From IMG/VR virus record IMGVR_UViG_3300025141_000020, positions 1 through 64,000 of that record: a stretch of DNA of 64,000 nt. The stretch is one strand, 5' to 3'. The position numbers and the translations under genes were made by a program. Positions 1-64,000 of the stretch are shown here, one piece after another. Positions within the stretch are counted from its first letter, which is position 1. Every line of letters starts with the position of its first letter. Below the pieces are notes generated by a model, which was not told the origin of the DNA, did no database searches, and was given only the letters and a program-made list of their open reading frames with translations.

Positions 1-674
1 GTACCCTCAATTAATCCTAGTTTATATGCTTGATATCTAGCACTTTTATCATGTTTCATAAAAGCTTTTTGATACCTTGACGATGCTAAGGATGGAAGTT
101 TCGAATAATCGATACTATCCCAATCCTTTGCACACATCTTGGTTTCAACCACATTTGTAAGTTTTACCAATACCTTACGGTAAATTTTAGGTGAGACTTT
201 AAGGTATCTACGTATAATGTTAGCCTTGGCACCTTTTCTAGGCATCCATTTTGCACATAGACCATCTTTGTTCTCCAATGCTGTCTTAATTAAATCTAAA
301 GCAGAGTCCCAACAATTCTGGGTTCCTACTAAAGTTAAGACATCATCCCATCTACCATATTCACTAATTAAGTGAATGTTTTTATGTAAAACTTTTCTGT
401 GGTTGTCACATAACCATAATAGACAATCTCTGAAGATTTGTCTCTCACCAGCTCCACCACGGACATCACGTGCCCAAAAAATAATTCTAATTGTTGTGAG
501 AGGGTCTTCATTAAAAGCTTTAGAAACCTTGGCGAAAAGTTTCTCGTTGCTCGCACCACGCATTGCTCCTATTTGAAAAAATAAGTTGACACAATGTTTA
601 AGTGAGGATGAGTTTGTGGTCATCCCATTCTCAGTAGTTGTGTCTCTTTGTTGTATGGCGTCGATTAAATTCAT
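1..674 (-). CDS. DUF2828 / TROVE(ROT)-like protein, N-terminal part (runs off the window start; missing from the ORF track)
   Basis: Manual translation from ATG at 674: MNLIDAIQQRDTTTENGMTTNSSSLKHCVNLFFQIGAMRG...FWARDVRGGAGERQIFR...ISEYGRWDD...CAKWMPRKG...VVETKMC...IDYSKLPS, open to position 1. TENG, RDxRGGxGER, YGRWDD and AKWxPR are DUF2828 hallmarks. Confidence 0.85.
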   Translation of the reverse strand, partial: MNLIDAIQQRDTTTENGMTTNSSSLKHCVNLFFQIGAMRGASNEKLFAKVSKAFNEDPLTTIRIIFWARDVRGGAGERQIFRDCLLWLCDNHRKVLHKNIHLISEYGRWDDVLTLVGTQNCWDSALDLIKTALENKDGLCAKWMPRKGAKANIIRRYLKVSPKIYRKVLVKLTNVVETKMCAKDWDSIDYSKLPSLASSRYQKAFMKHDKSARYQAYKLGLIEG

Positions 675-720
675 AGTTATATAAGTATATTAGTTTTTGT
701 AAAAATTAAATTAGATAATA

Positions 721-749
721 ATGTTAATAATAAAAATACGTCCTGTCAA
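721..749 (-). promoter_or_regulatory. Class I promoter TTGACA-N17-TAACAT upstream of the DUF2828 gene
   Basis: Read directly on the minus strand; same geometry as the other class I sites. Confidence 0.55.
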
Positions 750-759
750 GCCCCTATGA

Positions 760-1032
760 CTAATTTTTTTGTTTTGATTCCCACCTTTCTCTTCTTGATG
801 GTTTAACGTCTTTCATTTTTTTAGTTTTAGATGGTGTGGCTGCGGTATTAAGTTTTCTACCAAATTTTACTAAATGCTCTAATTTTCTAATTTCTTTTTT
901 AGATTCACCGTTAATTGGCAGTCTATCTAGCTTTTGTTGTGGTGTTAAACTATTATAGTATTCCTGTCTTGACTCAGCAGCTCGTCTTCTCTCGTTTCTA
1001 CTTGTTGGTCCGTTTTTTCTTAATTTTGCCAT
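760..1032 (-). CDS. Small, very basic hypothetical protein (possible nucleic-acid binder)
   Basis: 90 aa, K/R-rich; lies between the tRNA-like gene and the DUF2828 gene. Confidence 0.7.
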   Translation of the reverse strand: MAKLRKNGPTSRNERRRAAESRQEYYNSLTPQQKLDRLPINGESKKEIRKLEHLVKFGRKLNTAATPSKTKKMKDVKPSRRERWESKQKN

Positions 1033-1051
1033 AGTTATTTTTAGTTTTTAG

Positions 1052-1123
1052 AGCGGGTGGGTGGAACGAACCACCATCTACCTACTGGAATGTATGCCGC
1101 TTTTATCTTTAAGCTACACCCGC
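1052..1123 (-). tRNA. Atypical tRNA-Gly(TCC)-like gene
   Basis: Minus strand: GCGGGTG TA GCTT AAAGATAA AAGC G GCATAC ATTCCA GTAGGT AGAT GGTGG TTCGTT CCACC CACCCGC T. Perfect 7-bp acceptor stem with Gly identity (G1-C72, C2-G71, G3-C70, U73), D stem and T stem present; anticodon and T loops only 6 nt; no encoded CCA. Confidence 0.75.
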
Positions 1124-1144
1124 ATGTGTTTTTACTTTAGTATA

Positions 1145-1173
1145 ATTATAAAATAAATTTTGTGTTTAGACAA
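1145..1173 (-). promoter_or_regulatory. Class I promoter TTGTCT-N17-TATAAT in front of the tRNA-like gene
   Basis: Read directly; -10 box lies 21 nt upstream of the tRNA 5' end. Confidence 0.7.
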
Positions 1174-1179
1174 GAAAAG

Positions 1180-1368
1180 TTAGTAATTTTTTTGATGTCT
1201 TCTGAATATCCTTTGTATATCCTCTGTTGTTATCCCTCCTCTATCTAGAGGGGCATCTAACAATACTTTAGATAAGGTTTTGAAAATATCAAATCTATCT
1301 TCTTTTAATGCGTCTTCTAGCATTTTAATTTGCTTTTTTCTATCTAAACTTAATAGAAAGTTTTCCAT
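1180..1368 (-). CDS. Hypothetical protein (62 aa)
   Basis: ORF tiles between neighbours on the coding strand. Confidence 0.6.
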   Translation of the reverse strand: MENFLLSLDRKKQIKMLEDALKEDRFDIFKTLSKVLLDAPLDRGGITTEDIQRIFRRHQKNY

Positions 1369-1400
1369 AGGTAATGGTTTTTAATTAATAATTTTTTGAT

Positions 1401-2894
1401 TTAGTTTTGTAAAGCTTTTTCGGCTTCCGCTGCAGTTGGGTAGTCACCTCTATCGTCTAGGTAACCAACTACAAATCTTTCATCTTTACATCCATTAGTT
1501 GCGTAGGATTTGAACTCACCTCCAACAATGAATGGTTTACCACACCACACATTTTCCATGATTGCCATTGGTATGGTTAGACTTTTATCTCCGGTTACAT
1601 TTAGAGCTGTAATATCTAAAGTGGATATACACTCAGGTATTGTTTTTAAATTAGGATTTTCAGGTATAGATATGAAATCTAAACTTTTACATTGACATAT
1701 CTCTGATGGTAGTTCTTTTAGTATTCCTGAAATATGTAATACCTTAAGTTGTTTAAACCTACCTATAGAAGGTGGTATTTTAAATCCTTTTAGTATATTA
1801 CTATCTGGTTTAACTTTACCGTATCCTGAACCTGTTGATATTGTTATGTCTAGGTGTGCTAAGTTATCGGGTAAGGTGTTAAAGAATTCATCAAACCCAT
1901 ATAAAGCGACAAATTTTCCTAGTGCATCACCTTGTGGGTACTTAAGAGATACATGGTCTGTCATTTTGTCATTCTCTGTCATGAATTTTTCTTTAAAAAA
2001 TTCTTTAAGTTCTTCCATAGGGCCAGATAACATTTCTACTATATCAACACCTCTATCATCTATATCCATAAAATTGCTAGTTTCAAAATGAAACTGATAT
2101 CTATTTTTTGGTAATCCAGTTTGGGTGTGTTTGTCTGCATCACTCCCTCTTGGTTTTGATACTTCGGTGTCCGTTTTATCTAATATAACATATAGTGGAC
2201 CTTTTGGTATGTATGTATTTTCATAATAGGTCAACCCTGGAGCTGAAGTACACCATTGTGTTTCTTTATTTTGACCACCGTAATAACAGGCTGCTTCTTT
2301 ACCTAAAGGATTTTTTTGTTCGATTTTTATAACTTGCCATTTATCACCATCAAAAACTAGTGTTGACCCAGGATGTATCTCCAACTCTTTTCTTTCTGCT
2401 TTAGACATTGTTAATTCATCCTTACTAATATTGTAGTCCTTTACCGCATCAAATAATGCATCCGTACCTTTAATTTTATTTATATCTTTTTCACCCTTAT
2501 ATTTTTTCATTGTTTTAAGGCGGTCTAACATTAATAAATTGTCAGTTACCTTATATAAATCTTCGAAAAATTGGTCTTGTAGTTGTTCTAATTTAACTCC
2601 CCAATCGGGACTACCGTAAGCGTAATGTTTATCAGCCTCTTGTTGTAACCCCATAAATTGTTTAATAATCCATTGGGTGTATTTTCCTACTTTCTTAATG
2701 TCTCCACTGTCAATATCTGCATCTCCTCCCGGCTTAGTTGTGGGGTCTGCTAACATCATGGCTTTTAATTGTTCTACTGACATTAAAGCTTTTTTACCTT
2801 TCTTTTTTGGCTTTGTATATTTTGTCATGAAAATATCATAACGAGAACCTTCAATAATCAGTTCGGATAATACGTCTCTAAAGTTAAATGCCAT
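1401..2894 (-). CDS. Phage protein with a central YG..T.WCT domain and C-terminal leucine-rich repeats
   Basis: LRR-like units IPPSIGRFKQLKVLHIS / LKELPSEICQCKSLDFISI / LKTIPECISTL; central AACYYGG..TQWCTS...GPLYVI...YQFHF motif; TATTTATA motif upstream. Confidence 0.7.
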   Translation of the reverse strand: MAFNFRDVLSELIIEGSRYDIFMTKYTKPKKKGKKALMSVEQLKAMMLADPTTKPGGDADIDSGDIKKVGKYTQWIIKQFMGLQQEADKHYAYGSPDWGVKLEQLQDQFFEDLYKVTDNLLMLDRLKTMKKYKGEKDINKIKGTDALFDAVKDYNISKDELTMSKAERKELEIHPGSTLVFDGDKWQVIKIEQKNPLGKEAACYYGGQNKETQWCTSAPGLTYYENTYIPKGPLYVILDKTDTEVSKPRGSDADKHTQTGLPKNRYQFHFETSNFMDIDDRGVDIVEMLSGPMEELKEFFKEKFMTENDKMTDHVSLKYPQGDALGKFVALYGFDEFFNTLPDNLAHLDITISTGSGYGKVKPDSNILKGFKIPPSIGRFKQLKVLHISGILKELPSEICQCKSLDFISIPENPNLKTIPECISTLDITALNVTGDKSLTIPMAIMENVWCGKPFIVGGEFKSYATNGCKDERFVVGYLDDRGDYPTAAEAEKALQN

Positions 2895-2912
2895 GTTAAA
2901 TTAGTGTTTTTA

Positions 2913-2920
2913 TATAAATA
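2913..2920 (-). promoter_or_regulatory. Class II (putative late) motif TATTTATA
   Basis: The same motif (TATTTAT[A/T/G]) lies on the coding strand upstream of genes at 5509, 7358(+), 11433, 12022, 14303, 15919(+), 17163(+), 17215, 21050, 21918, 26021, 27884, 41865 and 54408. Confidence 0.7.
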
Positions 2921-2938
2921 TGTGTTAAGTATAAAGAA

Positions 2939-3637
2939 TTATAGGGTTTTGATATAGGATATTATATCCATTAGAGCATTAACATCTTTTTCACAATATT
3001 CTTTTATTTCTGAAATGTTATTGTCTTCATAATAGCTTCTATGTATGTTAGTCCCATCTACTTTTCCGTCTTTTGGTGTGTCTAATCCCAACACACTACA
3101 TATTAAATGTAATGCTGATAATCCTTTGTAAGACCCAAAGTTCCATACCTCTTTGGTATCTAGTGCTTTTATTTCCCATGGTTTAGTATCGTGAGAAGGC
3201 ATAATAGGTGAAGGTTTTATCTTATTTACCAACATTCTTTTACCAAGGTAAGGTAAATCAAATGTTTTGATGTTATGTCCACATAATGAAAAATCTAACT
3301 TGTAAACTCTATTTAAAAGTTTAACTGTTTCTTTTAATATCTCTTCTTCACCACCTTTAGTAAATGATTGTATTTTTCTTTCTTTAGCTGTAATGAACCC
3401 TGCACTAACACAAACTATTCTACCAAACTCTGGTAATAGTCCAGCGTATTTCTTAAATAGTTCTCCTTCAGACATTCTTTCATCTTCTGGATAATGTCTT
3501 CTAAAGTAAGACTCACCCATTTTATTCCATAAATTATAAAGAATTGTATTCTTTTCTTCCATTTCTTCTATGGTTGCATAAGACCCACAGGTTTCTATAT
3601 CAAAAAATAGTAATTTATTCTCCTGAATATTTTTCAT
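2939..3637 (-). CDS. DEDDy 3'-5' exonuclease (PolB-exo2-like, stand-alone)
   Basis: Exo I FFDIET, Exo II GHNIKTFD, Exo III YCEKD. Confidence 0.85.
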   Translation of the reverse strand: MKNIQENKLLFFDIETCGSYATIEEMEEKNTILYNLWNKMGESYFRRHYPEDERMSEGELFKKYAGLLPEFGRIVCVSAGFITAKERKIQSFTKGGEEEILKETVKLLNRVYKLDFSLCGHNIKTFDLPYLGKRMLVNKIKPSPIMPSHDTKPWEIKALDTKEVWNFGSYKGLSALHLICSVLGLDTPKDGKVDGTNIHRSYYEDNNISEIKEYCEKDVNALMDIISYIKTL

Positions 3638-3794
3638 CGTTATTTTCGTCTTTTAGTTTTTGGTATGTGTCTGAATCTACACTTACTTGTACTACTCTTT
3701 CGTAAACTCCTGGTTCTCTATTGAAGTATTCTACGGTTTCTCCTTTGTTAAGTGTTTCTACGTCGTCTTCACGTACCCAAATTAGTATTTTCAT
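3615..3794 (-). CDS. Small hypothetical protein (59 aa, not in ORF track)
   Basis: MKILIWVREDDVETLNKGETVEYFNREPG...; fills the gap, with an ATGA overlap to the upstream ORF. Confidence 0.55.
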   Translation of the reverse strand: MKILIWVREDDVETLNKGETVEYFNREPGVYERVVQVSVDSDTYQKLKDENNDEKYSGE

Positions 3795-3907
3795 GTTTTT
3801 GGCTTTTTATTTTTTAAAAAAATATATTCTGTGATGGTCCATCCTATACATACCATAATAATACATACGAATGTTATTCCCAATATTTGTGTTATTGTTT
3901 CAATCAT
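3791..3907 (-). CDS. Small single-pass membrane peptide (38 aa, not in ORF track)
   Basis: MIETITQILGITFVCIIMVCIGWTITEYIFLKNKKPKT; Bacteroidota-type TATCTTTG box at 3912-3919 just upstream. Confidence 0.5.
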   Translation of the reverse strand: MIETITQILGITFVCIIMVCIGWTITEYIFLKNKKPKT

Positions 3908-3949
3908 AGCACAAAGATAATAAAAATTTATTTAATAATAAAATCTAGA

Positions 3950-5491
3950 CTAAGATTTTTCGTTTTTTATTTCTTCTTCTGGAAAAGGTAGTTTTAAGTT
4001 TGTAACCTCATCCATTATACCATCCACTTTAAAGTCCTCTGTTTTTGATATTGTGTCATCACCACTTAGTGTGTGTATAGTAACAGTATTATCTATCTCG
4101 TTAAAGTGACTTAACACCACTTTCCTCATATTTTTCCCTTCTGGTGTATGTATATCTAGTACCCATTGTTTTGGGTATGCTCCCCACATATTGGTATTAT
4201 TTCTAAACTTTAGGTGGTCCATTAGTTTTTTAAATACCTCCCGGTTATTTTTTGAGTCTTCGTAATTTCCTTTGTATTTTTCATCAATCTCATCTAATGT
4301 CCTCATCATAGCATAATTTATATCCTTCAATCCATCCTCGTCTATATCCCATGCATCATACCATGAATCTGACAAATTATACCCAATTTCATTTATGTCC
4401 CATTCCCTTAACTCACTAAAATTGTTTATCCCTCCACTACCTATTAATTGTAGTAACTGAGGATAACTTATCTTGGTGTAAAAGCCGTTGGTGGTAGCTT
4501 CCATTTCATATGTTACTTCCTGTTTAATTTCGTCTGCGACCGCTTCTTGTCTAGCTCTCCATACAGCGCACCCTATAGCCTCTAACACTTCCCACTGACT
4601 ATCGTCCCACTCTGTTCTAAAGTATCCTGTTAGAAAATTATCATATACACCTTCTGAATTAAAGATAGTAGTTTGACTGGTGGGGTTTATACCCTCCTCT
4701 TTCCAGTAATCTGGTTCGTATCTATTAACAATATCTATAAATTTTTCATTGGTTTTAGGTGAGAAGTGGTGGTCTATATATGTTAGTTCGTCATCGCTCA
4801 TCTCCTCACAGTCAGTATATGTTCCCATTGCAGAATCAAATGCCCAATCTTCATCTCCATCAATAACCAAATATGATTCTTTATATAAAGATGTAGGCGT
4901 AAACAACTCAATACCCCAATCTGAAAACTCTATAGTTTCAGTATCTTCCATATTATAAGGTGATATGTGGTCTCCTGCTAAAACTACATCATCACCAAAA
5001 AAATTATCAAGTTTGTCGATATTTCTTTCCAAATTTCTGGAACCACCTTCAATTATATCGTACACCGCTTTAGCAAATTGGTTTTTCTTAGAAAACCCTA
5101 GTAGTTCGTCCTCGGTATAAGGCATATTAAATTTTATTCTTTGTTTTGGGCTGTATCTTAACTTTAGTAGTTTAGAAATTTCTTGTTTGTGTGCAAGTAT
5201 TTTATGGGGTGTTCCGGCATTGTAACTCAATTCACTGAATAGAAGATAATCTCCGCTGTATAGGGTCGGCATTTTGGACCCTGTGTCTACGATAATGTAA
5301 CTTTTATCGTTAATTAATAATATGTAGGGGAATCCAACTGAACCTTTTATACGGTTTTCAGTGTGAGGCTGGACATCTTTTACCCAAGGTACTAATTCTT
5401 TTGTTGCTCCAAAATTAAGTGGTAGTATAAGTTTTCCGTCTTTACCATCGTAGAGTACTCTATGGTTTTTTATTTCTGTAAGATTATTCAT
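3950..5491 (-). CDS. Acidic hypothetical protein (513 aa), probably late
   Basis: Long ORF; TATTTATA motif at 5509-5516; no recognised domain. Confidence 0.75.
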   Translation of the reverse strand: MNNLTEIKNHRVLYDGKDGKLILPLNFGATKELVPWVKDVQPHTENRIKGSVGFPYILLINDKSYIIVDTGSKMPTLYSGDYLLFSELSYNAGTPHKILAHKQEISKLLKLRYSPKQRIKFNMPYTEDELLGFSKKNQFAKAVYDIIEGGSRNLERNIDKLDNFFGDDVVLAGDHISPYNMEDTETIEFSDWGIELFTPTSLYKESYLVIDGDEDWAFDSAMGTYTDCEEMSDDELTYIDHHFSPKTNEKFIDIVNRYEPDYWKEEGINPTSQTTIFNSEGVYDNFLTGYFRTEWDDSQWEVLEAIGCAVWRARQEAVADEIKQEVTYEMEATTNGFYTKISYPQLLQLIGSGGINNFSELREWDINEIGYNLSDSWYDAWDIDEDGLKDINYAMMRTLDEIDEKYKGNYEDSKNNREVFKKLMDHLKFRNNTNMWGAYPKQWVLDIHTPEGKNMRKVVLSHFNEIDNTVTIHTLSGDDTISKTEDFKVDGIMDEVTNLKLPFPEEEIKNEKS

Positions 5492-5523
5492 ATTATATAG
5501 TGTTATACTATAAATATTAGGAA

Positions 5524-5760
5524 TTAAATGTTATACTCGGTATAAGCTGACAATCTATTATGTTTAACTCTCATTAAAGTAGAACATTTTTCATACTCCT
5601 CATTAATTTCAAAATATTTTATTAATTTGTCTATTGTTCTATGAGGTTTTGTGGGATTAAAAAATTCTAAATCCATAATCTCAGTATCATCTTCAACAGA
5701 TGTAATTATAAACTCATAAGCTAATCTGTAAGCGGCATCTTTTTCTGTAAAATTAAACAT
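5524..5760 (-). CDS. Hypothetical protein with a UVR-like EEYEKC motif (start probably 5760 rather than 5820)
   Basis: LIKYFEINEEYEKCSTL; the shorter start removes the overlap with the upstream ORF. Confidence 0.55.
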   Translation of the reverse strand: MFNFTEKDAAYRLAYEFIITSVEDDTEIMDLEFFNPTKPHRTIDKLIKYFEINEEYEKCSTLMRVKHNRLSAYTEYNI

Positions 5761-5764
5761 ATTA

Positions 5765-5956
5765 TTATCTTTTACAGCTTCCTCTGATTTCATATTTGTG
5801 TCCACTATCACTGTTTTCATTTAACATTGTAGCGATTCGTACCGCTTCTTCTTTCTTTGTAATATCCCATATTTGTGATAGTCCGTCCGTTAATAAGACG
5901 TGAGTTTTTTTACCCGTTTTAAGGTCCATCATTACTTTTATTATATTATATGCCAT
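5765..5956 (-). CDS. Hypothetical protein (63 aa)
   Basis: Operon-like tiling. Confidence 0.65.
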   Translation of the reverse strand: MAYNIIKVMMDLKTGKKTHVLLTDGLSQIWDITKKEEAVRIATMLNENSDSGHKYEIRGSCKR

Positions 5957-6131
5957 TTTTATATTTTTTATTTAATAGTTTTACGTAAAAATCTGCCACT
6001 CCTGGACCTAGATTATCTTCCCATTTCTTTTTAAAATTATTAATTAAATTTCTTAATGCAGGTAAATGAATAAATTTATTATTCTTATTATTTAATACTC
6101 TCATTACAAAATCAAAATCTTTTTTAATCAT
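5946..6131 (-). CDS. Hypothetical protein (61 aa)
   Basis: Directly downstream of a class I promoter. Confidence 0.6.
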   Translation of the reverse strand: MIKKDFDFVMRVLNNKNNKFIHLPALRNLINNFKKKWEDNLGPGVADFYVKLLNKKYKNGI

Positions 6132-6135
6132 AATA

Positions 6136-6166
6136 CAAATATAAAAATTATTTTTTACTTATTCAA
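6136..6166 (-). promoter_or_regulatory. Class I promoter TTGAAT-N17-TATATTTG (Bacteroidota -33/-7 type)
   Basis: Exact TAnnTTTG with TTG 20 nt upstream. Confidence 0.7.
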
Positions 6167-7202
6167 CTACCTCTAACTTAACTTTTAAAGTATTTAAAAT
6201 TCTTTTGGTTATCTTATATGGGTCTCCATTACTTGCTGGCCTTCTATCTTCTATATGCCCTTTCCAGTTATTTTGTACCGTGGAAACTGGAATTCTTATA
6301 CTAGCTCCTCTATCGGATACACCATAACTAAACTTTTCAATAGATTGTGTTTCGTGTAATCCAGTAAGTCTTTTTTCATTGTCACTCCCATAGTTGTTAA
6401 TATGTTCTTCATGATAGAAAGAAAAAGTATCACAAATACCTTCTATCATATCTTTTCCACCAAGTTCTCTCATTTTTTTGGTTGAGAAGTTCACATGCAT
6501 TCCTGAACCATTCCAGTCACCGTTTACTGGTTTTGGGTGTAATTCTACTGTAACTCCGTGGCTTTCTGTAATTCTATAAAGTAGGTATCTGCTAACCCAT
6601 AGGTCATCTGAAACTTTTAGTGCTCCTTTACCGAATAGTTGATATTCCCATTGTCCTAACATTACCTCAGCGTTGACACCGGTAATATCTAACCCAATAT
6701 TCATACATGCATCTAAATGTTGTTCTACAATTTCTCTACCAATAACTCTATCTGTCCCAACTCCACAATAGTATTTTCCTTGTGGTTCTGGATATCCTTC
6801 TTTGGGGAATCCTAGGGGTTTACCATCTTTCATTAATACATACTCTTGTTCGAATCCAAACCACCATTCCTCTTGGTGTCTGTGAAAATCGATATCCTCC
6901 AATTCTGCTCTTTCGTTAGTCTTGTGTGAAATACCTTTTTCATTTAATACTTCACATAATGCAAGATAAGACCCAACTCTTTGTGGGTCTGGGTAAACTC
7001 TCACTGGTCTTAGGATACAATCTGAATTATTGCCCACGGCTTGTTGTGTGGAACTACCGTCGAATGACCATTCTGGTAAATCTTCTAGGTTTGGTGTGGT
7101 AATCGTACCATTTAATTCTACAATTTTAGTTTTACTTCTTAAAGTTTGTTCTGGTTTAGTTCCGTCTAACCAGATATATTCAATCTTTGTTTTTATTGTC
7201 AT
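6159..7202 (-). CDS. glnII: Glutamine synthetase type II (auxiliary metabolic gene)
   Basis: EYIWLDG, WSFDGSST, GFEQEY, PQGKYYCGVG, NAEVMLGQWEYQ, WNGSGMH, RLTGLHET, RGASIRIP, EDRRPASNGDPY. Confidence 0.95.
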   Translation of the reverse strand: MTIKTKIEYIWLDGTKPEQTLRSKTKIVELNGTITTPNLEDLPEWSFDGSSTQQAVGNNSDCILRPVRVYPDPQRVGSYLALCEVLNEKGISHKTNERAELEDIDFHRHQEEWWFGFEQEYVLMKDGKPLGFPKEGYPEPQGKYYCGVGTDRVIGREIVEQHLDACMNIGLDITGVNAEVMLGQWEYQLFGKGALKVSDDLWVSRYLLYRITESHGVTVELHPKPVNGDWNGSGMHVNFSTKKMRELGGKDMIEGICDTFSFYHEEHINNYGSDNEKRLTGLHETQSIEKFSYGVSDRGASIRIPVSTVQNNWKGHIEDRRPASNGDPYKITKRILNTLKVKLEVVE

Positions 7203-7353
7203 TTTTATCTATTTTATTTAAAAGTTTATCTAGTTGTTGTTGTAATAGTCGCACCTCATTAGGCTCTACATCATCTTCTAGTTTTAGGGTTAATAGGGTT
7301 TCTTTTAATTCCTCTAATTCTTTTTTAATTTCTGGGTTGGTTTCTGTATTCAT
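7180..7353 (-). CDS. Small coiled-coil hypothetical protein (57 aa, not in ORF track)
   Basis: MNTETNPEIKKELEELKETLLTLKLEDD...; fills the gap upstream of glnII. Confidence 0.45.
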   Translation of the reverse strand: MNTETNPEIKKELEELKETLLTLKLEDDVEPNEVRLLQQQLDKLLNKIDKNDNKNKD

Positions 7354-7370
7354 TTTATATTTATAATCAT

Positions 7371-7682
7371 ATGAATGTTATTTTAAATAATAAAGAAATT
7401 CCGGTAGAAATTATGTCTACCCCTAATAGTATTTCTACTGGCATGATGGGTAGAGACCATTTAGATGGTGGTATGTTGTTTGTTTTTGAGGATGTAGGCG
7501 AACGTTCTTTCTGGATGAAAAATTGTTTGATACCTTTAGATATCATTTTTATGGTTAATGGTGAAGTTAGTGAGGTTTACGAAAATTGTGTTCCTTGTGA
7601 ATCAGAGCCTTGTGAAAGATATTGGGGTTTGGCTGATAAAGTTTTAGAATTAAATGGTGGGGAATATTTAAAATTTATATGA
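7371..7682 (+). CDS. DUF192 family protein
   Basis: GMMGR...GMLFVF...SFWMKNCLIPLDIIF...VLELNGG. Confidence 0.9.
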   Translation: MNVILNNKEIPVEIMSTPNSISTGMMGRDHLDGGMLFVFEDVGERSFWMKNCLIPLDIIFMVNGEVSEVYENCVPCESEPCERYWGLADKVLELNGGEYLKFI

Positions 7683-9616
7683 AAAGAAAAAAATTAATAT
7701 TATCTAAAAGTAGTCTTATAGATTTAATATGTGAGACGGTACTAGAAGTCTCTAATATTAATGAGGGAGGAGATACAGACACAGTTATGCCGACACGTAA
7801 ATCTCTTGGATTAGGTGGTAAAACAGCTTTAGATAGTAAGACATCTTCTTTTGTAAAAGCACAAAAAGATTCTAGTGAACACATTGGACATACAGATTAT
7901 GGATATAGTCCACACGCAGGGTGGAAACAGTTTTGGGCTGATTGGCAAAATGACGATTTCTATATCGGCGATAAGCATAGTCAGTATTGTCATAGCTGTG
8001 GACTCGGTTATCACGGATATGCCGAGGGAAATATAGATGAAGACGCGAAATTTAGTTATATACAATCTGGAACTGGTGATTTAGTTGCTGATGCAAATGA
8101 TATACAAAGCTATTTAAAAAACGAAGTGGGTGACAAATACAAGAACCTCGGAACAGATGGTACTTTTGGTGATGAAACAGCAAAAGCTGTAGGTGCTTAC
8201 TTAGGGTACCCGAATATTACATCAAAGGTGAAATTATTAGAATACCTTGCACCTAAATACCCAGATGAATTTGGGACAAAAGGTAAATCTGGTTATGGAA
8301 TTGGTGGTAAATCACAAGGAATAATAGCAGACCTATTGTCTGCAAAATGTGTAAAGGATTTGAGGGAGTGTATGGACAAATCTGATTTTGCAACAAAACA
8401 CGGTAAGACAAGAGAAGAATTTGCAGATATGTTTTGGAAGGCAGCTGTTAAAGCTAGAACAGAGGCTATAGATTGGATTATAGAGTTTTATAGTGACAAA
8501 AACCCAGATAATTTCAATAAACTTATTCCGGAAGATGAGCAGTTTAAAAATTTCTATTCTCTTTGGACTCTAAAAGACATAGTTGCCGCTATGCAAAATA
8601 ACCAGGATTTAGGTTTATCGAAATATGAGCTGCAGGGTTTAAATTACTTGAGGATGGACGTTTATAGTAAACTGCGTAATAAATTAGAAGAGATGAAGGG
8701 AGAGGAGAAGTATGAAACAGACTTAGACTACGGTGTATTTTCTAAATCACTTAGAATATTCTTTTGTTGTGAAGGGGATTTTTTTGCTTGGGTTAACGAT
8801 TCCCAATCTCTGTATCGATATAATGTAAATTTATATACTTTTCTTAACCCGAGTGAAGAGGGTTGGGAACATGACATGTTTAGTTCAACCTTACATGAAT
8901 TAGGACATATTGTAGATAATATTCTTTTGAAAGACCTGGGGGTAAAACCCTATCCGGGAGATATATATCAGGATGAAGATAAAACGACAGACTACTTGAA
9001 CCCTCCTCCTAAAGATAAGGATAAGAGAGGCCCTTATGTCACTAGAAAATCTGAGCTTTATGCGAGAATGTTTAATCTTAGACATTATTTTGATGTAAAG
9101 TCCACTATAAGTGGTGAAGCATGGGCTCAAGCATGGATGAAGAAGGTTAATAAGGGTGATATAATTTGGAATCCAGAAAAGACATTTGATGACCTTCCTG
9201 TACCTGAGTTTGGAATTTCTAAAGTTGGTGATAAGGTCTATTTGGAATTAACCTTTGAGCTTGTGTGTCGTCTATGGAGTGGTAAACGGTGGCAGAAGAT
9301 ATGTAGGGACCCTGAAAAATGGACGTATGGTGATATATGGGATTTTACTACATTTATAAAATATAAGATAGGTGATAAGGAGACATTTTCTACTGAACAT
9401 GGACTGGGAGCGTTACTAGCTACTTTTACTTTTGACCCTAACAAATTTGAAGTTGATAATAAAGACCCAGATGTTTTCTGGATTGTCTTTGATTTTAATA
9501 AGATTGCAGAAGCTAATAGATTATACGTAATGATGGACCCAAATGAGTTGGTGACTGATTCAGAGGAGTTTGCTGCCTTGGAAAATCTATATGACGGACT
9601 TCCAAAACCAAGTTAA
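7679..9616 (+). CDS. Peptidoglycan-binding-domain + HExxH zinc metalloprotease (645 aa)
   Basis: PGBD-like IQSYL...DGTFGDETAKAV; zincin LHELGH with downstream SELYAR; leader LILSKSSLIDLICETVLE. Confidence 0.65.
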   Translation: MKRKKLILSKSSLIDLICETVLEVSNINEGGDTDTVMPTRKSLGLGGKTALDSKTSSFVKAQKDSSEHIGHTDYGYSPHAGWKQFWADWQNDDFYIGDKHSQYCHSCGLGYHGYAEGNIDEDAKFSYIQSGTGDLVADANDIQSYLKNEVGDKYKNLGTDGTFGDETAKAVGAYLGYPNITSKVKLLEYLAPKYPDEFGTKGKSGYGIGGKSQGIIADLLSAKCVKDLRECMDKSDFATKHGKTREEFADMFWKAAVKARTEAIDWIIEFYSDKNPDNFNKLIPEDEQFKNFYSLWTLKDIVAAMQNNQDLGLSKYELQGLNYLRMDVYSKLRNKLEEMKGEEKYETDLDYGVFSKSLRIFFCCEGDFFAWVNDSQSLYRYNVNLYTFLNPSEEGWEHDMFSSTLHELGHIVDNILLKDLGVKPYPGDIYQDEDKTTDYLNPPPKDKDKRGPYVTRKSELYARMFNLRHYFDVKSTISGEAWAQAWMKKVNKGDIIWNPEKTFDDLPVPEFGISKVGDKVYLELTFELVCRLWSGKRWQKICRDPEKWTYGDIWDFTTFIKYKIGDKETFSTEHGLGALLATFTFDPNKFEVDNKDPDVFWIVFDFNKIAEANRLYVMMDPNELVTDSEEFAALENLYDGLPKPS

Positions 9617-9759
9617 TCCGTTAAACGAATAAAAAAATATAATTTTACCATTCACAGGATTATATACACCTTTCATCTAATTATATTTGATTTACTATTT
9701 TAATGTTATTATTGTTACCATGTAAATAAATTTATTAATAACCTAAAAAAAAAAGAAAA

Positions 9760-9918
9760 ATGAAAAAATTAACGTATTTAACACTAATGGGATTAACATG
9801 TATTTTAGTAGCGTGTGGAGGTGATACAGAGACTGAAGTTATTGAAGAAACACCTTGTACTTCGGACACAACAGCTGTAGAAGTAATTGAAACGCCAACG
9901 GACACAGTTGTAGAATAG
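9760..9918 (+). CDS. Small acidic lipoprotein (52 aa, not in ORF track)
   Basis: MKKLTYLTLMGLTCILVA-CGGDTETEVIEETPC...; lipobox LVAC; own promoter TTGATT-N17-TATTGT (9687-9715) and terminator. Confidence 0.8.
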   Translation: MKKLTYLTLMGLTCILVACGGDTETEVIEETPCTSDTTAVEVIETPTDTVVE

Positions 9919-9941
9919 TAAATCTCATATTGTCTAAAAAT

Positions 9942-9967
9942 AAAAGGTCCTTCGGGACCTTTTTTTA
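9942..9967. terminator. Bidirectional intrinsic terminator with a UUCG tetraloop
   Basis: AAAAGGTCC-TTCG-GGACCTTTTTTT between convergent genes. Confidence 0.9.
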
Positions 9968-9988
9968 TATGGAGTTATTGCGTGTAAT

Positions 9989-11428
9989 CTAACTACCAAT
10001 TTTCTCTTTGATGGTATTAACTAGTTCTTTTTGTACCCATTTAACAAACTCAACATACCTTGTAGGTTTACTGTCCGCTTTTTTCTTCCATGTGCCTTCT
10101 GGGTTTCTAGTGGCTCTACTAAAGAAGTTTAGTCCACTTATATTGGTTATGCATTTATGCCCACCACTATTAGCTTGTATAACGTCCCAAGCTGGCACTG
10201 TTATTTTATCTAATACTATTTTTTGTTTTTCACTTAAATTATCCCAAGGGGTATCAATAATATCAATTGCCATGTTATAGTATTGTGAACCCTCTTTTGG
10301 CATATTTTGTAGGTGGTCTTTGTATAACGCGAATAAATCTGAAGTTTTAAAGCCAATACTATCATCTTGTGCTTTTGTTTCACCAACTCTCTTAATTACT
10401 GAAATAGGTATCATATGTGCTTTTAATTGTGGTTCTATTTTTTTAAGTACTTCTTGAGCTATATCTCCTAAGTTAACACCTTTAAGAGCTCTATCCTTTT
10501 TAAATGGATTGCACGAAGCTTGTACTAACCCCATTGGCCAAGCAACTACGAAGAAATCAGCTTCTGGGTATATTTTAAATGGTGTGTATCTATCATAAGA
10601 ACCCGGTTTAAATAATGCACCACCACCATATTGTACTATTATATTACCATCTAAAGTTAAATTATCACTTTCTTGTTGGGATTTGATGTATTCGGCTTGG
10701 TTTTGTGCCATATCTTCAGGTGAAGCAAATCCTTTTTCTTTTGCATATGAAGTTATATTTTGGTATATGTTTAGTAGGGATGGGGTAGAGTTCATTACCA
10801 GATTTTCTAAGAACCCAGGTTTATTTTTATAAGCTAATAATAACTTATTAGTTAAAAGACCTAACATCCATTTCTTTTCATATGCTTGGTCACCTTTTTC
10901 AAAATCCCTAATTAAGTTCATTACTTGTTCTGGTTCAATATCGTGTTTTGCGTAGTCTGCAGAATCTACGGTATTAATCATCATAATATCTTCATTACTA
11001 AAAATATCACTAGGACTTATGGTTTGTGAGATGGTTTCTACGTTTGACCTTGCTCCTTTAAATTGTGTTGCGGTGTCATCTTCAACACCTGCTTGTGAGT
11101 CATGGTGGTCTGTATGTATCTTAAAGATTGGTTTGCCGTGTGCAAAATCTACAAGTACCGGCATTACATCACCGCTTGCGTCTGGTTTTTTAACAGAAAA
11201 TTCTTTATCCCCATATTGTATAACATGTGAACCTATAACATCAATCCCATAGCTTTCAAGATAATTTTTCATTCCTAATGCTGATACTACTCCGTCTAGG
11301 TCTTGGTGAAAGTATATCTCTGCTTTTGGATATCTGTCTGCTAATTTGTTAATATCCCTAATCCCACCTTCATTTAAAAGTGACCCATTAATATGGTCTA
11401 GTTGTTGTTCTGTTATCTCTATTTTCAT
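9989..11428 (-). CDS. DHH-family phosphoesterase with a capsid-targeting-like leader
   Basis: HQDLDG, VDF, TDHH and C-terminal SGGH (DHHA1) motifs; N-terminus MKIEITEQQLDHINGSLLNE; TATTTATA 4 nt before the ATG. Confidence 0.8.
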   Translation of the reverse strand: MKIEITEQQLDHINGSLLNEGGIRDINKLADRYPKAEIYFHQDLDGVVSALGMKNYLESYGIDVIGSHVIQYGDKEFSVKKPDASGDVMPVLVDFAHGKPIFKIHTDHHDSQAGVEDDTATQFKGARSNVETISQTISPSDIFSNEDIMMINTVDSADYAKHDIEPEQVMNLIRDFEKGDQAYEKKWMLGLLTNKLLLAYKNKPGFLENLVMNSTPSLLNIYQNITSYAKEKGFASPEDMAQNQAEYIKSQQESDNLTLDGNIIVQYGGGALFKPGSYDRYTPFKIYPEADFFVVAWPMGLVQASCNPFKKDRALKGVNLGDIAQEVLKKIEPQLKAHMIPISVIKRVGETKAQDDSIGFKTSDLFALYKDHLQNMPKEGSQYYNMAIDIIDTPWDNLSEKQKIVLDKITVPAWDVIQANSGGHKCITNISGLNFFSRATRNPEGTWKKKADSKPTRYVEFVKWVQKELVNTIKEKIGS

Positions 11429-11442
11429 ATACTATAAATACT

Positions 11443-12006
11443 TTACAATCCTTCTATAAATTTTTGATGCTCTAACTCCCTTCTTTTAGCTAGTCCAGGA
11501 AATTTACTACTAACTCTATAAGTTTTAATTGCTTCCCCTGCTTTTTTATATTCATTAGTATCTAATGTGCCTATACTTTTTAATAGGGATATTACATCAG
11601 CCATTCTTAATCCTGAAGCACCACCATTATAGGATAAAGATAATAAAGCGTCGTACATATTTTGAGTTATTGGTACGTATATTCCTTGGTCCTCCCAATC
11701 CTTAAAAATTTTTCTTAGTCTCTTTGCGTGATAGTTAGAATCTTCTTGTAATTTCTCAGTGGCTTCCTTCTCACAATTTGTACCATCCCCTAATATATCA
11801 CCTTCTTTAACCCCCTCTGTATGTCCATATCCTATTGTCCATTTACCATCACCAATACTATATGCTTTACATTTTAAACCTTCCTCTTTTCTTATATGAC
11901 TCCAATACCATTGTGAAGCTTTTAAACTAGAAGCTCTCATAAAGTTAGAATTATCTAATTGTTCTGAAATTAGTTTAACTTGGTTTTCTGTAATTACTAT
12001 ACGCAT
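11443..12006 (-). CDS. GH24 phage lysozyme (start probably 12006)
   Basis: EEGLKCKAYSIGDGKWTIGYGHT (E-D-T catalytic arrangement), YDALLSLSYNGG, GLAKRRELE; leader MRIVITENQVKLISEQ. Confidence 0.9.
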   Translation of the reverse strand: MRIVITENQVKLISEQLDNSNFMRASSLKASQWYWSHIRKEEGLKCKAYSIGDGKWTIGYGHTEGVKEGDILGDGTNCEKEATEKLQEDSNYHAKRLRKIFKDWEDQGIYVPITQNMYDALLSLSYNGGASGLRMADVISLLKSIGTLDTNEYKKAGEAIKTYRVSSKFPGLAKRRELEHQKFIEGL

Positions 12007-12067
12007 AAAAAAGTCGTTTACAATAAATACAATCATAAACGACTTACTACATAAAGTAGTTATTTAT

Positions 12068-12967
12068 CTACATACAACTAAAATACCTCTCTCCCCTATC
12101 ACAAAGAATAGTAACCGCATTATTTTTATTGTTATCTCTTAGCCATTGAAATGCTGCGAATATATTAGCTGCAGCACTTATACCTACAAACAACCCGTAT
12201 TTTTTTGCTAAGTGTCTTGCACATTTTTTTGCACATGCTGTAGACACTGTTCTAACCTCATCTACCTTATCTAGGTCCACGAGGAATTTACTACCGTCTC
12301 CTATCCCTTGGATACCGTGAAGTCCTGGTTCACCACCACTCATAACAGCACTCTCTGTTGGCTCTATTGCTACTGTCTTTATGGTAGGCCACATTTCTTT
12401 TAAAAACTTATCGGTACCCATAAGGGTACCACCAGTTCCTGTTCCAGCCACAAAGACGTCTGGTGTACACTCTCTTATTTCATTAGCATCTTTAAATTGG
12501 TTGTATATTTCTGGACCTGTGCCCATATAATGTGCTTCTATATTTAACGGGTTGTGGAATTGGTTGCAATTAAACCAACCATTTTTATTACATATGTCAT
12601 CTCTTAAAGCTATTGCTCCATCAAAGTCTCCTTCTTCAACCTCAATTAATTCTGCACCATAAAACCTAAACATATTTTTCCTTTCTTCAGACATATTAGA
12701 TGGCATGATAATAACCATTTTATAACCTCTTTCCGCGGCTAACATTGCAAATGAGATACCACTATTACCTGATGTCGCTTCACATAGGGTATCACCTCGT
12801 TCTATTAGTTTTAATTTCTCTGCATTATTAATAATAAAGCTTGCCATTCTATCTTTAACAGAACCACTAGGATTCATAAATTCAGATTTGCCCCAAACGG
12901 TAAAATCCCCAATGGTAATGGGGATTAACGGGGTGTTACCCACATAATCAGATAGTCTTTGTTTCAT
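12068..12967 (-). CDS. cysK: Cysteine synthase (O-acetylserine sulfhydrylase, PLP-dependent; auxiliary metabolic gene)
   Basis: GNTPL, NPSGSVKDR (PLP lysine), EATSGNSG, GTGTGGT, HGIQGIG, DRGERY. Confidence 0.92.
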   Translation of the reverse strand: MKQRLSDYVGNTPLIPITIGDFTVWGKSEFMNPSGSVKDRMASFIINNAEKLKLIERGDTLCEATSGNSGISFAMLAAERGYKMVIIMPSNMSEERKNMFRFYGAELIEVEEGDFDGAIALRDDICNKNGWFNCNQFHNPLNIEAHYMGTGPEIYNQFKDANEIRECTPDVFVAGTGTGGTLMGTDKFLKEMWPTIKTVAIEPTESAVMSGGEPGLHGIQGIGDGSKFLVDLDKVDEVRTVSTACAKKCARHLAKKYGLFVGISAAANIFAAFQWLRDNNKNNAVTILCDRGERYFSCM

Positions 12968-13395
12968 TAGTCTACTATTTCTACTGAAAATTTGTCTCCT
13001 TGTTGGATTTGTTCTACAATCTCTAATCCTTCTGTTACTTTACCAAAACATGTATGTTGTTTATCTAGGTGTTGTGTTCCTTGTCTACTATGACAAAGAA
13101 AGAATTGTGAGCCACCAGTATTTCTACCAGCATGAGCCATAGATAACACCCCTTTGTCGTGGTATTGGTTATCCCCGTCTAGCTCACAATCAATTTTATA
13201 TCCTGGACCACCCATTCCGTTTCCGTTAGGACACCCACCCTGTGCTACGAAATTAGGGATGACTCTATGGAAGTTAAGGTCTTTATAAAAACCATCTTTT
13301 GCTAATTTAACAAAATTATTTACTGTGTTTGGTGCGTCTTTCTCATAGAACTCTACCACCATAGTTCCTTTGTTTGTGTTAATTTTACCTTTCAT
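12967..13395 (-). CDS. Cyclophilin-type peptidyl-prolyl isomerase
   Basis: [39 protein letters not shown]. Confidence 0.95.
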
Positions 13396-13663
13396 TTTTT
13401 AATTTTTTAATTTCTCTATTAATATACCAACTTGATTTTTCTAAGTCTTGTAACTTATTTCCTTTTTTATTTGCTCTTGCAATATATTTTACCGCGTTTC
13501 CTAAATTGAATCCTAAATCCCAACCCTCTATAACCTTAATAGCTTCATATGGGTTATCTTCACCACCATAATGATTTGGGTGGTCTACCATATCTTTTTT
13601 TCTATTTTCTTTAATATTAAACTCTATAATATCTTCTTGTGTTGGATATTTTCTTTTAGTCAT
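13385..13663 (-). CDS. DUF3310 (SaV-like) protein
   Basis: DMVDHPNHY...EAIKVIE...[15 protein letters not shown]...DLEKSSWY. Confidence 0.9.
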
Positions 13664-13664
13664 T

Positions 13665-14009
13665 TTATTTTTTTCTACCTATCATATCTTTAATTTTGGT
13701 ATATGGGGTGTCGGTTAAATCCTCATTACCATATTTACCATAAATGTATTCTTTTAAGGTATCAATATCAACCCTCTCTGAATCATAAATGCTTATTATT
13801 TTTCCTGAGGTTTCGTTTTCATTTGGAAAGACTAGTGTTGTGTATCCAGTTTCTTCTGTTATTTTTTTTATGAATTCTTTTAAATCCACTATTGCTCTAG
13901 TTGCCTGCTTAGACAGTTTTAGTATCATCACAGGTTTATAGTCCTCCAAAGCTAGTTCTTTAGCTATTTTTTTTACTGTTGTGTATTTATTCTCCATTAG
14001 TTCATGCAC
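13665..14009 (-). CDS. Hypothetical protein
   Basis: Operon-like tiling. Confidence 0.6.
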   Translation of the reverse strand: MHELMENKYTTVKKIAKELALEDYKPVMILKLSKQATRAIVDLKEFIKKITEETGYTTLVFPNENETSGKIISIYDSERVDIDTLKEYIYGKYGNEDLTDTPYTKIKDMIGRKK

Positions 14010-14299
14010 ATTGGAGGGAATCCTTTAATAATTGTTTTAAATATTTTCTTTTGTTCTACTGTTGGGTAATTTATATGGTTTTTTTGTTCTACCATAATTG
14101 CTGTTATAGTGGCCATTTGTTCTGCTGATAGCATAGGTTCTCCATCCATACCAACATTTTTTTCAGCTTGTTCCCTAACTAACTTAAAAAATTGTTCCAT
14201 ATCAACATCTAATCTAATAAACATATCTTTTCTTGCTTCTTCATCATTTTTAAAGAACTCTTTAAGTTGTCTTATGTAAATCTCTATATTAACGTCCAT
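13997..14299 (-). CDS. Hypothetical protein (start probably 14299)
   Basis: TATTTATG motif 3 nt before this ATG. Confidence 0.6.
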   Translation of the reverse strand: MDVNIEIYIRQLKEFFKNDEEARKDMFIRLDVDMEQFFKLVREQAEKNVGMDGEPMLSAEQMATITAIMVEQKNHINYPTVEQKKIFKTIIKGFPPMCMN

Positions 14300-14314
14300 A
14301 AACATAAATACCAC

Positions 14315-14425
14315 TTAAGAACTACTTTTATTTTTTTCTTTAGTTGGTGACGGGGGTTTATACCCATAGGTCTTCACCTGCCTTAATTCATTTAATGTTC
14401 TTTTTTTAATTATTTTTTTTCTCAT
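14315..14425 (-). CDS. Small basic peptide (36 aa, not in ORF track)
   Basis: MRKKIIKKRTLNELRQVKTYGYKPPSPTKKKNKSSS; fills the gap. Confidence 0.4.
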   Translation of the reverse strand: MRKKIIKKRTLNELRQVKTYGYKPPSPTKEKNKSSS

Positions 14426-14681
14426 TTTTTCTGTCATTTTTTATTAATTTTTCATTCTGTAATAAATATTTTTCTCTTTTAGTAAAATTATTTATCCTAT
14501 CTACCTTTTTAATCATAGTTTTTTCCATGGACATTATAGTTTTTTCCAAATTTAGAATTTGTCTCTCCACTTCTAATATAGTCTCTCTTTGTTCTCTACC
14601 CTTTTTCGCTTCCCAGATTAACCACCCAAAAGCTAATACTTCTAAAATGAATAATGCTATTAATAATGTGGTGTCTATCAT
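14406..14681 (-). CDS. Membrane-anchored coiled-coil protein
   Basis: N-terminal TM helix LLIALFILEVLAFGWLIW followed by a heptad pattern. Confidence 0.65.
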   Translation of the reverse strand: MIDTTLLIALFILEVLAFGWLIWEAKKGREQRETILEVERQILNLEKTIMSMEKTMIKKVDRINNFTKREKYLLQNEKLIKNDRKNEKKNN

Positions 14682-14682
14682 G

Positions 14683-15858
14683 TTATCTTCCTACCTCTTT
14701 TATATATTTATCTTGTGTGTCTTCCCACGATAAATCAATTACATCCCAATAAAATAATTGTTCTGGTTTAATTCTATCTTGGTCACACATATTTTTATAT
14801 CTTCTTATTGCTTTTTTCTTCCACCATTTTTCTGTATAAGGTATGTCGTCTTTGAATTTCTTTTTTAATTTTAAGTCTTCTTCTATTATTTCATTTCTTA
14901 GAAACTCACAGCCGTTATCATACATCATTGCAAGATAGACCCCTCTCTTGAACCCGTGGTCATAATCTGAACCCTTTATACCACAATGTTTAAAAACCTT
15001 GTTAATTATGTTCTGTTTAGGTCCTGTAGCGCTTATAGCTTTCTTATGTTCTTCTGGGTGATTATCTTTCAACCATTTATTCCAAGGTAAATATGCACTA
15101 TCATCTGGTTTTAACCTAACCTTACCGGATGTTTCACCCATTGTTTTGAAGTGCGGCATTCCATTGTACATTGAATTTATACCATATAGTGATGTTGTTC
15201 CTACAGCTATTAGTTTGTCTCCGTATTTTTCTTCCCAAGCATCTCTAATAGTCTTACAAGTAGTTAGTGCTGCTATTAATTTGCCCATTAACATATTATA
15301 CCCACCTGGTTGAGTGGAGCATATAGTTGTGGCTATAGCTGTATTATTTAGTTTGTGTTGGTCGAACTTATTGGTTTTATCCCAACCTATGTAAGCGTCT
15401 CTAACTTTAATACTTGTAACGTCAGACCCCAAACAAATCAAACCAAGGACTTTCTCTGTTTTCCTATCTCTAACCCAGAATTTCATATTACGTCCAGGAT
15501 TTGCAACCCATTCCATTGTATGGATAAGCTTACGATAGTTTACCCATTCAGTAACTCCCTTTCCTGGTTCTGCTATTTCAACATAAGGTTCTAAGTCTTC
15601 AATTTGTTTTATAGTCTTTTCTAAATTATCTAAATCTGATGGTAACCATAGATTATATCTGTACGTGTATAATTTTTTCTTTATCTTAGACATCTTACCA
15701 CCCTTATTCATTTCTTGCCACTTTTTATAAAGTGTTTGTTCTTCTACTGACATTTCTTTAAGCATGTCTAAATTATCGATTAGTTTTTGTTTCGTCTCCT
15801 CGAAATTAAAAGTGTATTCTGACTCTATAATATCAAATATTGTTGTTTGTTCTCCCAT
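14683..15858 (-). CDS. DUF4338 / Druantia DruA-like protein
   Basis: PGRNMKFWVRD...LGLICLGSDV.SI.VRD.YIGW...GYNMLMGKLIA...TTSLYG..SMYN...GETSG. Confidence 0.8.
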   Translation of the reverse strand: MGEQTTIFDIIESEYTFNFEETKQKLIDNLDMLKEMSVEEQTLYKKWQEMNKGGKMSKIKKKLYTYRYNLWLPSDLDNLEKTIKQIEDLEPYVEIAEPGKGVTEWVNYRKLIHTMEWVANPGRNMKFWVRDRKTEKVLGLICLGSDVTSIKVRDAYIGWDKTNKFDQHKLNNTAIATTICSTQPGGYNMLMGKLIAALTTCKTIRDAWEEKYGDKLIAVGTTSLYGINSMYNGMPHFKTMGETSGKVRLKPDDSAYLPWNKWLKDNHPEEHKKAISATGPKQNIINKVFKHCGIKGSDYDHGFKRGVYLAMMYDNGCEFLRNEIIEEDLKLKKKFKDDIPYTEKWWKKKAIRRYKNMCDQDRIKPEQLFYWDVIDLSWEDTQDKYIKEVGR

Positions 15859-15864
15859 AGGATA

Positions 15865-15893
15865 ATAGTAAGGTATTTTAATTGTTATTTCAA
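15865..15893 (-). promoter_or_regulatory. Class I promoter TTGAAA-N17-TACTAT
   Basis: Read directly; 6 nt before the ATG of the DUF4338 gene. Confidence 0.65.
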
Positions 15894-15941
15894 GTTTTGT
15901 TGACTTGTTAAAACTAGATATTTATGTTTAAATAAAAAATT

Positions 15942-16190
15942 ATGGCTTGTACTAATTGTAAAAAGAACGCTAAGACTAAAACAGATAACTTAAAAGTTGG
16001 CGCTGAGTCTATTTTAAATTCATTGGATTCCTCGTTGGAAGAACAGAAACTTAAATTAGCTGAAAAATTGTTAGATGGTTCAACTAGTGTATTAAATAAT
16101 CTGGAGAAGGTTGCTGTAACTATTTTTGGGTGGATTCCTTTAGCCGTTGGTTATTATTATATAATTAAATTTATTATTTCTTTATTTTAA
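15942..16190 (+). CDS. Small CxxC protein with a C-terminal TM helix
   Basis: MACTNCKK...VAVTIFGWIPLAVGYYYIIKFIISLF; TATTTATG at 15919. Confidence 0.7.
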   Translation: MACTNCKKNAKTKTDNLKVGAESILNSLDSSLEEQKLKLAEKLLDGSTSVLNNLEKVAVTIFGWIPLAVGYYYIIKFIISLF

Positions 16191-17199
16191 AGTTTTCTCC
16201 TTCTGACAAACTTTCTAACATTCTTATTTCGTCACCATGTAACTCTTTAGGCATTATAATTTGGGGTTTAATCACCAGGTTGCCCGATTTTCCGTTTGGG
16301 GTTTTCATTCCTTTTCCGTTCACACTAAAATTTCTAGTTATATCGGATAGAGGTGGTACAGTTATTTTTATAGCTCTTTCAAAATGAGGTATTTCTATAG
16401 TCCCTCCAAGAATCATATCCATAATCGGTGTTTGTGGTTCATAAATTAAATCACTAGCTAATAATTTAAAGTGTGGGTGTCTATTTATAACGACCTCTAT
16501 TAGGAGGTCACCAGGATGTCCTTGGTAAATCTCGTCTCCACCACCTTTATAAATAAAAGTTTGTCCTGTTGATAGGTTGGATGGGATTGTAAAGTCTACT
16601 ACCCTATCTTGAGTTATACCTCCCTTTCCTTTACAGTTAGTACAAGGTTTAATAACAATTTTACCTCTCCCTGCACAACTATTACACTGGTGTCTTTGTA
16701 CTTGTCTAAAGAAAGCGTTTCCAGCAACCTTTTCTATATGTCCTGTCCCGTTACACGTACTACAATTAACACTTTCACCACCCGCTCCTACACAAGCAGC
16801 ACAGTTAACGTTTTTTCTATATTTTAACTTTTTTGAATGACTAAAGTACATATCTTCTAAGTCTACTCTTAGTGGTATATTTAAATTTCTACCTTTATTA
16901 ACCCTTTGTTGTCGTTTGCCTCTACCAAAAAATTGACCAAAAAGGTCTTCCATTTCTGGACCACCTCTGTGGTGACTTCTGTGGTGACCACCAAATGGGT
17001 TTTGTTCACCCATGTCATATCTTTGTTTTTTTTCTGGGTTACTTAAGGTATCGTAAGCTTCACTTACTTCTTTAAAAACCGTTTCATTACCGCCTTTATC
17101 TGGGTGATGTTGTTTAGAAAGCTTACGAAAAGCCTTTTTTATGTCATCTTGTGATGAATCTCTATTTATATTTAGAGTTTTATAGTAATCTTTAATCAT
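16174..17199 (-). CDS. dnaJ: DnaJ (Hsp40) chaperone
   Basis: J-domain HPD, four CxxCxGxG zinc repeats, C-terminal GDL motif. Confidence 0.95.
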   Translation of the reverse strand: MIKDYYKTLNINRDSSQDDIKKAFRKLSKQHHPDKGGNETVFKEVSEAYDTLSNPEKKQRYDMGEQNPFGGHHRSHHRGGPEMEDLFGQFFGRGKRQQRVNKGRNLNIPLRVDLEDMYFSHSKKLKYRKNVNCAACVGAGGESVNCSTCNGTGHIEKVAGNAFFRQVQRHQCNSCAGRGKIVIKPCTNCKGKGGITQDRVVDFTIPSNLSTGQTFIYKGGGDEIYQGHPGDLLIEVVINRHPHFKLLASDLIYEPQTPIMDMILGGTIEIPHFERAIKITVPPLSDITRNFSVNGKGMKTPNGKSGNLVIKPQIIMPKELHGDEIRMLESLSEGENFKIKK

Positions 17200-17835
17200 A
17201 TGAGTTATAACAGAAATAAATATAAAATTATACTATTTAAGAACGGTAAAAGAGTTAAATGCTTTTTCTCGTCCAATAGTTACAAAAGTATCTTAAGAAA
17301 ATATAGTAATATAATTAATGAAAAGAAACCTAAATTCGTAATAGAATATCTTTCTCGTAAAAAAGTTAGGTTTGAGTTGGGTGTCGTAACTACCGAATCT
17401 ACAGATGATAGTATATTTGTTAAAGACGAGTTGGGTAGGACCAAAGAGGTTACTATGGACAACACTGTATACAATATAGTTAAGTTATTGCCTTACTGGA
17501 AGGAAGAGTTGGTGTATGACCACACTTCTAAGTGTAAAATAACTTACCTGGAGTTTTTATCTCAATATCTTAATTATAAGGACTTTAAACAGGTATTCAC
17601 ATTAAATAACAAATTAATTGTACAAAATGAAGATGAGTTTAGTCTTTTTAGTTTAAAAACTGTTTCAGATGCTTTGCGTTTAATAGATATTATCGAGTTT
17701 GAGTTAATGGACGCTGGTAGAATGGACTGTCTGTTTGTTAGAGATACCAATACTGTGCAACGTAAACAACTATATGATTTGTTAGAACGTAAGGGTTATG
17801 ATAGAGGATTTCTTAGGAAACAATACACTTATTAA
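17200..17835 (+). CDS. Hypothetical protein (211 aa)
   Basis: Long ORF filling the gap between minus-strand genes. Confidence 0.75.
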   Translation: MSYNRNKYKIILFKNGKRVKCFFSSNSYKSILRKYSNIINEKKPKFVIEYLSRKKVRFELGVVTTESTDDSIFVKDELGRTKEVTMDNTVYNIVKLLPYWKEELVYDHTSKCKITYLEFLSQYLNYKDFKQVFTLNNKLIVQNEDEFSLFSLKTVSDALRLIDIIEFELMDAGRMDCLFVRDTNTVQRKQLYDLLERKGYDRGFLRKQYTY

Positions 17836-18081
17836 TTATTTTTTATAAAAAATAAATTCCGTATCACTTATGGTTATAGATATGGTGTCTTGGGTTCTGT
17901 CAACTCTTACCCTAACAAACTCCTCAATTTCCTTTAGCAGACCCGGATAATCTTTTTGATTAATACCAATTTTAATTATTGGAGTTGAGAATATTTTATT
18001 TTGTTTTAGCTGTTCTGCAATTTCTGCACAATCACCTAAAAACTTAAAAGATTCCTTAATTTCTTCATTAATTTCACCCAT
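17836..18081 (-). CDS. Hypothetical protein
   Basis: Operon-like tiling. Confidence 0.6.
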   Translation of the reverse strand: MGEINEEIKESFKFLGDCAEIAEQLKQNKIFSTPIIKIGINQKDYPGLLKEIEEFVRVRVDRTQDTISITISDTEFIFYKK

Positions 18082-18236
18082 AAACTAACATTTTTTTCTT
18101 TTTTTTCTGGTTTTTTTAGAATACCTTCTATGCCGCTTTTTTTAATCTGTGATATCAAAGCTTTTTTGTGAGCCATAAGTTTAAGTTCATCTTTATGAAT
18201 CTCCTTTTTTAACCAAAGTAGCGAGTTCTTCCCCAT
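18036..18236 (-). CDS. Basic hypothetical protein
   Basis: Operon-like tiling. Confidence 0.55.
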   Translation of the reverse strand: MGKNSLLWLKKEIHKDELKLMAHKKALISQIKKSGIEGILKKPEKKEKNVSLWVKLMKKLRNLLSF

Positions 18237-18621
18237 TTAATTCCAATTTATTATCAAAAGCTATATTTAGATTTCTAAGTGAATCTACATTATTCTCATT
18301 AAACACTTTTCTTAATTCCACCATTTTAATATTAAGTAATTCATTTTTTTCTTCCTGGTCCTTATTCCATTTTATGATAGCAAATATTTCATCACTTAAA
18401 ATTTTTGTCCCTCCAGCGTCAAAAGGAGCAAAAAATGAAACTAATTTAAATTTTTCATTACTTGTTCCAACTTTCATCTGTACTTTGCCACCCCTCTCAT
18501 TTAAGACCTCTTTGTCTTTCCATTGGATGGGTAGTTTTAAATCAATTACTACTAACCCTTCATGCATTCTAAGACTATTAAAATACTTGTTAAATTTACT
18601 TAGTTCTGTATATAATCCCAT
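18193..18621 (-). CDS. Hypothetical protein
   Basis: Operon-like tiling. Confidence 0.65.
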   Translation of the reverse strand: MGLYTELSKFNKYFNSLRMHEGLVVIDLKLPIQWKDKEVLNERGGKVQMKVGTSNEKFKLVSFFAPFDAGGTKILSDEIFAIIKWNKDQEEKNELLNIKMVELRKVFNENNVDSLRNLNIAFDNKLELNGEELATLVKKGDS

Positions 18622-18627
18622 TATTAC

Positions 18628-18807
18628 TTAATAAATTAAATATGTTAATATATAAGATAGTGACAATCCTAGTAACCACCTTTCTTCTTTATTTATAATA
18701 TATTCGGTTGGTTCTGGTGAAAATAGTTTAATACCAAAATTAAATACGCTTCTCAATACAACAAATATTGTGAATATAAATAAACATACGTAATACCAAC
18801 CAGTCAT
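18628..18807 (-). CDS. Small two-TM membrane protein (59 aa, not in ORF track)
   Basis: MTGWYYVCLFIFTIFVVLRSVFNFGIKLFSPEP...ERWLLGLSLSYILTYLIY. Confidence 0.65.
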   Translation of the reverse strand: MTGWYYVCLFIFTIFVVLRSVFNFGIKLFSPEPTEYIINKEERWLLGLSLSYILTYLIY

Positions 18808-18809
18808 AT

Positions 18810-18983
18810 TTAGTTTTTGTTTGTGTTTAGTACTTCTTTTCTTAAATCTTGTAGTACATTTTTCATCTCTTGTGCTCCTTTTCTAGTTCTTACACCAGCA
18901 CTTTTATTTCCTTTTTCAAAGAATTTAATACTATCTTCTTTTAGTGTAGCCATTAAATTTTCTAATTTTTCGATTAATTCCAT
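18810..18983 (-). CDS. Histone H1-like protein, Hc1 family (57 aa, not in ORF track)
   Basis: MELIEKLENLMATLKEDSIKFFEKGNKSAGVRTRKGAQEMKNVLQDLRKEV; KGNKxAGxRxRK is the Hc1 signature. Confidence 0.85.
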   Translation of the reverse strand: MELIEKLENLMATLKEDSIKFFEKGNKSAGVRTRKGAQEMKNVLQDLRKEVLNTNKN

Positions 18984-18990
18984 TTTAATT

Positions 18991-19194
18991 TTATTTTTCT
19001 TCTTCTTTATTTAAATACGATTCTAGAGTTTCTAGTGAGTTATTTGTGTTTGCTAATTTACTAATTAATTCTACCGACTGTTTGGTTATGTGGTTGGTTG
19101 AAAATGTTTTATCGTTAAGGGTTCTTTCTAACTCATTTTCTAATTTCATTTTATCTAATAAAAACTCGTTTCGTATTATATTTATTATTCTCAT
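18991..19194 (-). CDS. Coiled-coil hypothetical protein (start probably 19194)
   Basis: Class I promoter TTGACA-N17-TACACT at 19201-19229 immediately upstream. Confidence 0.6.
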   Translation of the reverse strand: MRIINIIRNEFLLDKMKLENELERTLNDKTFSTNHITKQSVELISKLANTNNSLETLESYLNKEEEK

Positions 19195-19211
19195 AATGTA
19201 AGTGTAATACA

Positions 19212-19691
19212 TTATTCATTAACTGTCAAGTTAGCATCTAATATATTGTATATGTCATTTAACATATCTAACTCTGATTCTGTTTTAAGGATATATAGTT
19301 TAAATAAAAGAATAAGAAAATTTTTTATAGGTAACAAATCACTCTTATTTTCTAACATATAAAAAGACTCGTAAAAGAAGTTCCAGAAGTACTCTTTATG
19401 TTCACCCTCTTCATTAAAGTTAATGTTCTCTAATTTAAAATCACTAATAACTTTAGACCAACACCACTCATAGTGTTCTCTTTTAACCATCTCTGTGTTA
19501 ACCACATCGTCCCCTAAATAAGTTTTATGGATGATATATCGTAGTGAGTCTACATAATCAAAAAATAACTCTATTTTTTCTGAATCTATATTATGCACTT
19601 TAACCCATAAGCCCATTTTTTCACGGCTTACTGGTTCAGAAATATACTCTCTAAATTCTTGTGGTGATTTTTTTTCTTTTCCCATATACAA
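19212..19691 (-). CDS. Hypothetical protein
   Basis: 159-aa ORF in the minus-strand run. Confidence 0.7.
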   Translation of the reverse strand: MYMGKEKKSPQEFREYISEPVSREKMGLWVKVHNIDSEKIELFFDYVDSLRYIIHKTYLGDDVVNTEMVKREHYEWCWSKVISDFKLENINFNEEGEHKEYFWNFFYESFYMLENKSDLLPIKNFLILLFKLYILKTESELDMLNDIYNILDANLTVNE

Positions 19692-19727
19692 AATAATAAT
19701 AATTGAATGGGTTGGTTGGTAAAGCGT

Positions 19728-21038
19728 CTATTGAGTCTTTTTACTATAAGACCACAATTTTTTCATATTACTAATCTCAGTATTAACACCTTCCTTAACT
19801 TGTTTTACTTTTTGTACATCGGGTGAATATCTTTTATCGTTACTCATAGCTCTTTGTTGAGCCTCTATTTTTTCTTTTTTACGATTAATTTTTTTCTTTA
19901 TTTTTTCACCTAACTCACTAGGTACTACATTGCCAAGAGGGGTACCATCTTTGTCCACTTGTGCATTACCTGTTTCAGATGAACCCTCTAAATAATCGGA
20001 CAATCTACCTATGTCTCCAACCCCATCAGCATCTTCTAGTCCCATACCTCTCCAATCATCAACAAACTCGTCTTGAGTCTCATCATTTCTATAATACTGG
20101 TATTGACCGTCAGCATTCTCTTTAGAGTGTTCAGCAAATGGGAATTTAGGGTCGTCATTGCCTTTAAAATCACCATAATCCTTAAATTTCTTTTCAAAGT
20201 CTTTGTGGTAAGCTTTAGTCTCTTTAGTGGACTCCTTACGTGACTTTTCAAATTTTTCGTATCCTGGTATACTAACATTTTTAGCTTCATTAAGTTTCTT
20301 TCTTACCAATTTTTTAATTGTATTTGTTGTACTTTCGTTAACACTAACCTCTTCATCTTTACTTAATGGTGCTACAAAAGCTCCTGCCATTCCTGATGTA
20401 GTTGCTTCCTCTACTTCTTCCTCACTCTTTTCTTCTGAATCACCAATTATTTGGCTCTTCTCTAATAATTTCATAACTTGTGTGAAGGGTTTTCTAAGTT
20501 CTGTCCTATCATTAAATAATTCTGGTAACTCTTTAAGTGCCTGGTCCAAAGCAGTGCCCCTCAGACTCCCGGCTCTAACAAGTTTCTCAATTTTTTGTAA
20601 ATTTTTTAACAGTTCATTGCTTTTTGCGTCTTGGTTTATTTTCTTTTTAAGTCTCTCATAAAGGCTTTTTAAACGTTTTTCTACATTGTAGTAATTACTT
20701 TTTGCAGAGTTTAACATAGTTGTTTGTTCACCCATTTCTTGTCGTTTAGTGAATTTAGCTAGTGAGACAGAACCTCCTTGGCTAGATATAAATCCTGAAC
20801 CACCACCAATAGCTTTTACTTGTTCTTTAACAATACTATTTATATTGTTCTCTAGGACCATTTTTTCAGCCATATCTGTAGCTGCATCCTCTAAAGCTTC
20901 TTCAATTACAATAGTATCTTTATTTGTTAATGTAAGACCTTCATTATCTCTAGCTAATGCATGGTTTTCACCAATTCTGTTAACTGCTCTTTCAATAATT
21001 TTACTTAGTTCTTCACTTGTTGCTAATATATCTGACAT
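19728..21038 (-). CDS. Putative prohead core / internal head protein
   Basis: E/K-rich, many (L/I/V)xE sites, EEATTS motif, TATTTATA at 21050. Function inferred. Confidence 0.5.
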   Translation of the reverse strand: MSDILATSEELSKIIERAVNRIGENHALARDNEGLTLTNKDTIVIEEALEDAATDMAEKMVLENNINSIVKEQVKAIGGGSGFISSQGGSVSLAKFTKRQEMGEQTTMLNSAKSNYYNVEKRLKSLYERLKKKINQDAKSNELLKNLQKIEKLVRAGSLRGTALDQALKELPELFNDRTELRKPFTQVMKLLEKSQIIGDSEEKSEEEVEEATTSGMAGAFVAPLSKDEEVSVNESTTNTIKKLVRKKLNEAKNVSIPGYEKFEKSRKESTKETKAYHKDFEKKFKDYGDFKGNDDPKFPFAEHSKENADGQYQYYRNDETQDEFVDDWRGMGLEDADGVGDIGRLSDYLEGSSETGNAQVDKDGTPLGNVVPSELGEKIKKKINRKKEKIEAQQRAMSNDKRYSPDVQKVKQVKEGVNTEISNMKKLWSYSKKTQ

Positions 21039-21062
21039 AATCTTTTTATTATAAATATCTTA

Positions 21063-21671
21063 TTATTCGTATTTAGGTTTATTTCCCCCCATAGAATATA
21101 TTTTACCTATCGGAGTGTCCATTTTACCTACACCGACAATCCCAGCTTCTGGGTCTGTAACTGGTGACTTATAGAAACCTCGTTTAATTAGTTCCTCTAT
21201 TTCTTTCTTTACCAATTCTTTTATATATTCTTTATTTTTTCCTGTTTTTTTAGAAACAGTATCAATAGCTTCTTTAATTTTTATAGTTTCTGTTAACTCT
21301 AAAGCATTAATGTCTCCTTGGTTACAGTATGGGAATGTGGAACATTTCTTTTTTACTTTAACAAATTTTCCTCCTGGCCATTGTGTTTTTGAGGCTCCCC
21401 TCCAGTCTTTTTCACTTTTTGCCCATATTTTTGGTGTGGAGTAGGCTCCGGATGAAGAGGCAGTAGTAGCTTCCTCTACTTCTCCTTCTTGTGTCACTCC
21501 TAACCATTCTTCGTGTGATTGGTCTTGGTGTGCTTCGTCACAAGTTTTACCTGGATGGTCTTCGTCCTCCCGTATTTTACTTTTTGTTTTACGTAATCTA
21601 TCAAATTCCATTTTTAAGGGTCCTTGTGTTGCTTTTTTTAAATTACTATCAAAATTAGCTTTTATTCCCAT
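21063..21671 (-). CDS. Putative prohead core / internal head protein (start probably 21671)
   Basis: EEATTASSSGAYSTPK motif; KKCSTFPYCNQG; TAATG coupling to the upstream ORF. Confidence 0.5.
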   Translation of the reverse strand: MGIKANFDSNLKKATQGPLKMEFDRLRKTKSKIREDEDHPGKTCDEAHQDQSHEEWLGVTQEGEVEEATTASSSGAYSTPKIWAKSEKDWRGASKTQWPGGKFVKVKKKCSTFPYCNQGDINALELTETIKIKEAIDTVSKKTGKNKEYIKELVKKEIEELIKRGFYKSPVTDPEAGIVGVGKMDTPIGKIYSMGGNKPKYE

Positions 21672-21913
21672 TATCTTACTCTTTTTAATTCTGATTGCCA
21701 CATACCACGTCTAAACCAGAATGTTTTATAAAGTTCTAAAGTAACTTTACTTATAATGTCCACAATCTCACTTCTAGTCTTTCTTCCATTTTTTATCTGT
21801 AAATCAATTAATTTTTCAATCTCATTTTTAAATTGTGGTTTAGTAATAAAATCTTTTATCTCTTTTCGAGCTATTACTCCAATTTCTTTTTTATCTGTAT
21901 TAGTTAATGCCAT
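21671..21913 (-). CDS. Late hypothetical protein
   Basis: TATTTATA 4 nt before the ATG. Confidence 0.65.
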   Translation of the reverse strand: MALTNTDKKEIGVIARKEIKDFITKPQFKNEIEKLIDLQIKNGRKTRSEIVDIISKVTLELYKTFWFRRGMWQSELKRVR

Positions 21914-21925
21914 TACTTATAAATA

Positions 21926-22300
21926 TTAGTTAACATTCGATACTACCCATGATGCGGTAACAATTGTTGCTGCACCTAAAAAGAAGTGAATTACGGGTTT
22001 ATTATACCATTTTGGTCTTAATTCTTTTGTTAAATCCATATATAAATCTATTCTCTGGTTTAATAGGTCTGTCTTCTCACCCATAAAAGCTATATGTAAA
22101 CTATCTTGTATATGTAACGTCTTATAATTTGTAATTTGTGTATTTAATAAATTAATCTCTATTTTCTGTAAACTATCATTCTGTTCATACACTTGAAATA
22201 GTGAGTCCATTTCAACCACTTCTTTTTCAGTAAAAGTGTGTGTTTGACTAAAAACCCATACTGGGGTAAGCAACCATAATATTAATACTAGTTTTTTCAT
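21926..22300 (-). CDS. Secreted coiled-coil protein with a C-terminal hydrophobic helix (spanin-like; start probably 22300)
   Basis: Signal peptide MKKLVLILWLLTPVWVFSQ; coiled coil; C-terminus PKWYNKPVIHFFLGAATIVTASWVV. Confidence 0.55.
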   Translation of the reverse strand: MKKLVLILWLLTPVWVFSQTHTFTEKEVVEMDSLFQVYEQNDSLQKIEINLLNTQITNYKTLHIQDSLHIAFMGEKTDLLNQRIDLYMDLTKELRPKWYNKPVIHFFLGAATIVTASWVVSNVN

Positions 22301-22304
22301 ATTC

Positions 22305-23243
22305 CTATGTTCTCCATTTTCTATTTCCACAGCATTCGCTTGCGGCAACAGCAATATTTCCTCCTCCTTTGATGCCGAGCTTTTTTGCGTCTGCATCAGA
22401 TATTTCAAGGTTTTTATGGTACTCCACCGCTTCACCATCAGGGAAAACAAGTACTCCTCCACCCTCATCATAATATGGTCCTGCCGAGTTACCTTGGTCG
22501 GAGATACAAATTACTAACCCTCCTTTTTCCCAGTCGTAAGGAATCCACTTCATACAACCATCCTTAAACCAATCTGGTTTCTTTGTTCCTGGATTATCTT
22601 CAATCCTCATACAATCTACAAACATTTGCCATCTATTAACATCACCTAGTCCGATAACATATTTAAGACAAGCTTTAATCCTATCACAATCATTTCCGGA
22701 TTCTGCTGGAATGTCTATATCGATAAACCAATCGTCACCATCTATCTCTATACTATCTCCACCATCATCAGTCCCTTGTTGTTGTTTACAATTACATTCT
22801 CTCTGACATAAAATATACGCTGCTGAATCTTTAGGGCTTGCGCTACCGTAACAATACCCACAAAGTGAATTAAGGGTATTCCATCCAACTTTTCCGTCTA
22901 CACTTAACTGTCCAGCATCTCTTTGGAATTCTTCTACTGCTTTCTTTGTTTCTTTTTCAAATTTACCGTCACAATTAGTCCAGTTTTCTATACATCCTTC
23001 GTTTATTCCACCACCTTGTTTTGTTGGGTTATACGGTCCCATCTCCCCACATCCTTTTGCTAAAAGATGTTGTATCATTTTAACCACATCACCTCTAGAC
23101 CCTCTTTTAGCTACCTTTATCTTACACCATATATCACATGGGACATCACCTTCCCTAATTCTCCCACCACTATATTGTTCAGATATAACTTGTGAAATTA
23201 TTTCAGTTAATTGTGATTCAGTTAATTTAATTTTTTTCATCAT
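22305..23243 (-). CDS. Cys-rich peptidoglycan-binding-domain protein with a capsid-targeting-like leader
   Basis: RGSRGDVVKMIQHLL...DGKFEKETKKAVEEFQ...LSVDGKVGWNTL (PG_binding_1); leader MKKIKLTESQLTEIISQVISEQ. Confidence 0.75.
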   Translation of the reverse strand: MMKKIKLTESQLTEIISQVISEQYSGGRIREGDVPCDIWCKIKVAKRGSRGDVVKMIQHLLAKGCGEMGPYNPTKQGGGINEGCIENWTNCDGKFEKETKKAVEEFQRDAGQLSVDGKVGWNTLNSLCGYCYGSASPKDSAAYILCQRECNCKQQQGTDDGGDSIEIDGDDWFIDIDIPAESGNDCDRIKACLKYVIGLGDVNRWQMFVDCMRIEDNPGTKKPDWFKDGCMKWIPYDWEKGGLVICISDQGNSAGPYYDEGGGVLVFPDGEAVEYHKNLEISDADAKKLGIKGGGNIAVAASECCGNRKWRT

Positions 23244-23560
23244 TAGTTACGTTTTTTAAGTCTATTTTTTAATGAATTAGCTGCCTGTTTTCCATTCTTC
23301 TTTTTTACTTTAGGTTTTTTCTTTTTTATATTTTTTAAATCCTGGTTGGTCTTGGTTATTTTTTTCTTAGTGTCTTTCTTTTTCTTTTTTACGTTTTCTA
23401 TTTTCTTGTCAACTTCTTTTGTTTTCTTTTCATTAGATTTAATATTCTTTTTAATCTTTTTAACTTTTTTACTACTATTTGTATTCATCATCCACACAAG
23501 GCCTATAAAGAACCCTATAACCCCTAATACCCATTTCCACGATTTTCTTAAAAATTCCAT
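23243..23560 (-). CDS. N-terminal TM + lysine-rich coiled coil (i-spanin-like)
   Basis: WKWVLGVIGFFIGLVWMM followed by a K-rich helix. Confidence 0.5.
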   Translation of the reverse strand: MEFLRKSWKWVLGVIGFFIGLVWMMNTNSSKKVKKIKKNIKSNEKKTKEVDKKIENVKKKKKDTKKKITKTNQDLKNIKKKKPKVKKKNGKQAANSLKNRLKKRN

Positions 23561-23562
23561 AT

Positions 23563-24126
23563 CTATTGTTCTTCTGATTTTTCTTCGTCAGCGAATCTCT
23601 TAGTTGACTTTCTATTAGCTAAAACATTTGCCCATTTAGTTGTGAAAATTTTATAGTAAGCTTTTAAACTATTTAACATTTCTACAAGTTCGTCATCTAA
23701 TTTCATCATCTTGCCACTTAGATAAACACCATTTTCTTCTCCAACAGCATAAAAGAAGTCCACATCAAACTTAACCAATTTACCGGACCACTCTACAGTA
23801 TTGTCGTATATATTTAATCTGTTAAAATCTACTAGGTCAGATACTTGGTCTATAAAATCGTCCATTGTCTCTTGGTAGTTTCCTTGTTCTTCACTAGTTA
23901 GTTCTAAATCTTGTTTGTCGTAAGCGTGAACCACAACTTTACCGTTTGAAACGCTATATTCTTTTGTCTGTTCTTTGTCTCTTTCTAGAGGTTCTATCTC
24001 AGTTTCTGTCTCTACCTCTACTTGTTCAAATAAGCTTCTAGATAGGTCTAAAAGTGATTTCATTTCATCATACCTAACATTATTGTACTCATTAGTGTCT
24101 TTTGTTTTCATTGTTCTTTTTTTCAT
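23563..24126 (-). CDS. Hypothetical protein
   Basis: 187-aa ORF in the late operon. Confidence 0.7.
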   Translation of the reverse strand: MKKRTMKTKDTNEYNNVRYDEMKSLLDLSRSLFEQVEVETETEIEPLERDKEQTKEYSVSNGKVVVHAYDKQDLELTSEEQGNYQETMDDFIDQVSDLVDFNRLNIYDNTVEWSGKLVKFDVDFFYAVGEENGVYLSGKMMKLDDELVEMLNSLKAYYKIFTTKWANVLANRKSTKRFADEEKSEEQ

Positions 24127-24716
24127 AGTAATTCAAAATTAAACGAGGGATTAACATCTCTCCAATATTCATTATAGTTACTTCTACATACCACACCATT
24201 AAAATTTTCAACACCGTCAACTATAACATTATGGCCTATAAATTCAAAAGGTATGGTATATTCTTCACATATTTTTTTTATTAACTCTAAAACCCCCTTT
24301 AATTGTTTTTCACTATAGGTGTCCCAAAATATTCTACCTCTCCACTTTTTTTCATAGACCTTGTTATTATAAATATCCCCTAACCAGGTAACATACTTGC
24401 CATCCTGGTGTCTTCTTTTAAGCCAGCCCATATTTTCTAAACATATAACAACAACTTTATTATTATCATCGTGATATCCTGTTAAAAAGTGTTGGGTCAC
24501 ATCACCTTGTGTTAGGTGGTGTACTTTACCACTTTTTTCAATTAGATAATTAGGTATTTTTTTATAGTTCCCATCTTTACGCACTTTTATTGTTTTTAAA
24601 AAATCTATAGCACTTCTATTGCTATTACATAAAAGTACTTGTTTATACTCTCCTTGTAGTGTATTTAAGTGTGGTTTTACTATTGTCGTTGGTTTCATTA
24701 TTTTCAGTGTCTTCAT
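24123..24716 (-). CDS. N-acetylmuramoyl-L-alanine amidase (Amidase_2)-like protein, catalytic site degenerate
   Basis: NYLIEKSGKV, VICLENMG, YSEKQL..L...IC..Y.IP, IGH, DVNPSF pattern; the first Zn motif HHT appears as CNS. Confidence 0.65.
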   Translation of the reverse strand: MKTLKIMKPTTIVKPHLNTLQGEYKQVLLCNSNRSAIDFLKTIKVRKDGNYKKIPNYLIEKSGKVHHLTQGDVTQHFLTGYHDDNNKVVVICLENMGWLKRRHQDGKYVTWLGDIYNNKVYEKKWRGRIFWDTYSEKQLKGVLELIKKICEEYTIPFEFIGHNVIVDGVENFNGVVCRSNYNEYWRDVNPSFNFELL

Positions 24717-26007
24717 TTATCTTACTAGCTAAAGTTTGTGTGGTATCTGTTAATCTATCTAATGGTATATTATCTTCCTTATATTCAATATTAAGTACTT
24801 TAGCTAATTTTTCAAGTTCTTTATCGGTTGGGTTTATAGGTTTTTCTTCTAATTTGTTTTCGTTTCTACCAACCTCTTTACTTAACTCTTCTAATTCTTT
24901 TTCATTTAAGTCGTCTTCTGATTTAATTACTCGGGACTCTTCTTCAATTATTTCTTGTGGATAATGTTTTTCTACAAATTGTGGGTAGGTTAAATTCTCT
25001 ATATCTTCTTCTCTAGTATATTTTATATATCCTTCTAAATCAGTAAAGTAATCTTCATCAATTTCTTTTACTCTTTGTTTAGGTGATTCAGATGGTTCAG
25101 TTATATTATCTTCTTCTCTTAAACCTACTGGTGGTTCCATTTCTATTATTTTTTCTAGATGTTTATTTCTGGATGCAAAATAATCTTCTTCTGGGTCTTT
25201 ACGTTTAGGTGTTATCTGTGCGAATGCCATATTGGCTGCTACAACTAATGCAATTGCTAATGGGTCAAACACAAATATAATTAATAATAAAAACCAATTA
25301 ACAACAGTATCCATATCTTTACCTGTTGTACTAGCTAAATATTTAAGTGGGCCTAACTCTCTTTCATCTTCATTAGATATTTCTTTCTCCAATAAAGCCA
25401 TATCTGTTTTACCAATTGAATCTAATACAGCTTCTAACTTTAGATTTATCTTATCTCTGTCTGCAATTGTAGTTTTTAATTCTGCTTGTAATGCTCTTCT
25501 TGCTGAACTAGATGTTGATGTGATTACTGTTTGAGAATTTTTATCAAACCATGATACTTGTTGTGGATTAGATAATGATATTCGTAAATCTGAAATTGAT
25601 TTGTTTATTTGAGTTTTCTCAAGTGTTAGGTCTTCTTTCGTTTCTTGGAACCTAATTTGTTTTTGGTCTAATATAGCTAATGATTTGTCTAATAATTCAG
25701 ATTGAGTTGCAGTTGATTGATATGCTCCAGATAAGAATCCGTATATACCCCCACTAGTAATTACCATTAAAACAAAACAGGCTATCATTAGATAGCCTTT
25801 TAATACTTTATTTATAGTATCCCAGTACTGGTATAATAATGATGCAACAACTAATTTAGCGAATTCAAGTGAAGCTGCCATTATAATAACTTGGGTGCTT
25901 GCTCCAGCGAATAGTTTGCTTAATCCGAATACTGAGTAGAAAGCTGCGGACCCAGCCACAGATAATGCTGCCAACGCAACAATAAAAGGAAATAATCTTT
26001 TTTTCAT
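24643..26007 (-). CDS. Multi-TM membrane protein with a coiled coil and acidic tail
   Basis: Three N-terminal TM helices (SAAFYSVFGL, LEFAKLVVAS, ITSGGIYGFLS), coiled coil, GPLKY, TM WFLLLIIFVFDPLAIALVVA; TATTTATA at 26021. Confidence 0.75.
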   Translation of the reverse strand: MKKRLFPFIVALAALSVAGSAAFYSVFGLSKLFAGASTQVIIMAASLEFAKLVVASLLYQYWDTINKVLKGYLMIACFVLMVITSGGIYGFLSGAYQSTATQSELLDKSLAILDQKQIRFQETKEDLTLEKTQINKSISDLRISLSNPQQVSWFDKNSQTVITSTSSSARRALQAELKTTIADRDKINLKLEAVLDSIGKTDMALLEKEISNEDERELGPLKYLASTTGKDMDTVVNWFLLLIIFVFDPLAIALVVAANMAFAQITPKRKDPEEDYFASRNKHLEKIIEMEPPVGLREEDNITEPSESPKQRVKEIDEDYFTDLEGYIKYTREEDIENLTYPQFVEKHYPQEIIEEESRVIKSEDDLNEKELEELSKEVGRNENKLEEKPINPTDKELEKLAKVLNIEYKEDNIPLDRLTDTTQTLASKINEDTENNETNDNSKTTLKYTTRRV

Positions 26008-26028
26008 AGAATCTTTATTCTATAAATA

Positions 26029-26829
26029 TCATTCAGATAGGTACTCTAGCAGTTGATAGCTATCATTTCTTAATTTTCTTAAAGCTTTTTCTTTTATTTG
26101 TCTAACTCTCTCTTTTGTTAATGATAGTTCGTCCCCTATTTCTTGTAGTGTCATAGGCGTTCCTGCAAGACCATAATAGTCTTTTATAATACCTCTTTCT
26201 CTGCTATCTAATATATCCATTAAAGTGCCTAGTTCTGTTTTTAAATTAACCTCATCATCAAAAACATCTTCTGGATTGTCAGCATTATCATTTTTTAACA
26301 TATCTATTAATGTATCACCTTCATCATTTATTGGTTTATCATAATTTATGGTAGTTGGTAATAAAGCTAGTTTACTGTCAAACTGGGTTATCTCTTTTTC
26401 AGTTTTTTTCTTTTCTTTTTGTAAAGCTTGTATAACATTAACTGGATACCTTATGGTTCTAGCGTGTTCATTTAAGGACTGTAGTATTGATTGTTTTACC
26501 CACCACACAGCGTAAGATATAAACCTAAATCCCTTGTCCCAATCAAAGTTTTTGATAGCCTTTAATAACCCTAGATTACCTTCCGCTATTAAATCACTCA
26601 ATGGAATTCCTTGGTTTTGGTAGTCTTTTGCCACACTTATAACAAACCTTAGATTACCTTCTAGTAATTCTCTATGGATTTCTTCTATTTCTTTTTGTGT
26701 TATATTTGGTGATTTAATTTTTTTTGCAAGCAACTTTTCTCTATCTGGTGTTAGTACTTTAACTTTTCTAACGTCTTTTAGGTAGTGTGAAATTTCTGCT
26801 TGATTTATGAAGATGTTGTTTTTTGCCAT
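26029..26829 (-). CDS. Phage-encoded sigma-70 factor, RpoD-like, Bacteroidota type (no region 1.1)
   Basis: Region 1.2 YLKDV, region 2 NLRFVISVAK...DLIAEGNLGL...FDWDKGFRFISYAVWWVKQSI, region 4 TLQEIG..LSLTKERVRQIKEKALRKLR. Confidence 0.93.
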   Translation of the reverse strand: MAKNNIFINQAEISHYLKDVRKVKVLTPDREKLLAKKIKSPNITQKEIEEIHRELLEGNLRFVISVAKDYQNQGIPLSDLIAEGNLGLLKAIKNFDWDKGFRFISYAVWWVKQSILQSLNEHARTIRYPVNVIQALQKEKKKTEKEITQFDSKLALLPTTINYDKPINDEGDTLIDMLKNDNADNPEDVFDDEVNLKTELGTLMDILDSRERGIIKDYYGLAGTPMTLQEIGDELSLTKERVRQIKEKALRKLRNDSYQLLEYLSE

Positions 26830-26916
26830 GTTTATATTTTTTATATTAATAATCTACAATAAGTGTACCACACTAAGTTATACGACATTATGTCAGTATA
26901 GTTGTGAATACAGAGG

Positions 26917-26947
26917 CAAAAATACAAAAATAAATTTATATGAACAA
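26917..26947 (-). promoter_or_regulatory. Class I promoter TTGTTC-N17-TATTTTTG upstream of the sigma gene
   Basis: Exact Bacteroidota TTG-N20-TAnnTTTG geometry. Confidence 0.75.
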
Positions 26948-26964
26948 GTTTTGATTAAAAGAGT

Positions 26965-27309
26965 TTAGATACAGTATTTTTTAATAATTTCTATAGCTTC
27001 ATCATTACCATTAAAAGCTACACCAGCACTGAAATATTCTACATCACCGTTAGACGACTCTAATATCATAACTGGTGTAAATTTTATCTTACCTGGGTTT
27101 TCTTCGTCTGCATCACGAAAGTCCCATCTGTTTTGGATATTTTCTTTTATTTCCTTCCCTTCTAGTCCTCTAGCACCATCTCGTGGTGTTATACATCTAA
27201 TTGTATGTGGTATACTTAAATCATTAAGTCTTTTTTTCAAATCAATACAATCAGTGCATTCATTTTCGGTAAATAGTGATAGTTTATACTTACTAGTATC
27301 TAATTTCAT
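26965..27309 (-). CDS. Glutaredoxin/thioredoxin-fold protein
   Basis: LFTENECTDCIDLKKRL (CxxC) and cis-Pro motif FTPVMIL. Confidence 0.7.
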   Translation of the reverse strand: MKLDTSKYKLSLFTENECTDCIDLKKRLNDLSIPHTIRCITPRDGARGLEGKEIKENIQNRWDFRDADEENPGKIKFTPVMILESSNGDVEYFSAGVAFNGNDEAIEIIKKYCI

Positions 27310-27315
27310 ATTTTA

Positions 27316-27879
27316 TTAGTTATCTTTAAATTTATTAAGGAATTCCAATTCTTCATGTGTTAAACTTTCCATTCCTTCTTCTATAATTTTATCTAATAAA
27401 CTATCTATAGTAAAGGGCATACGTAATTTAACGTCTACTTTTTCTATAGGTGATTTTAATGTATTTCTAAGGTCTAACATTTTTTTTTCTACTAAAGCTT
27501 TAAGTGAATTAGATAATTCTTCAGCTAGTTTTGGGTCTATTAGTTTATGTTTTATGTTTTTACCTAATCCGTCATGAAATAAGTGTGACTCTAATTCTTT
27601 ATCCATACGATAAGCCAGTTTATTGGGTTTAGGCATTAAAAAATAGGTATTTACCTGGGGTGTTAAGAATTCATTCATTATTTCTGAAATTTCTTCAAAA
27701 TTCATTTTAGATTTTACACACATGATTACAATGTTGGTTCCTGTTACAAAAGAAAATTCGTCGTCAACTACTATACTCTGCATAACTTCCCTGATATTAG
27801 TTATTATTTGACGGCTTTTTTCAACCGTTTCCCAACCCCCAAACATGAATACCAAATATTTTTTTGTTCTCTTTTTCAT
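27316..27879 (-). CDS. Hypothetical protein with a DUF6576-like C-terminus
   Basis: IDSLLDKIIEEGMESLTHEELEFL. Confidence 0.6.
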   Translation of the reverse strand: MKKRTKKYLVFMFGGWETVEKSRQIITNIREVMQSIVVDDEFSFVTGTNIVIMCVKSKMNFEEISEIMNEFLTPQVNTYFLMPKPNKLAYRMDKELESHLFHDGLGKNIKHKLIDPKLAEELSNSLKALVEKKMLDLRNTLKSPIEKVDVKLRMPFTIDSLLDKIIEEGMESLTHEELEFLNKFKDN

Positions 27880-27892
27880 ATATAATAAATAT

Positions 27893-30220
27893 CTAAATAA
27901 TTCTAGATATATTCTTTTCTTTAGTTACTGTTATTATATTATCGGACCATTCTCTAACTAATGGATTATGAGTTATTAATAAAATATTTTCAAAATACTC
28001 TTTAATTCTACTGAAAAAAATACTTACTTCTTCTAGGTTCTCGTTGGATACTTTACCTAATACTTCGTCAAATACTGTTATATTTGGTCTAGGTAAACAT
28101 GAAACTTTAGTTAGTACTGTCCTAATAGCTAATGATGCCATAGTTTTTTCATATCCACTACCTGTTAATAATAATTTTTCCACCCCACTATCGTTATCTA
28201 CCATCCAAAAATCTACCTCGTTTTTGTCATTAACTTTAATCTTAACACTAAATTTAGTCACATCTGATAATAATGTTGTTAATTCATTATTTAATTTAGG
28301 AACGACACTTTTCATGATAGTTTTAATTATCCCATTTTTACCAAAAACAGTTAAATAAGCTCTAAATACTCTATCTACGTCATTCTCCTTATTTATGATA
28401 TCTATTCTTTCATTGTTTATCTTATTTGTATCTTCAATTACCTTATCTCTAGACTTATTCTCTTCAATAGTTCTAATTAGTTGGTCTTTTTTGTTATTTA
28501 ATACGTCAATTTCTGACTTAATAGTCATAGTCTTTTTATCTATATCGTTATTTTTTTCTAATTTTAATTTATTCTCTTCCCACTTTTTTAATCTACTAGA
28601 TAATTTATCTATATTAAGTTTCTTTTGGTCTATTTCTAATACTAGTCGTTCCTTTTTTAATATGTCTTTTTCATATTCATCAAAAATTAATTTTTTTGTA
28701 CTTAAAGTTTCTATAATTTTTTCAAATGATTTTAATTTTTCTTTGTCTTGTTTTACGTGTTTGGTTAATATTTTAATCTCATCTTTCAATCTTTTTATTT
28801 CCACACTATGGTCCACATCTTTAAGTGTTTGTTTACACATAGGACATATCTCAGACTCTATTAAATTATCTAAAGTATGATTTAGATTTTTTAAATTGGT
28901 TTCATTTTTTATGTTTTGGGTATTTAATGTGTCTCTGGATTTTGTTTTATCTCTTATTAATTCCAAATCTACTTCTTCTGGCACTTCATTATCTACATAA
29001 ATTTTTAATTTATCAGTCATACTTTCTAATATTCTACCCTCACTATTAATTTCTTCACCAACTAAACGTGGATTGGTGTTTTCCACATTCTTATCTATAT
29101 TCGTAGACTTACTAGCTAATAGGCCGTCTCTATCTTCATTTTTACCTTTTATTTTATTTTTAGTTTCTAATAATATAATATTATTATTTATATTTTCACT
29201 TAATAACACATCTTTTTCACTTTCTAGAGTTTTTATTTCATGTTTTAAATCTTCTATGTTATATAAATTAGATATTATTTTCTTTGACCACTCCGAGTAC
29301 ATTTTTTTAGCTACACTTTCTTTGTCTTTTAATGTCTCTAGACCCACAAATCTAGATAGTATATTACCTCGTTCTGTTGGTTTGGTATCTATTAGAGATT
29401 CTAGGTTTCCTGCTGTGGTTAGCACTGTTAATAAAAAATCGTTCATAGTTCCAATAGATTCCTTTATAAATGTCTCTGTTTCTCTCCTCTGTTCTCCGGT
29501 AAAATTCCTTAAGTCACCATTTTCATCTATTTGTAAAAATTCCAACGAAGTGCTTACTGACCAATCACCTTTTTTGGTTTTTTTTCTCTTAATTTTCCTA
29601 ATAATAATATAATCCTTACCGTCTATTTCTACGTCTCCTTGTACAAAAACTTCATTTGATTTCGTAAATCTATTAAAAATATCTATAGCTTTAGATGATT
29701 TTGTGGTGTCGTTGAAAAATAAGAATAGTATCAAATCTACAGCTAATACTGATTTTCCACCAAAATTAGGTGGGTTAGAGTCTACAACTGTTATCCCTCC
29801 TAATGAATTTATATCTAATATATTGTCTTTACCAAAAGATAAAAAGTTAGAGAATTTTATTTTTTTAATATAAACTCTTTTATATTTTGTGTTGATATTT
29901 AATTCATCGGACATTTTAGAATTAACTTTATCGTCTAATCTTTTTAATAAGTTTAAATCTACTCCGATAGAATGGGTTTTTACAAATTGTTCCATAAGAT
30001 TTTTTTGGTAAGTAGTATCCATTACATTCTCCTCAATGTCTATGTCTAACTCTCCTGTTGAATTTCTGTCGGTTGCTTTAGTTAAAAGCGTAACATTTTT
30101 TGAGTTGTACTTTCTTTGAAAGTAGCTCCTTACTCTTTTTATCTTTTCTTGTGTGAAGTTTTCTGGGGTATCTTCCCAGGTTACTTTAATAAAAGGGTTT
30201 TCTAACTTATCTATATCCAT
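27893..30220 (-). CDS. SbcC/Rad50/gp46-like SMC ATPase
   Basis: Walker A NFGGKS, coiled coils, zinc hook CPMC, signature SGYE, Walker B VFDE, H-loop ITH; class I promoter at 30227-30255. Confidence 0.92.
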   Translation of the reverse strand: MDIDKLENPFIKVTWEDTPENFTQEKIKRVRSYFQRKYNSKNVTLLTKATDRNSTGELDIDIEENVMDTTYQKNLMEQFVKTHSIGVDLNLLKRLDDKVNSKMSDELNINTKYKRVYIKKIKFSNFLSFGKDNILDINSLGGITVVDSNPPNFGGKSVLAVDLILFLFFNDTTKSSKAIDIFNRFTKSNEVFVQGDVEIDGKDYIIIRKIKRKKTKKGDWSVSTSLEFLQIDENGDLRNFTGEQRRETETFIKESIGTMNDFLLTVLTTAGNLESLIDTKPTERGNILSRFVGLETLKDKESVAKKMYSEWSKKIISNLYNIEDLKHEIKTLESEKDVLLSENINNNIILLETKNKIKGKNEDRDGLLASKSTNIDKNVENTNPRLVGEEINSEGRILESMTDKLKIYVDNEVPEEVDLELIRDKTKSRDTLNTQNIKNETNLKNLNHTLDNLIESEICPMCKQTLKDVDHSVEIKRLKDEIKILTKHVKQDKEKLKSFEKIIETLSTKKLIFDEYEKDILKKERLVLEIDQKKLNIDKLSSRLKKWEENKLKLEKNNDIDKKTMTIKSEIDVLNNKKDQLIRTIEENKSRDKVIEDTNKINNERIDIINKENDVDRVFRAYLTVFGKNGIIKTIMKSVVPKLNNELTTLLSDVTKFSVKIKVNDKNEVDFWMVDNDSGVEKLLLTGSGYEKTMASLAIRTVLTKVSCLPRPNITVFDEVLGKVSNENLEEVSIFFSRIKEYFENILLITHNPLVREWSDNIITVTKEKNISRII

Positions 30221-30255
30221 ATTTAAAATATAAGATAATGTTGTTAATATATCAA

Positions 30256-30591
30256 TTATACTATCCCTGGACCTGTGTCATCATTTTTAGGTGGTTTATT
30301 TTCCTCAAACCACTCTACAACAGCGTTAATAGCCCAAACAGAACCACTAGCTAACATACCATCAAAAAATATATTGCTATATGGTATTGTTACCATACTA
30401 ATAGTTGGTGAGTAAAATGCTATAGAGAAAAAGAATCCGACCCATGTTGAGGTACACATCATACACTCTAATAGGTCACCTAGGAACGTTGACTGGTTCG
30501 TTATCCATTGTCTTGTTTTATCGAATATGCTTCCAAATACTAGTATTTGTGACATTCCGTAAGCTGCTAAAATCCATATAAGTATTTCCAT
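30256..30591 (-). CDS. DUF1360-like CxxC membrane protein
   Basis: IFDKTRQWI...LLECMMCTSTWVGF with flanking TM helices. Confidence 0.7.
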   Translation of the reverse strand: MEILIWILAAYGMSQILVFGSIFDKTRQWITNQSTFLGDLLECMMCTSTWVGFFFSIAFYSPTISMVTIPYSNIFFDGMLASGSVWAINAVVEWFEENKPPKNDDTGPGIV

Positions 30592-30594
30592 AAT

Positions 30595-31032
30595 TTAATC
30601 TAGGTATGTGTCTTTTAAGTTAGATGTTTTTAAATATTGAGCTCTCCTGTTTACTGTAACGTTTTTAAAGTGTTCTAGAATATCTTCTTGTTTCTTCATT
30701 TCTTCTTTCTGTAAACTAATGACTTTTTCCCTTTCTAGTGATTGCTCTTTACATACATTTAATTTATCCAATAATTCTTTATTGTCAACCTCTTTGGTTA
30801 CAATTTTTTCTACTATAACTTCTTTTTCTACAGGTATCTCTACTATAACTTCTTTTATTACTTCTTTTTCTACTGGCATTTCTTGTATTTGTGATTTAGG
30901 TAAAAATGGAGCTACCCCATATTTGTCTAATACCAAACCATCTTTTGCACATTTGTTAAAGAACTCTTTGGTGTCTTCAATTTCATTTAATTTGCAGTAT
31001 TGTTCAAACTCTTTTAATAATTTTTTATCCAT
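30595..31032 (-). CDS. Hypothetical protein with VEKEV-type low-complexity repeats
   Basis: PVEKEVIKEVIVEIPVEKEVIVEKIVTKEV. Confidence 0.7.
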   Translation of the reverse strand: MDKKLLKEFEQYCKLNEIEDTKEFFNKCAKDGLVLDKYGVAPFLPKSQIQEMPVEKEVIKEVIVEIPVEKEVIVEKIVTKEVDNKELLDKLNVCKEQSLEREKVISLQKEEMKKQEDILEHFKNVTVNRRAQYLKTSNLKDTYLD

Positions 31033-31807
31033 TTATTAATATTTCTTTTTCTTTTTCGATATCATCAATATCTGTTATTCTAAAATTAAGATATGGTTGT
31101 GAATTAGTCAAATCTTTATATTTGTATTTATTTTTATTTATGTTATATATGCCATACCCATGTTTCTTTATACTTTCCCCAAAGTTTTGGCATATGGTAG
31201 ACCCAATCATATAAGCTTTCTTATTATTAGGTATTTTATAGGTTTGTCTTTTATGTATATCTCCTGCTAAAACCACATCACATCCATCAAACCTATCAAT
31301 ACTATAACCATCATTAAATGTATAACCAAAATCATTAGATGACCCTTCAATCATCCCATGAAATAAACCGACCTTATGTTTTTCTGTATTTTCTGGAATG
31401 TCAGGTTTTACATTATGAGATATTAATGAATATACACACCACAATATATTTTCGTCTTCATAACACCCTCTATTTTTATAGTAGGTGATATTATCATTAT
31501 TTAAACTTTTAACTACAGGTGTTATAGCGTCTAACCTATCTATATTATTTTCTAAAAAATCGTGATTACCAATTAAATAAACACATTTACATATTTTAGC
31601 TGTTTCAGTCATCCACCAACACATTAAATTTATTAATTCTGGGGTCATTTGGTTTTTGGAGTGCACTAAGTCCCCTGTAAACACTATCCTGTCTGGTTTA
31701 ATGTCGGACCATTCTTTTAAAGCCTGTTTTAATATTTTTTTATCTCGTTTATGTTGTTTGTATAATTTAAGATGTAAGTCGGAATAATGTACTATAGTGT
31801 TAATCAT
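31025..31807 (-). CDS. SbcD/Mre11/gp47-like metallophosphoesterase nuclease
   Basis: SDLH, TGDLVH, GNHD, FHG, GDIH motifs; upstream of the SbcC-like gene. Confidence 0.9.
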   Translation of the reverse strand: MINTIVHYSDLHLKLYKQHKRDKKILKQALKEWSDIKPDRIVFTGDLVHSKNQMTPELINLMCWWMTETAKICKCVYLIGNHDFLENNIDRLDAITPVVKSLNNDNITYYKNRGCYEDENILWCVYSLISHNVKPDIPENTEKHKVGLFHGMIEGSSNDFGYTFNDGYSIDRFDGCDVVLAGDIHKRQTYKIPNNKKAYMIGSTICQNFGESIKKHGYGIYNINKNKYKYKDLTNSQPYLNFRITDIDDIEKEKEILING

Positions 31808-32816
31808 CTTTTTTTTGTTGGTTTGCTGTATATCGTTCGCTTAGATAAATTATAGTCCCGAAAATAAGAAACTCTAAAGGTCCGTTTATAATCATTAGTA
31901 AACTTATTACAAATACTGGTATTATTATTGTTAATTGTGATATATTAGATATTAGGGTCATAATAATTCGTCTTATCATTACATTTTCAATTGGGAGTAC
32001 TATCTTAGTTGGGTTGTAATTAAAGTATCTTAACACCCTAACTACTAAAAGATATACTGCCAGTGATATCAACAACCAAACCAGGTATTTAAAATTTACC
32101 CAAATCAAAAAAACTAGTCCAGTGATGACTTTAATTGTGTTAACCAGTTGTACCTTATTAAAGAACTTTTTTAGGTATTTTTTTATATTTTCTATTGTAC
32201 ATGAGGTGCATGGTTTTGGTGGTTCTGGTTTAATTGCACCCTTAGTATAGATACTAATCCCCAACACACTTAGAAAGTCTTTTATAAGACTGGAGTTTTC
32301 ATGTATAACTTCTATTTCATAATCATCTCCATGTAATTCTTTTAATATTCTAAGTCTGTGGTTACCATCTACCAATTTATGTTTTTTATTTGTTGGTCCT
32401 GTAATAAACCTTAAACCTTCAAGTTTAAAATATTTGGTGGTTATTGTTGCTATTTCAGGGTGCTGTATAACTATTGGTTTTATTTCTAGGTTGTACCCCT
32501 CATTTTTCATTTTATCCCTTAAAGAATCCCAATCATATGGTTTACCTAAAAGTCTAACCATCACCCAAATTATGATTTTTTGAAGTGGGTTTAGTTTGTT
32601 TTTTAATGGTATAGATACAGTATTTAAACCTTCGTCGTTTGTTGGTGTTTTTCTTACAAAATCGTTTCTTGTTGTCCCGCATTGTTTTTGTAGTTGTTCA
32701 ATAGAATCACCTTTTTTGTAAAATATGAAGTTACTACCAATTAAATCTTTTAGTTTAACCTTCATGGTGTTGGTGTTTCTTGGATTGATTATGTCGTATT
32801 TCCTCATTTTTTTCAT
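31800..32816 (-). CDS. ParB/Srx-like domain fused to a C-terminal membrane domain
   Basis: PIVI...LVDGNHRL; CTSC; about four hydrophobic helices at the C-terminus. Confidence 0.6.
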   Translation of the reverse strand: MKKMRKYDIINPRNTNTMKVKLKDLIGSNFIFYKKGDSIEQLQKQCGTTRNDFVRKTPTNDEGLNTVSIPLKNKLNPLQKIIIWVMVRLLGKPYDWDSLRDKMKNEGYNLEIKPIVIQHPEIATITTKYFKLEGLRFITGPTNKKHKLVDGNHRLRILKELHGDDYEIEVIHENSSLIKDFLSVLGISIYTKGAIKPEPPKPCTSCTIENIKKYLKKFFNKVQLVNTIKVITGLVFLIWVNFKYLVWLLISLAVYLLVVRVLRYFNYNPTKIVLPIENVMIRRIIMTLISNISQLTIIIPVFVISLLMIINGPLEFLIFGTIIYLSERYTANQQKKDD

Positions 32817-33580
32817 TTTGTCATAATTTTTAATATCTCATCTCTAAAGTCATAACATTTAATAACTTTATATTCCTCATTCTTTTCGTTAAACCAGACT
32901 ATATAAGAATCACCCAAAACCAAATCAGTGTTTCTTTCTACAATTAACCTATAAAAAGATAATTGTAATGAATATGTGTTTAATTCACACACATCTAAAT
33001 GTGATAGGGGCTCTTTAAATTGTTGCCATTTATTAACCTTTTTTATGTCTTTATTTGTTTTCCAATCCCATATTTCTAATTGTTTTGACTTTTCGTTAAA
33101 AAACAACTGGTCAATCATTCCAGTTACACTCCATTCTTCATCACCAACAACAACCTCAGCTCTAACTGGTATTAATTTTCCATGAGAATCATCATAGAAT
33201 TTTTTAAACATATCTATAATCTTAAATACCCCTTCCTTACATTCTAACATCTTTTTTTCATCACCCAAGACATTAGTTATTTTATGTTCTGGGAATGGAA
33301 ATACTTTGTTGGTTAGGTAGTTTTCAGCAAATTCGTGAAAAGCGGAGCCTCTTTCACAAGAAAAATCTGCTTTATATTTCCACTCTTTTAATATCTCTTC
33401 TTTTGTTATACCTCTTTCGTCAGCTTTTTTTTGTGACCAATAATCTTTATCAAAAGGATGTTTATATTGGCCTATGATAGACGTTACTGACTTAGTTTTA
33501 ACTCCTTTCATGTAATAAACATGGTCTTGGTCATGAAATTTAATATTATTAAATTTAGCTAATTCTCTAGTTATTTTCAT
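32813..33580 (-). CDS. PD-(D/E)xK exonuclease (RecB/Cas4-like fold)
   Basis: SVTSII, RGSAFH, GMIDQL, IWDWKT, YSLQLSFY. Confidence 0.88.
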   Translation of the reverse strand: MKITRELAKFNNIKFHDQDHVYYMKGVKTKSVTSIIGQYKHPFDKDYWSQKKADERGITKEEILKEWKYKADFSCERGSAFHEFAENYLTNKVFPFPEHKITNVLGDEKKMLECKEGVFKIIDMFKKFYDDSHGKLIPVRAEVVVGDEEWSVTGMIDQLFFNEKSKQLEIWDWKTNKDIKKVNKWQQFKEPLSHLDVCELNTYSLQLSFYRLIVERNTDLVLGDSYIVWFNEKNEEYKVIKCYDFRDEILKIMTK

Positions 33581-34495
33581 TTATAGTAATGTTATTTCTT
33601 TTAATCCTTCTATCCCACCTAGTTCACCAACATCTTTATCTTTTGGTAGTTTAAGTAGTTTTACCTTATTCATTAGTCTTCCCCCTTCTAATTTTCTATA
33701 TAGTTTTTTTGAATCTTCCCAGGCATCACCATCTAAACATATAATTATGTTTTTTTGTGATTTATCATATAACATAGTCCATAATTTTTCACTTACACTT
33801 TTACCTAATACTGGTATAGAATTTTCTATAAAAAACATATCAAACACACCTTCAACCAAATATATGTCTTTTTCCCAATTAATTAAATGTTCATTAAATA
33901 TTATTTTATCCTTTTCAGCTTCAGGGTTTTTATATTTATTTTTATGTCCAGTATAGGACCTAGAAACAAAATAATTAAGGTTGTTGTCAATATCATAGGA
34001 GGGAACTATTACCCTGCCACTGTATTGACCTTGGGTTACGTAACCAATTTTAAATTTGTCTATAATTTGGTCGCTTAGTCCTCTTTTCCTTAAATAGTTA
34101 TAGGCTTCTTTGTATGGTATACTTAATTTTATACCTTCTTTAAAAGAAGTGTATTCTCTTGGTAGTTCTACTTTTTTATATTTTTTCTCTGTTTTTTTAA
34201 TGAAGTCCCCACCTATTAGTTTCCAGGTTTCCTTAGTTCGTCTATTTCCCCATTTATTAAATAATTTATTTATGGACCCGTGTGTATTCATATGTTCTGA
34301 ACAAGACCAACATTTATAGACACCCATATAATAATTTACTTCAAAGTTACCTTTACCATCACCATGGTCTAGGCCTTTTATATCATAAGAACAAACTGGA
34401 CAATCAAAAGAGATTTGTCCTTTATTCGGGTAGTGTGACATATTGTCACCTAAAACTTCATTCAATAATTCTATTAGTAGTATTGGGTCTTCCAT
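33581..34495 (-). CDS. DnaG-type DNA primase
   Basis: Zn finger CPVC...CWSC, YLRKRGL, RVIVP, KYKNP, TOPRIM VEGVFD and LDGD. Confidence 0.92.
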   Translation of the reverse strand: MEDPILLIELLNEVLGDNMSHYPNKGQISFDCPVCSYDIKGLDHGDGKGNFEVNYYMGVYKCWSCSEHMNTHGSINKLFNKWGNRRTKETWKLIGGDFIKKTEKKYKKVELPREYTSFKEGIKLSIPYKEAYNYLRKRGLSDQIIDKFKIGYVTQGQYSGRVIVPSYDIDNNLNYFVSRSYTGHKNKYKNPEAEKDKIIFNEHLINWEKDIYLVEGVFDMFFIENSIPVLGKSVSEKLWTMLYDKSQKNIIICLDGDAWEDSKKLYRKLEGGRLMNKVKLLKLPKDKDVGELGGIEGLKEITLL

Positions 34496-34501
34496 AGGTA
34501 A

Positions 34502-34530
34502 ATTATATGGGTTTTTTAAAAAGAAGTCAA
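34502..34530 (-). promoter_or_regulatory. Class I promoter TTGACT-N17-TATAAT upstream of primase
   Basis: Near-consensus; 6 nt before the ATG. Confidence 0.75.
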
Positions 34531-35127
34531 TTACCAGACCTTAGTCTTGTTCATTTGGCCTAAAACACATGTGTAAGCATCACACATATCATAATTTTCT
34601 TTCTTTAATGTGTTGTTCCTAGTATACACCCATGTTAGATGAGATTCTTTGTCGGAAACTTTTTGCCATATAATGTGTTTTTTATCACACCCCTTATCAT
34701 AGGAACCAAATAAAACTTTTTTTCCTTTTTTGTTCTCAGTAAATAAAGTTGGGAATGCAAATTTTCTAGAATCGTAAGTAGAAATAAATTCTGGTAATAT
34801 ATCTAACACATCATAAATAACTCTAGTTATAAAAGAGTTATATCTTATTAATATTGCTACAGTCCTTACATTATTAGAACTAATTAAGGGTTCTTCAATA
34901 ATCACTTTGGTTATACCCACCTTTTTATAGTCCATTAGTTTAGCTTTAAACTGATTTACTTTTGCCATCATTTCCGCAATCTTAGACTCTGCTTTTGGTT
35001 TTACTTTAGGTGAAAAATGAGTTAGTTCTAATAAATCTTTACTTTGCATATCAAATAATGCCCAACCTATCGTTTTTGTTGATATGTCCAGTCCTAGTAC
35101 TTTTGGTGTGTTTCCTGTCTTTGTCAT
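34531..35127 (-). CDS. RuvC-like Holliday junction resolvase
   Basis: LGLDISTKTIGW, IIEEP, DMCDA (RNase H-fold acidic residues). Confidence 0.8.
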   Translation of the reverse strand: MTKTGNTPKVLGLDISTKTIGWALFDMQSKDLLELTHFSPKVKPKAESKIAEMMAKVNQFKAKLMDYKKVGITKVIIEEPLISSNNVRTVAILIRYNSFITRVIYDVLDILPEFISTYDSRKFAFPTLFTENKKGKKVLFGSYDKGCDKKHIIWQKVSDKESHLTWVYTRNNTLKKENYDMCDAYTCVLGQMNKTKVW

Positions 35128-35137
35128 AAGACAAATA

Positions 35138-36325
35138 TTAGAATTTCATTTTCAAAGTAAAGTTTGAGGGTGTGTTTTTTAGTTTTTTGATGGGTCTGTC
35201 TGTGTCAACTACTCCGATTAATTGATTTCTGTCATCGTACAAACCTATTTGTGTTATATATGTCGCTCCTACATCTGACATATTCCAAATATTATGTACC
35301 TCACCAAAAGGTGTTTTAAACTGCATTCCAGTATTTGTCCCCCCTGCTCCATAATAAGGGGCCTCTGCACTTGCCGCCGTTTGATTTTCTGTAACATAGA
35401 ACTCTCCTGAATCGGCAACAATATTTACCGTCAACACCCATTCTTTTTCAAAAGAGTAGTATTGACTCTGAGCTGATGTACTAGCTGTAAAATGTAAGTT
35501 AGTAAATCCTGATGAATCTCCCTCATAAAGAGTTGTGTTATCTTCAGTTCCACAACTATAACAAAAGTTGTTAACTAGGGTTGGGTGTGTTATAACCATG
35601 AATCCCATATCTAAATAACATATCCCTACTGGTATATCTTCAGATTGTGCGTAAGCTTTAGGTGTGTTAGAAGAAGAAACTGTATCTACAAATCTGAATG
35701 TGTCTGTAGCACCACCAGGATACCCTGTAGGTATAACCCCTGTCTGCCATCCTCCAGCCCAAGTAGCTGTGTTTACATTGGTTGCTGATAAGGTTGGTCC
35801 TGCTATTGTGTCTGAAAATAGAAATGCTCTATTAGTTGACGCTATACCTGGGTCACCTAATACATTCCCGTGTATCATTGGATTACCAAAATATGTAGCT
35901 TCTAATGAATTGTCAGAAGAAAATGCTTTAGGTTCATAATAAGAACTGTATAGTGTTTGTATTGTATAATCGTTACTTGTAATTGGGTTGTCCAGTGTAG
36001 GAAAATCAAATTTAATTGTTCTACCGTCTTGAAGTTCTCCGAATTGGCTGGAATCTATACTAACAACAATAATGTCTGATTGCATTAACCCACTAATACC
36101 ATTATTAATCCAAGTAGACGCAAAAGATTCTGTTTGTGCACAAGTTGTAGGTAAACTAAATGATGTGTATAGGTTAGAAAACGCTCTACCGTTTGTAGGA
36201 CTTCTTTGAGCTGCCGTAAATGTTAGTGAGGTCCCTGTAGCTGCTGCCCAACCATTATCTAGAAAAGGCACTAATTCAGTATTTATTAATTTTTGATTTG
36301 ATTCTATATTTTTTAATTTTCCCAT
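35138..36325 (-). CDS. Tail/baseplate structural protein
   Basis: C-terminus YITQIGLYDDRNQLIGVVDTDRPIKK resembles the tail-collar fibre (DUF3751-like) C-half; S/T/G-rich. Confidence 0.6.
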   Translation of the reverse strand: MGKLKNIESNQKLINTELVPFLDNGWAAATGTSLTFTAAQRSPTNGRAFSNLYTSFSLPTTCAQTESFASTWINNGISGLMQSDIIVVSIDSSQFGELQDGRTIKFDFPTLDNPITSNDYTIQTLYSSYYEPKAFSSDNSLEATYFGNPMIHGNVLGDPGIASTNRAFLFSDTIAGPTLSATNVNTATWAGGWQTGVIPTGYPGGATDTFRFVDTVSSSNTPKAYAQSEDIPVGICYLDMGFMVITHPTLVNNFCYSCGTEDNTTLYEGDSSGFTNLHFTASTSAQSQYYSFEKEWVLTVNIVADSGEFYVTENQTAASAEAPYYGAGGTNTGMQFKTPFGEVHNIWNMSDVGATYITQIGLYDDRNQLIGVVDTDRPIKKLKNTPSNFTLKMKF

Positions 36326-36326
36326 T

Positions 36327-36722
36327 TTACGTCCAAGTTTTAGTGTTATTATTTAAGCTTAATGATATTTTATTAGACCCTATGTTAAGTTTTAAAATAT
36401 GGTAAGGGCTTGCTTTTGTGTCTAATCTTTCATTACTAGAATTAGCTGGAAATACAGTAGTTTTGGTTATTTTTGAGTTTGCTGGGTAATCCACATAAAA
36501 AGTTTTTGCTTTCTCCGTAGAATTATTTAATGAAATATATTTTGACGCTGCATACGAAGCCCCATATTCTGCCGGCGTACCAAAAAACCTCAATCCACTT
36601 GTTGCTACTTTATCATGATATCTAATTCCACCACCCATCTTGATTGAATCGAAATATACTAGGCCATTATTTTCAGTACCAAGACTATTTGCTCTAAACC
36701 ATTTTAACGCTTCTATATTCAT
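36327..36722 (-). CDS. Hypothetical protein in the structural operon
   Basis: Tight tiling. Confidence 0.6.
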   Translation of the reverse strand: MNIEALKWFRANSLGTENNGLVYFDSIKMGGGIRYHDKVATSGLRFFGTPAEYGASYAASKYISLNNSTEKAKTFYVDYPANSKITKTTVFPANSSNERLDTKASPYHILKLNIGSNKISLSLNNNTKTWT

Positions 36723-36723
36723 T

Positions 36724-38619
36724 TTAATTTGCTTTTATTTCTTTCCCATTTATTAATTTACGGAATAATCTTTTACCTGTGCTTGTCTCATAAGAAGTTG
36801 TTCCACTAGTTGTGTATCCATACCCTCTCGGGTCTTCTGAGTAACTATCTTTGGTTTCTCCGTCTTCACCATAAAATCTAAATACAGCGTTATCATATAT
36901 ACTATAAAAATTCTGAGATGCCGCATTTTTATATGGTATAGATTCTAGTATAGCCCCTTTATTAAATATAAAATTAACTGTCACATTAAGTGGTGTGGTG
37001 TTGCCCTTTGCTTGGGCTGTTTCTAGTACCAAACTTATCGGTATAGAGACATTATAATTATCTATACTGTCACCACTTAACCCACTTTTATATCCTCCGC
37101 TATATTTGTTAGTACTCCAAAAACTATTAGATTGTGAGGATATACCTACAAACATATCGTCGGCCATTTTTAACATTCTACCTAATAATGTGTAGTGTGG
37201 GTCTGTCCCCGCTGCTACCCTACTGGGTGATGTTGGTTGTCCTCCTGCTTGTGATGGGAAAACATTAAATAGTGCACCAGAGGATTTAAATCCATTTTGT
37301 GTAGTATTCCAATTAGAACTATATTCCATTAAACCTATTACCCTACCATAAGCATCACTAGGATTTTCCGTGTCTGTTATTTTTATCCCTTTGGCTCCTG
37401 AGTTATTTATATTCAATAAATCACCATTTGCTTCTGTCATCATGAAAGGTGGTATGGGGTAATAGACTGGACTTAAACTAGAAGTAGCTACATCCAAAAC
37501 TAACCTTGCTGCTGGTAAGGTCGTGTCTATATTTTTATAACCATCGGAATCTAGAGCGTCTACTGATAGTGCTGCTTCCATATCTGTTGTAGTCACAAAA
37601 CCAACATATGTATCTCTTATATTTGTACTTTCTCCTGCCCAACCATTAATCTTATTATCCATAATAAATTTAGGGTAGACATTTCCAACTGTATTCCAAG
37701 GTACCATTCCACCAACATTTAAATACCCCCAATCAAAAGCTCCTAAACCAAGACTTGCTTCTCCAGCTCCCGCCTTATAAGCTCTTGTAGTGTTATTTAG
37801 ACTTGGTGAAAAGAATAGTGAAAATGGGGAAGCTTGTTTAAGTCCTTTAATTGTTGTTCCATTGTATTCTATACCTGTTTGTTGGCCATTAGCTCCATTC
37901 CTGATAAATGCTCCTCCAGCTACAACTAACGAATTATAATAATCATAGTCCTTCTTTAATACCATCTTTATGTTTTCTGGTTCTAGTGACGTTCCGTCAT
38001 AAACTTTTACAGAATCCCATATATTTCCATACATACCTAAACCATATTCTGATAGCTTTTGCAAAAATTGTGAATATTCACCTTTAGTGTCAATACCTAA
38101 CCCAGTTTCAAAATATGTGGTTGCTGAACCCACAATAGTAGATGAATTAATTGATAGTGTGTCCTTATAATCAGCTACATACCTAAAAGCAAATAATTTA
38201 TGTAAGACAAATAAATCATGTACATAATAATCTATAACACATGTATCTCTATAATATTTCATATTTCCATTAGGTTGTCTCATCCCTAAGGCTACATATT
38301 TTTTATCTGTTGCTTGAACTTGGGTCTTTTCTGGTTTTGCCCATACATTATCTCGGACTTTATAACCATCATTTACTGCGTTTCTGAATGTAGTTTTGTC
38401 ACCAGTAACATCAGGAAGGTAACCTAATTGTGCGGAGTCGTTGGATGTGGCGGATGTGTCAGAATGTGCTTGTGTATTTCTATAATCTATATCACTATCT
38501 GATATACCAAATTTAGTAAATAAGTTAATTACATTGCCCGCGTTAAGTACACGACTTCTACCCAAATCGGTCAGTTGTATATTTAATGTTGTTGTTGTTG
38601 CACTACTTATAAATCCCAT
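36724..38619 (-). CDS. Tail/baseplate structural protein
   Basis: N-terminus LTDLGRSRVL...FTKFGISDSDIDY shared with the two upstream paralogs. Confidence 0.6.
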   Translation of the reverse strand: MGFISSATTTTLNIQLTDLGRSRVLNAGNVINLFTKFGISDSDIDYRNTQAHSDTSATSNDSAQLGYLPDVTGDKTTFRNAVNDGYKVRDNVWAKPEKTQVQATDKKYVALGMRQPNGNMKYYRDTCVIDYYVHDLFVLHKLFAFRYVADYKDTLSINSSTIVGSATTYFETGLGIDTKGEYSQFLQKLSEYGLGMYGNIWDSVKVYDGTSLEPENIKMVLKKDYDYYNSLVVAGGAFIRNGANGQQTGIEYNGTTIKGLKQASPFSLFFSPSLNNTTRAYKAGAGEASLGLGAFDWGYLNVGGMVPWNTVGNVYPKFIMDNKINGWAGESTNIRDTYVGFVTTTDMEAALSVDALDSDGYKNIDTTLPAARLVLDVATSSLSPVYYPIPPFMMTEANGDLLNINNSGAKGIKITDTENPSDAYGRVIGLMEYSSNWNTTQNGFKSSGALFNVFPSQAGGQPTSPSRVAAGTDPHYTLLGRMLKMADDMFVGISSQSNSFWSTNKYSGGYKSGLSGDSIDNYNVSIPISLVLETAQAKGNTTPLNVTVNFIFNKGAILESIPYKNAASQNFYSIYDNAVFRFYGEDGETKDSYSEDPRGYGYTTSGTTSYETSTGKRLFRKLINGKEIKAN

Positions 38620-38671
38620 ATTATTATCTTCTTATTATATAATTATCTAATTATCTAGTTTATTTTAACTA

Positions 38672-39451
38672 CTACATACATTTTGTACAACCCCCACTGC
38701 AAGTAGATTTTTCACCTAATTTATCACATAACATACAGTATATTTCATCATCTAAACAATAATCAAAATAGTTAGCTCCTGTAGATACCAAACATTTGTT
38801 AAGATATCCTAAATCTGCTATGTCAACTTTTCCGTCTCCATTAAAATCACCAATTAAGTCTTCCCCTTCTTCTGCAGTAGAACCTAGTAAATTAATTAAT
38901 AATTTAAAGTCTTCTTTATCTACAATTCCATTTCCATTAAAATCTGCACATGCGGTACAATACGTTGGGAAAAAATTTATTACTGATGACCCTACTGTCC
39001 AACAAGTATTAAACATACCTGTTGATGGTTCGTCTATACCATTTACTGTTTTTGATGGGTGGTAATTTGCCCATAATGTTGATTTAACCGGATTAGTTCC
39101 TATCCCTTGGTCATAAGTAATCACTCTATTGTCTTTAACCTCACAACTAGGGCCAACCATAACTGCTGATAGTGTGCCATAATTAACTTCGGTATCGGCC
39201 TGAACCCTACCTCTACTAGCTGGAATATCATAAAAACAACTAGTGGTTAGTGCACTTAAATCTACATCTGATACACAACTACCATCACCCACAAATCTAC
39301 GATAATCAATATCTGAATCTGATAATCCAAATTTTTTTATAGCGTCTACAAACCCACTGCCAGTAGTTAATAGTGTTTTACCGTAATCTGATAGATATAA
39401 TTTAAATGTATTACCAGAGAGTGTTACGTTATGTATGTTTAAATATGCCAT
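38672..39451 (-). CDS. Tail/baseplate protein with a dockerin-like paired Ca-binding domain
   Basis: N-terminus LSDYGKTLL...KFGLSDSDIDY; ADFNGNGIVDKEDFKLL and GDFNGDGKVDIADLGYL; Cys-rich tail. Confidence 0.7.
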   Translation of the reverse strand: MAYLNIHNVTLSGNTFKLYLSDYGKTLLTTGSGFVDAIKKFGLSDSDIDYRRFVGDGSCVSDVDLSALTTSCFYDIPASRGRVQADTEVNYGTLSAVMVGPSCEVKDNRVITYDQGIGTNPVKSTLWANYHPSKTVNGIDEPSTGMFNTCWTVGSSVINFFPTYCTACADFNGNGIVDKEDFKLLINLLGSTAEEGEDLIGDFNGDGKVDIADLGYLNKCLVSTGANYFDYCLDDEIYCMLCDKLGEKSTCSGGCTKCM

Positions 39452-39452
39452 T

Positions 39453-41849
39453 TTAAAAATCTATAGTTATAACAAATTGTTGTTGTCCATCTCTTTCTAC
39501 TGGTGATTGTAGTTTTGCTATCGCCATTAAATCTGGGAAACCGTTTTCATTATCATATAAACCTATTTCACTTATTTTAGGTTTTGTGCTATTTCCTGCA
39601 ATAGCGTTATAATTTACAAATGTCGGATTAACTGAGTTAGTAAATGACATAGTACCTGTGCCTAAAGAGACAACGTGTCTCATCTCATATATAGTTGCCA
39701 TAATATCCGTCTCTATTGTACCATAAAAGAAGTATTCGTCACCAAATTGTAATTGAGTTGCACCCAATGTGCTTGCAGGTGGTACTGATACAAAATCATT
39801 GTATGTATACCCAGTTGGTGTTGTTGGGTATGGACATGGTGCTCCTAGTGTGTCGTTACCTGTTAGATAAACTGTTGTACCAACTAAATTACTTGCTGAT
39901 ATAGCGGTTCCTACTACGTGGTTAGGTATGTCTGCTGTCATATCTAAATATTCCCACGCTCCTGGTAATGGGTCACCACCAGTTGTTATTTGAAATAGTA
40001 TGAGTAGTCTGTTTGCTTCAAATCCTAATCCTCCACTAGCTGATAAATCTTTTAAGTATGGAAACTCTTGACCGAAGGTTATGCCTACATCAAATAAAGT
40101 GTCGTTAGGTCCTAAAGTCTCATAAACATAGTAATTACAATGCATCCCCGTCATTCCCGCGGTATCGTCTGCTAACATATAAGTTATATAAACTCTATCG
40201 TACGTACTTTGAACTACTCCTTGTGTGCATCCAGACCCAGAACATCCAGTGCCCGCATCTATTTTACTTGTTCCTGGAGCGGGTAGTGTATAGCTTCTAT
40301 TAGATTTATATGACATGGCCGTTAATAACTCTTGGTCGTCTATAATTACAGTTTTATAATCTGGAAATACTTTACCTACAGTATTAGGTGTATTACCACT
40401 ACCAATATTATCATCAGTTAGAGGGTAATACCTAAGACCATCATCATTCATGTTTAGATTTTTATTGGATAGCATCACATTAGGCGTTGGGTTAAATGAG
40501 CTATTTATTGGTGGGTCAACATAAAATGTTTGCCCTAGTATTGTCTCGTCTCCCATACCTGTCCCTGTACCTGAACCAAAATTATCTTTTTTATGCCACA
40601 TTAACCAAGGCATATGTAATTTAAAGTTCCTTGCCGCTCCCATATTATTAATATTTCCAGCGAAATTATAAGCTTCTAAAGCAAATTTTTCGCCATAAAA
40701 ATCAGTAGTAGAGTTATTTGTGTAGTGTATAATCCCAATACATTTCTGTTGTTCTGGAAGTACAACTCTTGGTTTGTCCTGTGAATCATAGTACCATGTA
40801 CCACCAATTGTACCATGATATGCATCCACATCTTGTAAACTAAAACTTTGTCCATTGTTACTACCATAACCAAAATATTCTTTACTACCACAATAACCAC
40901 TTGAGCCATATTTATTAACGTCTTCGTATCCTGAAGTAATTCCAGCTACACTCTCAGACCAATTTATATTCATATTCCAAATTTTAGCGTCATTTGTTGA
41001 TACACTACAGCAATCGTTATAAGAGAGTGTGTCGTCACACCAATAAGATGTGGCATTTGCTATATTGTATATACTACCTACTGTGGTCATTGGATTACCG
41101 GAAACTGCTGGATATACTCTCATAGCTACACAATTAGATACAACCCCTTCAGAAGCATAGTCTGGCACATCCCTATCTAAAGTTAATACTATTGTACCTG
41201 TGGTAGCTGTGTAGTATGTTGCACTAACAACTTGATAAAATAGTGTTGGTCCAGCCGCTGAATAAACTAATTCTGAACAACCATTACCTGAAAATGTGTA
41301 AGATATAGATACTATATCACCTACTAGTGGGGCATAAACTTGTGAGCTACAAGCGCCTGATGTCAGAACAACTGTACTAGTTCCAGACATACCTGAAGAA
41401 CACACATTCCAGTTTGATGACAAGGTATAGTAACTATTTGTATTTGCACTAAAGTTGTGGTCTCCAGCTGTATTAATATAGGGCCCCAATGCTGGCACAC
41501 TAAAAAATCCTCTTGTGGTTGCACTATTATACACTTCTTCTATATTATGTTGTGGTATTGTTGGGCCAAATGTGTCTGTAGTATTAATTCCGCCATTTAA
41601 AGGGTATTTTATATGACCTTTATTTTTTGCTGGATAAGGATTCAAATTTTGTGCATTATGTTCAGCTTGTAGAATATTTAACTCTGCGTAAGCTATAGGT
41701 AGGGTATTATAACAATCATAACAAACTTCACTGTCTCCTAATTGGAATAATCCTATATTTAATTTACCTTCTGAAAGTTTTTTTCTTCCGGCATCTGTTA
41801 GTCTAGCTACAATTGCTCCTTGGGTACTGTTTTTAATTATATAACTCAT
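39453..41849 (-). CDS. Tail/baseplate structural protein
   Basis: N-terminal LTDAGRKKL..G...FQLGDSE and C-terminal ISEIGLYD...LMAIAKL.SPV; TATTTATA at 41865. Confidence 0.65.
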   Translation of the reverse strand: MSYIIKNSTQGAIVARLTDAGRKKLSEGKLNIGLFQLGDSEVCYDCYNTLPIAYAELNILQAEHNAQNLNPYPAKNKGHIKYPLNGGINTTDTFGPTIPQHNIEEVYNSATTRGFFSVPALGPYINTAGDHNFSANTNSYYTLSSNWNVCSSGMSGTSTVVLTSGACSSQVYAPLVGDIVSISYTFSGNGCSELVYSAAGPTLFYQVVSATYYTATTGTIVLTLDRDVPDYASEGVVSNCVAMRVYPAVSGNPMTTVGSIYNIANATSYWCDDTLSYNDCCSVSTNDAKIWNMNINWSESVAGITSGYEDVNKYGSSGYCGSKEYFGYGSNNGQSFSLQDVDAYHGTIGGTWYYDSQDKPRVVLPEQQKCIGIIHYTNNSTTDFYGEKFALEAYNFAGNINNMGAARNFKLHMPWLMWHKKDNFGSGTGTGMGDETILGQTFYVDPPINSSFNPTPNVMLSNKNLNMNDDGLRYYPLTDDNIGSGNTPNTVGKVFPDYKTVIIDDQELLTAMSYKSNRSYTLPAPGTSKIDAGTGCSGSGCTQGVVQSTYDRVYITYMLADDTAGMTGMHCNYYVYETLGPNDTLFDVGITFGQEFPYLKDLSASGGLGFEANRLLILFQITTGGDPLPGAWEYLDMTADIPNHVVGTAISASNLVGTTVYLTGNDTLGAPCPYPTTPTGYTYNDFVSVPPASTLGATQLQFGDEYFFYGTIETDIMATIYEMRHVVSLGTGTMSFTNSVNPTFVNYNAIAGNSTKPKISEIGLYDNENGFPDLMAIAKLQSPVERDGQQQFVITIDF

Positions 41850-41886
41850 ATTTTTTTCTTTATTTATAAATACATTTTATATCACT

Positions 41887-44800
41887 TTAATATGATGATT
41901 GTTGGGAATAAAATGCATCCCTACTTATTTTAAATGTAACTCTCTCTGTTTGTGAATCAGTTTGTATTGTTTTCGCGTTAAGGATTGGGTAGTATCTTCT
42001 TATTATAACATCGTAAGAATAAGTACCGAATGTCGGTAGTTTTAATGTTACTATCTCATTTATATTACCTACTGTGTTTATATCTATAGTTATTTTATAA
42101 TCTCTAACTATGGACCCATTAGAATCAAATAGCCTAACTATAATCTCGTCAATAGTCGTTTTGTCTTTATAGTAAAATACTGGTATGCTTGGGTTCTTAT
42201 CTGGTGTAAAACCTATAACAGTATAAATTGTTCTATACCATAATGTGAATGTGTCGTTAACGGTATAAGTATCTAAACTATCTAATAGTTGAATTCTTGT
42301 GTCGCTTGTTTTTTGATAATCTTTTTCTGGGTATATTAATGCCCCATTAACCGCGATTGTTACCGCACCCACAGATTGTTTATCTAGATTAATATAATAA
42401 TACCCATCCTTTTCGAATATGGTTTCTGTGGTTGTAGTGGTTACGGTAGCGGGAACTTGGAAAGTTTGTATGTCGGTACCTCCTTTGGTGTCGTATAGAA
42501 ATTGTATGTTGTCCCCGTTTTTTACAGTTTCTTTAAAGAAGACAACTAAACCTGTCGACCTATTATACTGATAGTCACCATTATTCGCGGTTATTTCTAC
42601 CCCATCAGGCCATTTTGTGGGGTTGGTGTAGTTGGTACTTCCCGATATACCTTGTTTTAGTGTTACTCCGTTTACTGCCACCAACGGGGAACTTCCAATA
42701 CTTGCACTTAACTGGTAGCTAAAATTTTGTGCACTCCATGCAAATGGAATTGCTGGATTACTACCATCCACTTCTTGCATGCTACGTACCAATACCGTAT
42801 CTGTAGCCAGTTGGTGGGTTTGTACGGGTAACTTAAAGTCATCCAGGTATAGTGTTGGTATCGGTGGATTAGTTAAGACTGTCATGTATAAATCTTTATC
42901 ATAATCTATTTTTTTACTAGGTGGGTATTGAGCTGTATCAAACCATAGTTCTGTTTTAGCTTTTTTATCTTTAGTTAAGTAGCTAGGTCTAATAATATAT
43001 TCCCATGATTCGGTAGTTGATAATGCTGAAAATGGAATCTCTGTAGTACCTGTACATATAATACCTCCTGTTGCACTATCCACACCACAAGGCAATGTAT
43101 CAAACATAAATTCGTAATCGGGTAGTGTTGCTACTTCCTCTGTTTCAAAAACATATGGATATATCCTATATTTAGGATAACTGTTACCAAAAATTAAATC
43201 GTCTGTATTGCCACCAAAATAGAAAGTCATTTCTTTTGATGTGTCTGTACTTGCGTTGTAGATTGGTAACGCTGGCATATTACCAATTGTAGTTATTGGG
43301 GTTACGCTCGGGCTAGATAACCCTGGTATGGTTGTTGTTGGTTGTGGAGTACTTTGTAATGTTACATTAACTTTTGGTCGTATTACGGGTACCCCTTTAT
43401 TGCACCTGTTGTTGGTTGTGGGTCTACACTTTTGTGTGGTTATTATGTTTGATGTTGAGGCACTCGTTGCTAACACGCTTACTGTTGTAGATGGGCCCTC
43501 TAAATTAGATTTAAAGGTCATGTGATACCAATTTGCCTGTGGTTGTGACGTCTGATACATACCAATTCTTCCAGGTAATTTATATTTTAATAAGGAATTA
43601 TTATCTACCCATTCTGGTGCTGAGGCACTATTACCTGACCACGTAAGACTATTATTTAAATCAAAATTAATGTCATACACAGAATTATATGGTCTTGCAT
43701 CCCCTATGCTACCATTAAGTGGGTCTGTAAATTCTATTTTAAATCTAGTATTAGCTCTAGTAATCTTAATCCTAAGTCCTTGTACGGATGCCCAAGTACC
43801 ACCACTTGTTAGTGGTGATGTTGTTCCAGAGTTTGTTAGTATCATAGTTTGACCGTAGTCTGATGCCGCGGAGTAAGTAGTAGAGATGCAACCACCATTA
43901 CACTCCCTAAAATTAGGGCTTGTGTATCTATTGAATGCGTACGCACTCATATGAGAATTATTTCTTACTGATACTTGTCCTGTACTAGTTCTCATACTTA
44001 AAGATAATGAGTGTCTTACACCTATTGGTCCATATAACCCCAATGTATCTCTAAATGAATGTAGTAATAAAGCTATTGTATCGTCATCACTAGATGTTGA
44101 GTTTACCGTGACTTCCCATTCATAGTTGTCAGATGGGCAAGCACTAACCATACCTGTTGACTGTGAATTATTTGTGTTAGATTGTAATTTTCTCAAACTA
44201 CCAGTTAAGACATTACTAGCTAAAGCTATTTTACCATTAGAATCTACTGTTCTATCACTACCATCAACATCAATATTTCTAACTCCATAAGTACTACCTG
44301 TACACATTGAAGCTCTTGGATTGCCGTACATCCCATAGTTTTGTCTTGGGTCTATAGTTAACCATTTTACCAATGGTGTTTGTGATGTAGTCGGCCACCT
44401 AACAACAAATTTATCAATGTATTCATTATAATAAAATTTACCTATATCACCGGCAAGTGTACCAACAGTTGGTCCTATTGCGTTACCTTCCTCCATTTCT
44501 AGATTGTATGCTCCTAGATACCAATCTGTTCCTGTGTCAGTTAATCTATCTGCTGTATCTCCGGTATATAACCAGACTTTTGGGTCGTTAGAGTGTATTA
44601 CTCCGTCTTGGAATAGTCCTGTAGGTACTGAACGGTCTTCTGCCCAACCAGGCCCCCAACCTGCTTGAAATTGAAAATCGTAATCAGCGAAAGGTACGAA
44701 AGCACCCCACTTATCAAAAATTTCAGTCATTGACCACCCACTATATGTCAATCCACTATTATAATCAAATTCAGTACATCCGGAACTAAACTCAATATTG

Positions 44801-45300
44801 TCAACTGTAGGTCTATTTTCAACCATAGTAACACTATATACACCATTATCTAGATTGTTGAAAGTATATGTTGTGTCCGCTGAGGTTCCGTAATAAATGT
44901 CTATTAATTTATCGGATTTTCTTAGCTCATACCTAAAATACTCCCCTAATGTTGTAGCGGTAGTTACGGCTATACTACATTTCTTGTTTGTGTCCGTAAC
45001 ACATGAATTGTCTGATAGACTTACAGTAAGAGTTGGTTTAACTAGTCCACTTATGGTAAATGTGGTGGACCCGGTCTCCCCTACAATGTCAGTTATAGTT
45101 CCAGTATAATCACCTTCACATAGATTATACACCCCAAAAGTGTCTGCGGTATAAGAGTTAACTGAGCCTGACCAAGAAACACTATATGGTGAAGTCCCCC
45201 CAGAAACTGTTAACCCATTTATGTATCCACTACAAGACCCGCTTAATGTGTTTCTTAAATTATATTGACTAAAAATTATATTTCCGTTATTTGTTGGCAT
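41887..45300 (-). CDS. Putative receptor-binding/baseplate protein with a SprB-type repeat and TSP-C-like lectin domain
   Basis: G.I.LTVSGGTSPYSVSWS...NLCEGDYTGTITD (SprB repeat); VNSTSSDDDTIA...GRIGMYQTSQ..ANW (thrombospondin-C-like); C-terminal VAVNG..L...DY repeats. Confidence 0.65.
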   Translation of the reverse strand: MPTNNGNIIFSQYNLRNTLSGSCSGYINGLTVSGGTSPYSVSWSGSVNSYTADTFGVYNLCEGDYTGTITDIVGETGSTTFTISGLVKPTLTVSLSDNSCVTDTNKKCSIAVTTATTLGEYFRYELRKSDKLIDIYYGTSADTTYTFNNLDNGVYSVTMVENRPTVDNIEFSSGCTEFDYNSGLTYSGWSMTEIFDKWGAFVPFADYDFQFQAGWGPGWAEDRSVPTGLFQDGVIHSNDPKVWLYTGDTADRLTDTGTDWYLGAYNLEMEEGNAIGPTVGTLAGDIGKFYYNEYIDKFVVRWPTTSQTPLVKWLTIDPRQNYGMYGNPRASMCTGSTYGVRNIDVDGSDRTVDSNGKIALASNVLTGSLRKLQSNTNNSQSTGMVSACPSDNYEWEVTVNSTSSDDDTIALLLHSFRDTLGLYGPIGVRHSLSLSMRTSTGQVSVRNNSHMSAYAFNRYTSPNFRECNGGCISTTYSAASDYGQTMILTNSGTTSPLTSGGTWASVQGLRIKITRANTRFKIEFTDPLNGSIGDARPYNSVYDINFDLNNSLTWSGNSASAPEWVDNNSLLKYKLPGRIGMYQTSQPQANWYHMTFKSNLEGPSTTVSVLATSASTSNIITTQKCRPTTNNRCNKGVPVIRPKVNVTLQSTPQPTTTIPGLSSPSVTPITTIGNMPALPIYNASTDTSKEMTFYFGGNTDDLIFGNSYPKYRIYPYVFETEEVATLPDYEFMFDTLPCGVDSATGGIICTGTTEIPFSALSTTESWEYIIRPSYLTKDKKAKTELWFDTAQYPPSKKIDYDKDLYMTVLTNPPIPTLYLDDFKLPVQTHQLATDTVLVRSMQEVDGSNPAIPFAWSAQNFSYQLSASIGSSPLVAVNGVTLKQGISGSTNYTNPTKWPDGVEITANNGDYQYNRSTGLVVFFKETVKNGDNIQFLYDTKGGTDIQTFQVPATVTTTTTETIFEKDGYYYINLDKQSVGAVTIAVNGALIYPEKDYQKTSDTRIQLLDSLDTYTVNDTFTLWYRTIYTVIGFTPDKNPSIPVFYYKDKTTIDEIIVRLFDSNGSIVRDYKITIDINTVGNINEIVTLKLPTFGTYSYDVIIRRYYPILNAKTIQTDSQTERVTFKISRDAFYSQQSSY

Positions 45301-45308
45301 TTTCTATA

Positions 45309-48300
45309 TTATTCTTCTGGACATACATCATCACTAGATATACACTCGTTTATTGCTTTACAAAAATAAGTTCCATGAGGACATATACCACTCTCATCAC
45401 TATCAGTCTCAGTATCAGGGTTGTCTATCAGGTCATCTTTAATTGTTTGTGGTGTTAATGGATTTTCTATTTGGTCTACTCTTTGTTTTTCTTTTTCTGC
45501 GTCACTAATTACTTGTGTTGTGGACTTATCTCTTATTTCATCTTCAGTTTCCGTTATTACCTCTTGACAGTTTGCCTTACATTTTTCTATACTCTCATAA
45601 CGACCATTTCTGTCTTCAAAACATAACCCCTCAAAACAGTTCCACCTCTCAGTGCCGTTTCCGTTTCCAGAGCCTGACCCCCAACCTGAACCACACCAAT
45701 TATTCCATTCACCACATTTGATTGGTCCGTCTGGGTCACAACCTCCCGGTTCACACCTACATCCACACTGCCTTTGGGTACAAACCTTTTTACAGTCCTC
45801 TAGACTACTATATCTTCCTTGGTTAGTTTCTATACACTCACTTTTTGTGGGTGATGCTCCTATACCAATTTTTCCTCTATTGTCCCGATTTACGGGTAAT
45901 CTTTGTTGTACACAATCATACCCCCTTCTTCTACCTACACCACTACCATAACTACTACCATTAACTTGTTGGCACTCTTCCTCACATCTATCTAAAGTTT
46001 CAAATCTACCTCGTGGGTCTTCTATACAAACCGGTTCACTACTACCATTGCCATCAGATGTCCTCCTACCTCTATCTGTAGGAATATAACATGTATATCT
46101 ACATTCACCGTAGTCACATTCTGATTGTGGCTTTGGTGGTCCTCCTGGGTTTGTACCACCGTCGTCATCATCTATATTTGGTATTACACCTTTAGGTTTT
46201 ATAGGGGTTACACCACTCACAACCTCTTTTATTAGATTGCCGCTCTCAGCACAGTGATTTATAATTACCGGAGTACAACTTGCGTTTAATTTTTTACAAT
46301 ATTCATTTGCCCTTTTTATACAATCTATACAATCATCAGATTTAGTATCTGCCATTATTTCTGATATTCCGAATATTGGGTCTAATTTCAATTTATTAGC
46401 AACGTCTTGGTTACATTTGCAATAATACTGACAACTAGTAGATTCTGGTTTAACTATTATTGTTGGGTCTACAATCGTGATTACTTTACCGTCTATAGTT
46501 ATTTTTTTATCTACATTAACTACTTTCCATTTATCCGGTGTAGTTTTATGTAAAATGTCGTAGGAGGTTAACGCTTTTTCTGTTGAGCATGGTTTAAATA
46601 GTCCACATTCTGGTGTAATTACTATATAGTGTATTAAATCGTTGCCATATAAATCTTTAAATATATTTTTCACCACATATGAATGTCTTTGTTGTGGAAA
46701 TGTGTATAGACAAGTAGCGTCATAGTCTTGGTTGTATTGTGGCAAACATACTTTAAATATCCCATTTTTAGACATTTTTGTCATATAGTTGATTGTCCCT
46801 CCTTTAAGTGTATAGTCTTTTATAATATTGTTTTCTATTAGTGATTGCCATGCATTCATTGGTTTATTTCTTACTATATCCCATTTTAGTACATTATTAG
46901 TTCCTTTGCTGTCCACAAAAGTTAAATGGTTAAAAGTTGTCATATTAACTGTAGGCACCGTTAATGTATTACACCCATTATCGGTTATATAAAGTGACCC
47001 GTCTAACTTTACAGACCTACCGTTATTTCCTTTAACAATATCAAACCCTTGTGACATCTCCGTTGAGTCAAAAAATAATTGTTTTTCCCGTACACTATTT
47101 GCGGACTTAATTGCTCTAAAAAATGGTGCTTCTGAAATCGCCCCACTATCATCTAGTTTATGCCCTAAATTTACTGTTATAGTACTAGTGCCCCCAGTAC
47201 CAAATTTAGATGTTGTCTCACTAACACAAGTATACTTTAATTGTACTTTATCCCCTTTAATTAAATTTACAAACCCACTATCAACACTAACAGTACCATT
47301 ATGTTCAAATATTGTTGATGCTGATGTAGCACTCATATCACAAATTGTAAATGTACTAGATGTTTTATCTATATCCGTTACTTGTAACTTTAAATAATCA
47401 TTGGCTATACCATCATTATCGGTCCTTAAGACTTTATATTCAGCTAATGTACTTTCTGTACCAGCTGAAGAAGTTTTAACCAAAGATACCACAAAAGAGA
47501 ACCCTAATATCCCGTTAGCATTTTTACCTCTTTCTCCTGGGTAGTATTTGAAGTTGGTGTCCATTAGTGCTATATTAGTTTCTCCAACACCCGCATTTAT
47601 TAAAGAAGTGTTTATTAATCTTTTAATTTCATAGTTAGTGGAAGGATAGGTTCCAGTCATAGCGGAAGCATAAACAGTACTTAGATATTCACACCATTTA
47701 GTGTCTTTGTATCCCACGTTTAAGTGCCCTTTGTATGTTAACCTATACAGACCACTACTCTGAGCACTATATGTCATATAATCTGTCGAGGTTGTTTCAT
47801 TTATAATTAAACCGTCATTATATACATTATAAAAAGCGTAGGGCTTATAACTCTCTGTGTAGTCACCAATTAATGGAATAGGTTTGTTTAAATTAAAATC
47901 ACTTATAGGTACTACTGTGTCAGCCGAGATAGAGGCCCCACTAATAGTTATATCATAAGTATTAGTTATAGCTGATGTATGTGCGGAATATATCCCGCTA
48001 TATCTTCCGTAAGTTGTAAAACAAAAATCTGTATTACTATTCTGTTGTATTGGAGTGTCTTTATATAAAAATGTTAATTTTTTAATGTTTTCACTTTTAG
48101 GACTTCTTTCTGTATATGGGTGGCTCGCCTTGCCAATATGGTAGTAACCAATATACGGACTACCGTCTAATAATAATTCTTTTCCTGTGGTATATAATCC
48201 GTTTTGTCTACCAGATTTTATGGTCCCTATCCTTGTTTTTTTACGTGGACATATTAATATCTCTTTTATTAAACCATCACTATCATAAGTAAATCTAACA

Positions 48301-49472
48301 TCATTAAATTGATTTAATGTGGAACGTTTAATCCATTGTGATATATTAGAATATATCCTATTTACAGTTTTCGTTGACCCATTTTTATCCACTACATTAT
48401 AAGTTTCTTTACTACCTATTTGCTGTTTTTTTAATTTTTCTATAAAAGCTATTTGTTGTTGGGTGTTTGTAAATTTTAATGATATACATTTATTAACTGA
48501 TGAAAATATTTTATTATTTCTTATTTCACTTGTCCAATCAAGTGGGCTTATTTCTTTTCCGTTAAGTACAAGTGTTGGGGTTTCTGTTATTATCCCTTCA
48601 TTGACTTCTCTACTAACATTATATGGTATCTGAATCTTGTTAGTCGTACCCAAATTGAATTCACTTAAATTTGCGTTAACGTTAAATTCATTTTCAATAG
48701 CGTATACCTGACTTGACATTAATTCTATAGCGTCTGCTGGTATATTTTGTTTAGTTAGTTGTTTTTTATAGTCGTAGATTACCTCGCCAGTACCCATATT
48801 ACCATTATCTAGAGTTAGGTATGCTGTATTTAATTTCACCTTTTTTCTGGGCACTGTAACTTGTTTTGGTACACTTATATTTGGTGTAAACCCTTCTAAT
48901 ATAATATTGTCTGTAACATCACAATTAAAACTTAGTGATGTGGTATATTGGCCACAATTCTCACTTAGTATGTCCATGTCAAAAGAAAGTCTTGCTAGAT
49001 TGTTTTTACTTATATTAGGTAGTATCATTTGGATTGGGTGTACCCTTCTTGTCTTACTGCCTGTTGGCAATTTTAATGCCCCTATAACTATACCTGTACG
49101 AGTATTCTGTGTATTATAATAATTTATATGAGATAAAAATGCCCCATATTCTTTACCTCGTACGGAATTAAAAGAATATTTCCCATTATCCCCTTTAAAA
49201 ACTTCTAGAATAATATCAGAGTTATTAATACCTATATTGTCTAAATATTTTTTTAATTTTACCTGTTTACTGCTAAATCTTAAAAATAATCTTTTAAGGT
49301 TACTGTCTGTTTTAACAAAAATCTGAGCTGGTGATTGTGTGTTATATGTAAAACTAAAGCATTTTCTTTTTTTGTAGTTTTTATCCTTGATTCTTCCTGA
49401 AACATAGAATACGAATTTTAACTCATTACTGAGTACCCTAAAATCAACACTACTGTTATAAACTTTTGACAT
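45309..49472 (-). CDS. Large structural protein with C-terminal Cys-rich repeats
   Basis: 1387 aa; CIEDPRGRFETLDRCEEEC / CIETNQGRYSSLEDCKKVC / CFEDRNGRYESIEKCKANC. Confidence 0.65.
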   Translation of the reverse strand: MSKVYNSSVDFRVLSNELKFVFYVSGRIKDKNYKKRKCFSFTYNTQSPAQIFVKTDSNLKRLFLRFSSKQVKLKKYLDNIGINNSDIILEVFKGDNGKYSFNSVRGKEYGAFLSHINYYNTQNTRTGIVIGALKLPTGSKTRRVHPIQMILPNISKNNLARLSFDMDILSENCGQYTTSLSFNCDVTDNIILEGFTPNISVPKQVTVPRKKVKLNTAYLTLDNGNMGTGEVIYDYKKQLTKQNIPADAIELMSSQVYAIENEFNVNANLSEFNLGTTNKIQIPYNVSREVNEGIITETPTLVLNGKEISPLDWTSEIRNNKIFSSVNKCISLKFTNTQQQIAFIEKLKKQQIGSKETYNVVDKNGSTKTVNRIYSNISQWIKRSTLNQFNDVRFTYDSDGLIKEILICPRKKTRIGTIKSGRQNGLYTTGKELLLDGSPYIGYYHIGKASHPYTERSPKSENIKKLTFLYKDTPIQQNSNTDFCFTTYGRYSGIYSAHTSAITNTYDITISGASISADTVVPISDFNLNKPIPLIGDYTESYKPYAFYNVYNDGLIINETTSTDYMTYSAQSSGLYRLTYKGHLNVGYKDTKWCEYLSTVYASAMTGTYPSTNYEIKRLINTSLINAGVGETNIALMDTNFKYYPGERGKNANGILGFSFVVSLVKTSSAGTESTLAEYKVLRTDNDGIANDYLKLQVTDIDKTSSTFTICDMSATSASTIFEHNGTVSVDSGFVNLIKGDKVQLKYTCVSETTSKFGTGGTSTITVNLGHKLDDSGAISEAPFFRAIKSANSVREKQLFFDSTEMSQGFDIVKGNNGRSVKLDGSLYITDNGCNTLTVPTVNMTTFNHLTFVDSKGTNNVLKWDIVRNKPMNAWQSLIENNIIKDYTLKGGTINYMTKMSKNGIFKVCLPQYNQDYDATCLYTFPQQRHSYVVKNIFKDLYGNDLIHYIVITPECGLFKPCSTEKALTSYDILHKTTPDKWKVVNVDKKITIDGKVITIVDPTIIVKPESTSCQYYCKCNQDVANKLKLDPIFGISEIMADTKSDDCIDCIKRANEYCKKLNASCTPVIINHCAESGNLIKEVVSGVTPIKPKGVIPNIDDDDGGTNPGGPPKPQSECDYGECRYTCYIPTDRGRRTSDGNGSSEPVCIEDPRGRFETLDRCEEECQQVNGSSYGSGVGRRRGYDCVQQRLPVNRDNRGKIGIGASPTKSECIETNQGRYSSLEDCKKVCTQRQCGCRCEPGGCDPDGPIKCGEWNNWCGSGWGSGSGNGNGTERWNCFEGLCFEDRNGRYESIEKCKANCQEVITETEDEIRDKSTTQVISDAEKEKQRVDQIENPLTPQTIKDDLIDNPDTETDSDESGICPHGTYFCKAINECISSDDVCPEE

Positions 49473-49476
49473 ATAA

Positions 49477-52400
49477 TTAATAATTAAAACTAGAGCTTTT
49501 TATGTTATAAGATTGTGCTCCTTGGTTGGTGTTATTACCAACAATGTTAGTTGGGGCTATATTATAATTTTCAATCCAAGCTTGTGTATTCGCTCCAAAA
49601 CATTTAAGACCATCTATATTTAAAATATTATCTGTTGCTCCTTGTTTTGTAAATATAGATTGTGATAAGTATTTATCTTTGTTACTATGATATCTGTTAG
49701 CAAGTCTATTGGTTACCTCTCTGACTAATTCGCTCCCTGAAGCTCTGTTCTGATTATTTATATTATATTGATTTGCGTAACTAGATATTGGGTTGTATGT
49801 ACCTCCACTTATTATATTATTAAAGTATAAAGAACCTGATGTTGGTGGTGCTGGTAAACTCATCATCATAGGAGTACTAGCCATTCTTGCTTGTGGGTAA
49901 GAAGTGTAACCACTTAAAGCGGGGCCAGTTATTAATATCTGAGGGATAATAGGCATTGTATTTCCGCTTGGGTTGAAACACCTATAAACAAATTTATCTC
50001 TATGAAATGCTGAATTTTCTACTTTCTCACCACTTGTCCATAGTGTGGTTGCTGGAACCATTTCTTCAACAAGTTTAAGCCAATATGTGCCTAACTCCCT
50101 AACATAACTTAACATTTTAGTGTACGTATATTGATTATTGTTAGCACAAACTTCTTGTAAGTATTGAAGATAAATTTGTTGTAGTACGGGATACCCTCCC
50201 GTTTTACCATCGTTTATTGTCATCCTATCTCTAACATCAATTAAAACTTTCCAGAAATTGTTAAGGAATCTTTTAAAATTCATATTTCTAGTGTCTATAC
50301 TAAGCCCAGCTATTGTTTCATCAAAGACGTATATATAGTTTAATATAAGAAACTGTCCCGATGCTCCACCAGAATCATCTTCAGATACAAATACTTTAAC
50401 ATCCTCTAAAACATTACCATAAGTTTCAAATGTAGACATTACATGTGGACTACCATCAGCGTATAGAGTGTATATAGCTCCACCACCTTCTTTTAATCTA
50501 ATTTCTCCTTTAAAAAATTTATCAACACCAGATGTCCAAACATTACTACCTAAAACATTAGTTCCTTGTTCAGTTGCACTACCTGAATTATTAGCATCAC
50601 TATATACTTTAATATTTCTACCTGTAAAAAAGATGCTTTCTACAAAATGAGTTACGTTGGGGGGTGTGCTGATATCATTTGTGGTTAATGTCCCAGGAGA
50701 GAACCCAATTATAGTCTGTGGAGAAGTGTCGTTAACACAAACTTCAAACCTTAAAAGAGCCCCTTTTGACCTTCTAAAATTCTTATTTGAGGCAAATCCA
50801 CCGTCATGACTCCCTGCTCCACCCGACCTAAATTTACTTCCGGTATAAGGTGTTCCGTCATCTGTTTGTCCTACAACTGTTTGAGAGTAGTTAGCTCCGA
50901 ACCATTTACCAGTATCATCGATAGAGGTTTGGAATGTGCTGTATAGTGTGCCTCCGGTCATACTATTGGTGTTCGCACTAAAGAAACAGCCGTATTCTAC
51001 TGATTGTCTATATACGTCATATACTAATGCTTGTCCTATATTTAGTGATATGTCAACATTTTTTACATTTAATACTAATCTTTCATCTTGGGTTTGATAA
51101 TATGATGCTCTTGTATCGTAAACCCAGTCTCTTGTTTCTAGTTGTGGTTCTTTTCTATTCCATGATTTTTTATCGTCAATCATTCTTGTTAGACCAAACC
51201 CAAAATACATATGTGGGAACCTTCTAAACCTATCTAAATAAGGTGCTTTAATTCTATTAGAATATTCTCCTCCTGTCCAAAAGCCACCCCAAGTGAAGTT
51301 TTCAAATTTATTTACTATTGTTGGTGTACAACCCGTTAGTATCGATTTATCTCTATTAACTATTATATCCGATTTATGTTCTTCTGTTCTTTGGAACCAT
51401 CCGGCCCCTCTTTGGAAGAAATAGTTATTTGTAACTCTTGGTCTTACTGGAAACCCTTCGTTGTCTATAGGGTAATCGCTTCTTTGGAAGTTGTGGGATG
51501 TGGCTCCTGTTTCATAATACCATTGGCTTAATGGCACACTGTAGTTTATTGTGGATGAGGTATACGTTCCTCCGGATAATGTGCTCCAACTTCTGGTAAA
51601 TTTATTTTGTGCCTGTTCGTAGTGGTAGGTCCCACCTGTTGTCATTGCATTAAGACTATTATCGTCCCACACAAAACTTAATGGGGTGTTCATATTAATT
51701 TTAGTGTCCGCTAAAACTACATATTCGTTAAATTCAATTAAGGCCTCTGGTGCACCCACTAATGTTAGTAAAAACTCTATTGCTTTCCTTGTACCTTTAG
51801 ATTTAAATAGATACCCCGTATTTAGTAATATTCTTCTATATAGTTCTATATCTAGTTCAGCTGGAGTCATACCAACACTACTACCAGAATAGGTTGGTTT
51901 GCTAACCCCTAATACGCTGTCTAAGAACCCTACTTTATCTAATGTACTTGGTGTTGACCATCCTAACGTTCTGGCAAAATTCTTAATTAACCCATTAGGT
52001 ATATTATTTTTACCATCGTAGGTTACATTGGTCATATAGGCTATACCATCTACAAAAGTTTTTATGTCGTCAAAACTCCTACCGTATATTTGTAAGGTTT
52101 TTTCTACTTTTTGGTCTGGCGTGTCAAATTCTTTTAGTGTTGGTGATGTTAGAAATCTAGAGACTAGGTTGGTTTTTATATTGTCTAGTTCATCTCCTAT
52201 GTCAGCCAAACCTTTTAGGTAATCAATATACGCAGAACTTACCACATCAAGATTGACATCGTCCCCTAACGGCCACGTTTTATTTATGTAATCATAAAAT
52301 TTGACTCCCTCACTGGTTTCTTTAACTATTTTAAATTTAGCTGTATAGATAGGAATGACATTTCTAGTCATTAGAAAAGCTTCAACACCTTTTAAAGACC

Positions 52401-53241
52401 CTAGTTGTCTTTCACTTTCATCACCATTAGGCTTTAAGTAAAATTTTGTGGTGGTGGATGTCACTGCTGTACCAAAAGGGTCTCCCTCTACTATTATTTC
52501 TATAAAAGATGACCCTATAGTTTGTGCTATAAAGTCAACAACTTTATATTCTTGAGTACCGACATTATTATTAAAAGTTAAAACATAATCTTTATACTCA
52601 TTTGTTATATTTCTTAATTTAGATACCTTACCTTCAGCGATTTTAGTTATTGTATTTGCTGTATTACCTAGATTTTCTAAATTTAATATAACTTCTTCTG
52701 GTGACAAATGTCCGTCTAATAGATTTCCATTTGTTGTAAATTCTATATTAAATGGGTTGGATATGTAATTAACATCACACTTAAAGGTTGTTCTATTTGT
52801 TGTGATGTTATAACTTATATTATACGCTGTAGTATATCCGGTTGTTTCATAGATATCGGTACCATCAAAATATAATGCTGCGGGAAATGTGTTGATGATG
52901 TTATCTACAGCAACATTTAACCTTTTCTTTAGGGAGCCATATAAAACAAAACTACTTAAATCACTAGTGTCGTTATTTATAAAAACCTCTAAATTATTGC
53001 TAGCTGTAGTTCTTGCTATCTCTAGATTAGCTATGCCTAGTGTTGATAATGTTATTGGGTTGGAGAAACTATTTATTTCGTACCCTACTGGCACTGGATT
53101 ACTTATATCTTGCGCAAAAGAGAATGTGCTATTGGTCATTTGTGATGACCCGTCAGTTATTTGGTTTCCGACTAAATTATCACTAAATGTTTCACTGCCG
53201 TTTGGTGGTGCTGGAGGGTATCGGAATCTATTACTTGCCAT
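49477..53241 (-). CDS. Baseplate wedge-like structural protein
   Basis: LYRRILLN..YLFKSKGTRKAIEFLL resembles the P2 gpI-type KGT motif; 1254 aa. Confidence 0.6.
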   Translation of the reverse strand: MASNRFRYPPAPPNGSETFSDNLVGNQITDGSSQMTNSTFSFAQDISNPVPVGYEINSFSNPITLSTLGIANLEIARTTASNNLEVFINNDTSDLSSFVLYGSLKKRLNVAVDNIINTFPAALYFDGTDIYETTGYTTAYNISYNITTNRTTFKCDVNYISNPFNIEFTTNGNLLDGHLSPEEVILNLENLGNTANTITKIAEGKVSKLRNITNEYKDYVLTFNNNVGTQEYKVVDFIAQTIGSSFIEIIVEGDPFGTAVTSTTTKFYLKPNGDESERQLGSLKGVEAFLMTRNVIPIYTAKFKIVKETSEGVKFYDYINKTWPLGDDVNLDVVSSAYIDYLKGLADIGDELDNIKTNLVSRFLTSPTLKEFDTPDQKVEKTLQIYGRSFDDIKTFVDGIAYMTNVTYDGKNNIPNGLIKNFARTLGWSTPSTLDKVGFLDSVLGVSKPTYSGSSVGMTPAELDIELYRRILLNTGYLFKSKGTRKAIEFLLTLVGAPEALIEFNEYVVLADTKINMNTPLSFVWDDNSLNAMTTGGTYHYEQAQNKFTRSWSTLSGGTYTSSTINYSVPLSQWYYETGATSHNFQRSDYPIDNEGFPVRPRVTNNYFFQRGAGWFQRTEEHKSDIIVNRDKSILTGCTPTIVNKFENFTWGGFWTGGEYSNRIKAPYLDRFRRFPHMYFGFGLTRMIDDKKSWNRKEPQLETRDWVYDTRASYYQTQDERLVLNVKNVDISLNIGQALVYDVYRQSVEYGCFFSANTNSMTGGTLYSTFQTSIDDTGKWFGANYSQTVVGQTDDGTPYTGSKFRSGGAGSHDGGFASNKNFRRSKGALLRFEVCVNDTSPQTIIGFSPGTLTTNDISTPPNVTHFVESIFFTGRNIKVYSDANNSGSATEQGTNVLGSNVWTSGVDKFFKGEIRLKEGGGAIYTLYADGSPHVMSTFETYGNVLEDVKVFVSEDDSGGASGQFLILNYIYVFDETIAGLSIDTRNMNFKRFLNNFWKVLIDVRDRMTINDGKTGGYPVLQQIYLQYLQEVCANNNQYTYTKMLSYVRELGTYWLKLVEEMVPATTLWTSGEKVENSAFHRDKFVYRCFNPSGNTMPIIPQILITGPALSGYTSYPQARMASTPMMMSLPAPPTSGSLYFNNIISGGTYNPISSYANQYNINNQNRASGSELVREVTNRLANRYHSNKDKYLSQSIFTKQGATDNILNIDGLKCFGANTQAWIENYNIAPTNIVGNNTNQGAQSYNIKSSSFNY

Positions 53242-53251
53242 AATTCCGAAT

Positions 53252-54172
53252 TTAAACTTTTATATTACTAAAAATCTTACCGAAATCTATATTATTACCT
53301 CTATTTTGCCTAACCTCATATAATTGGTCGTTATATTGGTCTCTAACCTCATATAAGTCGTATTGAGCGTAGATGTTGTTGTTACCAGATAAATCATATA
53401 AAGTGTAAATACCGTCATCGATAGATTTAGTTTGATTACCGTAAGCTGCTATTGCTAATGTTTCAAAGTCGTGGTCTACCATTTCAATATCTAACACCAA
53501 TGGATTAAAAAATGTATTAGTTATTATAACCTTTTGACCTGGTTGTCCAATAAATGGTATAGCGTTTGGATTATTAGAAGGTGCACTAGTTGGTGTTAGT
53601 GTACAAAAAATTAAATTAGTTTGTTTATTAGTATAAACATATCTTGGTGATATTTGATTTGGATTAGATAGGTTTGCTGTTACTGGTTCACAAAAAAAGT
53701 TAGACGTTACTACTCTGAAAAAATTATGTATTTTTTCGTTATTTAGTTGTAGGTATTCTATTCTATATCCAACTAGTCCGTGTGGTTGAAATCTACTTCT
53801 AAATTCTGTTGGTATGTTATTTAAGTCGAATACTAACCCTTTAACGTTTGGTAGTGATGATAGTATCCCACAATCAATAATTTCTGTTCTGATTTCTGCA
53901 GGTCTTATGTAGACAGTGTATATTCCTTTATTTGCAAAAATATTGGATGGGAGACTTAGGTTATATAATCCACCTAACACCTCTATTCCAGCAGATGCTG
54001 GACCCCCAGTGCCCCCTGCATGGTAATATGGGGTAAGTACCGAATTTGCTTGTAATTTAAATAGTGTAGTTGTACTGGTAGCGTCTCTATTAGGTGCTGC
54101 GTGTACAATCACTTCCATATCATCTGGAAGTACATCAGCTGGTCTCTTTATTCCGTATGCTCCTAATGCCAT
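53252..54172 (-). CDS. Putative structural protein (306 aa)
   Basis: Position in the late operon; no recognised domain. Confidence 0.6.
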   Translation of the reverse strand: MALGAYGIKRPADVLPDDMEVIVHAAPNRDATSTTTLFKLQANSVLTPYYHAGGTGGPASAGIEVLGGLYNLSLPSNIFANKGIYTVYIRPAEIRTEIIDCGILSSLPNVKGLVFDLNNIPTEFRSRFQPHGLVGYRIEYLQLNNEKIHNFFRVVTSNFFCEPVTANLSNPNQISPRYVYTNKQTNLIFCTLTPTSAPSNNPNAIPFIGQPGQKVIITNTFFNPLVLDIEMVDHDFETLAIAAYGNQTKSIDDGIYTLYDLSGNNNIYAQYDLYEVRDQYNDQLYEVRQNRGNNIDFGKIFSNIKV

Positions 54173-54175
54173 ATA

Positions 54176-54397
54176 TTAAGGTTGTTTGTCAATTTTATAA
54201 AATCCTCTACCGTGTAATGCTAATTCACCTAGATTCGGTACTTGTCCTAGTCTTTGTGGTCTCTCAAAAACACTAATTCTGCCTCTTTCTATGAATATAT
54301 TCGACCTAACTTCTGGTCTCTCACATACATTCATTAATACCTCTTCTTTTGTTAAGGGTATTATACATCCGGTTACATCAACTTTTTGTAAAGGCAT
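54176..54397 (-). CDS. Small late protein (73 aa)
   Basis: PLTKEEVLMNV.ERPEVRSNIFIERG; own TATTTATA at 54408-54415. Confidence 0.7.
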   Translation of the reverse strand: MPLQKVDVTGCIIPLTKEEVLMNVCERPEVRSNIFIERGRISVFERPQRLGQVPNLGELALHGRGFYKIDKQP

Positions 54398-54455
54398 CGT
54401 TTTTTATTATAAATATCTGTGTACTCATTTATTTGTTTCATTAGGCACATAATTT

Positions 54456-57400
54456 CTATAGTAGTGTTAACGGAGTACCACAACTTTCACAACCCTCTTT
54501 AACACCACATGTAACCCATTGTCCTGTATGGTTATGAAATTGTACGGTTATAGTTCCTAATGTTCCTCCTGCTGCAGTAGTGTCATGTAGAACATTACCA
54601 TAACCATCATTTGCCCAACTAACGTGACCAGGAATAGGACTTCCATTTGGGTAAACCGCTGTAGTTGTAGCCTCCCAAAAACAATCTCCTAGAACACCAT
54701 TTTGAAATGGGTCTGGGTTACCTCCTGGGCCTCCAGCTACACAACATACACAACAGTCACCTGATAAAGTACCTGAGCCGTAATTGTAGAATCCACTTAA
54801 ACCTGGGTATGTAAAACATTCGTTTTCTTGGAAAGCATACTGTATGGTTGGGAAACTCCATTGGCTACCTCCTAAATATGAATGGGTAAGTGGTTGTCCT
54901 GGTGCTAGTAAACCTGCTGACATTAAATCTGGTTCACAGCATCCACAAATTGTGTGTTCACAACAGTTTTGGGTACAACCAGTATAATCACTTATTGGCC
55001 ATGCATCGTCCCACACATTAGATGGACCTCCAGTTGTTCCTGTCCCAGGAAGTATCCAACAATCACATGTTATGGGTCCTGTTGTACAATGACAAGGTCG
55101 AGCTCCACCCCATACCTCAGGACAACAACCTTGAGCACCTCTTGGAGATAATGTTGGGTCCCATATTTGACATGCAGGTCCTAAATTTGGTAATGGGCTC
55201 GGATTAAGGTATAAACCTGAATCGTTATATTTAGTAGCTGTCCCCAAAGGAAGTGTTGCTGCACAAGCAGCCCCGGTAATACTATCGGCATTACACTGAT
55301 TCACACAAGCATTAAAATTAGTGGGACTTACCCATTCACAAGCCAGATTCCTCATAATGGATTGTATTTCTACGAAATCTGTACATGTTGATACGTCGGT
55401 ATTGTATTCGGTCATCAATCCAGCAATAGTATCTCCCCAAGATGGGTACATAGCGAAGCCTAATCCCCAAGTCGTATGACAATGGTATGTACCCCCGTTT
55501 GGGTTTGGTGGATAGCCACTAGATGAGCTTGGTGGTGCGTTAGAATATGTGCTATAAAACAGATGGTCAGAAGAACACATGCCTCCGGTTCCCACTCCTG
55601 TTGGTGGTGGAATCGGGCAAGGAACAGTTTGTCCTGGTGACGATATTCCTACTGTATTGGTGTAAACACTTTGTATTGCAGGCTGGAAAGGTGGGGCAAC
55701 GTTAATATGCCAGTTGATGTAATCCGTGGGAGTACCAACAACACCACTATGGTTAGTATTACTACATTTTGATTGAGCCCACCAATATGGACTACTATTA
55801 CATAAGTAAGACTTACATAAGGCGTCACAGTCTACTTGATTCACAAAAACATCTGGGTCACTATAACTATACATCGCTTGAACACACCCACCAATATTTC
55901 CATCAATACATTTCCACGTTAGTGTTGGTGTACCTCCTGTACCACATGTAAAACATTTCTCATCAAGTCCAGTGGAATTAAGAAAGTGTTCAGTGTCACA
56001 TGGCACCCACCATGGCTTACCGGCACCTTGACCCTGCCAAGTTGTTACGTTAGGGCTAGGTCCCATTGTATAGAGATTTAACCCGTCTGCACTATTACCA
56101 GATAACCAATTACACCAATGTTCTGATGGTGAGTATTGGTCTGGTAACATATTTGCTAAATGTTGTCCTGCATCCCACATCTGAGTTCTAACCCAACAAC
56201 AGCCCGGGTGGAGTGGGTCTTTTACAATTTGTCCTTCTCCCCAATAAGGTTCTGTGCTTGACCACATTTGTACTGTTGTGTGGGGTATTACATTGGTTCC
56301 GTCCCAACCGTCAAATGTGTTTGGTACTGAGTTATCATATATCCCAAGACTACCATTCGATAATACAGTTGGATTCCAATAGCCAAGTAAACCAGCCTGA
56401 TGATGGTACCATGATTTTTGTCCCACACACTGGTCACATTCTCCTGGCTCTATAGGTTCACAATTATTTGTTAATGTCATGCAACTATAGAAACTATCAT
56501 AACAATCACGAGTACAAGTTGCACACCCCCAATCTAATTCACATGGTGTTGGTGCTGATGGAGGTGTACATGGTCCAACATTTATATCTAACCATCCACT
56601 ACATTTACAAGGGTTTAATACTGAATTTGGGTTAGATACTATGTATTGGCTACCCATTGGATTTTGACATATAATACAACATGGTACTGGTGGTCCAGAA
56701 GATACAGGAGCAGAACCTATAGTTCCTAGATTAATATCTACGGGATTAACATCTGGCCCTAATACTTTTTGATGTACTATTTGCTCTGATACGAATCCTT
56801 CTGTTGTTGGATAGATTGGTACTGGGCCGTCATTACACTTGCCCATACTTACTTGTGTGTCGATTCCATTACAATTACAAGGAGCTGCTCCCTGCACTAT
56901 ATAGTAAATAATACCTGTTCCACGAACCTCTGGTAGATGTTTACAACATATTTTACAATTTCCTGAACTACTCCCACCGTCTGGGCATTCTACCATTGGT
57001 CCCGTGCCATCTAAAGACGTACAATACATTCGGCATGGTAAATTTTGGGGGTTTGGGTAGCTAAGTGTCGTACCTGCTACACAACCACCTTGGCCATCAT
57101 CTTCACAACAACAACAATCCTGTGGACAACTAATCTGACTAATTCCCGCACAAACTGAGTTACATGGTAGTCCTGTTGGGTTGAATTGCGTCGTTTGTGT
57201 ACCGTTAACACAGTTTCCAAATCCATCGTCCTCACAACAACAACATGGAGTTCCTTGGGTGGTGGGTTCACAACAGTATTTACACCATTCCTGACACTTT
57301 TCTAAACTAGAGAAAGGTGTACCACCACCATTATAACTCACTTGTGAACCAGGAGCTCCAGCGTCAGTACCCCAAACATTATCCCCATAAGATGCATTAG

Positions 57401-60400
57401 CTGTTATTTCAGTGTTTATATATGGGTATTCTTCTATACAATTTGTTATCTGATATGGGTATTGTGGGTTATTATCGTCACACCACCATCTTTCTTCATA
57501 CACTACAGGAGGACACTCTGGGTCACATGGAATCCACATTAAATCAGTACCGTACGCTGGTAGTCCTGAAGTATTTAAGGCGTTCATATATAGATTATAA
57601 TAATCAGAAGGTAACATTGTTGTATCATACAGTGCCCAATCCCCTGTACCTAAAACCATCACATAACAACAACCATCTTGAGTCACAACATCACCATTTA
57701 TGTATGTTCCTCCATTAGCTGTTGGTGTTGGTGTCCATGACAAAGGTGTACTATTAAAGCTGGTCAAGGTAATACTATAAGTTAGTAGAACACCAGCACT
57801 ACCCTCGTAATGGTATGTTATGGTATTATCTAAACATTTCTCACACTCACAACATCTTTGATTATTGTTTGTTGCTGCATGACAGCACGCTAAGGTGTAA
57901 CATGGTGGTAATTGTACTGGATTAGTTGGTGCGGCTGTGAACTCACATTGGCACACACCATTACATTCAAATTGACATACCAGTTGGCAGTCAGCTTGTG
58001 CAGTAGGACCTACATATGGCCCAGACATTAAGGTGTTAATTACTGGGTAAACTATACATCCCAGTATATCATCACAATAATAATCTAGGTATATTTCTAC
58101 ACAAGGCTCCTCGGTAATGATACAATCAATTAGTGTTGCATAACAATCTGCTGCCATACAGTTGCAGTTTTGATTCATAGCACAATACCAGTTTAAATAA
58201 CAAGTTCCTGGGGATGAGGTTACTGAGTCACAGTCACAACAAAATCTACAAGCTTCTTGACAAGCTCCTAGTGAAGTAAAATAAGCCATATTGTTTACAG
58301 CTCTAGTTACAGCTCCAACACCAAATAAATTTGTATCTAATAGTGTGCTAATATTACTCACACAACCACCCAAACTAGCACTGTAATCATAGTGACACCA
58401 GTACTCTGTTGGTGGTAATGAACAGTCACAAGGTGTTGTTGTTGTTGTTGCTAAGAAACAACCTAAAGCGTCCCAGAAAAAAGTACCAGCACAGTTAGAT
58501 ACATTTCCGACAAAAGTACATACAGACACACCATTAGGGTCGCAGCACCAAGTACACTCTGGTTGACAGTCCCCTAATGACGTAAAGTTTGTAGTTAGTG
58601 GGTTTTGGTACAGTGCGTCACCATCATTTACTTCTACACACCCAGTACCATCTACATTTACCACCGCATTAGGTGAACAATCAGAACTATCGTCACAATA
58701 CCATTGTGGCGGTAATGGTCCGGGACAACAGTTTGGTAATAACGCATTTACTGGATTTATACCCATACATTCATTGTAGGAATTGTATGCGTAAACATTT
58801 GGTGGACAATCCGTTGGGATTGGACCAGATGCTAGAATTAATTCTTGTTGGTAAGTTGCACACATTGGTATGCAAGGATTTGTTCCTGGTATACAAAAAC
58901 ATTGTGCGTCACACTCATCACCACTACCATTATCACAAGTTGAGTTATTATAACAATTAAAAATATGTCCTGTTCCCATAGTAGTGTCACACGCACTTGG
59001 TACACATCCGTCTGGTGAACATTCCCAACTTGGTGTATAGGCCGGGTCACAAACATCACATGGGTCATAAGTTGCTGCTTGCCATATAAATGGTACTGGT
59101 GGGTCTCCTGGCGTTAGATTACAACTTACCCAACAGTTTGGTACTGAACCAGCTGGTGGGTCTCCTGGTGTAAAATGATTACAATCATATGTTGTTGGGT
59201 CTCCTGGTGTAGGTGGGGTTTGTGGTAATATAATAGGGCAATCACATCTAAAACAACAAAAATCGGTATCAGTATCACCCCAATAAACAGCATCATCTTC
59301 ATCGTAAAACTGGAATAAACTATTCCAGGCTCCAGTTGAATTTACTGGTTCCGGGCCACATGCACAATCACATGTTTCATCTGTTGGGTCACAACATGTT
59401 GGAGTAGTAGCTGGTGCTACTGGTGGGCATAAAGCGTTAGTACAATCAAACATAAAACACCACGGATATGCGGGGTTAAATACATACCCAGATGATGTTG
59501 GGTCATTACATGGGGTAGTTGATATGTTGTAAGCCTGGTCGTATGAACAAGGCCAATCTAATATTGGTGATGGTGGCCCATTTGGGTACCAAATCATATT
59601 GAATCCTGATGTTAAGTCATCATCACAGTCCGCATAACAACATCCTTGATTTGCATAACAACAAGCTGAAAAAGTGTCATATCCGGTCCATAATGGGTCT
59701 GGGTCGGTAACCTGCCAATTATTTTGAGCTATAATTGTTTGACTAATCCCTTGTTTACAACCAATTAAAACCGGTGGTATAGTTGGTGTCGTTGTTGTAC
59801 CTGTTTCTGTAAAGCAGTCCCAACCAAAATCACAAATACAAGCTGCTAGACAAGATGGTTGGTCAGGATAAGATGGGATTCCGTTTAATCCTCCTGTTGG
59901 GTCTGGACCATATGTGTTAGGACTTGTAGATATTAGTGTAGGACACATGTTTGGGTAGGAACTAGTACATGGAGTCATGGCATTACAATCACATGTCCAA
60001 CATTCTATATTTACTGTACAAGCTGTAACACAGTCTGCCTCGGTTAAGTATGGACCAGTACCGGTTGGTGGTCCACCTAATGTATACCATGGTATACATG
60101 GACTCTGGTATGGTCCTGGTGTAGGTGGGTTATATACAATATATGGGTCATCACACCACCAACTACAAGGTACATCTCCAACTACATTTGACACACCAAA
60201 ATATATTAACATATTTGATTCACAGTCACTTTGTGAAGGCCACAAGGTGGCGTTTGGGTCCATTGAACCAATAACTAGTGGTCCTGGTGTCGGTATACCA
60301 CCCAAAGACTGGCATCCACTTTCACAATCCCAAGTCCAGACTGTATCAATACAACATCCTGCTATAGGGCCAATAGGTGCTAGATTAACTGGTGGTATAA

Positions 60401-63107
60401 ATGTGCTTGGTGCATTAGATAGTACACCATTATTACAATCACTTATGAGATAAGGTGGACTTAAATATAAACTATAGTTATAAGCTAAATCAGTAAATGT
60501 GTTATTTATTGCGTTAACACTAATCATTGTGTTAATATATAAGGTAGCATCATAGTCACAACCTAATGTATCACAACAAGGCACTCCCATAGCCGCTGGT
60601 GTTGTACATGAATAAGCTATTGGTTCACAATAATCACTACATAGTGGTTCTGTAGCAAAAGATAGTGGTGTAAAATAAAGAGGGTCGTCAGATAGTATTG
60701 GGTAACATCCTTGACATGTATATTGTTCTGTACATACCCATCTACTATCAAAACACGTACCATCATTTAAGTTAGTATCACAGTCACCCCAAAACATTTC
60801 TCCGGTTACAGTAATTGGATTACCAAATTGGTCAACCGTATCTAAAGTTGCTCCCGATATCATAATACAGTCCAGACTTGTAGAACTTGGTAATGGACAT
60901 GCTTGCCAGTGTGGGGATATGTCTGGTTCACCATAAGTTCCTGCATAGTTCCATTCAGAACAAGGAAAAGATGATGAAATCTGGTCAGTTAAACACACGT
61001 AACATACACCATTATAACTTACCGTATCATTCTCATTATAGCTAGCAAACGTAGAATCCCAAGGTCCCCCAAGCCATCCCCATGGATTAGAATTCATTTG
61101 CATGGCATTGAAGATACCATTTATTCCAATACAATCAACATCACAATCTCCTACTGGCCCTTCTATAGGACAAACCCAACTTACACACCCTATGTAATCC
61201 CATTGGGTTGTAAATTGCATTGTGTATCCTGTTGGTGGGTCTAATGTTCCACTAACTAGGGCTTGGTAACAATTTCCTTCTGTTCCTTCTACGAAGTCTC
61301 CAGCGTTATAAAAGTTACCCTGACTATAAAAGTTAGTTGGTCCTAGTGTAAAGTCGTTACATGGCGTATTTGTTCCTGGTGGACATGCAACACAATCTGG
61401 AGTACAAGCTTCCCATACATGTGTTTTAACACCACCGTCATTATATACCCCTTCTTCCATCATAACAGGGGCTACACCATACCATGGGTCAGATGAAGAT
61501 ATGTTTATTACAGCCATAAAACAACAACAAGAATTATATGTAACATCATAAACTATATCACCTATAGCATAGTTACCACTTGGTGACCAATCACCAATTA
61601 CAGTACCTGGACCTATTGGTATTGAAGTTCCCATAATTCCAGGTATATTACCTCTATCCACATATTCATCTTTTGTTGTACAATATTCACAATCACCTGA
61701 TGGACACGCAATGCATTCTTCTGCTCCCCACGCTAAATTATCTAAACCACAACTCGTAGCCTCAAAAATTGTTATCCCGTTAGTAAAGTCCCAGAAATTT
61801 ATTGGTGTGTCACCATCAGCCCATGTACCACTAGAGTTTGCTGCGGAAGATATGGTGTAAGCTGTAAACACGGTAGTTGCATCTGTAATCACACCATATA
61901 CACCAGTTAAAAATCCGTTAGTTATAGGGTCTAAAACATCACCACCTATAGGTACTACCACACCAACATTAAAACCTGGTGGTAGGTTAGGTGAGTTTAA
62001 GTTTGTATATGTTTGAAAATTACCCAAAATACTATCTGTTATTCCTGACACCGTAAAACATGGTTTACCAGATATAGCTCCAGGGCCAAAAGTCATACCA
62101 CTGTATTGATTTATGTGGGTTGCTGAATCCAGAGGTAAATCTGGGTAGTCATTAAAATAACCTGTAGATGAACCTTGAAAACCACTTGGGTTACCAAATA
62201 TATCATAGGTTGGTGGTCCCGTTAGGGGACTTGATTGGTCCATTTGAAATGGTGGAGTTGCTAATGGACCGGCCATAAATGGATAAGTCTCTAATGGTAG
62301 TGATAATATTTTTTCAGTACTTAGTGGTCCCCATGGTGAATCTTGTGTAATGGTCACCTTATATTTTGCTGGTGTTGTCGGATAAATCTTTATATCTTGT
62401 GTAGTTAAATTTGGAAAATACATGTGTTGCACTGATGTTCCGTCACCCCAGTCGATAGTATATGGTGACTTTTGTAATTGTTCGTAATATCCAAAATCAG
62501 TAGTATTACTTACTAACACACCATAACCACTGTTGGATACACCAGAATAAACAAAGTTAGCGAAAACTTCTTGTTGTGATATATTTCCATCCCAAACAGA
62601 ATAATGTCCAATATCATTAAAATCTTGACTTAAAAAAATTGGTACTTTACTAACATCTGGACCTAGTTGGTCTAGACATTCACAACCAAAAGTGTTTGGT
62701 GTTATGTTAATAGGGTTATTATTACTTTGGCCAACATTTATAACACTCCTTGTTTGATTAAAACTATCACTGTATGTGGTTCCTAATAAGGTAACATGTA
62801 GCCCTTTAAAAAGTATGTATAAAAAACTATCTACACTGGTACAGTGGTTAGGGCTATTATTAGGCCCTGTATTCCACAAAATAACACAAGGGTCACTTGG
62901 GGAACAATGTTTTAGTTCTTCTGGGAATGTATTAAGTATGTCTCCATTAATTGCAGACATAACATCAACTCCAGTAGTATTGTACATAGTAATGCCAGAA
63001 CAATTTGTACTAGTGTTTATAGGCCAAAAATTTGTACCACCACTACAAGGTATTTCCCAATATATATCTGGGTTTATTCTCTTTATTCTAAATTTTTGTA
63101 CTTCCAT
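54456..63107 (-). CDS. Giant Cys/Pro-rich virion protein with PKD-like and CBM5/12-like modules
   Basis: 2883 aa, about 230 Cys (manual count), few K/R; YTIDWGDG PKD-like motif; W-x4-6-Y-x2-GD-x-V repeats; WxC...C...F/Y.S/T..xCxxxC repeats. Confidence 0.8.
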   Translation of the reverse strand: MEVQKFRIKRINPDIYWEIPCSGGTNFWPINTSTNCSGITMYNTTGVDVMSAINGDILNTFPEELKHCSPSDPCVILWNTGPNNSPNHCTSVDSFLYILFKGLHVTLLGTTYSDSFNQTRSVINVGQSNNNPINITPNTFGCECLDQLGPDVSKVPIFLSQDFNDIGHYSVWDGNISQQEVFANFVYSGVSNSGYGVLVSNTTDFGYYEQLQKSPYTIDWGDGTSVQHMYFPNLTTQDIKIYPTTPAKYKVTITQDSPWGPLSTEKILSLPLETYPFMAGPLATPPFQMDQSSPLTGPPTYDIFGNPSGFQGSSTGYFNDYPDLPLDSATHINQYSGMTFGPGAISGKPCFTVSGITDSILGNFQTYTNLNSPNLPPGFNVGVVVPIGGDVLDPITNGFLTGVYGVITDATTVFTAYTISSAANSSGTWADGDTPINFWDFTNGITIFEATSCGLDNLAWGAEECIACPSGDCEYCTTKDEYVDRGNIPGIMGTSIPIGPGTVIGDWSPSGNYAIGDIVYDVTYNSCCCFMAVINISSSDPWYGVAPVMMEEGVYNDGGVKTHVWEACTPDCVACPPGTNTPCNDFTLGPTNFYSQGNFYNAGDFVEGTEGNCYQALVSGTLDPPTGYTMQFTTQWDYIGCVSWVCPIEGPVGDCDVDCIGINGIFNAMQMNSNPWGWLGGPWDSTFASYNENDTVSYNGVCYVCLTDQISSSFPCSEWNYAGTYGEPDISPHWQACPLPSSTSLDCIMISGATLDTVDQFGNPITVTGEMFWGDCDTNLNDGTCFDSRWVCTEQYTCQGCYPILSDDPLYFTPLSFATEPLCSDYCEPIAYSCTTPAAMGVPCCDTLGCDYDATLYINTMISVNAINNTFTDLAYNYSLYLSPPYLISDCNNGVLSNAPSTFIPPVNLAPIGPIAGCCIDTVWTWDCESGCQSLGGIPTPGPLVIGSMDPNATLWPSQSDCESNMLIYFGVSNVVGDVPCSWWCDDPYIVYNPPTPGPYQSPCIPWYTLGGPPTGTGPYLTEADCVTACTVNIECWTCDCNAMTPCTSSYPNMCPTLISTSPNTYGPDPTGGLNGIPSYPDQPSCLAACICDFGWDCFTETGTTTTPTIPPVLIGCKQGISQTIIAQNNWQVTDPDPLWTGYDTFSACCYANQGCCYADCDDDLTSGFNMIWYPNGPPSPILDWPCSYDQAYNISTTPCNDPTSSGYVFNPAYPWCFMFDCTNALCPPVAPATTPTCCDPTDETCDCACGPEPVNSTGAWNSLFQFYDEDDAVYWGDTDTDFCCFRCDCPIILPQTPPTPGDPTTYDCNHFTPGDPPAGSVPNCWVSCNLTPGDPPVPFIWQAATYDPCDVCDPAYTPSWECSPDGCVPSACDTTMGTGHIFNCYNNSTCDNGSGDECDAQCFCIPGTNPCIPMCATYQQELILASGPIPTDCPPNVYAYNSYNECMGINPVNALLPNCCPGPLPPQWYCDDSSDCSPNAVVNVDGTGCVEVNDGDALYQNPLTTNFTSLGDCQPECTWCCDPNGVSVCTFVGNVSNCAGTFFWDALGCFLATTTTTPCDCSLPPTEYWCHYDYSASLGGCVSNISTLLDTNLFGVGAVTRAVNNMAYFTSLGACQEACRFCCDCDSVTSSPGTCYLNWYCAMNQNCNCMAADCYATLIDCIITEEPCVEIYLDYYCDDILGCIVYPVINTLMSGPYVGPTAQADCQLVCQFECNGVCQCEFTAAPTNPVQLPPCYTLACCHAATNNNQRCCECEKCLDNTITYHYEGSAGVLLTYSITLTSFNSTPLSWTPTPTANGGTYINGDVVTQDGCCYVMVLGTGDWALYDTTMLPSDYYNLYMNALNTSGLPAYGTDLMWIPCDPECPPVVYEERWWCDDNNPQYPYQITNCIEEYPYINTEITANASYGDNVWGTDAGAPGSQVSYNGGGTPFSSLEKCQEWCKYCCEPTTQGTPCCCCEDDGFGNCVNGTQTTQFNPTGLPCNSVCAGISQISCPQDCCCCEDDGQGGCVAGTTLSYPNPQNLPCRMYCTSLDGTGPMVECPDGGSSSGNCKICCKHLPEVRGTGIIYYIVQGAAPCNCNGIDTQVSMGKCNDGPVPIYPTTEGFVSEQIVHQKVLGPDVNPVDINLGTIGSAPVSSGPPVPCCIICQNPMGSQYIVSNPNSVLNPCKCSGWLDINVGPCTPPSAPTPCELDWGCATCTRDCYDSFYSCMTLTNNCEPIEPGECDQCVGQKSWYHHQAGLLGYWNPTVLSNGSLGIYDNSVPNTFDGWDGTNVIPHTTVQMWSSTEPYWGEGQIVKDPLHPGCCWVRTQMWDAGQHLANMLPDQYSPSEHWCNWLSGNSADGLNLYTMGPSPNVTTWQGQGAGKPWWVPCDTEHFLNSTGLDEKCFTCGTGGTPTLTWKCIDGNIGGCVQAMYSYSDPDVFVNQVDCDALCKSYLCNSSPYWWAQSKCSNTNHSGVVGTPTDYINWHINVAPPFQPAIQSVYTNTVGISSPGQTVPCPIPPPTGVGTGGMCSSDHLFYSTYSNAPPSSSSGYPPNPNGGTYHCHTTWGLGFAMYPSWGDTIAGLMTEYNTDVSTCTDFVEIQSIMRNLACEWVSPTNFNACVNQCNADSITGAACAATLPLGTATKYNDSGLYLNPSPLPNLGPACQIWDPTLSPRGAQGCCPEVWGGARPCHCTTGPITCDCWILPGTGTTGGPSNVWDDAWPISDYTGCTQNCCEHTICGCCEPDLMSAGLLAPGQPLTHSYLGGSQWSFPTIQYAFQENECFTYPGLSGFYNYGSGTLSGDCCVCCVAGGPGGNPDPFQNGVLGDCFWEATTTAVYPNGSPIPGHVSWANDGYGNVLHDTTAAGGTLGTITVQFHNHTGQWVTCGVKEGCESCGTPLTLL
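56985..57246 (-). repeat. Internal tandem duplication encoding CCCCEDDGxGxCVxGT...NP..LPC...C (2 copies)
   Basis: Seen in both protein and DNA (acaacaacaaca tracts at about 57105 and 57234). Confidence 0.8.
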
Positions 63108-63110
63108 TAA

Positions 63111-63995
63111 TTATATTATATATTCATACCATGTTATAGGTTGTATAGATGTCATACCTTTTTCACCTAGAAAGACAGGGTTAAAAGGAAATCCTAATAA
63201 GTAAGCGTTATTATCAAACACCCTCACCTTATAACTATATTTTGGTGTTGTTAGTTCATTAACACTTATATTGACCTGGTAATAAAACCAGTTTGATGGT
63301 TCCATAGGTCCTACATTCCCACTTGGGTTTGCATTTACAAATCTATTTGATTTACCTGTTTTTGCATTAAAGAACTTGCATGACATGTAAAATGTTTCTA
63401 TCTCAAAAAGGTCTCTATTTTTTAACCAATGTATATAGTAACTCTCATCTTTTCCTGTGTATGGACCTAATTGTACTTCTGGTAACCAAACATCGTACTG
63501 GGTAGGTAGTGCTTGTGATGCTAGTTGGTAGTAAGCTACTGGGTCTTCGTCTTTGTCTATATTTACGGGATACTTACCACAGTTAGTGGTTGGTAGTATG
63601 ATAGTAAACATTAATTTTTGTTTTTCTCTTTCTGGACTGTCGTAGTAGTCGAACTTCCAAAAACTATTTGTAAAGGATTTTTTATTTCTATATAATTCAG
63701 CGTCAGTAAAGTCAGCATTATTAAAATTAACAGCGTTAGCTCCCCAGTTTTGATTAACTTCATCAAAAAATCTAAACTGATAAAATATATTATAATCCCC
63801 TGTGTCGTTACCATAATAATATCTTGTGGTTTCGTAGTCTTGGATTACATTTACGGCATCCTCCAACTCAACTTGTTCATAATCTGTAATAAGTTGTTCT
63901 CTACCAACTTCATCAAATATTTGACCTAGGGGTACGGTGATATTTTTTTCACCTGGGTTTACTCTTATTTGTATTCTATTCACAGACATCTCCAA
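63111..63995 (-). CDS. Putative structural protein (294 aa)
   Basis: Directly upstream of the giant gene; aromatic-rich beta-type composition. Confidence 0.65.
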   Translation of the reverse strand: MEMSVNRIQIRVNPGEKNITVPLGQIFDEVGREQLITDYEQVELEDAVNVIQDYETTRYYYGNDTGDYNIFYQFRFFDEVNQNWGANAVNFNNADFTDAELYRNKKSFTNSFWKFDYYDSPEREKQKLMFTIILPTTNCGKYPVNIDKDEDPVAYYQLASQALPTQYDVWLPEVQLGPYTGKDESYYIHWLKNRDLFEIETFYMSCKFFNAKTGKSNRFVNANPSGNVGPMEPSNWFYYQVNISVNELTTPKYSYKVRVFDNNAYLLGFPFNPVFLGEKGMTSIQPITWYEYII

Positions 63996-64000
63996 ATTCT

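What the first reader, a model, noticed from the sequence alone, without database searches (positions are those of the whole stretch)
43515..45245. Host-like adhesin modules (SprB repeat, thrombospondin-C-like lectin) grafted onto a baseplate protein
Seen: a SprB-type repeat at aa ~20-75 with a degenerate second copy, and a DDD..GRIG..SQ..W pattern matching the TSP C-terminal lectin-like domain. Established: SprB is the Flavobacterium gliding adhesin. Inference: domains captured from host surface proteins for binding glycans, biofilm or the gliding machinery.
Basis: partly seen in the sequence, partly recalled or inferred. Interest (0 to 1): 0.6.

Follow-up and report, generated by a model that had tools for sequence, protein, structure and literature searches.

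The report
Phage adhesin: SprB repeat plus lectin
A 1137-residue protein of an uncultured marine jumbo phage does carry a SprB-type Ig-like repeat and a thrombospondin-C-like lectin domain, but these form an old, portable phage adhesin cassette (also found in crAss-like phages), not a recent graft from the host.

Summary
The ORF is window 41887-45300 (-), 1137 aa. It lies in the tail/baseplate late-gene block of a 210-kb marine jumbo-phage contig.

**Observation: holds.**
- Residues 19-86 are a true SprB-type repeat unit. A profile built only from phage kin hits every repeat of Bacteroidota SprB-repeat proteins, and 61 of 301 Bacteroidota genomes.
- Residues 87-172 are a second Ig-like domain. 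Its kinship to the first repeat is not statistically shown.
- Residues about 183-600 fold (pLDDT 82, pTM 0.87) as a ConA/L-type-lectin jelly roll with a 140-residue insertion.
- The DDD, G-x-I-G and SQ residues are the conserved core of a wider phage tail-fibre lectin family (PBS1 gp197, 0305phi8-36 gp163, PhiPA3 gp235).
- That family links to Pfam TSP_C by profile comparison (94-95%).
- Pfam's SprB and TSP_C models do not hit the protein itself.

**Interpretation: partly right.**
- The lectin profile was found in 0 of 301 Bacteroidota genomes.
- The SprB repeat is the most conserved domain of the protein.
- The 600-residue N-terminal cassette recurs with at least three unrelated C-termini, including in crAss-like phages.

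**Most likely function:** a virion surface adhesin that binds host glycans.

The parts
41887..45300 (-). Whole ORF, 1137 aa (P0001). It is tightly packed between a 1387-aa and a 798-aa ORF on the same strand.
   Evidence: There are 41 full-length metagenomic homologues at 28-90% identity, and no paralogue in the 210-kb contig.
45043..45246 (-). Domain 1, aa 19-86: SprB-type Ig-like repeat unit, with conserved C23 and C61.
   Evidence: It is the most conserved domain: 91/61/36% identity to close, middle and far kin. AF2 gives a beta-sandwich with pLDDT 56-82.
44785..45042 (-). Domain 2, aa 87-172: second Ig-like beta-sandwich. It is a possible degenerate SprB repeat, and also shows weak Ig_J-like hits.
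   Evidence: AF2 strands 90-161. Pfam Ig_J is sub-threshold in 21 of 39 kin, best 27.7 bits against a cut-off of 29. Kinship to domain 1 is not significant.
44605..44754 (-). aa 183-232: N-terminal helix and strands of the lectin jelly roll (the IF-x-KW motif).
   Evidence: Structural alignments span model residues ~8-426 of the aa 176-606 model. The same N-terminal motif occurs in the wider family consensus.
44176..44604 (-). aa 233-375: subfamily-specific insertion in the jelly roll, about 140 aa. It is rich in invariant Trp, Tyr and Arg (W243, Y245, R252, W260, Y261, Y290, N292, W313).
   Evidence: Only ~185 of 431 residues align to known lectins, while pTM 0.87 shows one compact unit. An 'ins' HMM always precedes the lectin core in kin. 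Conserved residues are listed.
43501..44175 (-). aa 376-600: lectin core, a ConA / L-type-lectin / TSP-C-like jelly roll.
44080..44088 (-). DDD motif, aa 405-407.
   Evidence: In the 66-sequence phage family the first and third Asp of the aligned D-D-D motif are invariant. The motif is aligned to the DDD of Pfam-positive TSP_C proteins.
43528..43572 (-). GRIG...SQ...W motif, aa 577-591, on the last two strands of the jelly roll.
   Evidence: G580 is invariant in the family. G and SQ are invariant in the wider family. The motif is aligned to G-R/Q-x-G-F-Y-N-Y-S-Q of TSP_C proteins.
43261..43500 (-). aa 601-680: Thr/Pro/Ser-rich low-confidence linker containing C625 and C633.
   Evidence: pLDDT 32-66. 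Composition is T16, P11, S9 of 80 residues.
41890..43260 (-). aa 681-1137: all-beta C-terminal half (C1-C3), specific to the jumbo-phage lineage. aa 831-960 is the most variable segment.
   Evidence: There is no Pfam, PHROG, PDB-sequence or Atlas-feature match. Its fold was not searched on its own.

Best explanation
P0001 is a virion surface adhesin, most likely a tail- or baseplate-peripheral fibre-like protein. It belongs to an uncultured marine jumbo myophage that probably infects Bacteroidota.

Proposed architecture and mechanism
- The N-terminal ~600 residues are a portable adhesin cassette: one SprB-type Ig-like repeat, a second Ig-like domain, and a TSP-C/L-type-lectin-like jelly roll carrying a 140-residue aromatic-rich insertion.
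- A flexible Thr/Pro-rich linker joins the cassette to a lineage-specific all-beta C-terminal half. I infer that this half fixes the protein to this phage's virion.
- The lectin, helped by the Ig-like domains, binds polysaccharide or glycoprotein on the host surface and so mediates or strengthens adsorption.

Origin of the modules
- The lectin belongs to an old, phage-wide tail-fibre lectin family that is remotely related to thrombospondin C-terminal domains.
- The SprB-type repeat is of Bacteroidota type, but it has long been fixed in phage genomes.

Shown: domain identities, folds, family relations, cassette modularity, gene context.
Inferred: virion location, orientation, glycan binding, host.
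For: Context
- The window is part of a 210,568-bp IMG/VR virus record.
- On the same strand upstream lie a tail sheath gene and a gp6/J-like baseplate wedge gene. The wedge gene's nearest cultured relatives include Flavobacterium phage immuto, where tail fibre and spike genes follow the wedge gene.
- Synteny is conserved in a 293,879-bp contig.

Domains
- SprB repeat.
- Lectin fold.

Family of the lectin
- hhalign of the lectin region against a 66-member phage family gives 99.7%, E 1e-25.
- That family equals phrog_33406 'tail fiber protein', phrog_21285 'virion structural protein' and phrog_36886.
- Its members co-occur with collagen, Gp53-like_C, Phage_fiber_rpt, Peptidase_S74 and Mtd_N domains.
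- The domain is found in PBS1 gp197 and the AR9 tail fibre (next to a baseplate wedge gene), in 0305phi8-36 gp163 (a virion protein by mass spectrometry according to its record), in PhiPA3 gp235 and in the Leeuwenhoekiella phage tail fibre.
- The ESM-Atlas fold search puts 'virion structural protein' clusters first, with 250 aa aligned. BFVD top hits are jumbo-phage virion proteins.

Modularity
- The cassette recurs with three unrelated C-terminal classes. One class sits in crAss-like phages between capsid and ring genes.

Background
- ConA-fold lectins on jumbo-phage tail fibres are described in the literature (PMC7824862).
Against: - There is no direct evidence that the protein is in the virion, and no homology of any part to a known baseplate or fibre-anchoring domain.
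- The orientation is ambiguous. Within the family the N-terminal repeat is the most conserved part and aa 831-960 the most variable. In classical fibres that pattern would put the anchor at the N-terminus and specificity at the C-terminus.
- No sugar- or Ca-binding residues could be checked, because the tools give no residue-level superposition.
- The predicted 'beads on a string' monomer shows no trimerisation element.
- Host assignment is indirect.
- The C-terminal half was not fold-searched alone.
Confidence: 0.6

Rival explanations
1. Reverse orientation. The conserved N-terminal cassette is the virion-proximal or structural part. It may dock through its conserved first ~16 residues or through the Ig domains. 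The variable C-terminal half, especially aa 831-960, would then be the receptor-binding part, and the lectin would give at most secondary, low-affinity binding.
For: - Domain 1 is the most conserved part and aa 831-960 the least conserved.
- In crAss001, head and tail fibres dock by short N-terminal peptides (PMC10172136).
- From general knowledge, tail fibres commonly have conserved N-terminal anchors and variable C-terminal tips.
Against: - The same cassette occurs in phages with unrelated virion architectures (a sheathed jumbo phage and crAss-like podophages), while the C-terminal halves are lineage-specific.
- In PBS1 gp197 and the small members of the lectin family, the lectin lies in the C-terminal (distal) half, after collagen or fibre repeats.
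Confidence: 0.2
2. Not a tail protein. It would be a capsid or neck decoration (a Hoc-like or head-fibre-like adhesin) that displays Ig-like and lectin domains for weak binding to environmental or host glycans.
For: - The architecture of Ig-like domains followed by an anchor resembles T4 Hoc (from general knowledge).
- The crAss-like cassette proteins lie just downstream of the capsid gene block, and crAss001 has head fibres.
Against: - In this phage the gene lies among giant ORFs downstream of the baseplate wedge gene, not near a capsid gene.
- Relatives of the lectin are mostly annotated as tail fibre proteins and lie beside baseplate genes.
Confidence: 0.1
3. The jelly-roll domain is an enzyme (a glycanase, lyase or 3-keto-sugar hydrolase of the ConA-like fold). 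The protein would then be a depolymerase rather than a lectin.
Against: - The top matches are non-catalytic: TSP-C, CBM66, the GALC lectin domain, ERGIC-53 and legume lectins.
- No GH16 E-x-D-x-x-E motif or PL7 motif is present.
- The family-invariant residues (DDD, G, SQ) are those shared with TSP_C proteins.
Confidence: 0.05
4. One reading: both modules were captured from host surface proteins, and the SprB-type repeat lets the phage engage the gliding/T9SS machinery.
For: - SprB-type repeats are abundant in Bacteroidota giant surface proteins.
- A few Bacteroidota carry Pfam-positive TSP_C domains. One of these ORFs ends in a stretch that by eye resembles a CHU_C/T9SS sorting tail (judged from its sequence only, not profile-tested).
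- A paper found in the search reports mutations in gliding-motility genes as a phage-defence mechanism in Flavobacterium (PMC9804748, title).
Against: - The lectin profile was found in 0 of 301 Bacteroidota genomes, and its kin are phage proteins of many host phyla.
- The repeat is only 30-42% identical to cellular repeats. It is conserved across a family that diverges to 28% identity, so any capture was ancient.
- No test of any gliding-machinery interaction exists.
Confidence: 0.05

Closest known systems
SprB repeat (Pfam PF13573) of Bacteroidota T9SS surface adhesins (SprB of Flavobacterium johnsoniae and 'gliding motility-associated' giant proteins)
   Same: It shares the ~75-aa unit, with the C-x-G...GG-x-x-PY-x-x-W...LC-x-G-x-Y...D signature and two conserved Cys. 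A phage-only profile recognises cellular repeats over its full length.
   Different: - There is a single clear unit, plus one degenerate Ig domain, instead of tens of tandem repeats.
- There is no T9SS C-terminal sorting domain.
- The Pfam model itself does not reach threshold.
- The protein is encoded by a phage.
Thrombospondin/COMP C-terminal L-type-lectin-like domain (Pfam TSP_C, PF05735; PDB 1UX6, 2RHP, 1YO8, 3FBY)
   Same: - It shares the DDD-x-x-G strand and the G-x-x-G...SQ terminal strands.
- The intermediate phage family aligns to Pfam-positive bacterial TSP_C proteins at 94-95% probability.
   Different: - There is no direct Pfam or profile hit.
- It carries a 140-aa insertion.
- It has no TSP type-3 calcium repeats or coiled coil.
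- Other ConA-like lectins and CBMs score within 1 Z.
Phage tail-fibre / virion lectin family (phrog_33406, phrog_36886, phrog_21285): PBS1 gp197, AR9 tail fibre, 0305phi8-36 gp163, PhiPA3 gp235, Leeuwenhoekiella phage Arctus_1 tail fibre
   Same: The lectin core is homologous (hhalign 99.7%, E 1e-25) and has the same invariant residues. Members are virion or tail-fibre proteins, mostly of jumbo phages.
   Different: - P0001 itself gets no PHROG hit.
- Its subfamily has the 140-aa insertion and the N-terminal SprB-Ig/Ig pair.
- The lectin lies in the N-terminal half rather than at the distal C-terminus.
Cassette-bearing proteins of marine crAss-like phages (P0063, P0075; loci L041, L042)
   Same: They share the N-terminal cassette of repeat 1, repeat 2, insertion and lectin core.
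   Different: They have an unrelated C-terminal half. They sit in a podophage genome between the Crass_capsid and CrAss_Ring genes.
Ig-like decoration/adhesin proteins of phages (for example T4 Hoc) and ConA-fold lectins on jumbo-phage fibres (Iyer et al. 2021, PMC7824862)
   Same: They follow the same general logic: displayed Ig-like and lectin domains for weak carbohydrate binding at the virion surface (the Hoc comparison is from general knowledge).
   Different: The domain families differ: SprB-type Ig and TSP-C-like lectin here, against LamG3, SPRY and discoidin there. No sequence relation to Hoc was tested.

Membership tests
SprB repeat (PF13573) | Match to the Pfam model above its gathering score (28 bits) | tested here: not met
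   There is no hit for P0001 even at E<=10. Kin reach 14.6-24.5 bits, in register.
SprB repeat (PF13573) | Significant, full-unit sequence similarity to bona fide SprB repeats | tested here: met
   - phmmer gives E 1.9e-7 in a database of 5.8e9 proteins.
- The phage-family HMM hits 14-22 repeats per SprB-repeat protein at up to 44 bits.
- The phage-only profile hits 61 of 301 Bacteroidota genomes at E<=1e-6.
SprB repeat (PF13573) | Signature residues (C-x-G, GG-x-x-PY-x-x-W, LC-x-G-x-Y, D) conserved | tested here: met
   Alignments. G, I, G, P, Y, L and Y are invariant across 34 phage sequences.
SprB repeat (PF13573) | Long tandem array plus a T9SS C-terminal sorting domain, as in SprB-like adhesins | tested here: not met
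   There is one clear unit. The second domain is not significantly related. No CHU_C or Por_Secre_tail match above noise was found.
TSP_C (PF05735) / thrombospondin C-terminal lectin-like domain | Match to the Pfam model (cut-off 25.6 bits) | tested here: not met
   No hit for P0001, for its 38 kin, or for the six-frame genome. The profile against PDB sequences also gives nothing.
TSP_C (PF05735) / thrombospondin C-terminal lectin-like domain | L-type-lectin-like jelly-roll fold superposable on TSP-1/COMP | tested here: met
   [not shown]
TSP_C (PF05735) / thrombospondin C-terminal lectin-like domain | Profile-level homology to Pfam-positive TSP_C proteins | tested here: inconclusive
   - Transitive link: A2 to A3 gives 99.7%. 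A3 to bacterial TSP_C proteins gives 94.9% and 93.9%. 2 of 66 A3 members hit TSP_C, best E 6.9e-6.
- Direct link: A2 to TSP_C gives only 12-16% probability.
TSP_C (PF05735) / thrombospondin C-terminal lectin-like domain | Preceded by TSP type-3 calcium-binding repeats; calcium sites in the lectin domain | tested here: not met
   No TSP_3 or other calcium-repeat hit was found. The domain is preceded by Ig-like domains. Calcium-site residues could not be compared, because no residue-level superposition is available.
Phage tail-fibre lectin family (phrog_33406 / 36886 / 21285) | Homology of the lectin core to the family | tested here: met
   hhalign gives 99.7%, E 1e-25, over 181 columns. The cassette-bearing relative P0048 hits phrog_36886 at 1.6e-10. 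P0001 itself gets no PHROG hit.
Phage tail-fibre lectin family (phrog_33406 / 36886 / 21285) | Presence in the virion / tail fibre | not testable with these tools
   The phage is uncultured. There is only context evidence and the annotation of relatives.
Baseplate protein | Homology to a known baseplate component | tested here: not met
   [not shown]
Baseplate protein | Gene in the baseplate/tail-fibre gene block | tested here: met
   It lies on the same strand, ~24 kb downstream of the gp6/J-like wedge gene and downstream of the sheath gene. A comparable layout occurs in Flavobacterium phage immuto.
ConA-fold glycanases/lyases (GH16, PL7) | Catalytic sequence motifs | tested here: not met
   No E-x-D-x-x-E motif, and no PL7 Q-I-H or Y-F-K-A-G motif, is present.

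The most novel reading that the evidence does not exclude
The SprB-Ig / Ig / TSP-C-like-lectin cassette is a dedicated 'Bacteroidota-surface' recognition module traded among unrelated marine phage lineages (jumbo myophages and crAss-like podophages). Its SprB-type repeat would work by mimicking or engaging the host's own SprB-family adhesins or T9SS-borne surface glycoproteins, for example by homophilic Ig-Ig contacts, so that the phage rides or targets the gliding-adhesin layer.
Probability: 0.07. Interest if true: 0.75.

Novelty: new member of a known kind. Interest (0 to 1): 0.38.

Why it matters
- It gives a concrete candidate adhesin for a clade of uncultured marine jumbo phages (~290 kb) whose tail-module proteins, as far as scanned, gave no or only marginal family matches.
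- The SprB-type repeat, together with the cassette shared with crAss-like phages, is a usable host-phylum marker (Bacteroidota) for such contigs.
- It links a widespread, poorly described tail-fibre lectin family of jumbo phages (PBS1, AR9, PhiPA3, 0305phi8-36 and others) to the thrombospondin C-terminal domain by fold and by profile. This is a small but real addition to the list of adhesion domains shared by phages and animals.
- It is not a new mechanism. Modular phage adhesins built of Ig-like and ConA-fold lectin domains are already known.

Tried and rejected
**Searches on the protein itself that found nothing**
- Pfam and PHROGs on the single protein gave nothing useful.
- tblastn of the whole protein against 50,697 phage records found no match.
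- phmmer and profile searches against PDB sequences found no match.
- The Pfam TSP_C and SprB models found nothing in the six-frame genome. TSP_C also found nothing in the PBS1, Arctus_1 and 0305phi8-36 records.

**Structure searches of limited use**
- The whole-protein Foldseek search of the PDB was uninformative, giving generic multi-Ig giants. The domain had to be folded alone.
- The Atlas feature search of the C-terminal half gave no usable hit.

**Neighbouring genes**
- The neighbouring giant ORFs gave no useful Pfam or PHROG match (only one marginal PHROG hit, E 0.005, to a family of unknown function for the 1387-aa ORF), and the three tested (1387, 1254 and 798 aa) gave no PDB-sequence match.

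**Technical failures**
- The search for related loci with the repeat alignment failed because it had no conserved word.

**Readings rejected**
- An enzyme reading was rejected for lack of motifs.
- A recent host graft was rejected on conservation and distribution.

**Not used**
- No promoter or terminator signal above chance was found around the gene.
- Read laying and complex prediction were not used. No binding claim between named proteins is made.
- No alternative genetic code was needed.


Full report
**What is there**

The finding's span (43515-45245) is aa 19-595 of a single ORF, window 41887-45300 on the minus strand, 1137 aa (P0001). The window is the first 64 kb of a 210,568-bp IMG/VR virus record, estimated 66% complete. 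GC content is about 33%.

The gene sits in a run of tightly packed minus-strand ORFs of 631, 259, 798, 1137, 1387, 1254, 306 and 2883 aa. Those that were scanned gave no useful Pfam or PHROG match, apart from a dockerin/EF-hand motif in the 259-aa ORF and one marginal PHROG hit (E 0.005, a family of unknown function) in the 1387-aa ORF.

Further upstream on the same strand lie a gp6/J-like baseplate wedge gene (phrog_6, E 2e-21) and a tail sheath gene. Downstream the block abuts replication genes: RuvC-like resolvase, primase, exonuclease, SbcCD and a sigma factor.

The wedge protein's nearest cultured relatives are Flavobacterium phage immuto, Microcystis phage Mel-JY01 and a 484-kb uncultured phage. 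In immuto the wedge gene is followed within about 15 kb by genes annotated as tail fibre and tail spike.

The gene order around P0001 is conserved in a 293,879-bp contig. Near-identical DNA is held only by marine metagenomes.

So this is a late, tail-module gene of a marine jumbo myophage. That it is a 'baseplate protein' is an inference from position alone.

**The SprB-type repeat**

A word-indexed phmmer search of 5.8 billion proteins returned two kinds of hit:
- 41 unnamed metagenomic homologues at 28-90% identity.
- Two 'gliding motility-associated-like' proteins carrying PF13573 (SprB) and PF13585, at E 1.9e-7 and 1e-4.

BLASTP aligns aa 19-85 in register with many of their repeats at 30-42% identity.

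An HMM made from the phage family's aa 17-86 hits essentially every ~78-aa repeat of those two proteins over nearly its whole length, up to 44 bits per repeat. Relatives of the closer cellular protein are all from Bacteroidota.

A 34-sequence phage-only profile (A4) finds 58-117 repeats per genome in three Bacteroidota genomes. It finds matches in 61 of 301 sampled Bacteroidota genomes at E<=1e-6, inside ORFs of 1000-8800 aa.

Pfam's own 37-position model covers only the first half of the unit.
- It does not hit P0001.
- It gives sub-threshold, in-register hits in four divergent kin (14.6-24.5 bits; cut-off 28).

Domain 1 is therefore a genuine SprB-type repeat unit that formally fails the Pfam threshold.

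**The second copy**

aa 87-172 is predicted as a second beta-sandwich. Its C-terminal half follows the repeat's F..L..G.Y.V.V.D register.

Kinship to domain 1, or to cellular repeats, is not significant. It gives weak Ig_J-type hits in 21 of 39 family members. 'Degenerate second copy' is a fair description, but it is unproven.

**The lectin domain**

Structure prediction:
- The full-length AF2 model (mean pLDDT 75) shows a well-predicted unit at aa ~188-600.
- Folded alone with 38 homologues, aa 176-606 gives pLDDT 82 and pTM 0.87.

An exhaustive VIA-align search of 48,161 PDB representatives gave the following:

|---|---|---|
| Thrombospondin-1 C-terminal domain (2rhp_A) | 15.8 | rmsd 3.0, 187 aa |
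| Thrombospondin-1 C-terminal fragment (1ux6_A) | 15.0 | |
| BT3469, annotated 'putative glycosyl hydrolase' (4jqt_B) | 15.0 | |
| CBM66 | 14.7 | |
| Galactocerebrosidase lectin domain | 14.6 | |
| ERGIC-53, VIP36, legume lectins | 12-13 | |
| Phage baseplate/Dit lectin modules (8zdo_a, 5ly8) | 12.3 and 10.2 | |

Foldseek puts COMP first (E 3e-6), with ERGIC-53, the GH43 C-terminal domain and TSP-1/2 close behind.

Only about 185 of the 431 residues align. The jelly roll is made of aa ~183-232 plus aa 376-600. Between them lies an insertion of about 140 residues (aa 233-375) that packs on the roll and is rich in invariant Trp, Tyr and Arg.

By sequence, neither Pfam TSP_C nor a family profile against PDB sequences gives any hit.

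**Relatives of the lectin**

A full HMMER profile search of 1.84 billion representatives with aa 176-606 found 149 clusters, 59 of them at E<=1e-10.

The weaker tail of that list, 66 sequences (alignment A3), has:
- The consensus T.NS..IGFVS..YDNY..EVTL.ST..DDD.IG.VLA ... YGY...SQ..S.F..I.F.
- Invariant N, S, D.D, G and SQ.

hhalign between the P0001 family and A3 gives 99.7% probability, E 1e-25.

The A3 members:
- Match phrog_33406 ('tail fiber protein'), phrog_21285 ('virion structural protein') and phrog_36886.
- Co-occur with collagen, Gp53-like_C, Phage_fiber_rpt, Peptidase_S74 and Mtd_N domains.

By tblastn the domain is in 65-67 cultured phage records, nearly all of them jumbo phages:
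- PBS1 gp197 and the AR9 tail fibre, which lie two genes from a baseplate wedge gene.
- PhiPA3 gp235.
- 0305phi8-36 gp163, a virion protein by mass spectrometry according to its record.
- PaBG, Lu11 and Psa21.
- Erwinia, Ralstonia and Campylobacter phages.
- The tail fibre of Leeuwenhoekiella phage Arctus_1.

The fold searches agree. ESM-Atlas puts 'virion structural protein' clusters first with 250 aligned residues. BFVD puts jumbo-phage virion proteins first.

The lectin is thus a member of an old phage tail-fibre lectin family.

**Is that family TSP_C-like by sequence?**

- 2 of the 66 A3 members hit Pfam TSP_C, best E 6.9e-6. It is the only ConA-type Pfam family hit more than once.
- Pfam TSP_C finds bona fide domains in 3 of 301 Bacteroidota genomes:
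  - A 232-aa protein with an N-terminal hydrophobic stretch ending in a Cys, which I read as a lipoprotein signal (53.5 bits).
  - A 586-aa protein whose C-terminal stretch I read, from the sequence alone, as resembling a CHU_C/T9SS sorting tail; no profile test was run.
- A3 aligns to the first of these at 94.9% probability (E 4.6e-8, 163 columns), with DDD on DDD and G.IG..YSQ on YGY...SQ.
- A3 aligns to a five-sequence TSP_C alignment at 93.9%.
- The direct comparison of the P0001 family with these proteins is weak (12-16%), though in the same register.

I read this as probable remote homology to TSP_C through the phage family, with the fold match as independent support. It is not membership of the Pfam family.

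**Modularity and origin**

Mapping sub-profiles onto the 149 hits shows that repeat 1, repeat 2, the insertion and the lectin core travel together as an N-terminal cassette of about 600 residues. That cassette is joined to at least three unrelated C-terminal classes:

| Class | C-terminal half | Where found |
|---|---|---|
| I | C1-C3 of P0001 and its kin | Jumbo phages |
| II | Unrelated | crAss-like phages, between the Crass_capsid gene and the CrAss_Ring genes |
| III | Unrelated | A third phage type; the neighbouring ORF carries Pfam-positive SprB repeats |

The insertion plus lectin, without the repeats, also occurs in two other settings:
- A 2449-aa protein at the muzzle position of a crAss-like phage.
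- A protein with a Fib_succ_major domain.

Within the P0001 family, conservation differs by domain:
- The SprB repeat is the most conserved: 91/61/36% identity to close, middle and far kin.
- aa 831-960 is the most variable: 60/33/27%.

The contig holds no paralogue. The lectin profile finds nothing in 301 Bacteroidota genomes, although it scores E 1.7e-208 on its own genome.

Two conclusions follow:
- The lectin was not taken from the host.
- The SprB-type repeat is of Bacteroidota type, but it was fixed long ago in a cassette that phages exchange among themselves.

The adhesin cassette is the constant part, and the lineage-specific C-terminal half is what changes.

**Mechanism**

I commit to the following reading, at about 0.6 confidence. 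P0001 is a virion surface adhesin, and it would work as follows.
- The lectin binds host surface glycans, aided by the aromatic-rich insertion and the two Ig-like domains.
- The Thr/Pro-rich linker gives reach.
- The lineage-specific C-terminal half anchors the protein to this phage's tail or baseplate periphery.

The main uncertainty is orientation. The conservation pattern and the N-terminal docking of crAss001 fibres favour the opposite polarity (rival 1, 0.2).

The other readings are less likely:
- A capsid decoration (0.1).
- An enzyme (0.05; no GH16 or PL7 motifs).

The host is inferred to be Bacteroidota from three indirect lines:
- The type of the repeat.
- The sharing of the cassette with crAss-like phages, which per the review abstract (PMC10136315) infect Bacteroidetes.
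- The Flavobacterium-phage affinity of the wedge protein.

**Comparison with what is known, and novelty**

- ConA-fold lectins on jumbo-phage tail fibres and Ig-like virion decorations are established (PMC7824862; the latter also from general knowledge).
- SprB repeats have already been annotated in uncultured phage proteins.
- A full-text search found no paper linking phage tail fibres to the thrombospondin C-terminal domain.
- A search for 'SprB repeat' with 'phage' returned one paper, whose title and abstract concern polymorphic toxins in Bacteroidetes rather than phage proteins; I did not read it further.

The protein is a new, unannotated member of a known kind, with two modestly new points:
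- The TSP-C affinity of a widespread phage lectin family.
- The sharing of one adhesin cassette by jumbo and crAss-like marine phages.

**Limits**

- No residue-level superposition was available.
- No expression or virion data exist.

Noticed in passing
window 38672-39451 (-): A 259-aa ORF two genes downstream of the target carries a dockerin type I / EF-hand calcium-binding motif (PF00404, E 1.2e-9). An ORF of the same size sits at the same position in the 294-kb relative (L005). It might be a calcium-dependent docking partner within the fibre block.
   Followed up: partly
window 14683-15858 (-): A 391-aa ORF matches Pfam DruA (Druantia defence protein A) at E 3e-24 over nearly the whole model. 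This is a phage-encoded homologue of a defence-system component.
   Followed up: no
window 54456-63107 (-): A 2883-aa ORF has no Pfam match. Its GC content (~0.39-0.41) is clearly above the rest of the window (~0.26-0.36). It lies between the baseplate wedge gene and the target.
   Followed up: no
L002 7965-9896 (G000 71864-73795, -): A ribonucleotide reductase gene (phrog_367, E 3e-130) sits inside the tail module, between the sheath/tube region and the baseplate wedge gene.
   Followed up: no
L041 10001-14011; L042 8383-12378; L044 10001-17350: Marine crAss-like phages carry the same SprB-Ig/Ig/lectin cassette on a different C-terminal half. It lies 4-5 kb downstream of the capsid gene. The lectin also occurs inside a 2449-aa protein at the muzzle position, right after the ring-protein genes.
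   Followed up: partly
L049 1327-3087; L048 1387-2085: A few Bacteroidota genomes (3 of 301) encode Pfam-positive TSP_C domains. One ORF (232 aa) starts with a hydrophobic stretch ending in a Cys that looks like a lipoprotein signal. Another (586 aa) ends in a stretch that by eye resembles a CHU_C/T9SS sorting tail; neither feature was profile-tested. So thrombospondin-C-like lectins do exist in this phylum, though rarely.
   Followed up: partly
L043 1-328: In a third phage type that carries the cassette (class III C-terminus), a 1317-aa ORF a few genes upstream of the cassette gene in the same block has SprB repeats that pass Pfam. SprB-type repeats therefore recur in more than one virion-block gene of these phages.
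   Followed up: no
window 43261-43500 (-), aa 601-680: This is a Thr/Pro/Ser-rich, low-confidence linker with two partly conserved cysteines (C625 in 31 of 39 kin, C633 in 22 of 39). It could be a glycosylated or disulfide-stapled hinge.
   Followed up: no
window 26029-34495 (-): A replication/recombination module directly abuts the structural block. It comprises a phage sigma factor, SbcC/SbcD-like nuclease, an exonuclease, a primase and a RuvC-like resolvase.
   Followed up: partly

What the first reader, a model, noticed from the sequence alone, without database searches (positions are those of the whole stretch)
54456..63107. 2883-aa, ~8% cysteine, proline-rich virion protein resembling a eukaryotic extracellular adhesin
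Seen: about 230 Cys (manual count) with CC/CCC/CCCC runs, abundant P/T/G/W, very few K/R, no signal peptide, a PKD-like motif and TPGDP repeats (about 59100-59210). At least six CBM5/12-like units occur: WSPSGNYAIGDIV, YSQGNFYNAGDFV, WDSTFASYNENDTV, WNSLFQFYDEDDAV, TYINGDVVTQDG, WSSTEPYWGEGQIV. Phage structural proteins are normally Cys-poor. Inference: a long beaded filament binding chitin or algal polysaccharide particles, where Bacteroidota hosts gather (a particle-ambush strategy).
Basis: partly seen in the sequence, partly recalled or inferred. Interest (0 to 1): 0.8.

Follow-up and report, generated by a model that had tools for sequence, protein, structure and literature searches.

The report
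Giant cysteine-rich phage tail fibre protein
A marine T4-like phage encodes a 310-kDa tail/baseplate protein with 228 strongly conserved cysteines, probably a disulfide-stapled adhesion fibre of a kind not yet described for phages, but its target (host surface or chitin-like particles) is untested.

Summary
ORF 54456..63107 (-) encodes 2883 aa with 228 Cys (7.9%), 9.4% Pro, 1.7% K+R and net charge -229.

It is a real, conserved gene. More than 40 distinct marine viral contigs carry 2400-2990 aa homologues with the same composition. Cys is by far the best-conserved residue, and variable Cys columns appear and disappear in pairs.

The gene sits in a fixed slot of a T4-like baseplate/fibre module (gp25, gp6-like, 1172 aa, 591 aa, 292 aa, GIANT, 73 aa, 306 aa, three proteins over 1100 aa). 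More distant phages carry 870-1250 aa orthologues in that slot. Identity falls from 94% at the N-terminus to 52-61% at the C-terminus in the closest relative, as in receptor-binding fibres.

A PKD-like beta-sandwich is supported by fold. The six CBM5/12-like units are related to each other, but only one comes near the Pfam threshold. The 1400-aa Cys-rich core matches no known family; its only lead is a non-significant Kunitz/BPTI resemblance.

Best reading: a baseplate-anchored, disulfide-stabilised adhesion fibre. Virion presence, disulfides and ligand are untested, and the "particle ambush" idea has no direct support.

The parts
54456..63107 (-). Whole gene: 2883-aa, 310-kDa, pI about 4, 228-Cys protein
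   Evidence: 100% identical protein in JGI, ENA and Logan assemblies
62658..63107 (-). aa 1-150: most conserved N-terminal region, with start motif M-E-x-Q-K-[FY]-R-I also kept in the short orthologues; proposed baseplate anchor (inferred)
61488..62648 (-). aa 154-540: domain block shared with many shorter phage proteins. It includes a PKD/FN3-like beta-sandwich (about aa 185-272, nt 62292-62555) with the WGDG motif
   Evidence: dozens of 200-1200 aa proteins match 154-300 or 154-540; PKD 1wgo, 1l0q, prob 1.0; BFVD PKD-domain protein, E 4e-15; sub-threshold PKD in relatives
61422..61610 (-). CBM5/12-like unit U1 (aa 500-562); W507, Y513, G516 and D517 are invariant in 12 diverse homologues
61152..61346 (-). 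CBM5/12-like unit U2 (aa 588-652)
60864..61082 (-). CBM5/12-like unit U3 (aa 676-748), the only unit with a Pfam CBM_5_12 hit (E 5e-5, 23.6 bits, below the 26.2 cutoff)
59220..59354 (-). CBM5/12-like unit U4 (aa 1252-1296)
57528..57740 (-). CBM5/12-like unit U5 (aa 1790-1860); AF2 pLDDT about 80-88 here
56073..56294 (-). CBM5/12-like unit U6 (aa 2272-2345)
56508..60785 (-). aa 775-2200: Cys-rich core (151 Cys) of small beta-hairpin plus short-helix modules; matches no known family
59088..59222 (-). Three TPGDP repeats (aa 1296-1340), a Pro-rich linker-like stretch
58533..58712 (-). Repeated module copy 1 (aa 1466-1525): W-x-C..C..G..Y..F-[TS]-S-L-x-x-C-Q-x-x-C-x-[FW]-C-C-D-P
58227..58412 (-). 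Repeated module copy 2 (aa 1566-1627)
57261..57494 (-). Repeated module copy 3 (aa 1872-1949)
56973..57260 (-). Twin CCCC-E-D-D-G repeats (aa 1950-2045, 16 Cys)
54459..56510 (-). aa 2200-2883: fastest-evolving C-terminal third; proposed distal ligand-binding end (inferred)
63111..63995 (-). Upstream 292-aa gene, always directly before the giant gene. Its stop is 3 nt before, or overlaps, the giant's ATG, suggesting translational coupling; candidate partner or adaptor
53252..54397 (-). Downstream conserved 73-aa (54176..54397) and 306-aa (53252..54172) genes that bound the variable slot on the 3' side
41887..53241 (-). Three further large (1254, 1387, 1137 aa) fibre-module genes with ordinary to moderate Cys content

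Best explanation
The gene encodes a giant baseplate-attached adhesion or receptor-binding fibre of an uncultured clade of marine T4-like myoviruses.

Proposed layout (inferred): the conserved N-terminal 150 aa dock it to the baseplate periphery, possibly through the tightly coupled 292-aa upstream protein. A PKD-like beta-sandwich and CBM5/12-like aromatic units follow. Next comes a shaft of about 1400 aa made of small beta-hairpin/helix modules, each locked by several disulfides. The fast-evolving C-terminal third contacts the ligand, most likely a glycan on the host envelope.

The extreme composition would make a long exposed filament that resists proteases and unfolding in seawater: about 100 disulfides, almost no Lys or Arg, net charge -229.

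Shown: the composition, the conservation, the paired gain and loss of Cys, the genomic slot and the N-to-C divergence gradient. Inferred: virion location, disulfides rather than metal sites, the beaded-fibre shape and glycan binding.
For: Real, selected gene:
- 32 protein clusters and 38-54 IMG/VR loci carry intact 2400-2990 aa ORFs with 6.4-9.4% Cys and 1-2.8% K+R, down to about 27% identity.
- Only 117 hits were found among 1.84 billion representatives.

Structural cysteines:
- Mean Cys conservation is 0.84, against 0.20-0.48 for every other residue. 165 of 228 Cys are kept in at least 80% of 27 homologues.
- 18 of 53 variable Cys columns have a co-varying partner Cys (r >= 0.9), against 0-6% for W, Y, G, P, D, N and T.
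- CC and CxxxC spacings are enriched; CxxC is not.

Tail module:
- The order gp25 (PF04965), gp6-like wedge, 1172 aa, 591 aa, 292 aa, GIANT, 73 aa, 306 aa, 1254 aa recurs in all loci.
- T4_baseplate, tail sheath, T4 gp13 and gp32 lie upstream on the same contig.

Variable slot:
- In more distant phages the same slot holds 870-1250 aa orthologues with 3.4-6% Cys. The flanking genes stay 60-78% identical.

Receptor-binding-like gradient:
- Identity to the closest relative falls from 0.94 at the N-terminus to 0.52-0.61 at the C-terminus.

Adhesion-type domains:
- PKD/FN3 fold.
- Six mutually related CBM5/12-like units.
- BFVD hits to phage proteins annotated CBM5/12 or ChiC_BD, E 6e-6 to 1e-4.

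Module shape: AF2 shows repeated beta-hairpin plus short helix, with the CxxxC in the helix.

Precedent: the aquatic myophage Pam3 uses disulfides in its fibre-wedge junction (PMC9942802).

Expression hint: near-identical fragments occur in a metatranscriptome.
Against: - No proteomic or imaging evidence places the protein in virions.
- No significant match to any solved tail-fibre fold. The AF2 models are only moderate (pLDDT 66.8 and 59.6), and I could not read coordinates to check S-S geometry.
- Total Cys counts are odd as often as even across homologues, so not every Cys can be in an intrachain pair.
- Tailed phages assemble in a reducing cytoplasm, and no thiol oxidase was found in the roughly 106 kb examined.
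- The CBM5/12 assignment is sub-threshold.
- The metatranscriptome signal could be carried-over DNA.
Confidence: 0.58

Rival explanations
1. One reading: the filament binds chitin or algal polysaccharide particles rather than the host cell, parking virions where hosts gather (particle ambush).
For: Six CBM5/12-like units with conserved aromatic residues. One near-threshold Pfam CBM_5_12 hit. BFVD matches to chitin-binding-annotated phage proteins. The top, non-significant PDB hits for the C-terminal model are the Serratia ChiB chitin-binding domain and CBM73.
Against: CBM5/12-like and PKD modules are common in phage tail proteins whatever the ligand (one search lists many). The gene occupies a slot that behaves like a host-range cassette, with a fast-evolving C-terminus; a fixed polymer such as chitin would not drive that. 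No data on size fractions or binding were obtained. The host is unknown.
Confidence: 0.12
2. The cysteines are mainly metal ligands (Zn or Fe) that hold small domains together inside the reducing cytoplasm, not disulfides.
For: Assembly is cytoplasmic. An invariant C-x2-C-x4-C-x2-C cluster lies at aa 465-476. Odd Cys totals are common. No oxidase was found.
Against: CxxC is not enriched (18 observed, 16.5 expected), whereas CC and CxxxC are. His is scarce (34). Cys are gained and lost in pairs, not fours. The composition rich in P, T, G, N, D, W and Y and poor in K and R is typical of extracellular disulfide-rich proteins (my own knowledge).
Confidence: 0.13
3. It is not an external fibre. It could be a structural or ejected baseplate/tail-lumen protein, or a tail-associated enzyme such as a depolymerase.
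For: Giant proteins in some phages are ejected proteins (my own knowledge). Its function is unproven. A second giant gene (2019 aa) lies in the tail module.
Against: No catalytic domain was detected. PKD and CBM-like modules and an N-to-C divergence gradient are typical of exposed binding proteins. The gene lies after the wedge genes, where T4 has its peripheral fibre proteins. Its composition differs sharply from the ordinary-composition 2019-aa protein.
Confidence: 0.1
4. Artefact: a spurious ORF, a misassembly, or a read-through fusion with the upstream gene.
For: The upstream ORF is in the same frame and separated only by TAA plus one codon.
Against: Intact ORFs occur in dozens of independent assemblies. 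One Logan contig covers the laid 5-kb stretch (56000-61000) with 0 differences, and another carries the whole ORF. In other lineages the junction is a TAATG overlap in a different frame. The composition of the two proteins is unrelated.
Confidence: 0.01

Closest known systems
Peripheral baseplate and fibre proteins of T4-like myoviruses (T4 gp9-gp12 region, long and short tail fibres)
   Same: Genomic position directly after the gp25, gp6-like and wedge genes of a T4-like tail module. Conserved N-terminus and variable C-terminus.
   Different: No detectable sequence or fold similarity. It is 3-10 times larger and has 7.9% Cys. It is built of small Cys-locked modules rather than a recognisable trimeric fibre fold.
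Disulfide-linked tail fibres and wedge of freshwater cyanomyophage Pam3 (PMC9942802)
   Same: An aquatic myophage using disulfides in its baseplate and fibre apparatus; reduction detaches the fibres.
   Different: Pam3 has a handful of inter-subunit disulfides at the junction. Here about 228 Cys are spread along 2400 residues, presumably within domains. The two are not homologous.
CBM5/12 chitin-binding modules (Pfam PF02839) as found in chitinases and many phage tail proteins
   Same: W-x(5)-Y-x2-G-D-x-V-x-Y-x-G-x-x-Y motif. Near-threshold Pfam hit for one unit. BFVD fold matches to CBM5/12-annotated phage proteins.
   Different: Below the Pfam gathering score. Five of six units go undetected by Pfam. 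The units carry extra Cys (CC or CCC after the hairpin). Binding is untested.
PKD / Ig-like domains on phage surfaces (for example Hoc-type decoration, PKD domains of tail proteins)
   Same: Beta-sandwich fold and WGDG motif.
   Different: No Pfam hit in this protein itself. It is part of a larger 154-540 block specific to this phage group.
Kunitz/BPTI small disulfide domains
   Same: Best PDB profile hits of the repeated module. The alignment spans the whole roughly 55-aa domain, including F-T-S-x3-C-x3-C and the N-terminal W-C..G-x-C. The predicted hairpin plus C-terminal helix fits.
   Different: E 0.68 and 2.2, not significant. The fourth Kunitz Cys is missing and an extra CC follows. This is a lead only.
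Eukaryotic extracellular modular adhesins (EGF- or mucin-type matrix proteins)
   Same: Composition and 'beads on a string' logic only.
   Different: No homology found in Pfam, PDB, BFVD or the ESM Atlas. The gene is native to the phage by codon usage.

Membership tests
CBM5/12 (PF02839) | Score at or above the Pfam gathering threshold (26.2 bits) | tested here: not met
   Best unit (aa 675-750) scores 23.6 bits, E 5e-5; whole protein 18 bits; the other five units give no hit.
CBM5/12 (PF02839) | Small antiparallel beta fold with surface-exposed aromatic pair | tested here: inconclusive
   BFVD matches to phage proteins annotated CBM5/12, ChiC_BD or chitin-binding type-3 at E 6e-6 to 1e-4, but the aligned query ranges are not reported. 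PDB matches (ChiB, CBM73) have E about 4. W and Y of the motif are invariant in U1.
CBM5/12 (PF02839) | Binds chitin or crystalline polysaccharide | not testable with these tools
   Needs expressed protein and a binding assay.
PKD domain (PF00801 / PF18911) | Pfam score above threshold | tested here: not met
   No PKD hit for aa 195-290. Sub-threshold hits (16-17 bits) occur in three shorter relatives at the homologous position.
PKD domain (PF00801 / PF18911) | Ig-like beta-sandwich fold with WDxGDG-type motif | tested here: met
   Foldseek prob 1.0 to PKD structures 1wgo and 1l0q and to many FN3 domains, with TM (target) 0.15-0.6 and E about 0.01-0.1. BFVD PKD-domain protein at E 4e-15. IDWGDGT at aa 218.
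Phage tail fibre / receptor-binding protein | Encoded in the tail/baseplate morphogenesis module | tested here: met
Phage tail fibre / receptor-binding protein | Conserved N-terminal attachment part, divergent C-terminal binding part, cassette-like replacement between relatives | tested here: met
   Identity gradient. The slot holds 870-2990 aa orthologues between conserved flanks.
Phage tail fibre / receptor-binding protein | Physically present on the virion and needed for adsorption | not testable with these tools
   No cultured member.
Kunitz/BPTI | Six Cys in the C1-C6, C2-C4, C3-C5 pattern and a significant profile match | tested here: not met
   E 0.68 and 2.2; the C4 position is not Cys; an extra CC is present.
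Zinc-ribbon / zinc-finger type metal domains | Paired CxxC (or CxxH) knuckles as the dominant Cys pattern | tested here: not met
   CxxC 18 observed against 16.5 expected; CC and CxxxC enriched; only one invariant CxxC..CxxC cluster, at aa 465-476.

The most novel reading that the evidence does not exclude
A clade of marine T4-like phages builds a 310-kDa external filament from about 100 disulfide-locked mini-domains, some of them Kunitz-like. This architecture is otherwise typical of eukaryotic secreted proteins. The phage would support it with its own cysteine synthase, two peptidyl-prolyl isomerases and DnaJ. The fibre would become fully cross-linked only after lysis in oxic seawater. That would amount to an extracellular oxidative maturation step for a tailed-phage virion, and it would link a known sulfur auxiliary gene (cysK) to virion construction.
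Probability: 0.2. Interest if true: 0.85.

Novelty: new variant of a known kind. Interest (0 to 1): 0.64.

Why it matters
Tailed-phage virion proteins are assembled in a reducing cytoplasm and are normally poor in cysteine. A conserved fibre-module protein with about 228 structural cysteines therefore raises a concrete question: how, where and when are about 100 disulfides (or an alternative metal scaffold) formed?

It would also be a new design for host-recognition fibres, made of small cross-linked beads rather than trimeric beta-helices. Such a fibre could be very stable in seawater.

The family is widespread in marine viromes and lacks any Pfam or PHROG model, so defining it would annotate a recurrent 8-9 kb 'dark' gene. 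The possible link to phage-encoded cysK, PPIases and DnaJ would give a structural rationale for auxiliary genes that are usually read as metabolic.

Tried and rejected
- **Family and structure searches.** PHROGs, tblastn against 50,697 phage records, PDB sequence searches with the protein and with profiles of the three upstream proteins, and three ESM Atlas segments gave nothing usable.
- **MAG titles for host hints.** The genome-contig scan returned only a 45-aa PKD-like match in a Flavobacteriaceae MAG.
- **Read-through fusion with the upstream ORF.** Rejected. The stop is TAA, the two compositions are unrelated, and other lineages have a TAATG overlap in another frame.
- **Horizontal acquisition as the cause of higher GC.** Rejected. 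GC3 equals that of the neighbours.
- **Even-number test for fully paired Cys.** No bias (20 even, 22 odd at 90% clustering). "All Cys in intrachain disulfides" is therefore not supported; some may be free, interchain or metal-bound.
- **Promoter and terminator scan.** No better than shuffles.
- **Thiol oxidase, Dsb or thioredoxin-fold gene.** None found in the window ORFs scanned or in about 42 kb more of the contig. About 104 kb of the contig remains unread.
- **cysK as a marker specific to the giant gene.** Rejected. cysK also occurs on a contig carrying only a short relative of the 155-486 block, about 45 kb from cysK, the same spacing as between cysK and the giant gene in the window.
- **More copies of the repeated module.** The HMM gives three significant copies per protein. 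Five or more further sites share only the Cys pattern.
Full report
**1. The observation**

The window is positions 1-64000 of a 210,568-bp marine viral contig, JGI 3300025141 Ga0209756_1000007, also filed as IMGVR_UViG_3300025141_000020. ORF 54456..63107 (-) is 2883 aa.

- Composition: 228 Cys (7.9%), 271 Pro, 281 Thr, 274 Gly, 81 Trp, and only 31 Lys and 17 Arg.
- Physical properties: net charge -229, pI about 4.05, 310 kDa, no hydrophobic segment.
- Other ORFs in the window have 0-5.4% Cys and mostly 7-19% K+R, so the composition is far outside the genome's own range.
- GC3 (0.23) equals that of the neighbours. The gene is therefore native, and its higher GC reflects its amino-acid content.

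**2. A real, selected family**

A search of 5.8 billion clusters gave 32 clusters, nearly all of 2400-2990 aa. All have 6.4-9.4% Cys and 1-2.8% K+R, even at about 27% identity. IMG/VR holds 38-54 loci with intact ORFs of the same kind. A full HMMER scan of 1.84 billion representatives found only 117 hits, about 15 of them giants.

- Cys is by far the best-conserved residue: mean 0.84 against 0.20-0.48 for the others. 165 of 228 Cys are kept in at least 80% of 27 homologues.
- Where Cys columns vary, they vary in pairs. 18 of 53 have a partner Cys column with r >= 0.9, against 0-6% for seven control residue types.
- CC and CxxxC spacings are enriched; CxxC is not.
- Together these points favour disulfides over zinc sites. 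However, total Cys counts are odd as often as even, so some Cys must be free, interchain or metal-bound.

**3. Genomic context**

In every locus the order is class II RNR, gp25 (PF04965), gp6-like wedge protein, about 1172 aa, about 591 aa, about 292 aa, GIANT, (211 aa), 73 aa, 306 aa, then three proteins over 1100 aa. Walking up the contig adds gp32, DnaB, a T4_baseplate protein, the tail sheath and T4 gp13. The window itself carries a primase, RuvC and SbcCD-like genes. This is therefore a distant T4-like myovirus.

The closest cultured relatives, through gp6 at only 28% identity, are Flavobacterium phage immuto, Microcystis phage Mel-JY01 and a 484-kb metagenomic phage. Immuto and Mel-JY01 have a similar module but no giant gene.

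In more distant uncultured relatives the same slot holds 870-1250 aa orthologues. These share the start motif and the aa 154-540 block, and have 3.4-6% Cys. The flanking genes stay 60-78% identical. The giant is thus an expanded version of a slot protein that behaves like a host-range cassette. Identity to the closest homologue falls from 0.94 at the N-terminus to 0.52-0.61 at the C-terminus.

The upstream 292-aa gene ends 3 nt before the ATG or overlaps it. That indicates translational coupling, not read-through.

**4. Anatomy**

The AF2 models were of moderate quality: aa 1-1200 at pLDDT 66.8 and aa 1684-2883 at 59.6.

- *PKD-like domain.* Foldseek against the PDB finds only a PKD/FN3 beta-sandwich. 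Against BFVD it finds a PKD-domain phage protein (E 4e-15), then phage proteins annotated CBM5/12, ChiC_BD or chitin-binding (E 6e-6 to 1e-4).
- *CBM5/12-like units.* Pfam detects only one unit, below threshold. Profile-profile comparison links all six units at 86-96% probability along a chain.
- *Cys-rich core.* It is made of repeated beta-hairpin plus short-helix modules with the CxxxC in the helix.
- *Repeated module.* One module type occurs three times per protein with high significance. Its best PDB profile hits are Kunitz/BPTI domains, but the hits are not significant and one Cys is missing.
- *Other searches.* The core and the C-terminal third match nothing else.

**5. Interpretation**

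The best-supported reading is a baseplate-anchored, disulfide-stabilised adhesion or receptor-binding fibre.

- The near absence of Lys and Arg, together with dense cross-linking, would give protease and denaturation resistance in seawater. This is inference.
- The chitin or particle-ambush idea rests only on the CBM-like motifs, and such motifs are common in phage tail proteins.
- How the cysteines are oxidised is open. No oxidase was seen in about 106 kb of the contig.
- Pam3 shows that aquatic myophages can use disulfides in their fibre apparatus (PMC9942802).
- The literature searches found no description of such a protein family.

**6. Side observation**

The phage carries several genes that might support such a protein:
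- a cysK/M-like cysteine synthase with an adjacent cyclophilin-type PPIase;
- a full DnaJ;
- an FKBP-type PPIase.

The cysK-cyclophilin pair is adjacent in 32 of 80 cysK loci. cysK lies on the same contig as the giant gene in four lineages. It also occurs with a short orthologue, so the link is suggestive only. Viral cysK is already known as an auxiliary gene (bioRxiv 10.1101/2021.01.05.425418).

**7. Verdict**

This is a new variant of a known kind, a tail fibre or adhesin with an unprecedented Cys-locked modular build. Interest is 0.64.

Noticed in passing
window 12068..13395 (-): A cysteine synthase (CysK/M-like, 296 bits, below the NCBIfam cutoff of 344) lies directly next to a cyclophilin-type peptidyl-prolyl isomerase. 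The pair is adjacent in 32 of 80 related viral cysK loci. cysK is on the same contig as the giant gene in four lineages, but also on a contig with only a short orthologue.
   Followed up: partly
window 16174..17199 (-); contig about 76.7-77.2 kb (L180:4489-4923): The phage encodes a full-length DnaJ with the CXXCXGXG zinc-finger domain and, outside the window, an FKBP-type PPIase. Together with the cyclophilin this is an unusual set of folding helpers for a phage with a 271-Pro, 228-Cys protein.
   Followed up: partly
window 6159..7202 (-): GlnII-type glutamine synthetase (448 bits against NF041605, cutoff 500), a nitrogen auxiliary gene.
   Followed up: no
window 14683..15858 (-): A homologue of the Druantia defence protein DruA (PF14236, E 3e-24) is encoded by the phage itself.
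   Followed up: no
window 26029..26829 (-): Phage-encoded sigma-70 family factor with regions 1.2, 2 and 4.
   Followed up: no
window 38672..39451 (-): A 259-aa protein with 5% Cys and dockerin/EF-hand-like calcium-binding repeats (PF00404, E 1e-9) lies in the fibre module.
   Followed up: no
window 45309..49472 (-); contig 65.8-69.3 kb (L005:3839-7354): Two other tail-module proteins carry local Cys-rich stretches. The 1387-aa protein has 46 Cys. The 1172-aa wedge-region protein has an insert with many invariant Cys (about aa 548-760 and beyond). Cys-locked inserts are therefore not limited to the giant protein.
   Followed up: partly
window 63105..63113 and the same junction in L004-L036: The upstream gene's conserved C-terminus (F-Y-E-Y-V-N-P) is followed by TAA, one codon, then the ATG of the giant gene, in frame, in most lineages. 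Others have a TAATG overlap. This is probably translational coupling.
   Followed up: yes
contig about 80.1-86.2 kb (L181:3886-9945): A second very large gene (2019 aa) sits in the tail module with ordinary composition (0.6% Cys, 8.9% K+R). It may be a tape-measure or hub protein.
   Followed up: partly
window 22305..23243 (-): A 312-aa protein with 5.4% Cys and a peptidoglycan-binding domain (PG_binding_1). An amidase_2 protein (24123..24716) lies nearby, with a phage lysozyme further off at 11443..12036.
   Followed up: no
window 56165..58855: A marine metatranscriptome run (X13) holds five contigs of 181-274 nt that are at least 99% identical to the gene. This is compatible with in-situ transcription, but DNA carry-over is not excluded.
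   Followed up: partly
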